NCBI GenBank assembly: GCA_037444725.1 | Contig: JBBILW010000002.1 | Span: 1 to 53,118, forward strand | Direction of reading: 5' to 3' | Origin: Candidatus Jorgensenbacteria bacterium | GTDB taxonomy: Bacteria; Patescibacteriota; Minisyncoccia; UBA6257; GWB1-50-10 | Length of the DNA: 53,118 bases | Shown: piece by piece, positions 1 to 53,118 of the stretch | Layout: the number at the start of each line of letters is the position of its first letter | How positions within the stretch are numbered: position 1 is the first letter of the stretch | Notes under the pieces: model-generated | What the model saw: the letters and a program-made list of their open reading frames with translations, nothing else | Told to the model about the DNA's origin: nothing | Databases searched by the model: none | Program-made: the position numbers and the translations under genes

Positions 1-894
1 CGGGTCCGCCGTAAACACTCTCGTGAGATACACGAATGCATAGAGTCCCGCCGACCACGCAAGCACCATTCTGCGCCTCCCTGCGTCCGAAAGAAAGCCA
101 ACAAAAAGCGTCACGATGGCCGCAGCAAAAAGACCGGCGGAAATCACGATGCCCAAATCACTTACGCTCTCAATCGCGAGATACACGAATAATGGCCACA
201 ATACGGCACCCACGATGACTTCCATGGCGTAGCCGATGCTCGCGATATTAAAGGGAAGAAGCGAAGCGTGCCCCAAATATTTCAGGATTTCCATGCGCTT
301 GCCGTCCGATTCAAGCGTACGGTGCGGAAATGCGAACAAAGGAAACACGGAAAGGACGAGAATCGCCGACACGATGAAAAAAGTATTTTGAAAGCCGATA
401 GAGGTGATGAGCAGTCCCCCGATAAGCGGCGCGGAAAATTGTACGAAAGAAGTTATGGCATCCCGCGTGCCAATTTCTCTTCCCAAATGGCCATCCTCGG
501 ACGATTTCGAGAACGCGATGTTGTATCCAATGTTGAAAAGAAGGGCGTTCACCGCAAGAAGCAGCGGAAGAACGTAAAAAAGAATCGGCATCGTCGCAAC
601 GAACTTGAGGCCCAAAAAATAAAGCACGAGCGGCGGAATCGAAAGAAACATCATCATTTTGTCGCTCAATTTTTCGATAAGCGGCAAAAAGAGGAACGCG
701 AGCAGAATAAAATACACCGAGTTTAAGAGATAAAAAAAGAGAATACTCGAAATAGTGAATCCCGATTTCCAGAAAAGAATCGGCACGAAGACGCTCACAA
801 GTCCTCCGCCAAAGTACTGCAGAGCGAGAGTGATGGAGAGCGCGCCTATCTCCTGTTGGGGGAAAATATGAAAATGCGTGCGGTCAATGAGCAT
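1..894 (-). CDS. MFS-type transporter, partial (C-terminus runs off the left edge)
   Basis: Absent from the ORF track because no stop is reached. My reverse-strand translation from the ATG (complement of 892-894) reads MLIDRTHFHIFPQQEIGALSITLALQYFGGGLVSVFVPILFWKSGF... and stays open to base 1. It shows successive hydrophobic helices and a GFLSDAGRRRM loop resembling the MFS G-x-x-x-D-R-x-G-R-R motif. Confidence 0.6.
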   Translation of the reverse strand, partial: MLIDRTHFHIFPQQEIGALSITLALQYFGGGLVSVFVPILFWKSGFTISSILFFYLLNSVYFILLAFLFLPLIEKLSDKMMMFLSIPPLVLYFLGLKFVATMPILFYVLPLLLAVNALLFNIGYNIAFSKSSEDGHLGREIGTRDAITSFVQFSAPLIGGLLITSIGFQNTFFIVSAILVLSVFPLFAFPHRTLESDGKRMEILKYLGHASLLPFNIASIGYAMEVIVGAVLWPLFVYLAIESVSDLGIVISAGLFAAAIVTLFVGFLSDAGRRRMVLAWSAGLYAFVYLTRVFTADP

Positions 895-903
895 GTGCGC
901 TGG

Positions 904-1416
904 TTAGAAAAACAGATTATACACGTACTTTGCGATGGGGTCGACATCGACTCCCTGCGCGATGACGCCTCCAAGCGCTCCAGTAATAGTGATAAGTATG
1001 AGTCCGATAATCGCAGGAACGACGACAAAATGAGAATCAATGACGAACATCCTCGCGCGCTGCAGCGCAATCCAGGCATTGCGGAAACGCGGCGCGATAC
1101 GCGAAGAAATATGCGCGTCTTTCTCAAGCCACGCGATTGCGTAGAAGAACGCAACGATGCCAAACAGCACGACGACCGATGCCGCAAATCCGGAATGGAC
1201 TTCCACGAGATTCGCCTGATTTCCAAAGAGATCTTCTATCGCGTCCCCTGCCGCAAACGCCGGAAGAAGCGACAGGGCGCCCGTAATTACGATAACCGCT
1301 TTCACATAAAACCAGTAATGCAAATTTCTCACCGATTCAAAACGGATAAGTTCAAGAATGGCGTAGACGACGAGCAAAGCAATGGGAAAATGAACCAATA
1401 TAGGATGGAAGTTCAT
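904..1416 (-). CDS. Integral membrane protein, DUF2231-like
   Basis: The ORF 904..1470 opens with GTG. The first ATG (complement of 1414-1416) gives MNFHPILVHFPIALLVVYAILE, the HP-x-x-VHFPIA signature I associate with DUF2231, plus 4-5 hydrophobic helices. Confidence 0.5.
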   Translation of the reverse strand: MNFHPILVHFPIALLVVYAILELIRFESVRNLHYWFYVKAVIVITGALSLLPAFAAGDAIEDLFGNQANLVEVHSGFAASVVVLFGIVAFFYAIAWLEKDAHISSRIAPRFRNAWIALQRARMFVIDSHFVVVPAIIGLILITITGALGGVIAQGVDVDPIAKYVYNLFF

Positions 1417-1472
1417 AAAACCATTATAACACTTGATTGGGCCTCTGCCGTATAGTAAGGTAGTAATCACTT

Positions 1473-2495
1473 ATGGACGCCACAAAACTCTACACAAACG
1501 TGAAGGTGGGAAAGCCCGTTGATGCGGTCATTGAAATCACCGGCGAAGTTCCCGCAGACATTCTCGAGTTCCACCGCAAAGAAGTGCTCGAGAAGGTAAA
1601 AAAACAAATTGAGATTCCCGGCTTTCGCAAGGGCAATGTTCCCGAAGCGCTCGTCTTGAAACAGGTCAATATGAATCATGTGCTCGAGGACGCCGCAGAA
1701 GAGGCATTGAATGCCGCCTACCCGCTTATTCTCGACGAGGAAAAAATCGTCCCCGTGAGCTCTCCGCGCATCACGCTCGTAAAGCTTGCAGAAGGAGCCC
1801 CTCTTGAGTTCAAAGTGAATCTCGCGGTAGAACCCGCAGTAACGCTCCCCAATTACAAAAAAATCGCAACCGCCATCAAAGCCAAGAAAGCTCCGATTGA
1901 GGTCACCGAAAAGGAAGTCGACGAAGTCATCGAGCAACTGCGTACGATGCGTGCCGCGGAAGACGGCAAGCCTACCGAACTCACGGACGAGTTCGTAAAA
2001 ACACTCGGCAAGTTCGAGAATGTCGCAGATTTCAAAGCGAAGCTTAAAGACAACGTAAAAGCGGAAAAAGAAACGGAAGCGGTTCGTATCCGTTATGAAG
2101 AGCTCGCACAAGGGCTGGTCGCGGACGCAAAAGTTACCATTGCCGCGCTTCAAATCGAAGACGAAATGTATGCCGCGCACGGACGCCTTCATCGCGAACT
2201 CGAGAAGCGGAAAATGTCAGCGGAAGAGTACTTCAAAATCATAAAGAAAACCGAGGAGGAGTACATGAAAGAAAAGAAGGAGGCAATCGAGCGCCAGCTG
2301 AAAACAAAGTACATTTTGAAGGCAATTGCCGAAAAAGAAGGCATTAAAGCCGACGAAAAAGCGGTAGAAAAGGAGCTCGCCCACGCCGCTGCGCACTACC
2401 CGAATACCGACGCAGAATCATTCAGGAATTACATCGAAGAAATGATGGCAAACGAGCAAACGCTCAAATTCCTCGAAGAAGCAAACTGGAAATAG
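1473..2495 (+). CDS. tig: Trigger factor lacking the PPIase (FKBP) domain
   Basis: Carries the ribosome-binding signature GFRKGNVP in the N-domain. The linker VTEKEVDEVIEQLR runs straight into the C-domain-like segment ELTDEFVKTLG. At 340 aa it is about 90 aa shorter than canonical trigger factor. Confidence 0.8.
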   Translation: MDATKLYTNVKVGKPVDAVIEITGEVPADILEFHRKEVLEKVKKQIEIPGFRKGNVPEALVLKQVNMNHVLEDAAEEALNAAYPLILDEEKIVPVSSPRITLVKLAEGAPLEFKVNLAVEPAVTLPNYKKIATAIKAKKAPIEVTEKEVDEVIEQLRTMRAAEDGKPTELTDEFVKTLGKFENVADFKAKLKDNVKAEKETEAVRIRYEELAQGLVADAKVTIAALQIEDEMYAAHGRLHRELEKRKMSAEEYFKIIKKTEEEYMKEKKEAIERQLKTKYILKAIAEKEGIKADEKAVEKELAHAAAHYPNTDAESFRNYIEEMMANEQTLKFLEEANWK

Positions 2496-2520
2496 ATTTG
2501 TAAGCGCTTTAAAAAAAATT

Positions 2521-2537
2521 CCGCCCGTGAGGGGCGG
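2521..2537. terminator. Bidirectional rho-independent terminator between convergent tig and gpsA
   Basis: Hairpin CCGCCC-gtgag-GGGCGG with an A-run upstream and TTTTGTTT downstream. Confidence 0.75.
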
Positions 2538-2548
2538 GATTTTGTTTA

Positions 2549-3448
2549 CTACAAACTGTGCTTCAATAGTTTTGAAAAACTCTCGCGAGCGTCTCCTTTC
2601 CCGGAAACCGCAAGCGCCACGGCGCGCATAAGCGGAAAAGAACCAAGAGCCGATTTCGGCATAAGCGTGAGAAGCGGCTGAATCGATGCCAGCCCCTCGC
2701 TCGGTGGAAGTTTCTTTTTCCCCTTCACAATCATCCCGCCGACCTCCACGTTTTTTGATAATTGGCTAAACCCCGTTGCAATAAGATCGAGGATGCCCGC
2801 GCTACTGTGCGCCGATTGCTTCTTGCCGCCAAGAAGCACGAGCGCTCGTTCCAATTCGTCCATGGCGCGCACCGCAAACCATGCGCGCGCGTTTCCTCCC
2901 CAGCCGAGCCCATGCGCAATACCGAAACCCAGCGCATAGATATTTTTAAGCACACTTGCCATCGCGACACCGCGTACATCGCCTGATTCCTCAAGAAAAA
3001 AGCGTGTGCCCTTAAAGAGATCCCGCACGCTTCCGCGTACCAAAGCCTTGCCCGCCACCACGCCAAATCCGGGCTCTCCCGCTTCAAGCTCCTCAGCGAG
3101 CATGGCGCCCCCGATATACGCAATGGGCTGCCCCCCGTGGAGCTCACGGGTCAAAAACTCATACGATGTCTCAGCTGTTTTCTGCTGGAGTCCTTTTGAA
3201 ACAGCGATGACGGTAGTGGTGCGCGCAACAAAAGGAAACACTTGCTTTAACGCACTCGGCAAACACCACGAAGGCACGCACAAGAAAAGAAATTGCGCGT
3301 GGGGCACTATTTCAAACAACGATTTCTGGTGCGGGACCTTGCCCACGCAAATATCCCAGCACTGGACCGGATGATGCGAGCGCCGCATAAGCGCGGACAT
3401 CGCGCGCCCAATCTCCCCCATTCCCACGATAACAACACGTGGTTTCAT
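2549..3448 (-). CDS. gpsA: NAD(P)H-dependent glycerol-3-phosphate dehydrogenase
   Basis: N-terminal Rossmann motif VVIVGMGEIGRAM, then AVSKGL, GGAMLAEEL and LKNIYALGFGIAHGLGWGGNARAW, which match GpsA core motifs. Confidence 0.7.
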   Translation of the reverse strand: MKPRVVIVGMGEIGRAMSALMRRSHHPVQCWDICVGKVPHQKSLFEIVPHAQFLFLCVPSWCLPSALKQVFPFVARTTTVIAVSKGLQQKTAETSYEFLTRELHGGQPIAYIGGAMLAEELEAGEPGFGVVAGKALVRGSVRDLFKGTRFFLEESGDVRGVAMASVLKNIYALGFGIAHGLGWGGNARAWFAVRAMDELERALVLLGGKKQSAHSSAGILDLIATGFSQLSKNVEVGGMIVKGKKKLPPSEGLASIQPLLTLMPKSALGSFPLMRAVALAVSGKGDARESFSKLLKHSL

Positions 3449-3455
3449 ACCTTCA

Positions 3456-4103
3456 TTATACCTTTAATTTTGAAACAGGACACTCGGCATGGTCATGTTT
3501 TTTCGCCGGACAATATTCCCTGCCGTACAAAATAATGCGGAGCGACAAGTTGCGCCACTCTTCGTGCGGAATAATTTCCATAAGGTCGCGCTCGATTTTT
3601 TCTGGGTCATGATTATCAGTGAGTCCCCAGAGACGCGCGAGGCGCCGGACGTGCGTATCTACCGCGATACCCTCCACGATGCCGTACGCGCTCTCCAATA
3701 TGATATTCGCGGTCTTCCGCCCTACGCCGGGAATCGTGATAAGCTCTTCCATCGTACGGGGAACTTTTCCGTGAAATTCGGTTGCAACTTGTCGCGCAGC
3801 TGCAAGGATACTCTTCGCTTTATTGCGATAAAATCCCGTGGACTTTATATCTTGCTCAAAGACTGACTGCGTCGCGTGCACATAATCATCGAGTGTCCGG
3901 TATTTTTTGAAGAGCGTCGCGGTCACCTCATTTACCTGTCTGTCGGTGCATTGCGCAGAGAGCACAACAGCAACCAAAAGCTCCCACGGATTCTTGTGGT
4001 TAAGCGATACGCGGATTGTAGGGTAAAGTTTCGTGAGCAGCGCGATAATCGCCGCCGCTTTCTTCTTTCGCGCTGCAAGAGTCATTGCGTTGCTCTTACT
4101 CAT
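3456..4103 (-). CDS. nth: Endonuclease III family DNA glycosylase/lyase (HhH-GPD)
   Basis: Contains the HhH motif with catalytic Lys (IPGVGRKTANIIL) and the catalytic Asp (IAVDTHVRRL). The start is trimmed to ATG at 4101-4103 (MSKSNAM...). The C-terminal loop has only 2 Cys. Confidence 0.8.
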   Translation of the reverse strand: MSKSNAMTLAARKKKAAAIIALLTKLYPTIRVSLNHKNPWELLVAVVLSAQCTDRQVNEVTATLFKKYRTLDDYVHATQSVFEQDIKSTGFYRNKAKSILAAARQVATEFHGKVPRTMEELITIPGVGRKTANIILESAYGIVEGIAVDTHVRRLARLWGLTDNHDPEKIERDLMEIIPHEEWRNLSLRIILYGREYCPAKKHDHAECPVSKLKV

Positions 4104-4207
4104 GGATGACGACTCAATTAGTGAAATCCGAATGCGACGTAACCAAGGTACGCGACAATAAGACCCACAATGATAAAAATCCAAAATTCGAGATGCTCCA
4201 TACTGAC

Positions 4208-4555
4208 TTATTCACTGTATTTCGTTTTTCTTCCCGATTGCGATGTCGTTTTCTCCTTATATTTACGGAGCTCGAGCTTCAATAGGTCTTTAACATCATC
4301 AATTGCCGCACGCGCATCGGAGTTTTCCGTTTCAACCCTGATGGTTTTCCCGGGAAGACCGAGCGTTACTTCCGCATAATACACGTCGCCGTGCGTGTGG
4401 TGGCGCGAGGTGCGCGCCAGTTCGCAAAATGCGGTTATCTCATCTTTTTCCTCGAATCGGGAAACAATGTCGGCGCACGAGCCAATTTTTTCTTCGATGT
4501 ATTCTTTGATTGCGGGAGTAAGTTCAAGCTTGCTGCCCATGATATTGATTTTCAT
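4208..4555 (-). CDS. hpf: Ribosome hibernation promoting factor (S30AE/RaiA family)
   Basis: MKINIMGSKLELTPAIKEYIEEKI is a typical HPF N-terminus. An alternative ATG lies at 4573 (MKYTIYMKIN). Confidence 0.75.
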   Translation of the reverse strand: MKINIMGSKLELTPAIKEYIEEKIGSCADIVSRFEEKDEITAFCELARTSRHHTHGDVYYAEVTLGLPGKTIRVETENSDARAAIDDVKDLLKLELRKYKEKTTSQSGRKTKYSE

Positions 4556-4577
4556 ATATATAGTATACTTCATAAAA

Positions 4578-4599
4578 ACACGGGCGTAATTGCCCGTGT
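4578..4599 (-). terminator. Rho-independent terminator after the Cys-rich protein gene
   Basis: Hairpin ACACGGGC-gtaatt-GCCCGTGT. On the minus strand it is followed by TTTTTAT. Confidence 0.7.
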
Positions 4600-4610
4600 T
4601 TTTGTTTTCA

Positions 4611-6425
4611 TCAGAACTGAGGAGGCGTGGGGATTGAGCCCGGCATCATGCCTGGCACGCCGCCAGGAACCGCGGTCGGAATGTTCTGCATCATGCACTT
4701 GCGTACCGTATCGCTAAAGCTCGAAGGAGGCTGCGCCTCACCGCTCTTTATCTTGTCGAGCAAGTCCTCCCCGTATGCGGACTTAAGACAACTCTCCGTT
4801 TGCGGCGCGAACTGCGGCATTGCGGGGATACCGGGCACCAAAGTCCTTTGCGGGATCGGAGGAACGGGGGCAATACCTGGACCCTCCGTCATAGGAGGCA
4901 CTACGGGTTTGTATTGCACTGCACACCCTTGGATAACCTCCTGGAGATTGTCCGGGGGCTGCTGCAAATTCGAGATATCGCCGATTTTTGCCCTCACGCA
5001 CTCCTGGATTGCGGGCGGCATCTGCGGCATACGTGTTTGTATTTCTCCTGCTGCATTTTTTACGCATTCCTGCATCGCTTCGCCAACTGCTGGCGTTGCC
5101 GCTGCTCCCTGACCCGCCTTCAGTTGCGCAACCGTATCAGTGCCAAGCTTATCAATAAGGCACTGCTCGGCTCCGGGAGGCAAATTCGCAAACGCACCCT
5201 GTATGCGTGCGGCACCCTGTTGCGCCATGCTCTCAAAACAGGCACGGAGCGCATCTCCTTTCTCTGGCGAAGGCGCCTCTCCTGCGCGAATCTTCTGAAG
5301 ATCAATAGTGCCTACATTTTGCTCAATGCAATTCATAACTGCGGGCGGCGCCATCTTGAGCCCCTGTTCAAGTTTATCTTTCACCTTGCCCATCTGGCTC
5401 TCAAAACACGCCTTCACGGTTTCGCCAACCTGCTGCGTCGGCGTGAGTTCACCGCTCTGCATCTTGCCGATGACATTCTCTCCAAGCTTCTCCCGCAAAC
5501 ACGCCTTCACTTCTTCTGGTGCCTGAGCGATACCGGTCCGCAAAAAGCCCATACCGTCCTTAATTTCCTTTATTTTTTCGGGAGGAATAATTCCGTGGTC
5601 CTGCGCGAACGCAAAGCACTCATCGGCATGCTCGGATGCGTTGCAATACGCATCACACGCATCTTTTGAAGAACATCCGCCGGGACCCTTACCGCCCGTC
5701 TTCTTCGCAATAGCGAGGTCTTCGGGAGAAATGAGGCCTGCTTTTTCCGCAAACGCGATGCATTCATTGAAATGGTCGGCTGCCTTGCAGTAATTCTCGC
5801 ACGTATCTTTCGAAGTGCACTTCCCCGGTGTTTCGCCGTTTTTGACAAACGCGGTCATCTTCCTCGCATTGGCGAGCTCTTCCGGCGAAAGCGTTCCCGC
5901 CTTTTCCGCGAATGCTAAGCACTCATCTGCGTGCTGGCCTCCGCTGCAATACGCTTCGCACTGATCTTTTGTCTTGCATCCTCCAGGCATAGTCGCTCCC
6001 GCCTGCAACGCCGCCTGTATCCGCTTCATCTCGCCAAGCTCCGCACCGCTTGCAATGCCGTGCGTCTCGGCAAAGGCTGTGCACGCCTGTAAATGTGATA
6101 CGTCCGCGCAATACGTTCTGCATGATTTTTCGTCCTTGCATCCGCCAGGGCCCTCGCCGCGCAATACATCCGCGAACTTGCGTGAACGCGCCGCAACATC
6201 CGGTGAAATAAGGTTATGCGCTTCGCCGAAATTGGTACATTCGGTAATGTGCGCAGTATCGGCACAGTACGCCCGACACGCTGCCTGATCGGTGCAACTG
6301 CCAAGTTCAGCAATCGGATATGTTATTTCAGGAGTCTGCGCTCGTACCACGATAACCGCGCTCGCGAATATACCGGATGCGAGAATCATTGCGGGAAGGA
6401 ATGATGATGCGATAATTTTTTTCAT
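4611..6425 (-). CDS. Secreted or anchored Cys-rich tandem-repeat protein, function unknown
   Basis: Has an N-terminal signal/anchor (MKKIIASSFLPAMILASGIFASAVIVV). Five copies of G-x-C-x6-C-x3-C-x4-H-x3-C-x2-FAE are followed by about five copies of a P-x-x-x-x-x-C-(L/I)-x-x-K-(L/I)-G ... C unit and a Pro-rich tail. Confidence 0.7.
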   Translation of the reverse strand: MKKIIASSFLPAMILASGIFASAVIVVRAQTPEITYPIAELGSCTDQAACRAYCADTAHITECTNFGEAHNLISPDVAARSRKFADVLRGEGPGGCKDEKSCRTYCADVSHLQACTAFAETHGIASGAELGEMKRIQAALQAGATMPGGCKTKDQCEAYCSGGQHADECLAFAEKAGTLSPEELANARKMTAFVKNGETPGKCTSKDTCENYCKAADHFNECIAFAEKAGLISPEDLAIAKKTGGKGPGGCSSKDACDAYCNASEHADECFAFAQDHGIIPPEKIKEIKDGMGFLRTGIAQAPEEVKACLREKLGENVIGKMQSGELTPTQQVGETVKACFESQMGKVKDKLEQGLKMAPPAVMNCIEQNVGTIDLQKIRAGEAPSPEKGDALRACFESMAQQGAARIQGAFANLPPGAEQCLIDKLGTDTVAQLKAGQGAAATPAVGEAMQECVKNAAGEIQTRMPQMPPAIQECVRAKIGDISNLQQPPDNLQEVIQGCAVQYKPVVPPMTEGPGIAPVPPIPQRTLVPGIPAMPQFAPQTESCLKSAYGEDLLDKIKSGEAQPPSSFSDTVRKCMMQNIPTAVPGGVPGMMPGSIPTPPQF

Positions 6426-6444
6426 AGTCTCTTAGGGGAATAGA

Positions 6445-6711
6445 TTATTGGCCGAACGGATTCTGATATCCGGTATCGTACGGATTTGTCTGCGTCTTGA
6501 AAGGATTCGTTTCAGGAACGTTCGCCGCCGGGTTCGGCGTCGCCTGGCTGTAAATCTGTCCGCCAAGCCCTGCGTCCTGAGGGTTCGTCACTTTTTCTTG
6601 CACGCCTCCCGTTGCAGGACTCGGTGCGACGACCGGCTGCGCAAGATACCACCATACACCCGCCGCGACAACCAACACTCCGACTATCGCGTAGATTAGT
6701 GTTTTACTCAT
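6445..6711 (-). CDS. Small N-terminally anchored protein with a low-complexity NP-rich tail
   Basis: One TM helix (LIYAIVGVLVVAAGVWWYL), then a P/N/Q/G-rich tail with NPF/NPY motifs. It lies 19 nt upstream of the Cys-rich gene. Confidence 0.5.
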   Translation of the reverse strand: MSKTLIYAIVGVLVVAAGVWWYLAQPVVAPSPATGGVQEKVTNPQDAGLGGQIYSQATPNPAANVPETNPFKTQTNPYDTGYQNPFGQ

Positions 6712-6758
6712 ATTACTTTCAGTATAACAAAACTTTTTTACAGAAAATCAAAAAAACA

Positions 6759-6780
6759 CCGCGTGGCACATGCCATGCGG
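6759..6780 (-). terminator. Rho-independent terminator
   Basis: Imperfect hairpin CCGCGTGGCA/TGCCATGCGG with one mismatch. On the minus strand it is followed by TGTTTTTTT. Confidence 0.6.
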
Positions 6781-6798
6781 CGTACTGACATCATCTCA

Positions 6799-7422
6799 CT
6801 AACGGGAAAGCGGCGCGTTACATTCGTTAAACATCGATGAGTTCTCGAATCTCCAATACTCCGTCGCAAGGCTCTTCTTTTCTTCCGCAGAAAGCGCGGC
6901 GGGAAGCTGGTTTTTCGGATTGATTATCATAAGCGAGCTATCCTTCCGGAATTCGATGCCATATGAGGAATTGACGCCGTAGACGATAATGCGCCCGGTC
7001 TTCGCATCAAGAATTACGTGGCAGCCCGCGCCGCAGCCGTCTTTCACTACGGTATAGCGCCCCGCAAAATTGGGCCCAAGTTTCGCACCGTCGATTAATG
7101 CCTGCTTGTTTTCGGCAGGAACATCGTAGGTTGAAAAATTCACTGGGGCAGGAGTTCCAGAAAACGTTTCTTCTTTAAGAGTGAATTGTTCGAAGGAAAG
7201 TGCGACGCACTTCGTCGGAATCTGTTCGACAATGGCGAGCCCCTTGGCAACCTCGCACCTGCGCGGCACGGTATTTAATACGCGATACCCCGCACGCGCG
7301 CACTCCTCAAAATTGGTGACAAGCGGCCTGTCTTTCGGGAAAACGTAAAGTACTAATAAAAATGTCGCGACACACGCGATAGCAGTCGCCGCGATGACAA
7401 ACATTCTTGCCGCTCGTGACAT
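6799..7422 (-). CDS. Membrane-anchored hypothetical protein
   Basis: N-terminal TM helix (MFVIAATAIACVATFLLVLYVF) and a Cys-containing ectodomain. I recognise no family. Confidence 0.5.
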   Translation of the reverse strand: MSRAARMFVIAATAIACVATFLLVLYVFPKDRPLVTNFEECARAGYRVLNTVPRRCEVAKGLAIVEQIPTKCVALSFEQFTLKEETFSGTPAPVNFSTYDVPAENKQALIDGAKLGPNFAGRYTVVKDGCGAGCHVILDAKTGRIIVYGVNSSYGIEFRKDSSLMIINPKNQLPAALSAEEKKSLATEYWRFENSSMFNECNAPLSR

Positions 7423-7437
7423 GTATGCATTATACCA

Positions 7438-8136
7438 CTACGCGCCGAGCTTGCGTCTGCGCGTTGCGTAATCTAGAAGCGCGTGATGGAATTCTTTTGC
7501 GTTAAACGAAGGCCAAAAAAGATTCGTGAAATAGAGCTCGCTGTTTGCGGTAAGCCACATCATGAAGCCCGCCGAAGAGTGCGGCTCCCCGCCCGTGCGG
7601 ATAACAAGGTCCACCTGCGGAAGCTCATGCGTCCACAGCGATTGCTCCACTGCCTCGTTGCTCGGTTTCAATTCATTTTTCTGCATCGCTTTAATCGCCT
7701 CCACCATCTCCCGCTTGCCGTCATAGCCGAGCAAGACAGTGAGATTGTGGTCCGAAAAATGCTTGGTGCGCTGTTCAAGTTCGCGCACGAGGTCGTTTAC
7801 CTTCGCGTCTTTCAGCAATTCGCGGAATCTGCCAAACACGCGCACACGCACCTTGTGTTTGATAATCGAATCATTCTTCAAAATGCTCGCCAATTCTCGG
7901 CGGATAAGCGCGCGTAAAATATTCGTTTCCGCTACCGGACGCTTCGTTAAATTATCTTCCGATGCCGCCCAAAACGTGAGGTATTCTACACCTGAGCGGA
8001 ACGCCTCTTCGATAATCACGTGAGTGGCGGCACCTCCTGCCGCATACGCTTTCGTATAGTTCACCTGATTCTGCTTCGCCCAGCGGCGATTCCCATCCGG
8101 AATAACGGCAATGTGACGCGGAATCTTTGAAGACAT
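7438..8136 (-). CDS. uppS: Undecaprenyl-diphosphate synthase (cis-prenyltransferase)
   Basis: HIAVIPDGNRRWAK signature and LTFWAASEDN. The ORF-track start at 8145 is TTG; the first ATG is the complement of 8134-8136. Confidence 0.85.
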   Translation of the reverse strand: MSSKIPRHIAVIPDGNRRWAKQNQVNYTKAYAAGGAATHVIIEEAFRSGVEYLTFWAASEDNLTKRPVAETNILRALIRRELASILKNDSIIKHKVRVRVFGRFRELLKDAKVNDLVRELEQRTKHFSDHNLTVLLGYDGKREMVEAIKAMQKNELKPSNEAVEQSLWTHELPQVDLVIRTGGEPHSSAGFMMWLTANSELYFTNLFWPSFNAKEFHHALLDYATRRRKLGA

Positions 8137-8173
8137 ATAAATCAAGTGTACTAGAATGCCTGCTCAGTATCAA

Positions 8174-8199
8174 AAAGCGCCCCATGTTAAGGGCGCTTT
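8174..8199 (-). terminator. Rho-independent terminator after typA
   Basis: GCGCCC/GGGCGC stem with A/T-extended arms, 9 nt past the typA stop. Confidence 0.65.
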
Positions 8200-8207
8200 C
8201 TCCGCTG

Positions 8208-10043
8208 TTATTTCGTTCCTTTCGCGTCGCGCTCCGCCTTCTTGCGGTCGCTCTCCTTCAAATAGATTTTTCTAATGCGGATATTCTTCGGAGTTACTTC
8301 GACAAGTTCGTCGTCGCCGATATAATCGAGCGCATCCTCAAGTCCCATCTCGCGCGGCACATCAAGCGTCTCCTGAATACCGAAGTTCTTCGTGCGGAAG
8401 TTCGTGAGCTCTTTCGTGCGGCAGATGTTCACTAAGATGTCGTCCGCCTTTGCGTTCTGGCCTATCACCATACCCTCATACACCTCAACCGCAGGACCGA
8501 TGAACAAGGGTCCGCGTCCCTGCGCAGTGATAAGCCCGTAGCTGTTTGAGGCGCCCGACTCGGAGCTGATAAGCGAGCCGTGCGGTTCCGCCGGCAAATC
8601 GCCTTTATACGCCTCGTAGCCGAGGAACAAGCTGTTCATAATACCCTTTCCCTTCGTACTCGTGAGGAATGCATTGCGGATACCGATAAGTCCGCGCGTC
8701 GGAACAGTGAAGTCCATATGCGTGGTTCCGCGGTCAACGCGCATGTCTTTCATGGCGCCGAGTCTGCGACCCATCATCTCAATGATGGTTCCGCCGAACT
8801 CCTCGGGAACTTCGAATGAAACGAGCTCAACGGGCTCCGTTTTCTTGCCGTCCTGCTCGCGGAAAATAACTTGCGGCTTTGAAACCTCAAGTTCGTATCC
8901 TTCGCGGCGCATCTTCTCGATAATAATCGAGAGGTGAAGCTCTCCGCGGCCCGCGACCGTCCATTTGTCGGGAGAATCGGTTGCAGTCACTGAAAGCGCC
9001 ACATCGGTCTCAAGCTCATGCTCAAGCCTCTCGCGCAAATTGCGTGACGTCGAATACTGGCCTTCTTTGCCGGTAAACGGCGAGGTATTTACGCCGAACA
9101 CCATCTTGATGGTCGGTTCGTCGATAGTAATAGGAGGAAGCGGCATCGGATTCTCAATGTCGGTAATCGTCTCGCCGATAGAAACATCGTCAATGCCCGC
9201 GATGCCGACGATGTCGCCAGCAGAGAGTGACTCAACATCAACGCGCTTCATGCCCTCAAAGCCGAGCACAGCGGAAATCTGCACCTTCTTCGACTCGCCC
9301 TTGCGATTCACGTGAAGCACCTGCGCGCCTTTTTTAAGCGTACCCGCGTAGAGGCGTCCCACCGCAATCTTTCCTTTATAGTTATCGTAAAAAAGACTGA
9401 CCGTGAGCATCTGGAGCGGATTCGTTTCTGAAATCTTCGGACCCGGAATATATTTCACGATTGCATCAAAAAGCGGAATGACATCAGTCATCGTCGAAAG
9501 ATCAGCAGTAAGTCCCGCCTTTCCCTGCGCGCCCGCGGCGTAAATCACGGGGAAATTCGACTGCTCATCCGAAGCGCCAAGTTCAATAAACAAATCAAAC
9601 GTCTGGTCGAGCGCCCACATAGGCCGTGCGTCCGGCTTGTCGATTTTGTTAACCACCACGATTACCTTGTGTCCTGCCTGAATTGCCTTGCGCAATACGA
9701 ATTTCGTCTGCGGCATCGGGCCTTCTTTCGCGTCCACGAGAAGTAAGACGCCGTCCACCATGCGCATAATGCGTTCCACCTCACCGCCGAAATCAGCGTG
9801 CCCCGGAGTATCAACGATGTTAATCTTCAATCCCTTATAGTTGATGGAAGCGTTTTTCGAGAAAATAGTAATACCGCGCTCGCGTTCGAGCTCGTTCGAA
9901 TCCATCATGAGGTCTTTCTCCGCGTCCGCCTTCACATGGAAGTTCTCGGACTGTTTCAAGAGTGCGTCAACCAACGTCGTCTTTCCGTGGTCGACGTGTG
10001 CGATGATTGCGATATTTCTGATGTCGTTTCGTGTCGTTTCCAT
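8208..10043 (-). CDS. typA: Translational GTPase TypA/BipA
   Basis: [22 protein letters not shown] (G1), [12 protein letters not shown] (G3), NKIDK (G4), and EF-G-like domains. Trimmed to ATG at 10041-10043 ([14 protein letters not shown]). Confidence 0.9.
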
Positions 10044-10127
10044 TGAGTGTGAAATAAAATGCCCCGTGGGAGGCTTATGCATGAATAATACGCATTTCTC
10101 CACATTCTGTCAAAGCCAGGAGTCGCT

Positions 10128-10880
10128 TTATGCCTTTATGCCTTCAAGGTAGAGAAAGATGGGAATTTCCTTACGAATCTTGTTCTCCGCCGCTGCACGT
10201 GGTCCAGGCTCGCTCGATTTATGCGAAATCCATTCCTCAAGACTCCGCACGAGCAAGTTCGCTTTGCGCAAAAATTTAAAATAGACCTGGAGCGGCCGAT
10301 GAAATGAAAGTGTCACCTCGTCAGGTTTGTCTCCAGGATGCATCTGAATTTTCACCGATGCTTCGGACATATAACCGTCGATGCGGCGATACTGCGCTTT
10401 TAGTTCCTCGTCCCAGCCCCAGCTCGAACGCTTCGGCACGCGGAACGCGGGGTGATTCATCACGATATGAACGCTTCCTTTCGGCTTTAACACGCGCGTA
10501 ACTTCCTGAAATGCTTTTTGCGCGTCCTCAATGTTTTGTATGGCAAGCACAATCGCCACCTTATCCACGCTCGCGTCTTTTATGAAATCCAATTTCGTTG
10601 CAGGAGAAACGTGATACTCAATATTTGCGGACTTTCCTTTTTGCGCAATCGCAATCAAATCTTTCGCAACATCAACGCCGATAATCTGCGCGCCAGTTTC
10701 CGCAAACGCGCGTGAAAAGAAACCCGAACCGCACGCAAGATCCAAAATCACCTCGCCTTTTTTCGGTGCAAGTGCGCGCATCAAATTCGGAAGTACTACC
10801 TCTTTTTGATAGCTCCCCTCCCTTTCAACAAGTTCGCCGTACCACTCGGCAACATTCCCCCACGATGTTTTTTTAGGCAT
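10128..10880 (-). CDS. Class I SAM-dependent methyltransferase
   Basis: SAM-binding motif I VILDLACGSGFF. The ATG at 10878-10880 overlaps the upstream stop as TAATG. Confidence 0.7.
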   Translation of the reverse strand: MPKKTSWGNVAEWYGELVEREGSYQKEVVLPNLMRALAPKKGEVILDLACGSGFFSRAFAETGAQIIGVDVAKDLIAIAQKGKSANIEYHVSPATKLDFIKDASVDKVAIVLAIQNIEDAQKAFQEVTRVLKPKGSVHIVMNHPAFRVPKRSSWGWDEELKAQYRRIDGYMSEASVKIQMHPGDKPDEVTLSFHRPLQVYFKFLRKANLLVRSLEEWISHKSSEPGPRAAAENKIRKEIPIFLYLEGIKA

Positions 10881-11356
10881 TAGATATTGTTTACATCTGC
10901 GCACGTATAGTTATCCATTCTCATGAATATTTTTGCAAGAGCTTCAAAACCCTCAAAAAACTTGATTGGGCTTTTGTCATCCTTTCTCTCTTTTTCAATA
11001 TAGCTGCGTATATCCATATTGCAATACGCTTTTTCAAAATCATAACTAAACATGTCATACGCCATTCTCTTTTCGATTAGGCCGCTTTGATAAAGATTGC
11101 CAACGGTTTCAAGCTCACTCAATATATAATCAATTTTTTTCTCACCAAATTGCGAAACCGGCGTGCTGCTAGCCTTTTCAATAACATCGAAAATCGCATC
11201 GTATTTATCTGCATAAACCCTTTGATCCAATTGCAAAACAAATTCACCAGAATGAACTCGGTAATCCATATACAGCGTATAAATTGTCAGAAAAATACCA
11301 GCAATGGCTGCAATTAGTCCGATTATTTTTCCAGCTTTTTCTATTTTGTCCACCAC
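10880..11356 (-). CDS. N-terminally anchored hypothetical protein (AT-rich orphan)
   Basis: GTG start and a TM helix (IIGLIAAIAGIFLTIYTLY). GC is visibly lower than in the neighbours. It is translationally coupled to the downstream methyltransferase. Confidence 0.45.
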   Translation of the reverse strand: MVDKIEKAGKIIGLIAAIAGIFLTIYTLYMDYRVHSGEFVLQLDQRVYADKYDAIFDVIEKASSTPVSQFGEKKIDYILSELETVGNLYQSGLIEKRMAYDMFSYDFEKAYCNMDIRSYIEKERKDDKSPIKFFEGFEALAKIFMRMDNYTCADVNNI

Positions 11357-11402
11357 TAAAATATGCCCCTATTTCTCTTTCCTTTCAACACCAAAGGCGA
11401 CT

Positions 11403-11573
11403 CCTTTTCTCGTGAGTGTTCTGAAGTGAGCATTTCCATTTCCGAGCGAAGAAAATAAAGCGGGCAATTGCGTGCTGTATGAGCTTCCCAAAGGGGGCGA
11501 GTTCACGCAATGCCGTCGATTTATTTGATGAGCGAGGCACATGGAAGCGAATGCAAGTACTCACGAGAAAAGG
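11403..11573. repeat. Perfect 15-bp inverted repeat (11403-11417 / 11559-11573) bracketing about 140 bp of noncoding sequence
   Basis: CCTTTTCTCGTGAGT versus ACTCACGAGAAAAGG. An inner imperfect stem pairs CGGGCAATTGCGTG (11461-11474) with CACGCAATGCCG (11504-11515). Confidence 0.6.
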
Positions 11574-11662
11574 AATTGCCTTCCCACCGACCCTTCTTGC
11601 GTCAAAACAGAACGGAGAGTAGCATTGCGGCAGTACCCCATCGAACAAAAGGAGGACGAACC

Positions 11663-11947
11663 GTGTACGCAAGCGATTTGGATCCGAAGGGCATGGCCTT
11701 GCGCCGCGCCGTGCTCGATCGCAAGAAGAAGCTGCGTGAGGAAATCGAAAACGTTCCGCTCGGCGCCTTCCACGTGGGGGACCTCGAGCCGCTCCTTCGG
11801 CTCATGGGTCTTGCCGGCCCCGACAAGGATTGCCAGGAATCGGACATGACGCAGCTCGAGGAACGCGTCCGCGAGTACCGGGCATGGAGCGAAAAGGAAT
11901 TCTATCGGCACCTGCGCGACCTGCCATTCGGATTCGTAAAGAAGTAA
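11663..11947 (+). CDS. Small GC-rich hypothetical protein
   Basis: GGAGG (11651-11655) lies 7 nt before a GTG start, and a terminator follows immediately. Strong G/C third-position bias. Overlapping ORFs in other frames look like GC artefacts. Confidence 0.5.
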   Translation: MYASDLDPKGMALRRAVLDRKKKLREEIENVPLGAFHVGDLEPLLRLMGLAGPDKDCQESDMTQLEERVREYRAWSEKEFYRHLRDLPFGFVKK

Positions 11948-11953
11948 AGACTC

Positions 11954-11980
11954 GCCCCCGCATTCCGCGGGGCTTTTTTT
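11954..11980 (+). terminator. Rho-independent terminator
   Basis: GCCCC(C)GC / GCGGGGC stem followed by TTTTTTT. Confidence 0.75.
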
Positions 11981-12002
11981 CGCGATGCAAGAGAAAAATG
12001 CA

Positions 12003-14984
12003 CTACTGCATCATCTCGCGAAGCGCACAAAACTCACAATCTTTTTCATGACACCCCTTATCCCAAAATGAAAGCGAAAGAATTTCTTCCACGGTTTTCT
12101 TAATAATCACTTCAAGTTCCGTGACTTCCTCATCGGTTATCGTAAACGCTTCCTTCTTGTATCTGCCCTTCTCATCGGGCTCAACAAAATCAACATCCGC
12201 AGAAACCATTTCATAATGAATGCCCTTCTCCAAGCGGCTCAAAAGCAAACGATAAAACACGAGCTGGCGCTTGATATCGCCGTTTGAGCTCGCAGTCGTC
12301 CCCTCAATTTCTCCGCGCGTCTTCGGCTTGCCTGTTTTGTAGTCAACGACATTTACCTCATTCTTGTCATTTAAAATTTCGAGCTTATCAAGCTTACCCG
12401 AAAGTTTTATGTCGGGGGTAAGAAGTACGCCTTTCACATCGAATTCGGTAACTACATTCGTTTTCCACTTCGCGTGATATGCATCCCAGTATCCTCCTAA
12501 TGCCCTCTCGCCGCGTTCCAGCCATTCCGCGCGAATCGTAGTTGAAAACGGCTGCTTGCCCGCATGAAATCTGAATTGTTCCAATAATAACTCACGTGTA
12601 GCGCGCCCCTCGCGGACCGCCTCAAACAAGTCTTCGAGTGCCGCGTGAACCGCAGTGCCGTAAAGCTGGTGCGGCTCTTTTGCTGCCGGAATGCGGAGCA
12701 AATTCTGATAGAAATAGCGCCATGGACAATTGAGATAATTATTGAGCGCGGTTGCAGAAAGTCCTCGCTCCAAAAATAATTCCTGAACGAACTCTTTGTC
12801 GCGGATGCTCACAGGGCTCGCCTTCGTGGGCGTAAACATAATTCCTTTTTGCGAGGCAAATTCATCTTCAATCTTCGATGCATCTCCTGTTATAAGAAGC
12901 GCGAGATCTATCTCGCCGATAAACTGGCTCGGCAACTGTTCTTTTCCCGAGATGCTCTCTTTCGCATATGAAATAGTGAGCGTCTTTTTTGCGCGCGTAA
13001 GTGCCACATAAAAAAGGCGGCGTTCGTCGTCTAATGGGTCATGAAGCAAGCGCGATTCATGTGTGAGCGAATATACCGCGGGTGGCAAAGGCAGCGCGCT
13101 CGCCTTTTTCGCATTCCCCCAGTGCCCGTCATACGAGCCAACGATAAACACGTGCCCGAATTCCTGTCCCTTTGATTTATGCGCCGTCATAAGCCGCACG
13201 CGCTTCGTGAGTCCGCCAAACGAACTTTTTTTCACAAGCAAATCATGAAGCTCGATTGTCGAGAGATACTCAAGAAAATCATGGAGGTTCGCATCAATAT
13301 GCGCTTCCCCAAATTTTTGCGCCTCATCGAAGAAGCCGTTCAGCTTCTCCATTTTTTCAACCATGTCAGGCAACGACATCACATGAGACAAAAAGCCGGA
13401 TTCGTTTACAATTGAGCCTATAAACGCCTGCAACTCCTTGTTCTTCCCGTGGCTCGCCCAACGGACCATATCGCCATACCACGTGCGGAGCTTCGCGGGA
13501 CTTTCGAGTTTCATGGCTCGCAACTCGGCATCCGATTTTAATACGTCGTAAATAGAAACATGCTTCGTGCCTGCTTCGCGTATCACGCGGTACACATCAA
13601 GCGGATGAAGCTGCAAGAAATCTGCGTGCATAGCCTCCGCTGCGCGTACATCAGAGCCGAACTCATCGATAGCGCGCAATAACGTAATAAGTTTTCTGAT
13701 ATCACGGTCGCGCATCACGTTTTCATCGGACTCGATTATGAAGGGAACTCCCGCGCGCTCTAACATCGGCACGAGCTGGCCCGCATCACGGTTATTACGG
13801 TAGAGAACCGCAATATCCTCAGGCTTTGCGCCGCCTTGAATAAGCCTCATTATCTCCTGCGCAACAAAGTACTGTTCAATCTCGGGCCGTGAAAATGAAA
13901 AGAGTTGCGCGCGCACATCCTCGTGCCCCGCACGCGCCTCGAGCGCTTTTTTGCCGGGAAGCAAACTATGCGCTGCATCGAGAATCGATTGCGTTGAGCG
14001 ATAGTTTTCGGAAAGCACAATAAGCTTCGCGTCTTTGTATAAATTCTTAAAATAGAGGAAATTCTCGAGCGAAGCGCCCTGGAATCTGAATATCGCCTGC
14101 TTCTCATCGCCCACCACGAAAATATTCGGATTCGCATGGAAATTCGAAAGCAACTCAAGAATTCTGTTTTGTGCGTTATTGGTATCCTGATGCTCGTCCA
14201 CCAAAATGTACTGGTACTGCTCCTGCAAAATAAGAAGAAGGTCTTTGTTCGTCTGAAGTTCGCGCAAGACCTCCATAATCATATCGCTGTAGTCGTAGCG
14301 CTTCCGCGTGCGAAGTTCCGCTTCGTACGCCTCGTAGAGAGTTGAGAGTTCGCGATTCTTTTCGATGGATTTCAGCTCCTTCTTATAGTCGCCCTTCATC
14401 TCGCCCTTGTGCGCGCCCTTTTCATGGTAGAGATCGGGCGTCTCGTCAAATCGCTTCTGCTCCTCGGCGACAAGGCTCACGAATTGCGCAGGGTCCAAAC
14501 CTTCGCGCTTTAAATCATTAATCGCCTTCACAATATCGCGTACGTAGTAAAGCGGGTCGCCAAGAGGCTTTAACACTGCGAGTTTCATTTTATGTACCAA
14601 TTCCTCAACAATCGCAATCTCATCGATTTCGGTAATGCTCTCCGCGCCGATAATGCGCGGGAATTCTTCCGGATACTCCTTTATGATGCGGTTGCAGAAA
14701 CCGTGGAACGTGCTTATAGAAACCGCGTATGCGGGGGCGCCGATGACTTCCGTAAGTCTGCGGCGCATATTGGTCGCGCCCGCTTCGGTAAACGTAAGGG
14801 CTAAAATATTCTCCGGATTCGTATCAACGATGCGGAGAATATTCGCAATGCGAAGCGTAAGAATCTCGGTCTTCCCGGTGCCGGGACCCGCGACTACCAT
14901 GACGGGCCCCTCGACAGCGTCAACCGCTTCGCGTTGCGCGGCATTCAGCTTTTTATAACGCAAATCAAAAGCGGCGGTATCCAT
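12003..14984 (-). CDS. UvrD/PcrA-type superfamily 1 helicase fused to a C-terminal RecB/Cas4-like PD-(D/E)XK nuclease
   Basis: Walker A AGPGTGKTE and the helicase motifs ILVDEHQDTN and TAHKSKGQEF. Nuclease motifs GKLDKLE and VVDYKTGKPK, with Cys residues at NCPWRYF and CHEKDCEFC. Trimmed to ATG at 14982-14984. Confidence 0.85.
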   Translation of the reverse strand: MDTAAFDLRYKKLNAAQREAVDAVEGPVMVVAGPGTGKTEILTLRIANILRIVDTNPENILALTFTEAGATNMRRRLTEVIGAPAYAVSISTFHGFCNRIIKEYPEEFPRIIGAESITEIDEIAIVEELVHKMKLAVLKPLGDPLYYVRDIVKAINDLKREGLDPAQFVSLVAEEQKRFDETPDLYHEKGAHKGEMKGDYKKELKSIEKNRELSTLYEAYEAELRTRKRYDYSDMIMEVLRELQTNKDLLLILQEQYQYILVDEHQDTNNAQNRILELLSNFHANPNIFVVGDEKQAIFRFQGASLENFLYFKNLYKDAKLIVLSENYRSTQSILDAAHSLLPGKKALEARAGHEDVRAQLFSFSRPEIEQYFVAQEIMRLIQGGAKPEDIAVLYRNNRDAGQLVPMLERAGVPFIIESDENVMRDRDIRKLITLLRAIDEFGSDVRAAEAMHADFLQLHPLDVYRVIREAGTKHVSIYDVLKSDAELRAMKLESPAKLRTWYGDMVRWASHGKNKELQAFIGSIVNESGFLSHVMSLPDMVEKMEKLNGFFDEAQKFGEAHIDANLHDFLEYLSTIELHDLLVKKSSFGGLTKRVRLMTAHKSKGQEFGHVFIVGSYDGHWGNAKKASALPLPPAVYSLTHESRLLHDPLDDERRLFYVALTRAKKTLTISYAKESISGKEQLPSQFIGEIDLALLITGDASKIEDEFASQKGIMFTPTKASPVSIRDKEFVQELFLERGLSATALNNYLNCPWRYFYQNLLRIPAAKEPHQLYGTAVHAALEDLFEAVREGRATRELLLEQFRFHAGKQPFSTTIRAEWLERGERALGGYWDAYHAKWKTNVVTEFDVKGVLLTPDIKLSGKLDKLEILNDKNEVNVVDYKTGKPKTRGEIEGTTASSNGDIKRQLVFYRLLLSRLEKGIHYEMVSADVDFVEPDEKGRYKKEAFTITDEEVTELEVIIKKTVEEILSLSFWDKGCHEKDCEFCALREMMQ

Positions 14985-14991
14985 GCCAAAA

Positions 14992-15300
14992 TTATCTGAA
15001 AAGAAGCAACAACGCGGCTCCGCCAAACATCATATGGGGCGGCGTGGTATTGCCAATATGATGCATTTCGTAATCAAATACCTCGCCCTCCGCGCTCACA
15101 TGGCCGACGCTGCGCATTTCGTGGTCGTACACCTTTCCTTCGTCGTTCACTTCTCCTATCTTATGCTCCTCGGCGTCAAGCACGTGGCCGTCGGTCGTTA
15201 CGCGGCCAACCTTTAAGTCGTGCGCATTGTATACGTGACCCTCATCATCAATACGTCCGAAGTGATGCCCATTCAATTCATTGATATTCATCATTGACAT
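14992..15300 (-). CDS. Small His-rich protein with four 17-aa repeats and a hydrophobic C-terminal tail
   Basis: Repeats GRIDDEGHVYNAHDLKV / GRVTTDGHVLDAEEHKI / GEVNDEGKVYDHEMRSV / GHVSAEGEVFDYEMHHI, then MMFGGAALLLLFR. Confidence 0.5.
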   Translation of the reverse strand: MSMMNINELNGHHFGRIDDEGHVYNAHDLKVGRVTTDGHVLDAEEHKIGEVNDEGKVYDHEMRSVGHVSAEGEVFDYEMHHIGNTTPPHMMFGGAALLLLFR

Positions 15301-15341
15301 ATGGATGAATTATAAGATGAGCGCCGCAAAATAACAAAGTG

Positions 15342-16247
15342 CTATGAAAACGGCGGTTTCATGAGCGCATCAGCAAGAAGCGGGGCGATGGAGACGACTT
15401 CGCATTTTGCGGGGATAACCCCCGCAAACGGCACGGAATCGGTAACAATAATTTTTTTAATCTCGCGTGTCCGCACAAGGCGCTTCAATCCCGGGCCGGT
15501 CTGTACCGCATGCGCAATCGCCACATACACGTCTTCCGCGCCCTCGCGGCGGAGCGCGCGCGCAGCCTTGAGGAGCGTGTCGCCCGATTGCACCATGTCG
15601 TCTACGAGCACCACGTTCTTCCCCCGCACGTCTCCCGTTATACGGGAAACCTTCACCACACTCGGCGTTTTGCGCACCTTTGCGACCGTAATAATGTCGG
15701 GCACGCCGAAATGCAACGCAAATTCCCGCGCGCGATGCACGCCGCCCTCATCGGGAGAAACTACCGCCACGTTTTTCACATTCAAAGACTTGAAAGCATC
15801 CGCGAGCAAGCCCATAGCCGAAAGCTCAATAAGGGGAGTTTGAAAACGTTCATGCACGAATGAGCTGTGAAGATTCACTGCTACGATGCGCGTCGCTCCC
15901 GCCGCCGCCACGATATCCGCCATGACTCCCGCCGAAACCGAACTGCCCGGCGCATCCACTTTGTCCGACTTCGCATACGCAAAATAGGGAATCACCACAT
16001 TCACCGAGCGGGCGCCATGAATATGCGCGGTGTTAATAAGAATGGCGAGCGCAAGCGTGTGTTCCGCAGGAGAAAATGTAGAGCCGACAATAAAAACTTC
16101 CTTCCCTTCAACCGGCTCCATAATGCGTACAGACACCTCTTTATCCGGATATGTACCGACCGAACACGCACCCATTCTGATGCTCGTCTTTCGCGCGATG
16201 GCACGCGCGAGCGCAGTATTCGTGTTGGTCGATAATATAAGCTTCAT
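15342..16247 (-). CDS. prs: Ribose-phosphate pyrophosphokinase
   Basis: PRPP-binding loop VVLVDDMVQSGDTL, the typical N-terminus KLILSTNTNTALARAIA, and the flexible-loop region. Confidence 0.85.
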   Translation of the reverse strand: MKLILSTNTNTALARAIARKTSIRMGACSVGTYPDKEVSVRIMEPVEGKEVFIVGSTFSPAEHTLALAILINTAHIHGARSVNVVIPYFAYAKSDKVDAPGSSVSAGVMADIVAAAGATRIVAVNLHSSFVHERFQTPLIELSAMGLLADAFKSLNVKNVAVVSPDEGGVHRAREFALHFGVPDIITVAKVRKTPSVVKVSRITGDVRGKNVVLVDDMVQSGDTLLKAARALRREGAEDVYVAIAHAVQTGPGLKRLVRTREIKKIIVTDSVPFAGVIPAKCEVVSIAPLLADALMKPPFS

Positions 16248-16912
16248 GCGCCCTTCGCGGAAAATCGCTTCAATATTGTTATAACCTGCGCATCCTCTAT
16301 TTGCGGAAATTCCTTATAGCACTGTCCGACAGCGGCAAAAAAATCTATAGTGTGCGGACACGCAACCTCATCTGCATCGCCCCGCACCTGCGCCAGACTG
16401 TCCTGGGGCGAAACCGGAACGGCGACTACGATTTTCTTCGCTCCCCGTACTCGCGCGGCTTTCATCGCGGCGCGCATCGTGGTGCCGGTCGCAATGCCGT
16501 CATCGACAAGAATCGCGGTCTTCCCTTTTAAATCATGCATGGGCAAAATTTTCCTGTAATGCGCGGCGCGCGCCGCCGCTTCTTGTCGCCGCTTATCAAT
16601 AACAACCTCAAAAGCCCGTTGTGGACCGCACACCTCTTCATTCATAGTCCAATCGAAAAATGACTCGCCGTCTTCGGTGACCGCGCCTACCGCAAACTCG
16701 TCATTGTGGGGCGGCGTTACTTTTTTTACGATAATAACATCAAGCGGAAGAGAAAGTCCTTCGGCAATTTTTGCCGCGAGCACCACACCGCCGCGAGGCA
16801 GACCGAGCACGACTGCCGAATCACTACGGCGGTACTTCTCAAGCAAAGGGAGTAATTGAGCAGCAGCTTCTTCACGGTCCGCGAACAACTGTTTACTCAT
16901 AGCTACTTTCAT
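16244..16912 (-). CDS. Phosphoribosyltransferase-domain protein
   Basis: FADREEAA...VVLGLPRGGV and the PRPP loop AILVDDGIATGTTM. There is a 4-nt ATGA overlap with prs. Confidence 0.7.
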   Translation of the reverse strand: MKVAMSKQLFADREEAAAQLLPLLEKYRRSDSAVVLGLPRGGVVLAAKIAEGLSLPLDVIIVKKVTPPHNDEFAVGAVTEDGESFFDWTMNEEVCGPQRAFEVVIDKRRQEAAARAAHYRKILPMHDLKGKTAILVDDGIATGTTMRAAMKAARVRGAKKIVVAVPVSPQDSLAQVRGDADEVACPHTIDFFAAVGQCYKEFPQIEDAQVITILKRFSAKGA

Positions 16913-16985
16913 TATACTAGTTCCGGTTATTCTAAACAGTGCATAACAATAGGCCCATCGCGCGCATAATTTCCCTATAACAAAA

Positions 16986-17003
16986 CCGCCCTTCTTCGGG
17001 CGG
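16986..17003 (-). terminator. Rho-independent terminator after the HAD gene
   Basis: CCGCCC-ttcttc-GGGCGG. On the minus strand it is followed by TTTTG. Confidence 0.7.
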
Positions 17004-17015
17004 CCTCATAATTCC

Positions 17016-17702
17016 TTACTGCAAGCGGTAAATCACGTCTTTCCGTTCTACGACCACCCTCCAACCCGCACGTTTTGCGTGCGCATACAGTACGCTATTC
17101 GGATTAAAACAGATGGGATTATCGACAAGTTTCAGAAAAGGAATGTCGGATTCCGAATCGCCCACACCAACGGAACCCTTGAGCGAGAGTCCGTGCTCTT
17201 CCACGATGCGTTTCAACAATTTCGCCTTATCACGTGCAAGATCGAGATACATTATCTCATTCTTTAACTTTCCCCTCCCGTCGACTTTATACACCGTGCC
17301 GTACGAACGATCGAACCCGAGCGTTTTCACAAACGCATCGACAAGTTCTTTGGGAGAATGTGAAATAGCGATGATGTAATATTTTTTGCGGCGCAGTTCG
17401 TGCACGAGGTCGCGCGTATAGCGATACACGCGGTTCTGGTGGAACTTCACCACTTTGCGCGCGATACGGAGAAAATGCGCGCGATCCACGCCATCGATAT
17501 GCGCGTCGAACGCGTCGACCACTCTGCGGATGTATGCGTCGTAGGTACCCTTGCGGTCGAGCCAATCCCTGTACGCCGCATGGTACATCGCTTCCGCTTT
17601 GGCGGGGAAAAGTCCATCTTGGATAAGCGCCTCGGTCATTTCTATTACGAGACTCGAGCGGAAAATGGTGCCGTCGATGTCGAATATCGCAAGTCTTTGC
17701 AT
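17016..17702 (-). CDS. HAD-superfamily hydrolase (subfamily IB, SerB-like)
   Basis: Motif I FDIDGTI, motif II ISHSP, and motif IV GVGDSESD. Confidence 0.75.
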   Translation of the reverse strand: MQRLAIFDIDGTIFRSSLVIEMTEALIQDGLFPAKAEAMYHAAYRDWLDRKGTYDAYIRRVVDAFDAHIDGVDRAHFLRIARKVVKFHQNRVYRYTRDLVHELRRKKYYIIAISHSPKELVDAFVKTLGFDRSYGTVYKVDGRGKLKNEIMYLDLARDKAKLLKRIVEEHGLSLKGSVGVGDSESDIPFLKLVDNPICFNPNSVLYAHAKRAGWRVVVERKDVIYRLQ

Positions 17703-17746
17703 GAGCGTATTGTATCACTCCCTAAGCCTCACGCCAGCATGGAAAA

Positions 17747-17779
17747 AATCCGGTCCCTGGCATGGCCAAGGACCGGATT
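17747..17779 (-). terminator. Rho-independent terminator after the peroxiredoxin gene
   Basis: 10-bp stem AATCCGGTCC/GGACCGGATT with an inner TGGC/GCCA stem. On the minus strand it is followed by TTTTTT. Confidence 0.75.
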
Positions 17780-17784
17780 CATCG

Positions 17785-18390
17785 CTATATTTTTCCGACC
17801 AAATCAACTCCGGGCGTGAGCGTCTCAGCTCCCGGTTCCCAGCTTGCGGGACACACCTGTCCGGCGTGTGTCGCCACATACTGCGCCGCCTGAAGCTTGC
17901 GGAGCGTTTCCTTCGCGGAACGGCCGATGCTATTGTCGTGGATTTCCACGGACTTGATGATACCTTCAGGGTTCACGATGAACGTACCACGCAACGAAAG
18001 TCCCTCCTCTTCGATATACACGCCGAGCATGCGGGAAAGTTTTCCGTTATGATCCGCCGCCATCGGGTACTGCACCTTCTTGATTGCGGGCGAGCTGTCA
18101 TGCCAGGCCTTGTGCGTAAACGCGGTGTCGGTGCTCACGCTCACGACTTCAACATTCAGTTTCTGAAACTCCTTATAATGCGCCGCCAATTCCTCGAGTT
18201 CCGTAGGACACACGAAGGTGAAATCCGCGGGGTAGAAGAACAACACGACCCACTTCCCAAGCAGCGACGAGAGATTCAGCTTACTGAGCTCGTCTTTATG
18301 GAACACGTCCAACTCAATCTCCGGCAACGTACGCCCGACTATCGGGCACGAACACCCACTCATAAAACAATTCGCTTCTTTGTTGTGCAT
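17785..18390 (-). CDS. Peroxiredoxin (typical 2-Cys, AhpC/Prx1-like)
   Basis: FYPADFTFVCPTELEE peroxidatic-Cys motif and a resolving-Cys region VCPASW. An alternative ATG lies 27 nt downstream. Confidence 0.85.
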   Translation of the reverse strand: MHNKEANCFMSGCSCPIVGRTLPEIELDVFHKDELSKLNLSSLLGKWVVLFFYPADFTFVCPTELEELAAHYKEFQKLNVEVVSVSTDTAFTHKAWHDSSPAIKKVQYPMAADHNGKLSRMLGVYIEEEGLSLRGTFIVNPEGIIKSVEIHDNSIGRSAKETLRKLQAAQYVATHAGQVCPASWEPGAETLTPGVDLVGKI

Positions 18391-18464
18391 AAAATATAGA
18401 TTATTGGTTTATTATCTGACGCTATCAGTATAGTAAATTGCAGAGAACGCGCAACAAATAAAAA

Positions 18465-18490
18465 GTGCCCGTCGATACAATGACGGGCAC
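18465..18490 (-). terminator. Rho-independent terminator
   Basis: GTGCCCGTC-gatacaat-GACGGGCAC. On the minus strand it is followed by TTTTTATTT. Confidence 0.75.
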
Positions 18491-18516
18491 TCATGACCGG
18501 AACCCGGCCTGATGCA

Positions 18517-19056
18517 CTACAGCGTGCGGACGAACCGCTCGGCCGCGCGGTAGCACTCGGCCATCTTCCCCTTCGGCAGGACCTTCCCTGCGGTGAGCAG
18601 CGCGTGCGACTCGACGCAGGTCATGATCCGCAGGTTCTCCTCGTGGAGGGCCAGCCGGGTGTTGAAGTACCGCTCGTCCGTGAGAAGCGCGGCCTTGTGC
18701 AGCTCGATGCGCTCCTTGAGAACGGCGATCCCGGTCTCGCGCTGCGCGAGCGCGATGCGCTGCTTCGCGCAGGTGACCTCGCGCGGGAAGATGACGCGAC
18801 ATGAAGCGGTGTACGTCTCGTTCGCCTTCTCGTACTGCTTCTCGAGCTTGTAGAGCTCGATGTACCGCGCGGCGAGAGCCGTACGCTGCGCGGCGAGCTT
18901 CGGCGCCTGCTCCTTGAGGAGCCGCGCGAGCTTCGCGTCGCTCTTCTGCGTCACGGCGTACTCCTTCTTGAGCTCCGCATCGATGCTCGGCGCGGCGTTC
19001 GCGACGAACGGAACGGCGAGCGTGATGGCGACGAACATCGAGATGATGGTCTTCAT
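18517..19056 (-). CDS. Secreted GC-rich hypothetical protein
   Basis: ATG at 19054-19056 is preceded by AAGGGAG. The signal peptide is MKTIISMFVAITLAVPFVANA. Hand count of 18541-18600 gives 42/60 G+C. Confidence 0.55.
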   Translation of the reverse strand: MKTIISMFVAITLAVPFVANAAPSIDAELKKEYAVTQKSDAKLARLLKEQAPKLAAQRTALAARYIELYKLEKQYEKANETYTASCRVIFPREVTCAKQRIALAQRETGIAVLKERIELHKAALLTDERYFNTRLALHEENLRIMTCVESHALLTAGKVLPKGKMAECYRAAERFVRTL

Positions 19057-19195
19057 GGTGCTTCTCCCTTCGTGGGTTGGGGTGGTTTTCCAGCTTGTAA
19101 AAGAACAATATAAATGTACCACACTATTATATAAAAGTCAATAGACAGCACATACGCATTCCCCCGCTCTGCATATGTAAAAAAGCAAATAAAAA

Positions 19196-19217
19196 CCCCA
19201 GACATTCATGCCTGGGG
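19196..19217 (-). terminator. Rho-independent terminator
   Basis: CCCCAG-loop-CTGGGG. On the minus strand it is followed by TTTTTATTT. Confidence 0.7.
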
Positions 19218-19225
19218 TTACACAA

Positions 19226-19792
19226 TCAAATATTCGGCCATTCCGGAATGCGCTCCTTCCCTTTGAGCAGCACGCCGCAACGCTCGCGCGCAAGCCATGG
19301 CGGCGGATTGCCGAGCTCGATAACGCAGAGCTGAATCTCCACCGTTATTACATTTAAACGGCGGACGAGAGGGTCGATCGCCTCATTCATCGCCTCAATG
19401 CGGATGATGTTATTGCGATGCTCCGCAAATGCGGTGACAAAGTTTTTGTTTGCATCATCGACCGCAACGCTCAACGCCGCAACTTCATCAACAGCGCCGG
19501 AAAACCGCGAGAAATAGTCCGAATCGGCATCGTCGTGCGATTCGCTCGCCGCTTCCAGAGCCTCTCGCTTCTCTTCGAGTTTCTCGCTCAATGCTTCTCG
19601 CTCACGGGAGAGAGCGTTCAAGCGCTCCATGCATGCGTCGTCCTTCCTGAGCAATGTCCACTTCTTTTCGAGAAGCGGCCGAAGCTCGCTCAATATCTCC
19701 TTCTGTTCATCAATGCGCGCCTCCGCCTTCGGATCAAGCTCCGCGCGCGCGGCAAAAGGAAGCAATACAAGAATCAGGAGTAAGCGAATCAT
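19226..19792 (-). CDS. Secreted coiled-coil hypothetical protein
   Basis: Signal peptide MIRLLLILVLLPFAARA, then a heptad-like E/K/L-rich region. There is an ATGA overlap with the upstream gene. Confidence 0.5.
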   Translation of the reverse strand: MIRLLLILVLLPFAARAELDPKAEARIDEQKEILSELRPLLEKKWTLLRKDDACMERLNALSREREALSEKLEEKREALEAASESHDDADSDYFSRFSGAVDEVAALSVAVDDANKNFVTAFAEHRNNIIRIEAMNEAIDPLVRRLNVITVEIQLCVIELGNPPPWLARERCGVLLKGKERIPEWPNI

Positions 19793-20160
19793 AGCTCAAC
19801 ACCCTTTCCCCGTTTGGACTTTTTCTGCTTCTCCGCCCACGGCGTGACATGCTTCTCATAGCACGCATCAACCATAATCTCCATCCGCTTCAGCGTCTTT
19901 TCGTCCAGAGTCTCAGGGATGCCCTTGGGGAAGGCCTCCTTCGATTTTGAAACGAAGCAACGACAGTATGCCCTCAGGTTTTGCAGCGGAAGGCCCGGCT
20001 CGACTTCGCCGATTCTCGCCTCGCAAAGCGTAAGGGCTGCGTCGAAAACCTCCTTCGTCCAGGGCGAATCCGCGGAAACGGGTGGAGCCTTTGCAGGCGG
20101 CTTCTCCCCGCGTACCGTCATCGGAATGAGAACCGCGAGAATCGCAAGAACGTATCGCAT
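19789..20160 (-). CDS. Secreted hypothetical protein
   Basis: ATG at 20158-20160 is preceded by AAGGAGAGG. Signal peptide MRYVLAILAVLIPMTVRG. The mature part contains 4 Cys. Confidence 0.5.
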   Translation of the reverse strand: MRYVLAILAVLIPMTVRGEKPPAKAPPVSADSPWTKEVFDAALTLCEARIGEVEPGLPLQNLRAYCRCFVSKSKEAFPKGIPETLDEKTLKRMEIMVDACYEKHVTPWAEKQKKSKRGKGVEL

Positions 20161-20263
20161 ACGCACCTCTCCTTTTGCTGTCGTGTGAGTGCGGCTGTTT
20201 TGTTAATGTACGTCACTTTCAGTAATAGCACTCCCTCTATCCACTGTCTAACCGCTTGACTGG

Positions 20264-20277
20264 TGAACATTCGTTCA
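20264..20277 (+). promoter_or_regulatory. Candidate LexA (SOS) box overlapping the lexA promoter
   Basis: TGAACATTCGTTCA is a perfect palindrome of the GAAC-N4-GTTC (Cheo-box) type. It lies between TTGACT (20256-20261) and TATCGT (20279-20284, 17-nt spacer). Confidence 0.65.
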
Positions 20278-20291
20278 CTATCGTTATAGCA

Positions 20292-20861
20292 ATGAAACGC
20301 AACGAGCACGTGGAAAAAATTATCGGGTTTTATCACGCACGGAAACGTATGCCGAGCTACCGCGAGATTATGCGGCTCACGGGATTTAAATCAACAAACG
20401 CGGTCTACAAATTCGTGGAAAAACTGGTTGCGGCGAACCTCGTAAAAAAGGATGGTCAGTCGCGCCTTATTCCCACGGGACTCATGAATGAAACGCCAGT
20501 GCTCGGCCGCGTCGAGGCGGGCTTCCCCTCCCCCGCGGAAGAAGAGCTCGTCGACACGATGAGCATCGACGAATATCTCATCGAAAACCGCGAAGCGACG
20601 TATCTCTTAAAAGTGAGCGGCGACTCGATGATTGGCGCAGGCATCATGGCGGGCGACCTCGTGCTCGTGGAGCGCAAGGGCGACGCGCGCGACGGCGAAA
20701 TCGTCATCGCGGAAGTCGACCACAAGTGGACTATGAAGTACCTTAGAAAGAAAAGCGGAAGGATATTTCTCGAAGCAGCAAACGAAAAATACAAACCCAT
20801 AATCCCGAAAGAAGAATTAAAGATTGCCGCAGTCGTAAAAGCTGTCATCCGTAAATACTAA
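20292..20861 (+). CDS. lexA: LexA repressor (S24 peptidase)
   Basis: N-terminal wHTH (SYREIMRLTGFKSTNAVYKFVEKL), cleavage region VEAGFPSP, catalytic Ser in SGDSM and catalytic Lys in WTMKYL. 20292 is the first ATG. Confidence 0.85.
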   Translation: MKRNEHVEKIIGFYHARKRMPSYREIMRLTGFKSTNAVYKFVEKLVAANLVKKDGQSRLIPTGLMNETPVLGRVEAGFPSPAEEELVDTMSIDEYLIENREATYLLKVSGDSMIGAGIMAGDLVLVERKGDARDGEIVIAEVDHKWTMKYLRKKSGRIFLEAANEKYKPIIPKEELKIAAVVKAVIRKY

Positions 20862-20868
20862 AAGACGT

Positions 20869-22188
20869 ATGTCGTACGACGCCGCGCTCTCGATAGGCTC
20901 CTTCCCCCGCGCCATCCTCCACATCGACGGCGATGCGTTTTTTGCGTCCTGCGAACAATCGCGCAACCCCGCCCTCCGCGGCAAGCCCGTCGTGACCGGC
21001 AAAGAACGCGGCATCGCCTCTTCGATGAGTTATGAGGCAAAAGCATGCGGCGTCACGCGCGCTATGCCGCTCCACGAAATCAGGAAGCGCTGCCCGAACG
21101 TCGTCATCCTCCCTTCGGATTATGAAACCTACAGCCTCCTCTCGAAGCGCCTCTACGCGATTGTCCGCCGCTATACGCCCGACGTCGAGGAGTATGGCAT
21201 CGATGAGTGCTTTGCGGATATTACCGGCCTCCGCCGCCCGCTCCACATGTCATACGAACAAATTGCGGAACGCATAAAACGCGAGCTCGATACGGAGCTC
21301 GGCTTTACGTTTTCGATAGGCTTGGCGCCCAACAAAGTCGTCGCGAAAGTGGCTTCAAAGTGGAAGAAACCTTCTGGGCTTACCGTTATCCCCGCTCGTG
21401 AAATCCATACGTTTCTTGAGAATCTCCCGGCGGAAAAAATCTGGGGCATCGGGCGGCACACGAGTAATTATCTTGAAAAACTCGGCATAACAACCGCGCT
21501 GCAATTTGCACGTATGCGTGAATCGGAAGTTCGTGCGCGATTTTCAAAGCCGTTTTATGAAATATGGCAGGAATTAAACGGCAGATTCATCCTTCCGCTC
21601 ACCCTCGAAGAAAAAACGAGCCAGGCATCAATCCAGAAAATGCGGACGTTTACTCCGCCCTCGAACGATAAAAAATTCGTGTTCGCGCAGCTCTCAAAAA
21701 ATATAGAGAACGCGTGCATCAAAGCACGCCGCTACAAGCTTGCCGCACGGCGCATTACCATACTGCTCCGCACAAGTACGTTTCACGATACGGCCGCCGA
21801 ACTTTCTCTCTCTCATGGCAGCGCTTTCCCCGATGAAATAGTGACCGCGTGCGAATCACCATTCAATTCGCTCTTCAACCCGCGCGTCACGTATCGCGCG
21901 ACGGCTGTTATTTTGACGAAGTTCGAGCCCGTGCTTTCTCAGCAGCCTGACCTCTTCGGCGAATCCGTGCGCGTAGAGCGCCTCGTAAAACTTTACGATG
22001 CGGTGGATGCCATTGCCGCGCGATACGGAAAACATACCGCATTCCTCGGCTCAAGTTTTGCGGCGCATGCGTACGCGCAGCACAAAGGTGACCGCGGCGA
22101 CGCGCCCGAACGGAAACACATGGGTATAAAAGGCGAAACAAAACGCCAGCGCCTCAATATTCCGATGTTCATCGGAGACGTTTCATAA
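20869..22188 (+). CDS. dinB: Y-family DNA polymerase IV
   Basis: ILHIDGDAFFASCEQ (catalytic Asp motif), YGIDECFADIT, and SIGLAPNKVVAKVAS. It starts 7 nt after the lexA stop. Confidence 0.85.
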   Translation: MSYDAALSIGSFPRAILHIDGDAFFASCEQSRNPALRGKPVVTGKERGIASSMSYEAKACGVTRAMPLHEIRKRCPNVVILPSDYETYSLLSKRLYAIVRRYTPDVEEYGIDECFADITGLRRPLHMSYEQIAERIKRELDTELGFTFSIGLAPNKVVAKVASKWKKPSGLTVIPAREIHTFLENLPAEKIWGIGRHTSNYLEKLGITTALQFARMRESEVRARFSKPFYEIWQELNGRFILPLTLEEKTSQASIQKMRTFTPPSNDKKFVFAQLSKNIENACIKARRYKLAARRITILLRTSTFHDTAAELSLSHGSAFPDEIVTACESPFNSLFNPRVTYRATAVILTKFEPVLSQQPDLFGESVRVERLVKLYDAVDAIAARYGKHTAFLGSSFAAHAYAQHKGDRGDAPERKHMGIKGETKRQRLNIPMFIGDVS

Positions 22189-22194
22189 CAAAGA

Positions 22195-22214
22195 CCCCAA
22201 CAATTTCGTTGGGG
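22195..22214. terminator. Hairpin between convergent dinB and the acidic-repeat gene
   Basis: CCCCAAC-aatttc-GTTGGGG. The T-runs on both sides are weak. Confidence 0.5.
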
Positions 22215-22227
22215 TTAAACTTATCGG

Positions 22228-22578
22228 TCACGTACGCGCAGACTCCGGCGTGCGTTCGATGTAGTAGATGATGGCGACGATGAGGTCCTCGCCGTCACCA
22301 TCATCGGTGAAGTGATGAATCATTTTCCAGACGGTGACATGAGGATGCTCCGCGAACCATCTGGTCATGTTCCTTGCGAAATCGCCAACCTCCTCGTGCG
22401 GCTCCTCCTCGTGCGTCACCTCCTCGTGCGTCACCTCCTCGTGCGTCACCTCCACGAGGTCGATTACCTCCTCAGCCGTCGCATCGGCCGCGCCTCCGCC
22501 CGGAGGAACGTCTCCGGGCTTCTTTTCCGGAAACACAGGCATCGCTCCGATGTACCCTTCAATGATCGCACACTTCAT
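22228..22578 (-). CDS. Acidic GC-rich hypothetical protein with VTHEE repeats
   Basis: GGAGG precedes the ATG. The protein contains EVTHEEVTHEEVTHEEEPHEE. Confidence 0.5.
   Translation of the reverse strand: MKCAIIEGYIGAMPVFPEKKPGDVPPGGGAADATAEEVIDLVEVTHEEVTHEEVTHEEEPHEEVGDFARNMTRWFAEHPHVTVWKMIHHFTDDGDGEDLIVAIIYYIERTPESART
22391..22453. repeat. Tandem 15-bp coding repeat
   Basis: TCCTCGTGCGTCACC occurs as three perfect copies (22406-22450). A degenerate copy precedes them and a partial copy follows. Confidence 0.9.
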
Positions 22579-22767
22579 ATATCCTCCATTTCTCCCTGTT
22601 AGGTGTGAATGAAACTATGAAGACAATGCGACATAACGAAAACAATGTCAACTATTTCGAAGGTAAGAAAATATCCAAAAAATCGTCTTATGCGTGAGGG
22701 CAAATCATGCGAAAAGGTCGAATGTGCCGCGCCCTCATTGCGCAACATTAACTAAGAATATAACCAC

Positions 22768-23679
22768 ATGAACAACAAAACATACCGATCACTATTCGTG
22801 ATACTTACGATTATCGCGCTTGCCTCGTCGAGCGCGGGTATCGTACAGGCAGACAACGAAGGGAGAGGAAACGGAGCAGCGAAAAAGCTGACTCAGCAGG
22901 TTAGGAAAATTGCGGAGCTCGATAGAGAGCTCAACAAAGAGTTGAGGGAATCAGAAAAAGAAAACCGCTCTTCGATTCCCGTATACTCGCCCGCATCGGT
23001 GGCCATCAATCCGAACGGCGAAACGAAATTGAACAGCGCGGAAGTGGTGACCGCACCGGGCACCGCGTCATCGACGATGCTCACCGCACGCGTATGGGGA
23101 ATCACCTTCACGCTCGCACTTGATGGCGGAAGTAAGCTCAAAGCCCGCGGCGGCGCAATCAGCGCGTCGCAGATTCAAGTCGGCGACAAATTGAATGTCT
23201 CTGGAATCGCGAACGCGGCAGTTCCCCTTACTATCCAAGTCAGACAGCTCGACGACATGACATTGAATGTCGCAAACACTGGCGCAAATAATGACGAACT
23301 TACGCGTCTCCGCGCACAGATTCAGGCACTCATGGACAAGTTGAACGCACTCCTTGCGCGCGCAGGAGGAAATGCCACAACCACTCCGAATCCGGTAGTA
23401 GTTCCCGTAATCATCCCGACGCTCGCATCAATCAGCCCTGCGACGACTACGGCAAGCTCAACCGCGTTCACTCTTACGGTAACCGGCACGAACTTCGCGT
23501 CGACAAGCGTAATCAACTGGGGTAACACGGCGCTTGCGAGCCTCTTCGTATCGGGAACTCAACTGACCGCAACAGTCCCCGCAGCGAATATCGCAGTTGC
23601 AGGAAGCACCGTCATCACGGTAACAACGCCGGGAATCGGCGGAGGAACCTCGAACGGAATAGCATTCAGCGCTCAATAG
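22768..23679 (+). CDS. Secreted protein with a C-terminal IPT/TIG-like Ig domain
   Basis: Signal peptide LFVILTIIALASSSAGIVQA. The C-terminus SISPATTTASSTAFTLTVTGTNFASTSVINWGNTAL...LTATVPAANIAVAG resembles IPT/TIG. Confidence 0.5.
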   Translation: MNNKTYRSLFVILTIIALASSSAGIVQADNEGRGNGAAKKLTQQVRKIAELDRELNKELRESEKENRSSIPVYSPASVAINPNGETKLNSAEVVTAPGTASSTMLTARVWGITFTLALDGGSKLKARGGAISASQIQVGDKLNVSGIANAAVPLTIQVRQLDDMTLNVANTGANNDELTRLRAQIQALMDKLNALLARAGGNATTTPNPVVVPVIIPTLASISPATTTASSTAFTLTVTGTNFASTSVINWGNTALASLFVSGTQLTATVPAANIAVAGSTVITVTTPGIGGGTSNGIAFSAQ

Positions 23680-23696
23680 ACACAAGAGCAAATACA

Positions 23697-23723
23697 AAAA
23701 ACCGCGCTAAGCGCGGTTTTTTG
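23697..23723. terminator. Bidirectional rho-independent terminator
   Basis: AAAAAACCGCGC-taa-GCGCGGTTTTTT between convergent genes. Confidence 0.8.
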
Positions 23724-23738
23724 TTGAGCTAAATTGCG

Positions 23739-24965
23739 TTAGTCATCTTCACCGTCATGCTCGTCCTCATGATGACTCTGTGAGGATGCGTGCTCTGAAG
23801 CGCGTTCCGACTCGTGATGAGTCTCCTGCTTTTCTATCTTCTGTTCGTGATGGTCTTCCCTGTCGGCCTGCTTGTCCCATCCATTATGGTTGCCATTGTT
23901 GGATGAACCGCCGTTGCCGTTTCCATTACCATTTCCGTTGTTGCCATTTCCATTACCATTGTTGCCGTTACCATTTCCGTTATTGCCGTTTCCATTGCCC
24001 CCGCCGGTATATACCTTTCCGGTAACTTTGATGGTTACAACCTGAGAAACGCCAACGTTTCCTGCCGCATCGTATGCCTTCGTCTGAAGCTTGTAGGTTC
24101 CCGTGTACGCCTGGGTAAGATCCCACGCGAACGAATACGGCGCAACCGTAGATGACGCGGAGAGCGTGCCGTTAATCCAAAGCTCAACCTTCGTCACGCC
24201 GACATTGTCGGACGCTGAAGAAGTAATGATGAGCTGGCCGGTCGGCATCGAGTTGTCTGCGGGTGAAGTAAGCGAAATGACGGGCAAGGTCGTATCAGTC
24301 GTGGTCGTGCTCGTAGCAGTCGACGTTGCGGTGGTTGAAGTCGCAGTAGTCGACGTCGCCGTGCTCGTCGCCGAACCGTTTGAGACCGTTACCGTAAACA
24401 CGGTTGACGTGCCCATGTTATTCGCCAAATCGTATGACTTTGCCTGAATGGTGTGCGAACCGTTCGTCGCGGTCGTGGTATCCCACGCATATGCATACGG
24501 AGACGATGTCGCAGAGCCCTTCAATGCGCCGTCAACATAAAATTCTACTTTCGCTACGCCCATAAGGTACGGGTCCATTCGGGGAGAAAGGCTAAGCCCA
24601 TGTCCCTGGAAATAGAGCGCATCATTGTTCGCGCCGCACACGAAACCTCCCGATGATACGAGCGAAATGGGATGCCCTCCCTGAGCCGGCGTCGGTGTGA
24701 GCGGTCCCACGTCAAAACTCTGTCCATAAATGCGGATAGGGCACGACGGATTATAACGCGTGTCCGTTGAACTCGCGGTTATCGAAACCGTTCCCGAAAC
24801 TGTCGAACCGTTCGCGGGCGCATTAAGCTGCACGGTCGGCGGAATTACGTCCGGTCCGGTTACCGCAGCAACTGCCGATGAGGGCAGCATGGGAGCGATA
24901 AGGGTGAACGCGAGTGCGCCTACCATAATAGATTTCAAACGTTTGGATTTTGTAATTGTATTCAT
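23739..24965 (-). CDS. Secreted protein with bacterial Ig-like domains, a (T/S/A) linker, an Asn-Gly repeat and a His/Glu/Asp-rich tail
   Basis: Signal/anchor MVGALAFTLIAPMLPSSAVA. Two homologous modules: VAKVEFYVDGALKGS...YAWDT...HTIQAKSYDLANN and VTKVELWINGTLSAS...FAWDL...YKLQTKAYDAAGN. Then ATSTATSTTATSTT, GNGNGNNGNGNGNN and HHEQKIEKQETHHESERASEHASSQSHHEDEHDGEDD. Confidence 0.6.
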   Translation of the reverse strand: MNTITKSKRLKSIMVGALAFTLIAPMLPSSAVAAVTGPDVIPPTVQLNAPANGSTVSGTVSITASSTDTRYNPSCPIRIYGQSFDVGPLTPTPAQGGHPISLVSSGGFVCGANNDALYFQGHGLSLSPRMDPYLMGVAKVEFYVDGALKGSATSSPYAYAWDTTTATNGSHTIQAKSYDLANNMGTSTVFTVTVSNGSATSTATSTTATSTTATSTATSTTTTDTTLPVISLTSPADNSMPTGQLIITSSASDNVGVTKVELWINGTLSASSTVAPYSFAWDLTQAYTGTYKLQTKAYDAAGNVGVSQVVTIKVTGKVYTGGGNGNGNNGNGNGNNGNGNGNNGNGNGNGNGGSSNNGNHNGWDKQADREDHHEQKIEKQETHHESERASEHASSQSHHEDEHDGEDD

Positions 24966-25098
24966 TGTGTTTTGTAAGATTTTGCCGGGGTAACAGGGAA
25001 AATGTACTCGACCTTTCGTATAAATAAAGCGCTCCCTGTTACCGCCTGGTACTAATATGACGGGCGCAACGGCAAATGCTTACACGTGCCAGATAATC

Positions 25099-25127
25099 AA
25101 AAAACCCGCACAGTATGCGGGTTTTTT
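25099..25127 (-). terminator. Rho-independent terminator ending the copper operon
   Basis: AAAAAACCCGCA-cagta-TGCGGGTTTTTT. Confidence 0.8.
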
Positions 25128-25137
25128 GCCAGTTTTT

Positions 25138-25560
25138 TTAGTTAAATGCGATGGTTAAGCGATACATTCCCATGCCGCACATTGCCTGCAACTCGCTCCC
25201 CTGTTTTTGTACGGGAATGGCAAACTCGGTCACGCCCGTGGGAGGAAGCATTTGTCTCACGCTAAGCGCGGGAATCACGAACGATGCCGAGCAGTCGAAT
25301 GTGCTGCGCGTACGCATACGGAGCACGGTTGCAACGCCCGCCTTCGCTACAATCTCATTCGGGTAATACCCGCCCTTCGCATCAACTTCAATAACCTGCG
25401 TGCCTGCTTCCATGTGGACGGCATCGTCACTTCCTCGCGTTACGGGAGCTGCTCCCGTGCGTGCATTACTGCCGGCACTGCGCGTCACAATAAGCGTGCC
25501 GCCGATGATGCCGACCGCAAGAATAATAGAAGAAACAATAAGTGTAGTTCGATTGTTCAT
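25138..25560 (-). CDS. Membrane-anchored cupredoxin-like domain protein
   Basis: Trimmed to ATG at 25558-25560 (MNNRTTLIVSSIILAVGIIGG). The pattern TVLRMRT..FDCSASFVIP...LQAMCGMGMYRLTIAF matches the cupredoxin_1-type C...C-G-M-x-M ending seen in copper operons. Confidence 0.6.
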   Translation of the reverse strand: MNNRTTLIVSSIILAVGIIGGTLIVTRSAGSNARTGAAPVTRGSDDAVHMEAGTQVIEVDAKGGYYPNEIVAKAGVATVLRMRTRSTFDCSASFVIPALSVRQMLPPTGVTEFAIPVQKQGSELQAMCGMGMYRLTIAFN

Positions 25561-25565
25561 ATTGG

Positions 25566-26588
25566 TTAGAATCCGAATACCGGGCGGATAATACCCGCCG
25601 CCGCAAGACTGTTCACAATATTCATAATACCGAACGCGACAACAAGCAACCCCGCCGTTTTGAAGAACACGCCGGACCACTTTCCTTTTCCAAGCTCCAT
25701 CGAAGTAAAGCTGATAAGAGCGAGTACGGGCAACGTACCGAGCGCGAATGCAAACATGGTCGTAGCACCCCCTATGAACGTGCCGGTCGTAAGACTGTAG
25801 ACCTGCATTGATTGTGTGAATCCGCACGGCAAGAAAAACGTCGAAGCGCCGATAAGGAGCGGTACCAAGTCATGCTCCATCTTCACCGTTTTTTTAGTAA
25901 AACGGGTAAGGAATGCGGGCATATGAGGCTGGAAATATTTTGCCCACGGAAACACATCGAGCAGATTAATGCCGAGTGAGAGCATAATGAGCCCGACAAG
26001 CGTTCCTAATATAAGTGTCGCAACGCCGCTTAACGTAAACGCAGAACCGATAAGTCCGATGACTCCACCGAGCAGGAAGAAAGAAACGAGGCGTCCTGCG
26101 TGGAAAAGAATCTGCGGACCGGACTTCTCGCCCTCTTTTGAATATTGCGCCGAGACCGACAGCAATAAGCCTCCCACAACCGCAAGGCATGAGGAAACCG
26201 ACGCCACGAGCCCGATGCCGAATGCCGCTGAAAAATTGACGTTCTCCGCGCTGATGAGGTTTACGAGCCCCATTTTCTGGAGTAAGTAAAAGACGAGTGA
26301 AAACGCAATAGCAATCGGAACGGCAAATGTAAACTCACTCCACTTCGGCACGAAACGCGTTTTTTGAACGGTGAGCGTATATCCGTCTTTTTTTATAAGC
26401 GCGGAAAGCTCACGCGCGATTTGATCTGCGGCAGCATCGTTTTCAACGACCACCTCCGCGGTATTGTGTACGTCATCGACATGTACGCGCTTCACTCCCG
26501 GAACTTCGGAAAGTTTGTCGGTGATAAGAATGCCGCATGCCTTGCAATGCATCCCCTGCACATGAAACAAATGTTTGTGATCAGCCAT
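25566..26588 (-). CDS. HMA (heavy-metal-associated) domain fused to a DsbD_2/TauE-like multipass membrane domain
   Basis: N-terminal FHVQGMHCKACG metal-binding motif, six or more TM helices, and the FFLPCGFTQ motif. Confidence 0.65.
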   Translation of the reverse strand: MADHKHLFHVQGMHCKACGILITDKLSEVPGVKRVHVDDVHNTAEVVVENDAAADQIARELSALIKKDGYTLTVQKTRFVPKWSEFTFAVPIAIAFSLVFYLLQKMGLVNLISAENVNFSAAFGIGLVASVSSCLAVVGGLLLSVSAQYSKEGEKSGPQILFHAGRLVSFFLLGGVIGLIGSAFTLSGVATLILGTLVGLIMLSLGINLLDVFPWAKYFQPHMPAFLTRFTKKTVKMEHDLVPLLIGASTFFLPCGFTQSMQVYSLTTGTFIGGATTMFAFALGTLPVLALISFTSMELGKGKWSGVFFKTAGLLVVAFGIMNIVNSLAAAGIIRPVFGF

Positions 26589-26590
26589 GG

Positions 26591-28876
26591 TTATGAAAGT
26601 TTGATTGTTTTAAGACGAAGTGAGTTGCCGACGACTGATACGCTGCTCCCCGCCATCGCGATTCCCGCGAATACGGGACTTAAGAATATTCCCCAGATTG
26701 GATACAGAGCGCCCGCCGCAAGCGGTATGCCGATCACATTGTAGAAGAACGCCCAGAAAAGATTTTGCCGAATCGTGCGCATCGTCCGTACGGCGAGCAT
26801 ATGCGCCTGCACCATCTTGTGGATGTCGCCCTTCAGCAACGTTATGCCTGCAGCCTCCATTGCGATATCGGCGCCCGTCGCCATCGCAACGCCTACGTTT
26901 GCTTGTGTAAGTGCGGGCGCATCATTAATGCCGTCACCCACCATGGCGACATTCCCGCCCTTCATCTGAAGTTCTTTTATTTTTTCCGCCTTCTCGTTCG
27001 GCATTACTTCCGCAATAACTTCGTCTATCCCTGCAAGTTTAGCGATGTAGGAAGCCGCGCGCCTATTGTCACCGGTCAACATTATCGTTTTCAGTCCCCG
27101 CGCGTGAAGCGCGCCTATCGCTTCTTTCACGCCAGACTTAATGGTATCGCTAAGAGCCAAAATACCTATCGCCTTTCCGGCAACCGCAACCACGACTACC
27201 GTCTTCCCCTCATTCTGCAATTCATTGAATCTGGGCAGTTGCACGTCGTCCACATTCGGTCGGCGCACTATTACCTCTTGTCCGCCTACTTTTCCTTTCA
27301 CGCCAACTCCCTCCATCGAGGAAAAGTCTTTGGGCTCCTCAATCGCGACGGAAAGCCGCTCAGCCTCCGCGACAATCGCGCGCGCGAGCGGATGCTCCGA
27401 ATGCCGCTCAATGCTCCCTGCAATGTGCAGGATATCGGCCTCACTCGCGCTTCCAGCAGAAATAATATCGGTAACGCGCGGCGCGCCTTCGGTTATAGTT
27501 CCCGTTTTATCGAATACAATCGTATCAACGTGCGAAAGACTCTCAAGCGATTCAGCATCTTTAATAAGAATGCCGTACTCAGCGCCTTTGCCGACGCCCA
27601 CAATAATCGCCGTCGGCGTTGCGAGCCCCAACGCGCACGGACACGCAATCACGAGCACGCCGACGAACGCGAGAAGCGCGAATGAAAATGCGTTAGTGAA
27701 ACCGAGCGACGATGTGCCGATTGCAAGCCACAATATAAGTGACAGCGTCGCAATAATGAGCACGACCGGCACGAATACGCCTGATATCTTATCGGCGAGC
27801 GCCTGTATGGGTGCTTTGGACCCTTGAGCCTCCGCCACCATTTTCACGATTTGCGCGAGCATGGTGTCGGCACCGACGCGCGTTGCGCGGCACTTCAACA
27901 TTCCCTGCTTATTAATAGTCGCTCCGACAACGCTATCGCCCGCTCTCTTGTCTGCGGGAATCGGCTCGCCTGTAAGCATTGATTCGTCGACAGAAGAAGC
28001 TCCGTCTATCACCACGCCATCCACCGGAACCTTTGCGCCCGGACGCACGATGAAAATATCACCGAACACAAGCTCCGACACGGGAATCTCGACTTCCTTT
28101 CCATCACGAACCACGATTGCGGTTTTTGCCTGAAGCCCGAGCAATTTTTCAATTGCCTCTCCTGTGCGAAGTCTCGAACGAGCTTCCAAATATTTTCCGA
28201 GGAGCACGAAACCGATAACGACGATAGTAACATCAAAGTACGCGTATTCGGGAAATTTGAAATATTCCCGTACCTGCGGCAAGAGCACAATGACTGCGCT
28301 GTATATGTATGCGGAAAGTGTGCCGATGCCTATCAGCGTATCCATGTTTGCTACGCGGTAGCGGATAAATCTGCCGACGCCCTGCACGAACGGCCACCCA
28401 GCCCAAAAAAGCGTAATGCTTGAGAGCGCGAGCAATATTACATTCTTCACCTCCATCGTAATCGGCAGCGCAGGCACTCCTTTTATGTACGTACCTGCAA
28501 TCTCTAGCGCCATATTCGCAAATACGATGAGTGCGAGAGGAAACGTGAAACGCACCTTCGCGAGCATATCTGCAAGCTCTTTAAGCTTCTCCTCTTTCGC
28601 GCGCATATCGGGACCCTCGTGATGATGTCCGCTCATATCCATACCCGGCGTATGCACATGACCCTCCATGGACTCAAATGAATAGCCGATTGGCTCGAGC
28701 TCCTTATTCATTGATTCGAGCCGGGTGATATCCGTGTCGCCGTCAATTTTTACCGTATCAGTCGCAAAGTTCACATCCACGGAATGGATACCGGGAAGTT
28801 TGCCGACGCGTTTTGAAATAATCTGAGCACAGCTCGCACAATGCATTCCTTTTACCCGATAGGTTTGTGAGGCCAT
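26591..28876 (-). CDS. copA: Copper-translocating P1B-type ATPase
   Basis: N-terminal [11 protein letters not shown], transmembrane [25 protein letters not shown], and HP in SEHPLARAI. Confidence 0.9.
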
Positions 28877-28879
28877 ATA

Positions 28880-29146
28880 TTATTTAAGATCGTAAATGCG
28901 CAAAAGCTCTTCGGCCGTTTGTGCTTTATTCTCGTGAATCTTATGCTCCACGCAATGATAAAGATGCCCCTTAAGCAATGAATGTTCGGCGCTCCGCAAA
29001 AGGCCTATCGCCGCATGCGTCTGCTGAATGACCTCCGGGCAGTATGCGCCGCTCTCAATCATTGTGGAGACCTTGCGCACCAATCCCTCTGCTTGCTTCA
29101 CCAGCTTCTCTGCCTTCGCCTTATCGGCGGTAATAGCTTGTTTCAT
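28880..29146 (-). CDS. csoR: CsoR-family metal-sensing transcriptional repressor
   Basis: 88-aa all-helical protein with C (YCPEV) ... H-x-x-x-C (HLYHC) ligand positions. It is the first gene of the copA operon. Confidence 0.8.
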   Translation of the reverse strand: MKQAITADKAKAEKLVKQAEGLVRKVSTMIESGAYCPEVIQQTHAAIGLLRSAEHSLLKGHLYHCVEHKIHENKAQTAEELLRIYDLK

Positions 29147-29150
29147 ACCT

Positions 29151-29171
29151 GGTACCTAGTATAGGGGTACC
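29151..29171 (-). promoter_or_regulatory. Candidate CsoR operator
   Basis: GGTACCTAGTATAGGGGTACC has TACC...GGGGTA pseudo-palindromic arms with a G-tract, 5-25 nt upstream of the csoR ATG. Confidence 0.45.
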
Positions 29172-29201
29172 TCCCGTGTCGTCAAGAGGGGTTATCCCCT
29201 G

Positions 29202-29696
29202 TTAGCGGGCCGCGCAGACGGCAGCCGCGGCGCATGTTTCTTCGAGTGTGGCACAGAGCGGAATACGCGGACAGTCTTGTGTGAGGCGTCTCCGGATATA
29301 GCGCTCATTGGAAAATCCTTCTTCAATGCCAACCACAAGACGCACGCCGTCGCGCTCATGGTGCATCTTCCATTCGGCAAGTTCGAAGCGCGTAGTCTGC
29401 GCGTACGCGCGTTCGCATGAATGCTCTTTCTCTTTCGCGAGCCAAAAAAGGATGACACCATTCTCTGCCGCACGGCGTAAATGTTTCGTCTCCCAATCCA
29501 CCTGGTGCCCATAATCAAAAGTGCCGGGAGGATACTCGCCTCTCGGAGATGCTATATTGAGGCGCGGATTGAGCGCACGGAGCTGAGCAATCGCTTGCGA
29601 ATGCCAATCCTCTGCTCCTTGAATCGGCCCTGCGAGAAACACAAGCGGCCCTGATATTTCTGCTTCATGCGGCACGATAATCAGCTTGCCGCTCAT
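29202..29696 (-). CDS. Nucleoside 2-deoxyribosyltransferase-like protein
   Basis: The pattern VFLAGPIQGAEDWH ... QVDWETKHL ... VILFWL ... TTRFELAEW matches the Nuc_deoxyri_tr2-type layout as I recall it. The first ATG is at 29696, with an alternative GTG at 29702. Confidence 0.45.
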   Translation of the reverse strand: MSGKLIIVPHEAEISGPLVFLAGPIQGAEDWHSQAIAQLRALNPRLNIASPRGEYPPGTFDYGHQVDWETKHLRRAAENGVILFWLAKEKEHSCERAYAQTTRFELAEWKMHHERDGVRLVVGIEEGFSNERYIRRRLTQDCPRIPLCATLEETCAAAAVCAAR

Positions 29697-29698
29697 GC

Positions 29699-30052
29699 TC
29701 ACTGCTTATTTAAAATTTTTGCAGTCGAGGAAGAATACGCCCGTCCGTCGGCCGAAGAGCTTGCCCGTGTGTGCGTAGTCGATGAAATAGTAAGCGCGTT
29801 AACCTGATTTTGAAGGTCAACGAGCTGATTCTGAGTATTCGTGAGATCGGATCTGAGTTGCGCCACCTGATTCTGCATTTCCGCAAGCGTAACGTTTGCA
29901 TCAGTCGCGGAAACATCCTGCTGTCGGATGACGCGCGCGATATTCGCCGAAGCCTCGATGCGATTGCCCGGCATATCGGCAATAGAAGCACCTGCAATAA
30001 GCAATATGCCTATCGCGAGCAGTGAAAACGGAAGTACGTGTTTCGATGCCAT
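29699..30052 (-). CDS. Membrane-anchored coiled-coil hypothetical protein
   Basis: TM helix LPFSLLAIGILLIAGASI, then a Q/N/L heptad region QNQVAQLRSDLTNTQNQLVDLQNQVNAL. Confidence 0.5.
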   Translation of the reverse strand: MASKHVLPFSLLAIGILLIAGASIADMPGNRIEASANIARVIRQQDVSATDANVTLAEMQNQVAQLRSDLTNTQNQLVDLQNQVNALTISSTTHTRASSSADGRAYSSSTAKILNKQ

Positions 30053-30087
30053 TATTTATATTTTATCACACGCATCATGATAAAAAT

Positions 30088-30112
30088 AAATCCGCTCGTT
30101 ATGAGCGGATTT
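30088..30112 (-). terminator. Rho-independent terminator after the 31-codon small ORF
   Basis: AAATCCGCTC-gttat-GAGCGGATTT starts 5 nt past the TAA. On the minus strand it is followed by ATTTTTA. Confidence 0.75.
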
Positions 30113-30117
30113 ATGTT

Positions 30118-30213
30118 TTAGCGGCGGCGCTTTGCAGTCTTCTTTTTCTTCGGAGCTGCCTTCCTTCTCTTCGGAGCCGCTTTTCTCTTTGCTACCTTTT
30201 TCTTCTTTGCCAT
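30118..30213 (-). CDS. Candidate 31-aa Lys/Arg-rich small protein (below the ORF-track cutoff)
   Basis: My translation reads MAKKKKVAKRKAAPKRRKAAPKKKKTAKRRR*. An internal AAPK(R/K)(R/K)K duplication is present, a dedicated terminator follows, and an extended -10 TGATACAAT (complement of 30273-30281) lies upstream. No clear SD. Confidence 0.45.
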   Translation of the reverse strand: MAKKKKVAKRKAAPKRRKAAPKKKKTAKRRR

Positions 30214-30344
30214 ACGTTGTAATAAGTTATTTGAAATATTCGACCTTTCACTAAAATATTTTACTTGTCTTCATTGTATCATTTTATTTTTTCTTTTTTG
30301 CGCATTTTTAAACATTGTTGTGCATAACTTAAGGAAAATAAAAA

Positions 30345-30361
30345 CCCCGCCACAGGCGGGG
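30345..30361 (-). terminator. Rho-independent terminator
   Basis: CCCCGCC-aca-GGCGGGG. On the minus strand it is followed by TTTTTATTTT. Confidence 0.8.
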
Positions 30362-30364
30362 ATG

Positions 30365-30586
30365 CTATCGGCGGCGCTCGCGCCACTCGAGTCCGCAATC
30401 ATCGCAGAAATATTTCTGGACGCCTTTCTCAACATATGTGACGCGTGCGGGATGCGAGCATTGCTTCTGGAGTTCTTCAAGCTCAATCGCGAGATCAGCG
30501 AGTATGTTTTCGAGCGCCTCGGTCGCATTCTGGATTGCGCGGCACCGCGTACGCGTTTCTATCCGCTCAAGCGTCAGTGATTTCAT
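30365..30586 (-). CDS. Small hypothetical protein with a C-terminal CxxC element
   Basis: 73 aa, a helical N-terminus, then C-x16-CDDC and a basic tail. A terminator follows directly. Confidence 0.5.
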   Translation of the reverse strand: MKSLTLERIETRTRCRAIQNATEALENILADLAIELEELQKQCSHPARVTYVEKGVQKYFCDDCGLEWRERRR

Positions 30587-30600
30587 TGCGCTCCCTCGAA

Positions 30601-31041
30601 CTATGCGTCGCGCAACAGCTCAGTTGCATGCGCAACGGCATGCATGAACTCTTGGTAACCCATGTGCTCGAAAATTTTCCTCGTGACGCGCCGGTCCGGT
30701 ACGTAGATCTTCGCGGGACGCACGCGGCACGTGGGATGATCCCACAAAAGTAGCGGACCTCCCATGGTGCCGACCGGATACACGTCGATGAGGCCGTAGT
30801 CCTGCGTAACGAGCCAGGAATGCTCGAACCGCATACTCGACCACCTTCCATCAACGAACGTGAGCTCATCAAAAACGTTGGCGAACGCGCGCGCGAGGAT
30901 GTGGCAGGAGAGCTCAATTGGCCTTCCCCTCTTGTCGTTCCAAAGCCTTACCCGCTCCGGAAAACGATTCACCTTCTCCTCGATGACCGCAAACAACTCG
31001 CGGTCCCGTTTCGAGATGTCATTCCAAACGCCTGGCTTCAT
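30601..31041 (-). CDS. GC-rich hypothetical protein
   Basis: ATG at 31039-31041 is preceded by AAGGAG at 8 nt (the ORF-track start at 31059 is TTG). I recognise no family. Confidence 0.5.
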   Translation of the reverse strand: MKPGVWNDISKRDRELFAVIEEKVNRFPERVRLWNDKRGRPIELSCHILARAFANVFDELTFVDGRWSSMRFEHSWLVTQDYGLIDVYPVGTMGGPLLLWDHPTCRVRPAKIYVPDRRVTRKIFEHMGYQEFMHAVAHATELLRDA

Positions 31042-31139
31042 GAAACCGTCTCCTTTCAAGATTCGGTTGTTAATACAAAACTACGCACACCATACCACAT
31101 GTGTGAGACTTGGCAACCTTCACGCGAAAACTCGCGCGA

Positions 31140-31892
31140 CTACTGAAAAACGACAGGAATCTCTCGCGAATCATCAAGTTCCGGGAGTCCTGATGGATTA
31201 TCTTTCTTCAGTATCAGGAATCCGCGCGTGCCATACGACGGTTTCTCAAATGTGAGCGTGCCTGAAAACGGTACGTAGTCGGTCGTCATCCATTCTCCTT
31301 CGGCTTTCGCAAAACTCTGCGCAATAATTTTTCCGTCCCAATCGGTGAGCACAAGCGGAAAGCTCGCCTCAAAAAACCAGCTCCCTCTCGCCTTCCCCCA
31401 AACGGCAAGAGGCGAACTGATTGCCCCGCCAGCTCGAGGAAGCGTAACAACAACCGGCTCCTGCGAAGCCGTACTGCTCGCGGAAACCCTGGCATCAATC
31501 GTCTCAATCCCGATTGCATTTACACATCTTCCTTCAAATGAACTGCGATATGCGCAATTATTTCCAAAATATTTTCCGTGGATTACGACACTTCCCGTTA
31601 ATTTCGTCGTTGTCGGCTCCTCATACACAGCAGCGAAATTGATGACGCGTCCGTCCGGCAATGTTTCTTGAAATATGTACCCGTGATTATCGGGGAGTTC
31701 CCCCTTAATCTCGCCCGCAACAACAATGCCGGGCGGCGCATATACAGGAATATTTTTCTCTTTATCAGCAACTATAAAAAAGCTTTGGGTGTAAATAAAT
31801 GCAAGGTAGGAAACCATTCCTCCGACAATGAGCATAATGAAAAGCGTACCCGCTACGAAATGATGGCCGTAATACTGTTGAGAAAGATGCAT
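31140..31892 (-). CDS. Membrane-anchored protein with a C-terminal Gmad2-like Ig domain
   Basis: TM helix FVAGTLFIMLIVGGMVSYLAFIY. The C-terminus AISSPLAVWGKARGSWFFEASFPLVLTDWDGKIIAQ...W..FSGTLTF...GFLILKKDNPSG fits Gmad2. It starts 4 nt after the stop of the giant gene. Confidence 0.5.
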   Translation of the reverse strand: MHLSQQYYGHHFVAGTLFIMLIVGGMVSYLAFIYTQSFFIVADKEKNIPVYAPPGIVVAGEIKGELPDNHGYIFQETLPDGRVINFAAVYEEPTTTKLTGSVVIHGKYFGNNCAYRSSFEGRCVNAIGIETIDARVSASSTASQEPVVVTLPRAGGAISSPLAVWGKARGSWFFEASFPLVLTDWDGKIIAQSFAKAEGEWMTTDYVPFSGTLTFEKPSYGTRGFLILKKDNPSGLPELDDSREIPVVFQ

Positions 31893-31896
31893 GTGA

Positions 31897-34800
31897 TTAT
31901 TGGTTGACCTTATTAAGGAACCCGAACGCATCCTCAAAGTTCTTTACAATGACCTCAAGCACGGACTCGTTGGACACCGGCGTGATAATAGTGCGCATCG
32001 GAGTTTTACCCGTATTGCCCGCAAAATCCACTGAAACGATTTGCAGACGGTACACCGTACCCGTCTTGAATCCGGGCAAAATGACGGTGTGCTGTAACGT
32101 ATGCTCTTCTTTTGTTCCCACCATATTTGCAAGAGTATCACCTGCGCCAAGACCCTCTTCGTAATAGACCTCGGTCGTTCCGGGCTCATCGGTCTTCCAT
32201 GTCAAAATGGTCTGCAGCTGATTTGTGCGCTGAGGAATAAATGCGTTGGATACCGCAACCGCGGAAATGACCGGTGCGGCGACATCCTTCTTGGTATTAA
32301 TGACAGCCGACTCCCCTTCAACAAGCGTATTGTTCTTATCGTATCCAAACGCGCGTAAACTATAACGCGTACCGGGTGCAAGATTCTGCACAACTACGAC
32401 ATGGCTTTTTGTCTTATCTTCAGTCCCTGTCTGCTCAACCTTCCCGGTCTTCGCATTCTTAAATTCGACGAATGATGAGGTTTCTGTCTGCGTCATCCAA
32501 GAAACGGTGGCGCTATCGTTCTTGAGGTTAGTAATCGACGGATTGATTTTCGCAGCCTTCGTTGCAAATGTCTTGTCAGGACTTCCACCGACGACACCCG
32601 GGAACACAAATGCGCGCGCTTGGAAATGATATTTCGTTGACGGCGAGAGACCGATTAACGTAATTTTGTGGTCGTTGGCCTTGCCCTGTGATTCGCTAAC
32701 TTCTGTCGCATACGTGCTGCTTGCGTCGTATTCGTGAGCTGTTGAGTATGCAACCCCTCCGAACGTTTTAGAGTTCGTGGGCCACGTAATCGTTGCGGAA
32801 GTATCATTCACATCGCTCACACTTACCTCTCCGATGAACGGCGGCGCGAGTGAAGGGAGCATCGAGCTCACAAGGTTATCAAGCTGCGCCTGGAACTGCT
32901 CCGCATTCTCAATGGTGCGAAGATTTTGCGATACTTCTGCAATATATTTTGTGGTAAACGTGGTATCCGGCGAAGTTGCTATATTCCCCGATTGGTCCGT
33001 GGCCTTAACCTGCACGTGGTATGTCGTGCCGAGCTGTAACCCATACAGCGAAATAATATGTTTATTGGCGTATGCCGTATCCGATACGGTTTTCCCGTAG
33101 CTCGTAGTATCCCCGACACTTGCAATGCCAAGCGCAAGCTCATTAGTCGTAAAAGAAACTTTTGCTTCAAACGCGCCGATATCACTGACCACCACGTCCG
33201 ATATCGTCGGCGCAGTAGTGTCTGTGTTCGCCGCCGCCGAACCCCCTCCTCCGCTGTTCAGATATTCAATCTTCACTTCACCCGCAGCGCTCGTGGTGGC
33301 GACTTGCTCCGCCGACGTCCCCGTATTCCCCGCGGCATCCATCGAAGTTATTTGGAAATAATACGGCGTGGATGCGGTTAAACTCGGAAGCACCGCAGTG
33401 TGATAAATCGATAGCAGAGACTCCTGGTCGGTCGACAAATTGTAGCTTCCCGTGTGCGTGCCATAATTGATTTTTCCCGCAGCAAGCTCGTCCGTCTGCC
33501 AGACCGCGACGATAGAGCTCGGCGTAGTCACTGGCGTAGAAATGCCCGAGATTACCGGCGGAACCATGTCGTACGAAGTACCAAGGAAGTAATAAAGCCC
33601 CGCGTTATTATCGACCGAGGTGTAACCGGACTCCGCATCCGTAGATTCTACATAAAAATAATATTTGGTCCTCGCCTGAAGTCCCACGACATCAACTTTA
33701 TGCGCGGTAGTGGTGGCAGCGGACCCGATACGAGTGACGCCGACCCCTGTCTGAAGATTGCTTATATCGGTTGCGTACGTCACGTATGAATCGGAAGCCT
33801 TATCCGTATTCCATGTAATAGTAGCGCCTTTGTCGCTCACGAGCGGGATTGAAACAACCGAAATCGCAGGACCGCCGGGAGTGGTAAATGAATATCCCGC
33901 TCCGGCACTATCATCGGTTGCCTGATTGTTGAATGGGTCCTTAGATTTTACTCGATAGAAATACGTTGAATTCGGTGTGAGATTTTGAAGAACTATCGAG
34001 TGACTCGTGACGAGTGCGGTGCTCGTTTGAGATGAGCCATAGGTCTTTCCGGGTGTGGAGTAATCAACTTCGGAATCGGCGATTTCGTCGGTCGTCCATG
34101 TTATCTTCGCCCAAGTAGTCTGTACCTGCGCAGTGGCAGCAGCGGTAATCGTTGGCGGAGTAAAATCAGTTCCTCCCTGTCCGTCAGGCCTGTCGGACAC
34201 CGTTGCGGAATAATCGGACTTGTCTCCATCGGTATCCACTACCGCTACCTTGTAGTAATAAATAGTGCTCGAACTCACCGCATTATCCGTGTAATAGTTC
34301 TGGTTAATGTCGGTAACGTTCGAAAGCAGCGAGTACGACGCGCCGTCCAAAGAGCGGTATAACGCATACTTTGAGAACGTGGCCGAAGGCGTACTCGTAT
34401 ACAATTTCCACGAAACGAATTCACGATATGCGCCGATAGAAGCATTTGAAATATCTTTCAAATCCACATTTTGCGGAATGCCTGGAAATACGATGCTTAT
34501 CGGCGCGGTATTGCCATAAATATCTTTTGCGCTTCCATACACGTTTACATAATCACCGAGATTGGAAAATATCCACGACGAGATTGAAATAGTCGACGTG
34601 ACGCTCGATTGCCAAACACCCGAAATCGCATTGGCGCCATCGGCAGTAGTTCCGTCATTGGTGTTCGTAAGTATGTACTGATACGAGGAATCGTCTGTGA
34701 TAGTAAATCCGATTGTTTTCAAGGCGCCGCTCGCAGTTATTCCGCCGACGACGGGTGCTTTTGTGTCAACGGGGATTGTAACGCTTGCCTGCCCGATATT

Positions 34801-37434
34801 ACTCGCCGCCTCTCCATCGTTTATGGTTACCCGGACCTGCGTGCTCGGATAATACCCACTTGAGAGCTGCGACTTCGCGTCCCACGTCGCGTTATATAAA
34901 AGGTACGTTGAAGATGCTACTGTCTTTACGTCTAAATCTCCAGTCGCCAAATATTGCGAAGGAATAGCAGTCCATCCGCTGCCCGTGTTGTATTCAAAAG
35001 AAGGGGTAATCTTGTACTGGTTGGCGGGGCTTCCCACATCGGTATCGGGGTCGCGCACACTGTAAGAAATCATTACCTTGCCCAAAGTGGCATCCGCCGC
35101 AGACGACTGGCTCACGCTCACACCTCCCGTGCCGTAGCCGGGGTTGAATTCCGGCGGTGCATTTTGCACATAAACCACTCTCACGTCTGTAATAGTCGGA
35201 GAGTATTTTCCGCTTGAATCAAGCAATACCTTGTATTGCATATAACGGTTGGTGCCGGATACCCGCATCGCGGCAGGAAGCGCGGCGGTCGGACACATTA
35301 CAAGACCGGCGTTCTTTGAACATCCGGAACTCGAAAATGAGAAATCATTCCACGTTGAAGACGCGAGAAGATCAGTAGTGGAAGCTGCACGCAGCGAAAC
35401 CGTTGAAGTGGTTTCCAAAGGTAAAGACGCATCCTCGGTCCATGAAAGCGAAGCGATGATGCTGGTTGCGTCACCAGTGTCATATACCGATGACACGAGA
35501 TTCCCGGTTGAGGTGTAAAGATTATACGTGAATGTCACGCTATCAAGCGAAGGCGTTACCGAAGTATCCGACGTGGAGAGAGAGGCTTGGTACTGAATAT
35601 ATCGGTGCTGGTCGGAAACACATCCCCCCGAATAAAGTGTTCCGCCGCTCGTAATCGCACTGCATGACGTCCATGGCACGCCCGAAAAATCAGTCGTTGC
35701 CGATGTGCGCGCCTTTATGGTAATGGACTGTGCGGTACCATTGACCCAGGAAAGCGTTCCCCACCCCGATACGGGCGCACCAATATCGACAACTCCCGAA
35801 GTATACACTCCTGACGCTACATACCCTGTTGAATTGAGCGAAAGATACCCGACATTGCCGACGCCATGAACCTGGACTGGAGCAGTTTGCTGGGCGGTAC
35901 TATTGATGCCGAGCTGACCGTTACTATTGATGCCCCACCCATATACGGTGTTGTCGGATTTTACGGCGAAAGAACTGTTCGTTCCTCCGGCAATTGAAAT
36001 AATGCCGGTAAGATACCCCACGCCGCCGACGCCAAGCACCTGCGTAGGCACCTTTATCAACATCGGGGTCGTGGTCGCCATGCCAATCTGGCCGTTCGCA
36101 TTATATCCCCAGGCATACAGAGTGCCATCGGTCTTTATCGCGAGAACGTGAGTACCTCCGCCCGCAATCGAACTGATGCCGGTAAGGTAGCCTGAACCGC
36201 CGACACCAAGCGCTTGTATAGGCACAGCACCTGAATTCGTATTATTTGTAGCAAGCTCGCCCTCATTGTTTCTTCCGAAACCAAACAAGGTCCCGTCGGA
36301 TTCGAGCGCAAGCGTAGTACGCCCGCCTGCACTTTTAACGGCAGAAACGCCGGTAAGGTAGCCGACATTGTTAACACCATGAACCTGCGTAGGAATTTTT
36401 AACGAAATAGAAAAGCTGTTGATACCAGTCTGACCTTCAAGAGAACCTCCCAAGCTGTATAAAGTGCCATCGGACTTTACAATATAAGAATTAGTTCCTC
36501 CCGCTCCGATTGCAACCGCGTTGGTGAAATAATCTACTCCGTTGGCATCTAGCATCTGCACGGGAGCATTTTGTTGAACGGTACTGTTAATACCGAGCTG
36601 GCCGCTAGAATTGTCGCCCCACGCGTACACAGTGCCGTCTGACTTCAATGCAAAAACACTGTAATCTCCGGCAGCGATAGCAATAATGCCGGTAAGATAC
36701 CCCACGCCGCCGACGCCAAGCACCTGAGTGGGAACGAGTTTCTGAGAAGTTGAGGCGATACCGAGATTGCCGTAAATATTTATACCCCACCCATACACGG
36801 TGCCGTCTGACTTCAATGCATAAGAATTAAGAGTCGTGGCAACAACACTGATAACATTGGTAAGATACCCGACGTTGCCGACGCCGTGAACCTGAACCGG
36901 AGTAGTTTGCTGAACGGTACTATTGATGCCGAGCTGGCCGGCAGAATTGTATCCCCATGCAAACACCGCACCGTCTGCCCTGACGGCGAGAGTATGACTT
37001 TGACCGCTCGAAATGCTGGAAGTGGTTAAATTGCCATAGGCAAGCGTGACACTCGACGAAGCACCAGTTCCGACGAGCTGAGTCTGCGCAAAACTGCTGC
37101 CGGTTAAATTAAAGCCGGTCGCGGAATTAGTATCATCAGTTTGTACCGTCATCGCAGTCGTGGTTGCCAAATGTAAATTGGTTCCCACGGTCATTTGCGA
37201 CACGGATGAGTACTTATTCCAATTCGATTGATTCGCAGCATGTACGGCGCCCGTTCCTCCGTCAGCACCCCCCACCCACGAAGATTGAGTCCACGTATAA
37301 CTTGCGCCGAGCGCAGTCTGGGACACAATCATTGATGCAATCAAAAACAGCGTAGTGGTGATTAAAATGGCGTCGTGCGTGTGGCGCGCCACCCGTCCGT
37401 GTGATGCGGATGGAAATAGGAATTTAAATATCAT
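31897..37434 (-). CDS. Giant (1845 aa) surface protein: signal anchor, seven-blade RCC1-like propeller, Fn3/PAP-N-like module array
   Basis: RCC1 blades: WGYNSAGQLGINS, WGINIYGNLGI, WGDNSSGQLGINS, GGSLEGQTGINS, FGRNNEGELATNN, WGYNANGQIGMAT, WGINSNGQLGINS. At least seven W-x-T-(D/N)...S-x-V-x-Y modules, e.g. ITWTTDEIADSEVDYS and ITWNTDKASDSYVTYA. Confidence 0.8.
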   Translation of the reverse strand: MIFKFLFPSASHGRVARHTHDAILITTTLFLIASMIVSQTALGASYTWTQSSWVGGADGGTGAVHAANQSNWNKYSSVSQMTVGTNLHLATTTAMTVQTDDTNSATGFNLTGSSFAQTQLVGTGASSSVTLAYGNLTTSSISSGQSHTLAVRADGAVFAWGYNSAGQLGINSTVQQTTPVQVHGVGNVGYLTNVISVVATTLNSYALKSDGTVYGWGINIYGNLGIASTSQKLVPTQVLGVGGVGYLTGIIAIAAGDYSVFALKSDGTVYAWGDNSSGQLGINSTVQQNAPVQMLDANGVDYFTNAVAIGAGGTNSYIVKSDGTLYSLGGSLEGQTGINSFSISLKIPTQVHGVNNVGYLTGVSAVKSAGGRTTLALESDGTLFGFGRNNEGELATNNTNSGAVPIQALGVGGSGYLTGISSIAGGGTHVLAIKTDGTLYAWGYNANGQIGMATTTPMLIKVPTQVLGVGGVGYLTGIISIAGGTNSSFAVKSDNTVYGWGINSNGQLGINSTAQQTAPVQVHGVGNVGYLSLNSTGYVASGVYTSGVVDIGAPVSGWGTLSWVNGTAQSITIKARTSATTDFSGVPWTSCSAITSGGTLYSGGCVSDQHRYIQYQASLSTSDTSVTPSLDSVTFTYNLYTSTGNLVSSVYDTGDATSIIASLSWTEDASLPLETTSTVSLRAASTTDLLASSTWNDFSFSSSGCSKNAGLVMCPTAALPAAMRVSGTNRYMQYKVLLDSSGKYSPTITDVRVVYVQNAPPEFNPGYGTGGVSVSQSSAADATLGKVMISYSVRDPDTDVGSPANQYKITPSFEYNTGSGWTAIPSQYLATGDLDVKTVASSTYLLYNATWDAKSQLSSGYYPSTQVRVTINDGEAASNIGQASVTIPVDTKAPVVGGITASGALKTIGFTITDDSSYQYILTNTNDGTTADGANAISGVWQSSVTSTISISSWIFSNLGDYVNVYGSAKDIYGNTAPISIVFPGIPQNVDLKDISNASIGAYREFVSWKLYTSTPSATFSKYALYRSLDGASYSLLSNVTDINQNYYTDNAVSSSTIYYYKVAVVDTDGDKSDYSATVSDRPDGQGGTDFTPPTITAAATAQVQTTWAKITWTTDEIADSEVDYSTPGKTYGSSQTSTALVTSHSIVLQNLTPNSTYFYRVKSKDPFNNQATDDSAGAGYSFTTPGGPAISVVSIPLVSDKGATITWNTDKASDSYVTYATDISNLQTGVGVTRIGSAATTTAHKVDVVGLQARTKYYFYVESTDAESGYTSVDNNAGLYYFLGTSYDMVPPVISGISTPVTTPSSIVAVWQTDELAAGKINYGTHTGSYNLSTDQESLLSIYHTAVLPSLTASTPYYFQITSMDAAGNTGTSAEQVATTSAAGEVKIEYLNSGGGGSAAANTDTTAPTISDVVVSDIGAFEAKVSFTTNELALGIASVGDTTSYGKTVSDTAYANKHIISLYGLQLGTTYHVQVKATDQSGNIATSPDTTFTTKYIAEVSQNLRTIENAEQFQAQLDNLVSSMLPSLAPPFIGEVSVSDVNDTSATITWPTNSKTFGGVAYSTAHEYDASSTYATEVSESQGKANDHKITLIGLSPSTKYHFQARAFVFPGVVGGSPDKTFATKAAKINPSITNLKNDSATVSWMTQTETSSFVEFKNAKTGKVEQTGTEDKTKSHVVVVQNLAPGTRYSLRAFGYDKNNTLVEGESAVINTKKDVAAPVISAVAVSNAFIPQRTNQLQTILTWKTDEPGTTEVYYEEGLGAGDTLANMVGTKEEHTLQHTVILPGFKTGTVYRLQIVSVDFAGNTGKTPMRTIITPVSNESVLEVIVKNFEDAFGFLNKVNQ
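35998..36042. repeat. Exact 45-bp direct repeat, copy 1 (inside the giant gene)
   Basis: AATAATGCCGGTAAGATACCCCACGCCGCCGACGCCAAGCACCTG is identical to 36682-36726. It encodes QVLGVGGVGYLTGII in two RCC1 blades. Confidence 0.9.
36682..36726. repeat. Exact 45-bp direct repeat, copy 2
   Basis: Identical to 35998-36042. Confidence 0.9.
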
Positions 37435-37520
37435 ATGAGGCGAGCATTAACGCGTCCGTATAAATAAAGTATAAAACGTTTTTATCTTCGAATCTACGCA
37501 TTACGTGGATAAGTCAGTGG

Positions 37521-38768
37521 TTATTTTCTAATGAACGCCTCTTTGGGTGAGACATTCGTCGCGCGGCGCGCAGGGAAAAATCCGGACATGATGCCGATAA
37601 AGCCGGAAAAAACAATAATGGAAACCTGGAACCAGAGCGGACGGATGAAAAGCAAGATTTCTTTTCCGCCGAAACTCCGCGCGAGAAAATTAAGGCCCCA
37701 GTTCGAAACCTCGCCAAGAACCGTGCCGATAATAATGCCGCCGATGCCGCCGCAGAGCCCCATGATAAGCGACTCGGTTAAAAAGAGATTACGGATGTCT
37801 CGGTTCGTGGCGCCGATTGCCTTCATAATGCCGACTTCGAACGTGCGCTCAAGGAAACTGATGACCATGGTATTGAACATGCCGATAGCGGACACAAGGA
37901 GCGCCGTCACGCCGAACACGCCAAGAATGATAGTGATGATATTCATGACCTTCTGCGCCTGGTTCACGAGGTCGATGTGGGTCGAAACCAAAAATCCCAT
38001 CTTAATGAGCTTGTCGCGCAAGGTTTCGATAACTTCGGCGTCTCTCGCTTTCACGAATACTTTTTGAAAATAAGGCGCAGGCGTGGGCACCAATCGCGCG
38101 GGAACAATAATATACGGCGGTGATACGTCATCTTTAATAATGCCCACAATCTGCACGGGGCGCTCCAGAGGCACCACGATGGTATCCCCTTTTTCATCCG
38201 AATAGAGAACTTGAAGCGCAAGTTTTTTTCTGAATACTCCTACCGCATCTCCCATATTGATGACCTTTAACCCGGCGCTTGAGATAACGATTGAATCATC
38301 CTGTCCGGAAAACGGCTTTCCCACATCCGGCATAAGACCTGAAAGGTTAAAATAATCATTTTGTACGATACGGGAGAAAAGATACCCCGCAACAGGCGTC
38401 GATGTGGCAGAAACGGTTTCTTCAATAACTTTAATTTCGGAGGGAAATTCGGCGACGGGACTGACTGCAGTTTTTTCCGGAATACTCGCAAGCTTTTTTA
38501 ATTCTGCATCACCGATTTGGAGATTACTGTCGGGTGGATAATACGTCTCAATAGTGATAAGAGAATCCCGCGTCGTCACGAGTCTGCCGATAAGCGTATA
38601 TTGCAACCCGTATCCTAAGGAAACCAAAAAAAGAACAACGCCCGTGCCGAGCGAAATGCCCAATATCGTCATCAATGTGCGCGAAGTGCGCGTACGAAAC
38701 ACGCGTAACGACAATCGCAGGAGGTCGGTGAATCGAAGTTGCCGGGAAACGGGGATTTCGTTGTGCAT
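37521..38768 (-). CDS. ABC transporter permease, MacB/FtsX-like
   Basis: N-terminal TM helix, a large extracytoplasmic domain, and a C-terminal FtsX-type 3-TM bundle (ALLVSAIGMFNTMVISFLERTFEVGIMKAIGAT). Confidence 0.8.
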   Translation of the reverse strand: MHNEIPVSRQLRFTDLLRLSLRVFRTRTSRTLMTILGISLGTGVVLFLVSLGYGLQYTLIGRLVTTRDSLITIETYYPPDSNLQIGDAELKKLASIPEKTAVSPVAEFPSEIKVIEETVSATSTPVAGYLFSRIVQNDYFNLSGLMPDVGKPFSGQDDSIVISSAGLKVINMGDAVGVFRKKLALQVLYSDEKGDTIVVPLERPVQIVGIIKDDVSPPYIIVPARLVPTPAPYFQKVFVKARDAEVIETLRDKLIKMGFLVSTHIDLVNQAQKVMNIITIILGVFGVTALLVSAIGMFNTMVISFLERTFEVGIMKAIGATNRDIRNLFLTESLIMGLCGGIGGIIIGTVLGEVSNWGLNFLARSFGGKEILLFIRPLWFQVSIIVFSGFIGIMSGFFPARRATNVSPKEAFIRK

Positions 38769-38888
38769 CTCTGATTACATGGAAGGTGGTTGTACTCGGA
38801 TTATGTACGCGCCCACTTGCAAAAGTGAGCGTGTCTTATTTGCGCTGTTGTATAATGTATCTAACGTTCAAATTTAGTATACCATTTC

Positions 38889-40208
38889 ATGGGAGTTCCC
38901 TTCATCAAACTAGAGCACGTCGAATATTATTACGACAAAGGAAAGTCCAATGAGGTCCGTGCGTTAAAAGATATCAATATCGAAATTGAAATCGGCGAAT
39001 ATGCCGCCTTCTTTGGTCCGTCGGGTTGCGGGAAATCGACGCTCCTCTACATCATCGCAGGCATTGAACGCCCTACATCGGGGCGCGTACTGGTAAAAGG
39101 AAAGGATCTCATGGAAATGACCGAGCAGGAGCTCACTGAATACCGCCAGACGGGCGTGGGTATCATTTTCCAAAATTTTAACCTTATTCCCTCAATCAGC
39201 GTACGTGAAAATATCGCGATGCCGCTTGCGTTCATTGGCTTCCCCGCATCGGCGCGCAATGGGAAAGCGGACGAAATTGCGGAAAGACTTGGTATTGACG
39301 CATACAAGAATCGCTTCCCCTTTGAGCTTTCCGGCGGCCAGCAACAACGCGTAGGTATTGCGCGCGCCCTCGCAAACGGCCCCGATCTCATCCTTGCCGA
39401 TGAGCCGCTCGGCAACCTCGACTCCGAAAATGCAAATGCGGTGCTCGACTATATCGAAGAGTTTCACGCACGTGACGGACAAACGGTCATCATGGTGACG
39501 CACGAAGCATGGAGCCTGCGGGGTACGCAAAAAATATTTCACATGAAAGACGGTGAAATTATCAAAACCGAAGCGCACACGCCGCAGAAAGGCGTAGCTC
39601 CGGCACGCAAGAGCGTAAATGCCGAACTCACCCTTGCCACGCCCGAAACACGCGCAAAGGCAGTGGCGCAATTTGTTCTGCGAGGACACTCGGCAGAGGA
39701 AGTATCACGCATTGAACAACTGCTCAACCAATTATTCCGCGAGCAAATTAACGCGGATGAATTCGAGGCGAATCTGCACAAACCGTTCAAGGAGGGCGGC
39801 GTGGGCCTCTATCGCGCAAGCGCGACGAAGATTACCCGCATGGTAAGCGAGTTTATTGCGGAAACAAAAGTACTTGAAGACGCGTATAAAAAAATTGTTT
39901 CAGGCCCCGCAGCAAACTTGCTTGAGGATATCCGCAATATCCGCCGGTGGATTATGGAAGATTTTTCTACATCCCTCAATGAAAAACAACAGGCGCGGAT
40001 GGATACTATCATTCTTGAACGTTTGAAAGGCGGCATCCCTACGCAGGAAGTCGTGCACAAATTAAATCTCTCCGCTGCATACGGCGGCGTGGGTATCCGC
40101 ATCGGTACGGCGCTGCACATTGCGGAAAAACTGGAAACGCTTCTTGGCGAGAAAACGGCCTCGCTGACGACGGGCCACGACATCCCCATCATTCCAAGTT
40201 TAGGGTAA
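38889..40208 (+). CDS. ABC transporter ATP-binding protein (MacB/LolD-like) with a C-terminal extension of about 215 aa and unknown function
   Basis: Walker A GPSGCGKST, Q-loop, signature LSGGQQQRVGIARAL, Walker B ILADEPLGNLD, and H-loop VTHE. Residues from about 225 to 439 match nothing I recognise. Confidence 0.85.
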   Translation: MGVPFIKLEHVEYYYDKGKSNEVRALKDINIEIEIGEYAAFFGPSGCGKSTLLYIIAGIERPTSGRVLVKGKDLMEMTEQELTEYRQTGVGIIFQNFNLIPSISVRENIAMPLAFIGFPASARNGKADEIAERLGIDAYKNRFPFELSGGQQQRVGIARALANGPDLILADEPLGNLDSENANAVLDYIEEFHARDGQTVIMVTHEAWSLRGTQKIFHMKDGEIIKTEAHTPQKGVAPARKSVNAELTLATPETRAKAVAQFVLRGHSAEEVSRIEQLLNQLFREQINADEFEANLHKPFKEGGVGLYRASATKITRMVSEFIAETKVLEDAYKKIVSGPAANLLEDIRNIRRWIMEDFSTSLNEKQQARMDTIILERLKGGIPTQEVVHKLNLSAAYGGVGIRIGTALHIAEKLETLLGEKTASLTTGHDIPIIPSLG

Positions 40209-40236
40209 TACTCCACGCGGGCTCGATAAACAAAAA

Positions 40237-40258
40237 GCCACCGAACAATCTCGGTGGC
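40237..40258 (-). terminator. Rho-independent terminator after the JAB gene
   Basis: GCCACCGA-acaatc-TCGGTGGC. On the minus strand it is followed by TTTTTG. Confidence 0.7.
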
Positions 40259-40261
40259 GTA

Positions 40262-40888
40262 TTACTTCGGACGCCGGAGCATAGCGAGAGCGCTTCGGCT
40301 GACACGGAGCGGAAGCTGCTCGCTGATGAACACATCGTGGTACGGAAATACGCGGTAGGCGTACATGACGAGCCGCCAGTTGGCAACGCGTCCGGCAATG
40401 GAGCCGCTCTGCCGCATCTGCCAAGGACACCCGCCCCTCGCTTGGCCAATATCGACAAGGATTTCTATCCTTGCCTTGTTTTCCAAAATATTCTTCGCAT
40501 CGGAACGACTCAACTTGGGCGTATGCGCCTCATATTTGAACCACTTCGGATGCGAATGGAAATTGCCAAGATACCGGTAGGCGCGCGGCGCGCACTCCTG
40601 AAGAGCCGAAATGCGGGCATCTGCAGGGGGTGACTCGTAAAAACACCCGCTCGTGCGCGTGACGGGCATCTGGAGCGCGCATGCGAAATCAACGTCGATT
40701 CGCCGCTCACCCCTCTTCCGCCCGTACAGAATCCCGCAGCACTCGTACTTCCCCGCTTCAATTGCGGCAAGCACGATGCTGAAGAAACTTTCCTTGCTCA
40801 AATGCACGATTAGCGACACTGCGCTCACCTCCCCTTTTGTCCTGCGATTGTGTGGGATGTAAAAAATCTGCTTCGAGAATAACCACAT
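40262..40888 (-). CDS. JAB/MPN (JAMM) metalloprotease-domain protein
   Basis: Conserved Glu in YECCGILYG, then HSHP...SRSD (H-x-H ... S-x-x-D). The coding region is GC-rich, with piled-up spurious ORFs on both strands. Confidence 0.6.
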   Translation of the reverse strand: MWLFSKQIFYIPHNRRTKGEVSAVSLIVHLSKESFFSIVLAAIEAGKYECCGILYGRKRGERRIDVDFACALQMPVTRTSGCFYESPPADARISALQECAPRAYRYLGNFHSHPKWFKYEAHTPKLSRSDAKNILENKARIEILVDIGQARGGCPWQMRQSGSIAGRVANWRLVMYAYRVFPYHDVFISEQLPLRVSRSALAMLRRPK

Positions 40889-40930
40889 TTTAAGGCACCG
40901 TCAAGGTTTCATTGCCTGCCTAAACACAAA

Positions 40931-40954
40931 CTCCGCACCTCATAAGGCGCGGAG
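40931..40954 (-). terminator. Rho-independent terminator after the glutaredoxin gene
   Basis: CTCCGC-loop-GCGGAG. On the minus strand it is followed by TTTGTGTTT. Confidence 0.55.
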
Positions 40955-40974
40955 TAAGTACGAAGCATAAACGA

Positions 40975-41211
40975 TTATGAAAGCAGCTCTTCGAACGCGT
41001 CCGGCTGGAATCCAACGATAATCGAATCGTCGATTTCGATAACGGGCACGCCCATCTGGCCGCTTTTCCTTACCATCTCGTCCGCGGCGCTCATATCACG
41101 GCTCACGTCGACATCGTTGAATGCGACGCCCTTTTGCTTGAAATAGTTTTTTGCCATAACGCAGTAGGGGCACGTCTGCGTGGAATATATTGTTACGGAA
41201 TGATTATTCAT
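40975..41211 (-). CDS. Glutaredoxin-like protein (NrdH/YruB type)
   Basis: 78 aa with a TCPYC active site and a GVPVI cis-Pro region. Confidence 0.8.
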   Translation of the reverse strand: MNNHSVTIYSTQTCPYCVMAKNYFKQKGVAFNDVDVSRDMSAADEMVRKSGQMGVPVIEIDDSIIVGFQPDAFEELLS

Positions 41212-41220
41212 GTGTGATTA

Positions 41221-41505
41221 TTATTTATATTTGCATATCAAACGTTTCAAATCGGCGATAATGGGCGTCTTAGGCAACACGTAGCATATCCGCTTCCCTG
41301 ATCTTGTTGCAACGAGCAGTCCCGTACGCGCCATAACCTTCAAATGATGCGAAGTGATTGCGACGCTCATATTGAGCTTTGCGGCAATATCGGAAACGCA
41401 GATATCTTTTTCGCCAAAAATGACGCAAAGAATCTTCAGTCGACCCTCGTCTCCCGCCGTTCGCAGCAATCGGGCTATATCATGTATATCCTTTTTAGCG
41501 CGCAT
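41221..41505 (-). CDS. ArsR/SmtB-family transcriptional regulator
   Basis: wHTH segment LKILCVIFGEKDICVSDIAAKLNMSVAITSHHLKVM. The first ATG is at 41503-41505; the ORF-track start at 41517 is TTG. Confidence 0.8.
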   Translation of the reverse strand: MRAKKDIHDIARLLRTAGDEGRLKILCVIFGEKDICVSDIAAKLNMSVAITSHHLKVMARTGLLVATRSGKRICYVLPKTPIIADLKRLICKYK

Positions 41506-41512
41506 GTCTTCG

Positions 41513-41530
41513 TTCAAATGAACATTTGAA
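41513..41530. promoter_or_regulatory. Candidate ArsR-family operator
   Basis: TTCAAATG-aa-CATTTGAA is a perfect 8-bp inverted repeat, 8-25 nt upstream of the arsR ATG. Confidence 0.5.
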
Positions 41531-41569
41531 TGTTATCTCAGGTTTTCGCACGTGTCAATACGCATGCGT

Positions 41570-44104
41570 CTACGCCTCAAGCCTTAGTCCCTTGAACATC
41601 TTTAAAATTTCAAACCACGCAATACTTATGACTACGGTAAGTATGATGATAAATACGTCCCGCGAATGCAGCGGCGCAAGCCGGAAAAGTTCAGCAAAAA
41701 ACGGAATATATACGACCGCGGTGAGAAATGCGAGCGCCCCCGCAAAAATAATCCAGAATGCCTTGCTTGCGGAAAGAAGCGTCTGAAAAATTGTTTTCCC
41801 CCATGAAAGATTGGACGCAATAAGCATGAGATTCGCGAGTACAAGCGACACGAATGCGAATGAGCGTGCTTCAAATTCGCTCATACCCGTCTTTATGGAA
41901 TAAACATATATCACAAACGTTGCAATGAGAACGCCCAAACCCTGTATGAGGCTTATTCCCACATTTTTTGCATTGAAAAGCCGCTCGCGCAAATTGCGCG
42001 GCGGTCGCTTCATTATATCGTCCGCCTCCTTCTCCGATTCGAATACCACCGAGCACGCAGGATCGATAATGAATTCCAAGAATGCTATGTGCGCGGGCAA
42101 AAGTGCCGCGGGCATATTAAATACAATCGGTAAAATGGACATGCCGGCAATGGGCACATGCACCGCCAAAATGTACCCCATGGCGCGCTTCAAATTGTCA
42201 TAGATTCTCCTACCCATGCGCACTGCGACCACAATCGAAGAAAAATCGTCGTTTAACAATACGAGCGACGATGCCTCACGTGCCACATCCGTTCCCCTGC
42301 CCCCCATCGCAATCCCGATATGCGCAGCTTTCAGCGCAGGCGCGTCATTTACGCCATCTCCCGTCATAGCGACGATTTCTCCGTTCGCTTTTAACGCGTC
42401 TACAATTAAAAGCTTCTGCTCAGGCAACACGCGCGCGAATATATTGATATTCCTTATTTTCTCACGCAATTCCAAATGATTGAGCTTTCTCAAATCATCT
42501 CCCGTTAAATAAAGTTCAGGGTTATTGAGACCTGCTTTGCGCGCCACAAATTGCGCGGTTCCGGGATAATCTCCCGTAATCATAATAATCCGCATCCCTG
42601 CCGAATATGCCTCCCTCACCGATTCGGGCACCGTATCGCGGACAGGGTCCACAAAACCGAGAAGTCCGAGAAAGGTGAAATCAAAATCATGTTGCGTCGC
42701 AGGCAAATCCGCACGCGCGTAAGTAGATTCGGCCACGCCAAGTACGCGCAACCCCCTGTCCGACATCTCTTTTACTTTTTCTAAGACACGCTCTTTCTCT
42801 TTGCTGCTTACATGGCACAAATCTAAAACTGCCTCAGGAGAACCCTTGGAGGCTACAATATATCCCTCTTTGTCTTTCGCCTTCCACGCGTGAGAAAGCG
42901 CCATAAATTCCCTTGTGAGCGCGTACTCTTTTTCGAGGGCATAAGTCTGCAACGCGGGGTATGTCGGCAATAGTTTTCCTGATTTTTTTATCGCTTTCTC
43001 GAGAGGGTCATAGGGGTCCATCTGGCTCGCAAGAACGCCGTATTCAACCAATCGCTCAAACGGGCCGTGAGGAAGCTCCTCCGCCTTGTGGAGCGGAAGA
43101 AAAGTGTTATCCGCATAAAGCTCGGCTAATTGAGCGCTGTTCATTGTAAGTGTGCCGGTCTTATCGGCGCAGAGTACGGTTGCAGCACCAAGAGTCTCGA
43201 TAACTGCCGAGCGGCGCGTGAGCACCTTATTCCTTGAAATTCTCCATGCACCTACCGTAAGGAAAAGCAGCAACACGACAGGAAACTCTTCGGGGATTGT
43301 CGCCATGCTGAGCGACAGGCCCGCCAAAAATCCGCCAATGATGTCGCGTTTCACATATGCGTAAGCAACCACCACGAGCACGCTGAGTATCGCGCTTCCC
43401 GCGGCAACAAGACGGACGATTCGGCTCGTTTCCTTATGAAGAAGCGTTTTTTCTTCTTTTATCCTCTCTAAACTTTTTCCAATTTTTCCAATTTCAGTAT
43501 GCACGCCGCACGCATGAACTCTCGCAAGCGCGTGCCCACTCACCACAAGCGAGGCGGAGTAGATGAATGGCAAATCGTCGCCTCCGGGCCTTGCAACCGC
43601 CATCGCGCCATCCCAATCGTTCTTTCTCACCGCCACAGATTCTCCCGTGAGCAACGACTCATCAACACTCAAATTTTCCGACGAGAACACTGTTGCATCC
43701 GCAGGAACGCGGTCACCTTCGCGAATAACCACAATGTCGCCGAGCACTACGTCTCTGCCGGGAATTCTTTTCTGGACTCCGTCACGAATGACGAGTGCGC
43801 GCGGACTCGAGAGATCGCGCAACGCGTCAAGAATTTTTTCGGTTTTCCGCTCCTGATAGTAGGTAATACCGATAATAACGCACGCAGAAATGATGAGCAT
43901 TATCGCATCCCGCACCTCGCCGAGAAACAGGTAGGTAATGGCGGTAGCCGCGAGCAATAAGAGCATGGGCTCGGAAAGCACCGCCCACATTATGGCGAAG
44001 CCGCTTCTTTTTTTCTGCGAAGGCAGCTCGTTAAATCCTTCCGCTCTAAGTAATCGCCGAGCCTCCGCTTCAGTAAGTCCTTGATTGAGATTCGTAGTAT
44101 GCAT
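41570..44104 (-). CDS. Cation-transporting P-type ATPase (P2-type, Ca2+/Mg2+-like)
   Basis: N-terminal GLTEAEARRLLRAEGFNELP, then DKTGTLT, TGDYPGTA, and TGDGVNDAPALK. Trimmed to ATG at 44102-44104. Confidence 0.85.
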   Translation of the reverse strand: MHTTNLNQGLTEAEARRLLRAEGFNELPSQKKRSGFAIMWAVLSEPMLLLLAATAITYLFLGEVRDAIMLIISACVIIGITYYQERKTEKILDALRDLSSPRALVIRDGVQKRIPGRDVVLGDIVVIREGDRVPADATVFSSENLSVDESLLTGESVAVRKNDWDGAMAVARPGGDDLPFIYSASLVVSGHALARVHACGVHTEIGKIGKSLERIKEEKTLLHKETSRIVRLVAAGSAILSVLVVVAYAYVKRDIIGGFLAGLSLSMATIPEEFPVVLLLFLTVGAWRISRNKVLTRRSAVIETLGAATVLCADKTGTLTMNSAQLAELYADNTFLPLHKAEELPHGPFERLVEYGVLASQMDPYDPLEKAIKKSGKLLPTYPALQTYALEKEYALTREFMALSHAWKAKDKEGYIVASKGSPEAVLDLCHVSSKEKERVLEKVKEMSDRGLRVLGVAESTYARADLPATQHDFDFTFLGLLGFVDPVRDTVPESVREAYSAGMRIIMITGDYPGTAQFVARKAGLNNPELYLTGDDLRKLNHLELREKIRNINIFARVLPEQKLLIVDALKANGEIVAMTGDGVNDAPALKAAHIGIAMGGRGTDVAREASSLVLLNDDFSSIVVAVRMGRRIYDNLKRAMGYILAVHVPIAGMSILPIVFNMPAALLPAHIAFLEFIIDPACSVVFESEKEADDIMKRPPRNLRERLFNAKNVGISLIQGLGVLIATFVIYVYSIKTGMSEFEARSFAFVSLVLANLMLIASNLSWGKTIFQTLLSASKAFWIIFAGALAFLTAVVYIPFFAELFRLAPLHSRDVFIIILTVVISIAWFEILKMFKGLRLEA

Positions 44105-44114
44105 GAGGCGTACG

Positions 44115-44456
44115 TTAAAATCCTGTCGCGCTATTGATGAGATCAAGCTGGCTATACGACTGCGCAAGGAATTGCTGGGTAACAATAATCATGACGCCAA
44201 TAGCAAGCGCGGTAAGTACGAGGGATACAACACCTATTATTTTTGCCTTTCCGTTGCTCTGCTTCAGATACTTCATCGCGTATCCAAGTCCGAAAGGCGC
44301 AAGGAAAAAGCTCACCAAGTAGATAAGCGCCTGCTTTGCTACAGAAGTGTCGATTTCATGTTGTTTCAACTCGAATCCGCAATGAGAACAAAAAATATCC
44401 TTTTCGGATACTGCCATTCCGCATTGTGGGCATTGCATACCGGTACTTGGCTCCAT
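44115..44456 (-). CDS. Zinc-ribbon protein with two TM helices
   Basis: CPQCG...CSHCG ribbon followed by two hydrophobic helices. Confidence 0.55.
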   Translation of the reverse strand: MEPSTGMQCPQCGMAVSEKDIFCSHCGFELKQHEIDTSVAKQALIYLVSFFLAPFGLGYAMKYLKQSNGKAKIIGVVSLVLTALAIGVMIIVTQQFLAQSYSQLDLINSATGF

Positions 44457-44530
44457 GTGCTCATTATATCAGCATTTTTGCGAAGCGTTTTAAAAAAATC
44501 CCCCGCGTGCGTTACGCGAGGGATGAGAAA

Positions 44531-44914
44531 CTATGAACCATGCGGCCTCCTATTGCGAGCCGCCCGCACAATGAGGCCAACGGCCAGTATGAGAGAAAGC
44601 GCCCCCATGGCTCCCAACCATGCCGCGACCAGTACGGCAAGGGTGAGGAACATACTCATGACGCCGAAGTTTATGACGAGTTCAAGCGTCCCCACGCCTT
44701 CCCGGACGGCGTTCAAGACAAGAATAGCAATCATCATTACAGCCATGAACAGGCAGACCGCGGCAAAGCTGTCCGGGTACGGAATTGGCCACCCGGTCAC
44801 CGTGGCAACAAGCCACGCCTCGGTTGAGAGAAGCAGCGCGATTCCGCCGCCGAAAATGAATTCCGGAATGATGATGAGAAGCGTTGAAAGCAAGCCTTGC
44901 TTGAATCTCGCCAT
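44531..44914 (-). CDS. Small multipass membrane protein
   Basis: Trimmed to ATG at 44912-44914 (MARFKQGLL). Four predicted TM helices. Confidence 0.45.
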   Translation of the reverse strand: MARFKQGLLSTLLIIIPEFIFGGGIALLLSTEAWLVATVTGWPIPYPDSFAAVCLFMAVMMIAILVLNAVREGVGTLELVINFGVMSMFLTLAVLVAAWLGAMGALSLILAVGLIVRAARNRRPHGS

Positions 44915-44997
44915 ACGCCCATCCTTTCGTAAATAAGAGGTGAAAGTGCCAAACACACTACACCACACTCCCCCGCAAATTGCAATTCGCAGCAATA

Positions 44998-46188
44998 TTA
45001 CTTCGCGGCCGCGTTTCGGTTAAACGCATAAAATACGCCTGCGGTAACAATGGCGAGTAATAAGGACATTAGAAATCCCGCCTTAAATGAAAAATAGGTT
45101 ATCGCAATTCCGGTTACGAATGGACCGACCGTCTGGCCTATATCCATAATTGCCGAGAGAGCGCCAAGCGATGCGCCGAGCTTGTCTTTTGCCGTCACCT
45201 CGGCAACGTACGAGCTCGTTGCAACCGAGGTAAATGAAAGTCCGAGCGCGAACACGAGTCCGATGAGCGTCGCCGCGAAAACCGTCTGGAAATATCCAAG
45301 CGTGCCGATAGCGAGGCCTAGTGTGAGGATGCCGAGAAGTACCAGTTTTCGCTTATCAATTACATCCGCCAATTTTCCGAATATCGGCTGCGAGAGCGCA
45401 ATCGAGAGAATCTGGACGGAAAATATAAGACCGATTTCCCGCGCGGGGATATTGAGCTCGGTAAGATAGAGCGGTAAATAGGTTTCGAGCGCACCGTACG
45501 CAAAATACGTCGCCATCTCAACCGCAGCGGTAGAAAACAATTGTTTGTTCGCCAAAAAATATTTCAAATCAATAAGCAGGTCCCGCACCGCAAATCCGCC
45601 CTCGTGCGCCTCATCGCGTATGAGCATGGTGAAAAGGAGTACGGGCATAGCAAGAATAAATGCCGCAATATACACGTAAGAGTATTGCGTGAGCGCGGCA
45701 CCCTGGCTCGCAAAATAGCTGATGATAAATCCTCCGAGCATCGGTGCGAGCGCACGGCCCACAAGCGTTGCCGAGGAATAGAATCCGAGCTTCTCCCCCT
45801 TCGACGTCTCATACGCTTTCACAATCATTGCCGCAGAAACGGGCCCGAGTATCGCGGTCGCAATACCGTGGAAAAATCGGATGGGAATGAGCCACATCGG
45901 CGAGCTGACGGAAAGATACAAAAGAGGCGCAACGGTGAATATGAAGGCCGAAACCAGCAATAATTTTTTCCGCCCGATTTTGTCGGACATGAGTCCGATA
46001 GGAAAACTAAACAATATTCCCGCAAGAGGAGAAAATGCGGAAATAAGACCCACGATAAAGTCACTGCCTCCGAGCGCGTGGACATAGAGCGGCAGTACGG
46101 GACTTTTTGAAATAGTGGTCGAAAATATGCCGAAAAAACCTACGAGCGATAGGTAATAAATCATTTTCGAACCAAATTCTTTACTCAT
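44998..46188 (-). CDS. MFS transporter
   Basis: About 12 TM helices with the MFS loop motif GLMSDKIGRKKLL. Confidence 0.8.
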   Translation of the reverse strand: MSKEFGSKMIYYLSLVGFFGIFSTTISKSPVLPLYVHALGGSDFIVGLISAFSPLAGILFSFPIGLMSDKIGRKKLLLVSAFIFTVAPLLYLSVSSPMWLIPIRFFHGIATAILGPVSAAMIVKAYETSKGEKLGFYSSATLVGRALAPMLGGFIISYFASQGAALTQYSYVYIAAFILAMPVLLFTMLIRDEAHEGGFAVRDLLIDLKYFLANKQLFSTAAVEMATYFAYGALETYLPLYLTELNIPAREIGLIFSVQILSIALSQPIFGKLADVIDKRKLVLLGILTLGLAIGTLGYFQTVFAATLIGLVFALGLSFTSVATSSYVAEVTAKDKLGASLGALSAIMDIGQTVGPFVTGIAITYFSFKAGFLMSLLLAIVTAGVFYAFNRNAAAK

Positions 46189-46581
46189 TTATTTGAGGAT
46201 AAAATCAACCAGCACGCCCCACAATAACGCAATAATAGACGTGGCAAAAATAACGTAGTAATTCCACTTTTCTTTCGAGGAAAGCAGCGTGCCAAAAATG
46301 TACTGCATTGCCGATTTCTCCTCATCGTTGAACTCGGTGCTTCCCGCAATCCGTTCGGTAAGCTTATATTCCGCGACAAGTTTCGCACGGCGCGCGGCAA
46401 CCGAGTATCGGTGCGCAAAATAAAGAATAAATCCGACGGTGCCGACATACCACGCACCCTTCAAAAGACCCTGGTTCAAATTTGCGAGCACAATTATTGC
46501 GCGATAGAGAATCGTAGCAATGATGCCAATCCAAAAGAAAAACGAGCGTACCCACGGCGCATTTGGCTTAAATTCTTTCAT
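46189..46581 (-). CDS. Membrane protein of unknown function
   Basis: Three hydrophobic helices. It abuts the MFS gene start. Confidence 0.45.
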   Translation of the reverse strand: MKEFKPNAPWVRSFFFWIGIIATILYRAIIVLANLNQGLLKGAWYVGTVGFILYFAHRYSVAARRAKLVAEYKLTERIAGSTEFNDEEKSAMQYIFGTLLSSKEKWNYYVIFATSIIALLWGVLVDFILK

Positions 46582-46619
46582 ATAGTTATCGTAACAGATT
46601 AATTATCAGGTGCGCGATT

Positions 46620-47141
46620 TTAAGCTTCCAGATTCAATCCAGCATTATTTAAAACTAATGCAATCTGCGTTCTAAATTTCCCCTGCTGGCCCGTGGAGGG
46701 AAACGGAATCTCCACGCCATTATTGATTACATTAAAACCGTTTGACTTGAGCGGGTCCGCAAGAAGTCGACAAATATTTACCTTTACTAAAATAATCGGG
46801 GTCTTTTTGTCAGGCGTTAGGGTTTCTAAATCCTCCAAAAGTGTAGGTAATGAATTCTTAATAACCTTATCGCGTTTCCAACTCACGTATTGATCTACAG
46901 GAATATAAGTCGCGTCAACGATAATAAGTCCCCTTCTAACAAACTCCGCCAAACCTGATGCTTTATCAGCAGACTCATAGCCAATCAATTCCATCATGGC
47001 CACAAAAAGCGGTTCGGTGGCTTTTCCCTCCGCGTCGTAGAAATACTTTCCAGACTCTGGTGGTGACTCAAAAACAAAAATTGCCTTTATATTTTCGGGC
47101 TGATATTTATTTCGTTTGTTGATGTATTTGTTACGCGACAT
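46620..47141 (-). CDS. Divergent uracil-DNA-glycosylase-superfamily-like protein
   Basis: The order of elements mirrors the UDG fold: IFVFESPPESG (motif A position), LIIVDATY, PIILVKVNI, and IPFPSTG (motif B / HPS position). Its ATG overlaps the upstream stop as TAATG. Confidence 0.4.
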   Translation of the reverse strand: MSRNKYINKRNKYQPENIKAIFVFESPPESGKYFYDAEGKATEPLFVAMMELIGYESADKASGLAEFVRRGLIIVDATYIPVDQYVSWKRDKVIKNSLPTLLEDLETLTPDKKTPIILVKVNICRLLADPLKSNGFNVINNGVEIPFPSTGQQGKFRTQIALVLNNAGLNLEA

Positions 47142-48310
47142 TACCGATTTCCTTTTGCTCGATTATGCGTCTTGCAAAGCATCTGACAATTCTTGGCTGA
47201 CGTAGATCCGCCCTTACTCCAGGCCGCAACATGATCAGCGTCCATTTCTGCAATGCTCCAAATCCTCTCCTTGTTCACGTCATGGCCGACAGCGCAGAGA
47301 GGACAATTTGATTCCTTTTTTTTCTTCGCTTTGGCGGTTTGTGATTCGTAAGTAGATCGCTTGATCGCCTCATCAAAAACTCGAACCTCTAGTAATTTTG
47401 TATCGGTTAAGCCACCAAGAATATACTCAAAAATGCCTTTGCGATTTTTGATATACGGATCACTATAGAGCTTATTCACTTCGGCGGATATCTTAGTCGG
47501 GTTATACGCCTTTTTGTGATACACCTCATAAAGTCGCCCCCACTCAAGTCCGCGCATTTCGCTTTCAACATCGACAAATACACCAGACACCCAATCGATG
47601 ACGGTGTTGAAATATTTTTTCAACTCATCAATATTTCTATCTTTGCGATGCTTGCTCATGTAGTCACCAATATTACCCCTACTTACCCAGTCAAGAGCAC
47701 ATTCCAAAAATTCCTGTCGATTTGCGCTACCCGATACATACGCACTCCATTTTTGAATGTTGGCGTTTTGACTATTACTAAATTCTTCCTTAGCTCTAGT
47801 TACGAATGGACCAGAATATACAGCATTGAGTAATTCCTGATTATTGAGCGGAACACCGGCGATATTTATGGTCTTAAACCACTCTTTTATTTGACTTTCT
47901 GTTCCTTCGCATTCATAGATAAGTAATTTTGTTTTCAAAATCTTATCCTTCTTATCTTTCGCCATACCGCCAAAATATTGCTCCATCCCGTTTTCGTCTT
48001 TAATGGCAAATTTATCAGTAATAAATCTTCCAAGACTGGTGATACGCTGTTGCCCATCTAAAACTTCTAGATTGTCGGTAGAAACTTTATTGAAATAGAT
48101 CAATCCTATCGGATATCCCTTAAGAACTGATTCGATAACGGCCATTTCTCTTTTCCCCCCGTCAGATGCATAAATATAGTTTCGTTGATACTCCGGCTGA
48201 ATAGTGAGTTTACCAGCCAAACCAAACAAGCCCTTACCCTCAAGTTCGTTATAGACGAACCCCTCGCAAATATCTTTAACGGTGATATCAGTGCTTAATT
48301 TTGTTTTCAT
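47141..48310 (-). CDS. DUF262 (ParB-like NTPase/nuclease) fused to a C-terminal HNH endonuclease
   Basis: DUF262 motifs IQPEYQR and [12 protein letters not shown], plus [14 protein letters not shown] region CPLC...[12 protein letters not shown]...[15 protein letters not shown]. Confidence 0.8.
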
Positions 48311-48319
48311 GTTATTTAT

Positions 48320-48925
48320 TTATATGACGATATCAGGAAGGTCCCTAAGTTTTTTACCCTTATATTTGAAATAGTCCGCACCCGCGTAGGCGCCACTCGC
48401 ATTCAACTCACCTCGCTGCTCATAGAGCCTATATGTAAGCGGCGCCAATTTCCAAACCTGACCCCCGTATTCTACCTCCCGTTCGCCGACAATCTTTGCA
48501 GTTATTGCTTCGTCGTCTTTAAAAACGATTTCGTCTCCGTTTTTCAGCCCCTTTTTATAGAAGCTAAACAACCTACTTCGTTCTCTGACCCTAGAAACCG
48601 CATCGAACTCTCTTTCTTGGTCTATGTTTTCAGGATAAATAATCTTTCCCTTAAACGAGAGTAAAAGCTGACGTATTAGCTCTTGGTCGAGAGCGAAGAG
48701 TTCGCTTTCGCCTACCCTGTGTTTGTTAAAAATATCATGCAGCAAAATCTCTTTTTCAACGTAGTCCTCAAGTTCAATCGCAAAAAATCTTTTCAAACCA
48801 GCAACATTATAATAGCCGTTTGCCTCGAGGTTTCGCATCCGTTCGGAATAATTGCCGGTGCCGGTTTGCCCAATTTTTACTAGGCCGGAGACAGCCGTTG
48901 TCATTATGTAAATAATCCCTTTCAT
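48320..48925 (-). CDS. T5orf172 / GIY-YIG-superfamily domain protein with an unassigned C-terminal half
   Basis: GIIYIM (GIY position), LVKIGQT (YIG position), ERMRNL (Arg), and ESELF (Glu). Residues from about 100 to 201 are unassigned. Confidence 0.6.
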   Translation of the reverse strand: MKGIIYIMTTAVSGLVKIGQTGTGNYSERMRNLEANGYYNVAGLKRFFAIELEDYVEKEILLHDIFNKHRVGESELFALDQELIRQLLLSFKGKIIYPENIDQEREFDAVSRVRERSRLFSFYKKGLKNGDEIVFKDDEAITAKIVGEREVEYGGQVWKLAPLTYRLYEQRGELNASGAYAGADYFKYKGKKLRDLPDIVI

Positions 48926-48926
48926 A

Positions 48927-50135
48927 TTATTTATTCTTGCGTCGTATAAGCACTCTTTGATAAACCTTCTCCATCAGGCCATTCTGAACAACCACGCCAC
49001 TCGCGTTCAGATCGTAGGTTCCTTTTTTGCTAAATTTATCTAAATAGGCTTGCTTACATTCAATGGAAGAATATTTCTTTGTTTTTAATTTATAAAGATC
49101 TTCATTTTCACACATCCCCAATATCTCAAACTGGTCGGGGTTATATTTGTCTAAAAAACTGATTGGCACACCCATCACGCCGCCATAATCACTAGGGATA
49201 GCATCGGTAAATGACACCTCTATGGCGTCATAATTATCATATTTATCATACGCGTTTTTTCCTTTAATTTCTTTGTGCTTGCTATATTTTAGATTCTCCT
49301 CCATCGTCATAAGTGGTAACGGTTGGTGACGTCGTCCATGGTCTACGTTGGTGAACCAAAGTGCGGTGTGTATTCCGATTAGCGGTTTGCCATCAATAAT
49401 TCTCCACCACATCCCTTGCGGCTTACTCGCCATAACCTTTTCGGTATATTCTTTCGGCGCTTCTAAAAACATTTGTTGGCTACTTGTCTTATTCCCAAGC
49501 CATAATTTATTACTTTTAATTAGAGGGAAAACCTCTTTGTAAGTAATCGCGTTCATGTTGCCGATAATAACGAATTTTTTATTGTAATCAAAAAGCTGCT
49601 TAACATACTCGCGGAACAAGCTGAACGGTGGGTTAGTAACAACGACGTCGGACTGCTTCAGCAAATCCACGCATTCTTCACTGCGAAAATCTCCGTCGCC
49701 TTCGAGCGGCATCCATTCGTTGTGTTTGTTTGCTTTTAATTGCTTCGCAACGTCCTTCAAGTTGAACTCGCCATCGCCGTCCATATCGCCCACATCACTC
49801 ACAATAAACTTGTTTGCGGTTACTTTCGGGCGGCCTTTTGATTTCGTAAGGGTTTTATCATCGCCAAATAATCCTAGTTGTGTGTTGGCCACAGGCGAGG
49901 GTTTATAACTTGTGGTAATAAGCTTTTTTAACCCGAGCTTATTGAAATTGAGTACAAAATATCGGAAGAAATTGCTCTCAAATGGGTCGTCGCAGTTGCA
50001 ATATATCACCCTACCTCGAAATACGTCGGGGTTATATTCTAAATAAGCCCCGATCTCTTTCTGAATATCGTTATACTGAGTATAAAACTCATCGTTCTTT
50101 TCCCTTTTTGCGTTTGTGAGATGGCTGTTTGCCAT
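48927..50135 (-). CDS. N6-adenine DNA methyltransferase (EcoRI-methylase-like family)
   Basis: Motif IV VVTNPPFS, the N-terminal KNDEFYTQ and YCNCDDPF blocks, and NFFRYFVLNF. Confidence 0.75.
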   Translation of the reverse strand: MANSHLTNAKREKNDEFYTQYNDIQKEIGAYLEYNPDVFRGRVIYCNCDDPFESNFFRYFVLNFNKLGLKKLITTSYKPSPVANTQLGLFGDDKTLTKSKGRPKVTANKFIVSDVGDMDGDGEFNLKDVAKQLKANKHNEWMPLEGDGDFRSEECVDLLKQSDVVVTNPPFSLFREYVKQLFDYNKKFVIIGNMNAITYKEVFPLIKSNKLWLGNKTSSQQMFLEAPKEYTEKVMASKPQGMWWRIIDGKPLIGIHTALWFTNVDHGRRHQPLPLMTMEENLKYSKHKEIKGKNAYDKYDNYDAIEVSFTDAIPSDYGGVMGVPISFLDKYNPDQFEILGMCENEDLYKLKTKKYSSIECKQAYLDKFSKKGTYDLNASGVVVQNGLMEKVYQRVLIRRKNK

Positions 50136-50140
50136 AATTT

Positions 50141-50506
50141 TTATTTCTTAAATATACCCACAACACTATCAACAACATATTTAAGTGGCGCCATTGCAGC
50201 TATCAGGCGATTTTTTGTTAATAAGTTGCTCCGCCATGGATAACCGCGGCCACATTTATGGCAATTTAGAGGAACGGCTGGACCACTGCCACCAATAACC
50301 CCCGAAACGTGATAATAGCCTTTTATTCTAGAATTACAGTGCTCACATTTAAAAACTGTTGGACTTCCGCATTTCTCGCAAAAATCCTGCCCATGATTTG
50401 GGTAGGAATCAAGGAAGTCTGTAATTTTATGACCCCATTTTTTACAAACTTGCATCGTGTCGTAATAACTACTCATAAATATTTTCTCATTATTTATCTC
50501 GCTCAT
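50141..50506 (-). CDS. Multi-CxxC zinc-ribbon protein (DUF2321-like)
   Basis: CEKCGSPTVFKCEHCNSRIKG and NCHKCGRGYPW. This is the first gene of the island operon. Confidence 0.5.
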   Translation of the reverse strand: MSEINNEKIFMSSYYDTMQVCKKWGHKITDFLDSYPNHGQDFCEKCGSPTVFKCEHCNSRIKGYYHVSGVIGGSGPAVPLNCHKCGRGYPWRSNLLTKNRLIAAMAPLKYVVDSVVGIFKK

Positions 50507-50604
50507 CTTCTCAAAAAGGTGTTCATGTCAGACTCCTTAATCCATCGGCACAACTTCGAACACCATTAATCTTTGTCTGCCCACTCGATGAACTATCTGG
50601 ATCC

Positions 50605-50633
50605 ATCTTACCGCCTCCGCATTTCATGGTCAA
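50605..50633 (-). promoter_or_regulatory. Candidate sigma70-type promoter of the island operon
   Basis: On the minus strand, TTGACC (complement of 50628-50633), a 17-nt spacer, then TAAGAT (complement of 50605-50610). Confidence 0.45.
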
Positions 50634-50645
50634 AAGAATAAAAAA

Positions 50646-50658
50646 CGGCACATTGCCG
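50646..50658. terminator. Hairpin terminator between tRNA-Lys and the island promoter
   Basis: AAAAA-CGGCA-cat-TGCCG-TTTTT. Confidence 0.6.
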
Positions 50659-50675
50659 TTTTTGATTTATTTTTG

Positions 50676-50747
50676 TGCCCCCACGAGGATTTGAACCTCG
50701 AACCAACTGCTTAAAAGGCAGCTGCTCTACCATTGAGCTATAGGGGC
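50676..50747 (-). tRNA. tRNA-Lys (anticodon UUU)
   Basis: Folded by hand. Acceptor GCCCCTA/TGGGGGC, D arm GCTC-AATGGTA-GAGC, anticodon arm GCTGC-CTTTTAA-GCAGT, T arm CGAGG-TTCAAAT-CCTCG, discriminator A. No CCA is encoded. Confidence 0.9.
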
Positions 50748-50784
50748 ATAGCTGACTGGTCTACTATACCATTTATCATTGGAC

Positions 50785-50813
50785 TTGCAAGATTGACGAT
50801 TTTGGGTCATAAT
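50785..50813 (+). promoter_or_regulatory. Candidate sigma70-type promoter
   Basis: TTGCAA (50785-50790), a 17-nt spacer, then CATAAT (50808-50813), about 55 nt before the ATG at 50869. Confidence 0.5.
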
Positions 50814-50868
50814 GTTGTTAGCACTTTAGTTCCACTCACAACCCCCCGAGGAGACACAATGGAAAGCT

Positions 50869-51266
50869 TCCACGATCCCGACGTACTCGCTGTGCTCGCG
50901 TCCGGAGGAACGATTCCGGATGCGGAAGCGGACGCGCGGCGCAAGCGCCACGTTCACCTCATGCTCGACGCGCTGAAGTCCTGCTACTTCAGCAGCTACC
51001 TCGACGCAAGCAAGCTCATGTGCTCGAGCGTCATGGAGATCGACGTGGACGGTGCCGACTTCATGCTGGCTCCGCTCATTCCTCGCCAGGTCGAGAAGCA
51101 CATCTGGATCGCCGTGAAGGCGCCAGGCGAGGCTGCGCAGCACAAGGAGGACCATCCGGACGTCCACGTCATCACCGTGGACCTCACGCAGAAGCCGAGC
51201 ATCATCGATGCCTCCATCCTCGACCAGATCGCCGACATCTTCGCACGTCCGTACGGGATCTGCTAG
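50869..51266 (+). CDS. GC-rich hypothetical protein between the two tRNA genes
   Basis: GAGGAG (50858-50863) lies 5 nt before the ATG, with a promoter upstream and a strong terminator downstream. The antisense ORF 50826..51356 starts inside tRNA-Asn and is rejected. Confidence 0.55.
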
Positions 51267-51289
51267 AACATAGCAGACCTCGGCCTTAC

Positions 51290-51323
51290 ACTGCCCCCTG
51301 GCTTTACAGCGGGCAGTTTTTTT
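51290..51323 (+). terminator. Rho-independent terminator
   Basis: ACTGCCC-loop-GGGCAGT followed by a T-run (T7 in total). Confidence 0.8.
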
Positions 51324-51341
51324 GTAAAAATACTCAAGTAT

Positions 51342-51413
51342 TCCTCGGTAGCTCAATGGTAGAGCGGCGCCCTGTTAAGGCGATGGTTGTAGGTTCGAGT
51401 CCTACCCGAGGAG
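51342..51413 (+). tRNA. tRNA-Asn (anticodon GUU)
   Basis: Folded by hand. Acceptor TCCTCGG/CCGAGGA, D arm GCTC-AATGGTA-GAGC, anticodon loop CTGTTAA, T arm GTAGG-TTCGAGT-CCTAC, discriminator G. No CCA is encoded. Confidence 0.9.
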
Positions 51414-51429
51414 CTGAGTAAGAGAATAA

Positions 51430-51448
51430 AAGGCCCGTAGGGCTTTTT
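51430..51448 (+). terminator. Rho-independent terminator after tRNA-Asn
   Basis: AAGGCCC-gta-GGGCTT followed by TTT. Confidence 0.65.
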
Positions 51449-51466
51449 ATTATTGCAACGAGGCGA

Positions 51467-51504
51467 CCTCGGGCAAGCTTGCTTACCCGAGGAGCAAGTG
51501 AGAG
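51467..51504 (+). repeat. tRNA-Asn acceptor-stem minihelix repeat, copy B
   Basis: CCTCGGG-caagcttgctta-CCCGAGGAGCAAGTGAGAG. It shares TACCCGAGGAGC with the tRNA-Asn 3' end (51403-51414) and forms a perfect 7-bp stem. Confidence 0.8.
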
Positions 51505-51510
51505 AAATGC

Positions 51511-51532
51511 AAAATGACCGAAAGGTCATTTT
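51511..51532 (+). terminator. Hairpin with GAAA tetraloop and T-rich tail
   Basis: AAAATGACC-gaaa-GGTCATTTT followed by GTGTTT. Confidence 0.65.
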
Positions 51533-51548
51533 GTGTTTCCGAGCGCAG

Positions 51549-51587
51549 CCTTCGGGCAAGTCCGCTTACCCGAGGAGCAAATGGGAG
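51549..51587 (+). repeat. tRNA-Asn acceptor-stem minihelix repeat, copy C
   Basis: CCTTCGGG-caagtccgctta-CCCGAGGAGCAAATGGGAG, about 85% identical to copy B. The TACCCGAGGAGC core is at 51567-51578. Confidence 0.8.
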
Positions 51588-51602
51588 TGATATGATTAAT
51601 GT

Positions 51603-52073
51603 ATGAGCAACGCTCTAAAACTCATCATCTCAATCGTAGTCTCCGAACTCGCGGGCATTATCGGCGCGTTCTTTACGACGCCCTCCATTGCCGGTTGGTA
51701 TGTAGGAATAGTAAAGTCGCCTCTCAACCCACCCGCATGGATTTTTGCTCCGGTCTGGACGACGCTGTTTGCTCTCATGGGAATCGCGGCATTTCTCGTT
51801 TGGAAAAAGGGCTTAGACCGCAGGGATGTAAAAATTGCGCTCGGCATCTTCCTCGGCCAGTTGGTCTTGAATACGCTTTGGTCAATCATCTTTTTCGGCC
51901 TGCATTCTCCGAAAGGTGCATTTATCGAAATTATTGTTCTTTGGCTCGCCATTCTTGCCACTATTATTGCCTTTAAGAAAATTTCTAAGCCAGCCGCATG
52001 GCTTTTAGCGCCTTACATTCTTTGGGTTAGTTTTGCCGCGTATCTCAATTACTCAGTTTGGATGTTGAACTAA
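51603..52073 (+). CDS. tspO: TspO/MBR family tryptophan-rich sensory protein
   Basis: WYVGIVKSPLNPPAWIFAPVWTTLFALMGIAAFLVW, five TM helices, and a C-terminal AAYLNYSVWMLN. Confidence 0.85.
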   Translation: MSNALKLIISIVVSELAGIIGAFFTTPSIAGWYVGIVKSPLNPPAWIFAPVWTTLFALMGIAAFLVWKKGLDRRDVKIALGIFLGQLVLNTLWSIIFFGLHSPKGAFIEIIVLWLAILATIIAFKKISKPAAWLLAPYILWVSFAAYLNYSVWMLN

Positions 52074-52094
52074 ACTCAATAACTCAACTAAAAA

Positions 52095-52111
52095 CCCCGC
52101 CGTCGGCGGGG
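52095..52111. terminator. Bidirectional rho-independent terminator
   Basis: AAAA-CCCCGCC-gtc-GGCGGGG-TTTTT between convergent tspO and nrdJ. Confidence 0.8.
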
Positions 52112-52148
52112 TTTTTAGTTATAAGTTATTCGTTATCAGTTCCGGGGG

Positions 52149-53118
52149 TTACGAACAGCCTCCCGATGAATCGCCGCACTGGAGACAGGTCAAACAGGTG
52201 CCCGTGCGGACCATCATGCCACCGCACTTGCGGCACACCGTATCAGCGATAACGGGGCCAGTTTTTTTCTTCGGCTCATCAAAACCATTATTGCTCATTG
52301 CTGCCACAGCAACCGGCGTCTTGATTTCAGCCACTTCGCTCTTCTCCTCTGCCTTCGCCTCGCCCTCGAGGAAATGCATCATGCCGAATTCGGAAAGATC
52401 GTCATTCGTAAGGAAGCGAATAGCGAGATAGCGGAAGATGTAATCAGCGATACTCGTTGCGATGCGAATCTGCGTATTCTCCGTAAATCCTGCGGGCTCG
52501 AAGCGCGTGTAGATAAACTTGCGCGCAAGATCGCGGAGCGGCACGCCATACTGGAGCGCCATAGAGACCGAGAGCGCGAACACGTCGAGAAGTCCTGAGA
52601 GCGTGCTCCCCTGCTTTGCCATGCGGATAAAGATTTCCGCGAGCGAGCCGTCTTCATACATGCTGTAGGTAAGATAGCCGTCGTGGCCCGCGATTGAGAA
52701 CTTGTGCGTTTCCGAACTCCTCGTTGCGGGAAGCTTTCTCCTGTGCACCGCTTCTGCGGCCGCAGGTTTCGTTGCTCCCGTTTTCTTTTCTCCGGAAGTG
52801 CTAAGAGGCTGCGTTGCTTTCGAACCGTCGCGATACACCGCGAACGCCTTAATGCCGGAGTGCCACGCCATCATGTATGCATCCATGATTTCTTCTTTCG
52901 TCGTTTCGTTCGCCATGTTGAACGTCTTCGAAATTGCACCCGAGATAAACGGCTGGACCGCGCCCACCATTTTTACGTGGCCTCTCCATGAGATAGCGCG
53001 CGTTCCCGCTGCCGAGCGGACCGCGCAATCGAACACCGGAAGATGCGCGTCTTTCAAATGAGGCGCTCCCTCAATCGTGTTGTGCTCGGTAATGTACGAA
53101 GTTATTCCGCGCGCTCGT
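52149..53118 (-). CDS. nrdJ: Class II (adenosylcobalamin-dependent) ribonucleotide reductase, C-terminal part; the gene continues past the right edge
   Basis: AVQPFISGAISKTFNM, AFAVYRDGSK, and the C-terminal Cys cluster VCRKCGGMMVRTGTCLTCLQCGDSSGGCS. The track start at 53057 is an internal TTG. My translation upstream stays open (RARGITSYITEHNTIEGAPHLKDAHLPVFDCA). Confidence 0.85.
   Translation of the reverse strand, partial: RARGITSYITEHNTIEGAPHLKDAHLPVFDCAVRSAAGTRAISWRGHVKMVGAVQPFISGAISKTFNMANETTKEEIMDAYMMAWHSGIKAFAVYRDGSKATQPLSTSGEKKTGATKPAAAEAVHRRKLPATRSSETHKFSIAGHDGYLTYSMYEDGSLAEIFIRMAKQGSTLSGLLDVFALSVSMALQYGVPLRDLARKFIYTRFEPAGFTENTQIRIATSIADYIFRYLAIRFLTNDDLSEFGMMHFLEGEAKAEEKSEVAEIKTPVAVAAMSNNGFDEPKKKTGPVIADTVCRKCGGMMVRTGTCLTCLQCGDSSGGCS

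Follow-up and report, generated by a model that had tools for sequence, protein, structure and literature searches.

The window, a stretch of 53,118 nucleotides, contains an islet of approximately 4 kb that starts just 3' of a tRNA-Lys(UUU) gene and holds five minus-strand genes, g1 to g5. In the list below and throughout, M denotes the methylase gene and R the nuclease gene of the core pair.

50675-50747, minus strand: tRNA-Lys(UUU) gene located by ARAGORN (Rfam gives 50676-50747, 76 bits).
50641-50663, minus strand: terminator-like hairpin and T-run after the tRNA gene, with a 10-bp stem including 4 G-C pairs, a 3-nt loop and a T-rich tail.
50605-50633, minus strand: candidate sigma-70-like promoter TTGACC-17-TAAGAT, matching at 9 of 12 positions.
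50141-50506, minus strand: g1, DUF2321 zinc ribbon with three CxxC pairs and a conserved C-terminal helix.
48927-50135, minus strand: g2, EcoRI-family N6-adenine DNA methyltransferase with motif IV VVTNPPF, the predicted modification half of the core pair.
48920-48935: first (left) of two 16-nt direct-repeat copies, reading AATAAATAAT-ATGAAA on the coding strand, where M stops and g3 starts.
48320-48925, minus strand: g3, T5orf172 (GIY-YIG superfamily) with a conserved C-terminal domain, cargo between M and R.
48305-48320: second (right) copy of this repeat, where g3 stops and g4 starts.
47141-48310, minus strand: g4, DUF262 (ParB/Srx-like, DGQQR) fused to HNH, the predicted restriction half of the core pair.
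46620-47141, minus strand: g5, UDG-fold protein of an unannotated family.

All five reading frames proposed in the first-pass annotation were present at the coordinates given there, and so were the junctions claimed for them: gaps of 5, 1 and 9 nt separate g1 from g2, g2 from g3 and g3 from g4, respectively, and g4 overlaps g5 by 1 nt at TAATG. The claimed position 3' of the tRNA gene with a hairpin terminator in between was also confirmed, the tRNA by ARAGORN and Rfam and the terminator by its stem and T-run; the hairpin was additionally scored as an inverted repeat in a repeat search. The same annotation had assigned the block a dedicated promoter. The TTGACC-17-TAAGAT site was present; however, promoter-like sites were not enriched in the region (14 found compared to 11.5 expected in shuffled sequence), and because of this count its action as a promoter is only plausible.

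GC content was approximately 40% in the islet compared to approximately 50% in its flanks (0.37-0.43 over positions 46500-50750 and 0.47-0.58 on either side), which agrees with the earlier claim of an AT-rich operon. Likewise, GC3 was 0.32-0.47 in g1 to g5 compared to 0.54-0.73 in the flanking genes. Because both measures are well under those of the flanks, the five genes appear to be a recent acquisition, and the block to be a defence islet gained by horizontal transfer. A second copy of the tRNA-Lys 3' end was searched for within the window and none was found; therefore, no att duplication is visible. Among related M-R loci, approximately 10 of 60 had a same-strand tRNA gene no more than approximately 1.6 kb upstream.

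Profile matches and gene pairing identify the core of the islet as g2 and g4, a widespread two-gene type II-like restriction-modification pair. The methylase g2 matched Pfam EcoRI_methylase (PF13651, E = 4e-124) and PADLOC MTase_II (E = 7e-102), upholding its assignment as an N6-adenine methyltransferase. The nuclease g4 matched PADLOC REase_II over its full length (E = 5e-83), and its annotated fusion of DUF262 to HNH was upheld by Pfam GmrSD_N (DUF262, E = 1e-20) and HNH (E = 5e-6), the latter with the canonical motif set CPLC...DADH...N...CKTHN. At least 8000 homologues of g4 were found. Among 80 species-level loci from many phyla, 73 had a same-strand methylase with 44-76% identity to g2 directly upstream of the g4 homologue, typically at a distance of 4 nt; contig boundaries cut 6 of the remaining 7 loci. 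The M-then-R order was also kept in 6 of 6 loci of the closest g4 relatives. Plain M-R pairs were the rule, even in relatives 92% identical in g4, and no flanking gene was conserved across the loci compared. The pair was also found on plasmids of Moraxella, Arthrobacter, Rhodococcus and Gordonia and in Flavobacterium phage laban6-1. The view that the islet could not be mapped onto classical restriction-modification was thus not sustained for g2 and g4, given their type II profile matches and fixed pairing.

The pair resembles type II systems (PADLOC/DefenseFinder RM type II; EcoRI-family gamma-class m6A methyltransferases, PF13651) in that both genes are adjacent and co-oriented, lack a specificity subunit or helicase, match type II models over their full length, and move as a unit among genomes, plasmids and a phage. 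It differs in the ParB-like DUF262 of g4, a domain otherwise known from type IV enzymes, in the cargo held between M and R at about a third of loci, and in the conservation of its nuclease. Homologues of g4 were 79-92% identical in more than 80 species across phyla, with dN/dS no higher than approximately 0.05. Mean pairwise identity was 82% for the nuclease compared to 65% for the methylase (dN 0.11 and 0.25, respectively), and R was conserved independently of how far M had diverged (r = 0.36). Conservation far stronger in the nuclease than in the methylase is unusual for a type II system, and it is a new or unexplained point. From family membership and the fixed pairing, g2 would methylate adenine N6 at its target motif in host DNA, and g4, with a DUF262 that is probably nucleotide-binding, would cut incoming unmethylated DNA.

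No profile in Pfam, NCBIfam, PHROGs or PADLOC matched g5. Its AlphaFold model (pLDDT 96.1) was compared with the PDB by Foldseek, and the top 33 matches all belonged to the UDG superfamily, including TDG, MUG, SMUG1 and UdgX; the top matches in BFVD were likewise UDG-superfamily folds only. A UDG fold, previously proposed from motif order, is therefore well supported by the predicted structure. The canonical catalytic residues of UDG motifs A and B are replaced, as had been suspected. The two active-site loops read E-S-P-P after strand 1 and F-P-S-T-G-Q-Q before the last helix, and E25, S26, P27, F147 and P148 in them are invariant. The family comprises 2084 representative clusters and is undescribed. 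UDG-fold defence glycosylases are established in Brig1, Brig2 and Brig3 (PMC11078745; 10.1101/2025.10.29.685425; 10.64898/2026.02.25.707755), with which g5 shares a single-gene UDG-superfamily fold, a highly divergent sequence and an AT-rich, horizontally acquired position beside other defence genes. Sequence comparison, carried out with Brig1 only, gave no detectable relation (hhalign probability 0.2%), and Brig1 has GLNPG and YPWHS in place of the ESPP and FPSTGQQ loops. By analogy, g5 may be a Brig-like defence glycosylase; its most likely task would be to sense a modified base in phage DNA escaping restriction, or to flip that base out and excise it.

A less probable scenario, but the strongest of the alternatives, is that g5 serves ordinary DNA repair as a glycosylase, or has the UDG fold but no activity; it would then be a resident of the lineage, unrelated to defence, beside which the cassette inserted. 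The closest homologues of g5 (60-69% identity) come from a genome encoding a TspO with 78% identity to the TspO of the window, 1 kb away. They bear a 45-aa N-terminal extension absent from g5, consistent with truncation by cassette insertion. In addition, one homologue lies inside a methylmalonyl-CoA mutase / carboxyltransferase operon, and the neighbourhoods of 85 g5-homologue loci had no conserved neighbours and no clear enrichment for defence. However, GC3 of g5 is 0.41, like the islet and not the backbone. The homologue at locus L005 likewise looks inserted, with a GC of 0.35 where the locus has 0.50, and lies beside Panacea, GmrSD and HNH genes; the family also includes fusions to Mrr_cat or NERD nuclease domains. 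The replaced catalytic residues, the patchy distribution of the family and the lack of a match to any NCBIfam or Pfam housekeeping family also argue against residence as a repair enzyme. Here g5 is translationally coupled to g4, but elsewhere it is independent of g4, and it would be a free-standing gene that landed downstream of g4. The 1-nt overlap and common low GC could reflect arrival with the cassette and joint function.

Same-strand cargo of 0.6-3.1 kb was found between M and R in 23 of 73 loci. RhuM occupied this slot in 8 loci, T5orf172 in 4, Bro-N in 3, and Fic/DOC and AAA_15/OLD in 2 each; singletons included PIN_8, HEPN AbiU2, SLFN AlbA_2, AntA, DUF2130 and extra methyltransferases. 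The occupant here, g3, scored above the Pfam cut-offs for both T5orf172 (27.2 bits, cut-off 20) and MUG113 (27.6 bits, cut-off 22.3), so its T5orf172/GIY-YIG-like assignment stands. It also matched the PADLOC candidate PDC-S57 (6e-52, and 2e-33 over full length) and so belongs to a candidate that already has a name. Members of the g3 family occupied the slot with an identical TAA-T-ATG junction in 4 of 86 g4-homologue loci (L041, L042, L050 and L053), and loci with and without g3 were interleaved.

We considered whether g3 could be a selfish, free-standing homing-endonuclease gene that invaded the M-R junction rather than a defence effector, and we regard this as unlikely. T5orf172 is a GIY-YIG superfamily domain that phage ICP1 carries in putative homing endonucleases (PMC8263062), the best PHROG match of g3 is annotated as a homing endonuclease, and the highly conserved R gene alongside would offer a stable target site. 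The insertion is precise: alignment to empty junctions indicated that it duplicates the M-stop/R-start junction, leaving the 16-nt copies on both sides (15 of 16 identical in the repeat search). Nearly identical cassettes also vary in its presence: L053 has g3 and L061 lacks it, although the two loci share 95% in M and 92% in R. On the other hand, because many unrelated non-endonuclease genes (RhuM, Fic, Bro-N, OLD) use the same slot, the slot and not g3 explains where g3 lies. Unlike a recent homing event, g3 has diverged about as far as M and R (75-77% identity). A distant homologue sits in a TIR / UvrD / Schlafen defence island, and the PDC models matched by g3 derive from genes nested within BREX, DISARM or type I R-M systems (10.1101/2024.01.29.577857).

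These features liken g3 to embedded defence genes such as PrrC and the Rlo genes in type I R-M and the HEC/PDC candidates (Payne et al. 2024, 10.1101/2024.01.29.577857). Here, too, same-strand accessory genes nest between R-M subunits, and the set found between M and R (RhuM, Fic, AbiU2, OLD-like ATPases, Schlafen) is typical of nested genes. The carrier in this case is a two-gene type II-like pair, in contrast to the Hma, BREX, DISARM and type I R-M carriers of that study. The N-terminal 90 residues of g3 match T5orf172/MUG113 with the motifs GIIY...KIGQT...R...E, as in the ICP1 nucleases (Odn (Gp88) and the putative homing endonucleases; PMC8263062); in contrast to those, g3 adds its own conserved C-terminal domain of approximately 90 aa without a known fold and lies inside an R-M operon, not a phage genome. 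We infer that g3 is most likely a second-line nuclease effector. Across this cassette family, accessory defence genes dock recurrently in the M-R slot.

The DUF262 nucleases characterized so far (GmrSD, BrxU, SspE) are modification-dependent and not classical type II, which counts against a type II role for g4. It is quite improbable, even so, that g4 is a type IV, GmrSD/BrxU-like nuclease whose neighbouring methylase serves another purpose or another enzyme. DUF262 with DGQQR is a hallmark of GmrSD, BrxU, SspE and HEC-06, and g4 shares with these DUF262-DUF1524 enzymes both this N-terminal domain and a C-terminal His-Me finger nuclease. One locus (L035) retains an intact R after RhuM, with housekeeping genes upstream and no methylase, and conservation of R is independent of the divergence of M (r = 0.36). 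However, M lies immediately 5' of R wherever contig ends do not intervene, with a single exception among the 80 loci, making the methylase an obligate neighbour that the type IV enzymes do not have. The nuclease domain of g4 is a canonical HNH (PF01844) and not DUF1524, and g4 is 389 aa long compared to approximately 560-620 for the HEC-05/HEC-06 models. Its best PADLOC model is the full-length REase_II, whereas GmrSD-like models match weakly (1e-5 or weaker) and at the N-terminus only. Moreover, a nuclease attacking m6A DNA could not coexist with a neighbouring m6A methylase.

The first gene, g1, had been described as a DUF2321-like multi-CxxC zinc ribbon, and a match to PF10083 (E = 3e-25) upheld this. 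Its reported length of 121 aa probably needs correction. Among 22 homologues, most are 111-113 aa long, and the 21 other than g1 range from 104 to 127 aa; because all 21 align from the second Met of g1, the real start is probably 50476, giving 111 aa. Cys/His residues are invariant in the family, and the tail motif P.KY.VD...F is kept. All 11 g1-homologue loci examined, from 6 homologue clusters, lie within R-M operons. Nine are type I, in the order hsdM-(cargo)-DUF2321-hsdS, and 2 (L087 and L088) read HTH-DUF2321-EcoRI-family M-DUF262/HNH, a distant M-R pair of the same families. DUF2321 was listed in an earlier study with zero occurrences (10.1101/2024.01.29.577857), and its link to R-M operons is new or unexplained. 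We suggest that g1 is an accessory found almost only in R-M operons, directly 5' of the specificity gene (hsdS or a type II methylase), and, more speculatively, that it most likely binds or regulates that component.

All five domain calls gained profile or structure support; the undescribed composite module built on them did not hold, because g2 and g4 map to type II, g3 maps to PDC-S57, and the families do not co-localise elsewhere. That the methylase, both nucleases, the zinc ribbon and the glycosylase-like protein work as one integrated system is very improbable and is already contradicted by the co-occurrence data, despite the tight packing (1-9 nt gaps, TAATG overlap), the low GC common to all five, the action of every part on DNA and the recurrence of g1 at L087 and L088: the g1 and g5 families were absent from all 86 g4-type loci (80 genome loci and 6 of closest relatives), none of the g1, g2 or g3 families occurred in the 85 g5-homologue loci, g1 homologues are mostly in type I operons, and g3 is rare and bare pairs common even among close g4 relatives. 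Rather than a new five-gene system, the islet is a mosaic of defence parts that are independent of one another.

Taken together, these data favor, with a probability of about 0.72, a defence islet gained by horizontal transfer, in which a two-gene type II-like R-M cassette forms the core and three independent passengers accompany it. A promoter immediately beyond the tRNA terminator probably drives joint transcription of all five genes, with g1, g3 and g5 as unrelated add-ons packed around g2 and g4. The five genes would cooperate only as a layered defence, not as one machine.

The AT-rich islet of the window consists of five minus-strand genes (g1 to g5), all of which, along with their junctions, were found where the first-pass annotation had placed them. 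The gaps separating g1 from g2, g2 from g3, and g3 from g4 are 5, 1, and 9 nt, and g4 overlaps g5 in a TAATG. The features are as follows:

50675-50747, minus strand: tRNA-Lys(UUU), on the same strand as g1 to g5
50663-50641: 10-bp hairpin and T-run after tRNA-Lys
50633-50605: TTGACC-17-TAAGAT promoter candidate
50141-50506, minus strand: g1, DUF2321 protein, 121 aa as listed
48927-50135, minus strand: g2, m6A methyltransferase, 402 aa
48320-48925, minus strand: g3, T5orf172 protein, 201 aa
48920-48935 and 48305-48320: 16-nt direct repeat of the junction, flanking g3, 15/16 identical
47141-48310, minus strand: g4, DUF262-HNH nuclease, 389 aa
46620-47141, minus strand: g5, UDG-fold protein, 173 aa

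The low GC claimed for the islet was confirmed (0.37-0.43, compared to 0.47-0.58 outside it) and was also apparent in GC3, which was 0.32-0.47 for the five islet genes versus 0.54-0.73 for neighboring genes. The adjacency to tRNA-Lys and the hairpin with its T-run were borne out as well. The promoter assigned to the islet exists as a site but is only plausible in that role, because promoter-like sites in the region were not over-represented (14 observed versus 11.5 expected). A search of the window for a second tRNA-Lys 3' end as an att duplicate (3 or fewer mismatches), together with a repeat search, found none, and there is no integrase gene within the islet. The g5 stop is followed after 38 nt (46582-46619) by the next minus-strand gene, which encodes a 130-aa membrane protein, and then by an MFS transporter gene. 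A terminator scan of those 38 nt found no terminator-like site, and transcription of the islet may run on into this resident operon. The last 12 nt of tRNA-Asn (TACCCGAGGAGC) occur in three copies (51403-51414, 51484-51495, and 51567-51578) spaced 81-83 nt apart and separated by hairpins; each is part of a longer repeat of approximately 30 nt (CGGGCAAG..GCTTACCCGAGGAGCAA). These repeats look like residual attachment sites of serial integrations at tRNA-Asn.

The core pair of the islet is g2, the methylase (M), and g4, the nuclease (R). The g2 protein possesses the catalytic motif VVTNPPF and matched Pfam EcoRI_methylase (E = 4e-124) and PADLOC MTase_II (E = 7e-102), and g4 matched PADLOC REase_II model PDLC03418 across residues 8-388 of 389 (E = 5e-83). 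Pfam domains of g4 were GmrSD_N, or DUF262 (E = 1e-20, residues 36-165), and a C-terminal HNH (PF01844, E = 5e-6); the earlier domain calls for g1 through g4 (DUF2321, EcoRI_methylase, T5orf172, and DUF262 with HNH) were all supported by profiles. The operon had also been described as having no helicase or ATPase gene, which was correct, and as unmappable to named systems, which did not hold for type II R-M. There was no PADLOC match to BREX, DISARM, Dnd, Ssp, or type I or III systems, and none of the signature proteins PglZ, BrxC, DrmA, DndA-E, SspA-D, HsdS/HsdR, or Res was found by PADLOC among g1 to g5, but the type II MTase and REase models matched g2 and g4.

In common with type II R-M, the pair has an MTase profile, a separate nuclease with an REase profile, and M-R linkage. 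Type II systems work without an NTP-dependent motor or NTPase; no helicase or ATPase gene is present here, but g4 has a DUF262 domain with DGQQR, a motif associated in GmrSD-like proteins with nucleotide hydrolysis. GmrSD-family type IV enzymes share the N-terminal DUF262 with g4. However, their C-terminal DUF1524 (GmrSD_C) had no match in g4, where the PF01844 HNH is present instead, and they are stand-alone enzymes, whereas g4-type R adjoins a methylase at nearly every locus compared. We found no characterized REBASE enzyme underlying PDLC03418, no significant match in PDB sequence searches with g2, g3, g4, or g5, and no paper describing the pairing of an EcoRI-family methylase with a DUF262-HNH nuclease.

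We searched 80 species-level genome loci around g4 homologues with all five window proteins. M was located 5' of R on the same strand in 73 of the 80 loci, with a usual spacing of 4 nt. Six of the 7 loci without a methylase match end at a contig edge within approximately 3 kb. The remaining one, L035 (Saganbacteria MAG contig, 3405-5623), has RhuM and, behind it, a g4 homologue that is intact and 83% identical; the 4.4 kb upstream holds UbiD-like and other housekeeping-type ORFs but no methylase, and this nuclease is the sole apparent orphan R among the loci. The same search served as the co-occurrence check of the five families, and it was negative: g3 was present in 4 of the 80 loci, and g1 and g5 in none. 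This exact five-gene combination is unique to the window locus. The proposal of an undescribed composite five-gene defense system was unsupported, and it dissolves because the locus, judged by its sequence, appears to be of a known kind, namely an R-M pair resembling type II whose passengers are accessory defense candidates, some embedded in it and others adjacent.

Six further loci, containing the closest relatives of g4 (92% identity), were all plain M-R pairs, and their neighbors were HTH_3, HTH_17 with HEPN_AbiU2, HigB, M78 peptidase, DUF4411, and serine recombinases. No conserved gene flanking the M-R pair was found across the loci. The pair was present on plasmids of Moraxella, Arthrobacter, Rhodococcus, and Gordonia, and g4 homologues were present on plasmids of Enterococcus faecium. 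It was also carried by Flavobacterium phage vB_FspS_laban6-1 (L091, record 10219-12581), with an R 77% identical to g4. Since M-R pairing recurs with unconserved flanks and on plasmids and a phage, the core is most readily described as a mobile two-gene type II-like R-M cassette. In laban6-1, which may be lytic or temperate, the pair is a moron-like insert in the opposite orientation, with the tape-measure gene on one side and a block of small genes on the other. A tRNA-proximal position of the cassette is common: in approximately 10 of 60 M-R loci, a same-strand tRNA gene precedes the pair at a distance of no more than about 1.6 kb. Two tRNA-Leu genes (6562-6647 and 9186-9271) flank the pair in an Armatimonadota MAG (L083).

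The interval from the M stop to the R start, the slot, was occupied in 23 of the 73 M-R loci by 0.6-3.1 kb of tightly packed, same-strand genes, the cargo.

Cargo found in the slot between M and R
RhuM: 8 loci
T5orf172 (g3-like): 4 loci
Bro-N: 3 loci
Fic/DOC: 2 loci
AAA_15 / OLD-TOPRIM: 2 loci
Singletons: PIN_8; HEPN AbiU2; AntA; Schlafen AlbA_2 with HATPase_c_4; DUF2130; D12 methylase; C5 methylase with a HATPase_c_3 protein

Several singleton cargo proteins had no Pfam match. The same repertoire is nested in type I R-M, BREX, DISARM, and Hma systems (PrrC and Rlo genes), and PDC models, including PDC-S57, were derived from such embedded genes (Payne et al. 2024, 10.1101/2024.01.29.577857). 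Two Pfam families of the GIY-YIG superfamily exceeded their curated cut-offs in g3: T5orf172 at 27.2 bits against 20, and MUG113 at 27.6 bits against 22.3. Among the PDC-S57 models, g3 matched PDLC05040 (6e-52), PDLC05041 (2e-33, full length), and PDLC05043 (1e-19). A g3-type gene is embedded between M and R in the window and in L041, L042, L050, and L053. A literature search found no mention of PDC-S57, which remains a candidate defense gene. The g3 motifs GIIY and KIGQT and residues R29 and E75 were conserved; a single-sequence structure model reached a pLDDT of only 40, and a PDB search with a profile of g3 homologues returned no match.

The empty junction reads TAA-T-ATG(R), and the g3-bearing junction reads TAA-T-ATG(g3) and then, after g3, 9-10 nt and ATG(R). 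Because loci with and without g3 are interleaved, g3 was gained or lost inside the cassette lineage; L053 and L061, for example, are 95% identical in M and 92% in R, and g3 is present only in L053. Two g3 relatives were observed elsewhere. In Neisseria gonorrhoeae NZ_CP119140.1 (L179, 6001-6337), a 2.17-Mb record labeled "plasmid" in PLSDB, dnaK and a DUF2314-ankyrin gene enclose a g3-like T5orf172 sequence (43% identical over residues 3-108) that is split over two frames and is therefore probably a pseudogene. In Phocaeicola massiliensis (L180, 4292-10082), a distant full-length homologue (28% identity, C-terminal domain included) neighbors genes for a Schlafen/AlbA_2 protein, a UvrD helicase, and a TIR-AAA protein, in a region that looks like a defense island.

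M and R were compared in 68 loci (among L006-L085). Mean pairwise protein identity was 82% for R (minimum 74%), a value inflated by the selection of loci by g4 similarity, and 65% for M (minimum 44%); the two identities correlated at 0.36. Synonymous sites were saturated for both genes (median pS 0.76), and median dN was 0.11 for R and 0.25 for M. Because pS is saturated at this value while median dN is only 0.11, dN/dS of R is at most approximately 0.05. R identity was 74-94% across CPR bacteria, Proteobacteria, Chloroflexota, Bacteroidota, and one archaeal MAG. The GC of the R gene tracked that of the host locus (r = 0.67), so most R copies are old residents rather than recent transfers. R was still the better conserved partner in a plasmid copy and a phage copy (68-77% versus 45-48% for M); only the distant L087 branch showed M as better conserved than R (49% versus 38%). 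By these data the R family is under purifying selection at a housekeeping level. Restriction enzymes are usually seen as fast-evolving, and a restriction nuclease more constrained than its own methylase is unusual.

Variation in M was concentrated in two hypervariable segments, at residues ~221-260 and ~341-380, the second of which adjoins the cargo slot. The last 40-60 codons of M (window 48927-49100; compared in L006, L047, L050, L053, and L061) were unrelated in sequence from locus to locus, yet the final 10 or so codons and the stop/start junction were conserved despite the swapped 3' segment. One reading is that specificity would be housed in the methylase, with the nuclease as a generic effector.

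The g1 protein matched Pfam PF10083 (DUF2321) with E = 3e-25 and 89.1 bits (cut-off 24) over model positions 1-86 of 157. The family has three CxxC pairs and a conserved C-terminal helix motif, P.KY.VD...F. The other g1 homologues (n = 21) were 104-127 aa in length, mostly 111-113, and because all 21 begin at the position of the second Met of g1, the true g1 start is probably 50476. For genomic context, 22 homologues were clustered, and six clusters comprising 11 loci were viewed; all 11 were R-M operons. Nine were type I, with the arrangement hsdM-(cargo)-DUF2321-hsdS-...-hsdR, and two had the arrangement HTH-DUF2321-EcoRI-family methylase-DUF262/HNH, with a nuclease only 38% identical to g4. 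The DUF2321 gene always immediately preceded, and often overlapped, the gene that determines specificity, either hsdS or the type II methylase. Other embedded genes, Bro-N, GmrSD_N, and DUF4145 among them, sometimes precede DUF2321 in the type I loci (L086, L089, L090, L173, and L175-L178). Nothing relevant to the DUF2321 family was found in the literature. From its position we infer that DUF2321 could act together with the DNA-recognition subunit, as its partner or its regulator.

The g5 protein had no match in Pfam, NCBIfam, PHROGs, or PADLOC (E ≤ 0.1) or among PDB sequences. An AlphaFold model built with 57 homologues reached a pLDDT of 96.1 and a pTM of 0.92. The top 33 PDB Foldseek matches to this model all belonged to the UDG superfamily (probabilities 0.96-1.00, TM up to 0.59) and included TDG, E. 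coli MUG (TM 0.56-0.58), SMUG1, and UdgX; the viral structure library (BFVD) agreed. The first-pass guess of a UDG-like protein therefore held at the level of fold, though not by sequence profile, and the model supports a UDG alpha/beta fold for g5. Canonical UDGs carry G-x-x-P-x (motif A) following strand 1 and H/N-P-S (motif B) ahead of the last helix. The invariant residues of the g5 family are in these two active-site loops: E25-S26-P27 in the first and F147-P148, followed by S149, in the second. The P and P-S positions are retained, but the Asp, Asn, or His normally used for catalysis is replaced.

A profile search placed 2084 representative clusters in the g5 family with an E-value limit of 1e-3; with the limit tightened to 1e-10, the number was 1075. 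Among 85 loci of g5 homologues, g1, g2, and g3 were absent, a DUF262 gene was present in one, and no conserved neighbor was found; a plasmid search returned no g5 homologue. Domains of the g5 type were fused to Mrr_cat and a topoisomerase-type zinc ribbon in one protein (P0285) and to a NERD nuclease domain in another (P0313). At L005, the g5 homologue is an AT-rich insert, with a GC of 0.35 compared to 0.50 across the locus, and Panacea, GmrSD, and HNH genes are its neighbors. Anti-phage glycosylases with the UDG fold are established, namely Brig1, Brig2, and Brig3 (PMC11078745; 10.1101/2025.10.29.685425; 10.64898/2026.02.25.707755). Homology of g5 to Brig1 was ruled out (hhalign of the g5-family profile with Brig1: probability 0.2%, E = 0.35), and, since it has no sequence relation to Brig1, g5 represents a distinct, unannotated UDG-like family. 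By analogy, a defense glycosylase or base sensor is a plausible role for g5.

The possibility that g5 is a gene of the genome backbone was rejected because its GC3 matches the islet. The linkage of g5 to TspO stands apart from that result. The nearest g5 homologues (60-69% identity) have a 45-aa N-terminal extension missing from the window copy, and the closest of them (L001, 69%; 6714-8654) has, 1 kb upstream, a TspO gene with 78% identity to the window TspO (51603-52073). This shared linkage could be a neighborhood of common ancestry or coincidence.

What is new here is a two-gene carrier with a cargo slot, a hyper-conserved DUF262-HNH nuclease, a link between DUF2321 and R-M, and a UDG-like family. 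In a more ambitious reading, R would be a conserved, specificity-agnostic effector that does no sequence reading of its own but acts under the license or guidance of the more variable M. The pair would then be a modular platform in which the M 3' end and the M-R slot are freely swapped, DUF2321 is a dedicated accessory of the specificity subunit in both type I and type II systems, and the UDG-fold gene founds a large new anti-phage family for base excision or base sensing. We regard this reading as unlikely, with a probability of roughly one in five; if it were true, any one of the three platform features would count as a novel mechanism or family. The stronger constraint on R than on M hints at an unusual division of labor. 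With the cargo slot, the published idea of guilt by embedding reaches beyond type I R-M, BREX, DISARM, and Hma to include a type II-like carrier of two genes, and slot cargo without a Pfam match is thereby nominated as a set of defense candidates. DUF2321 appears to gain a testable role as an R-M accessory, and the UDG-fold family, with approximately 2000 clusters and some Mrr and NERD fusions, is a candidate for the growing class of defense glycosylases.
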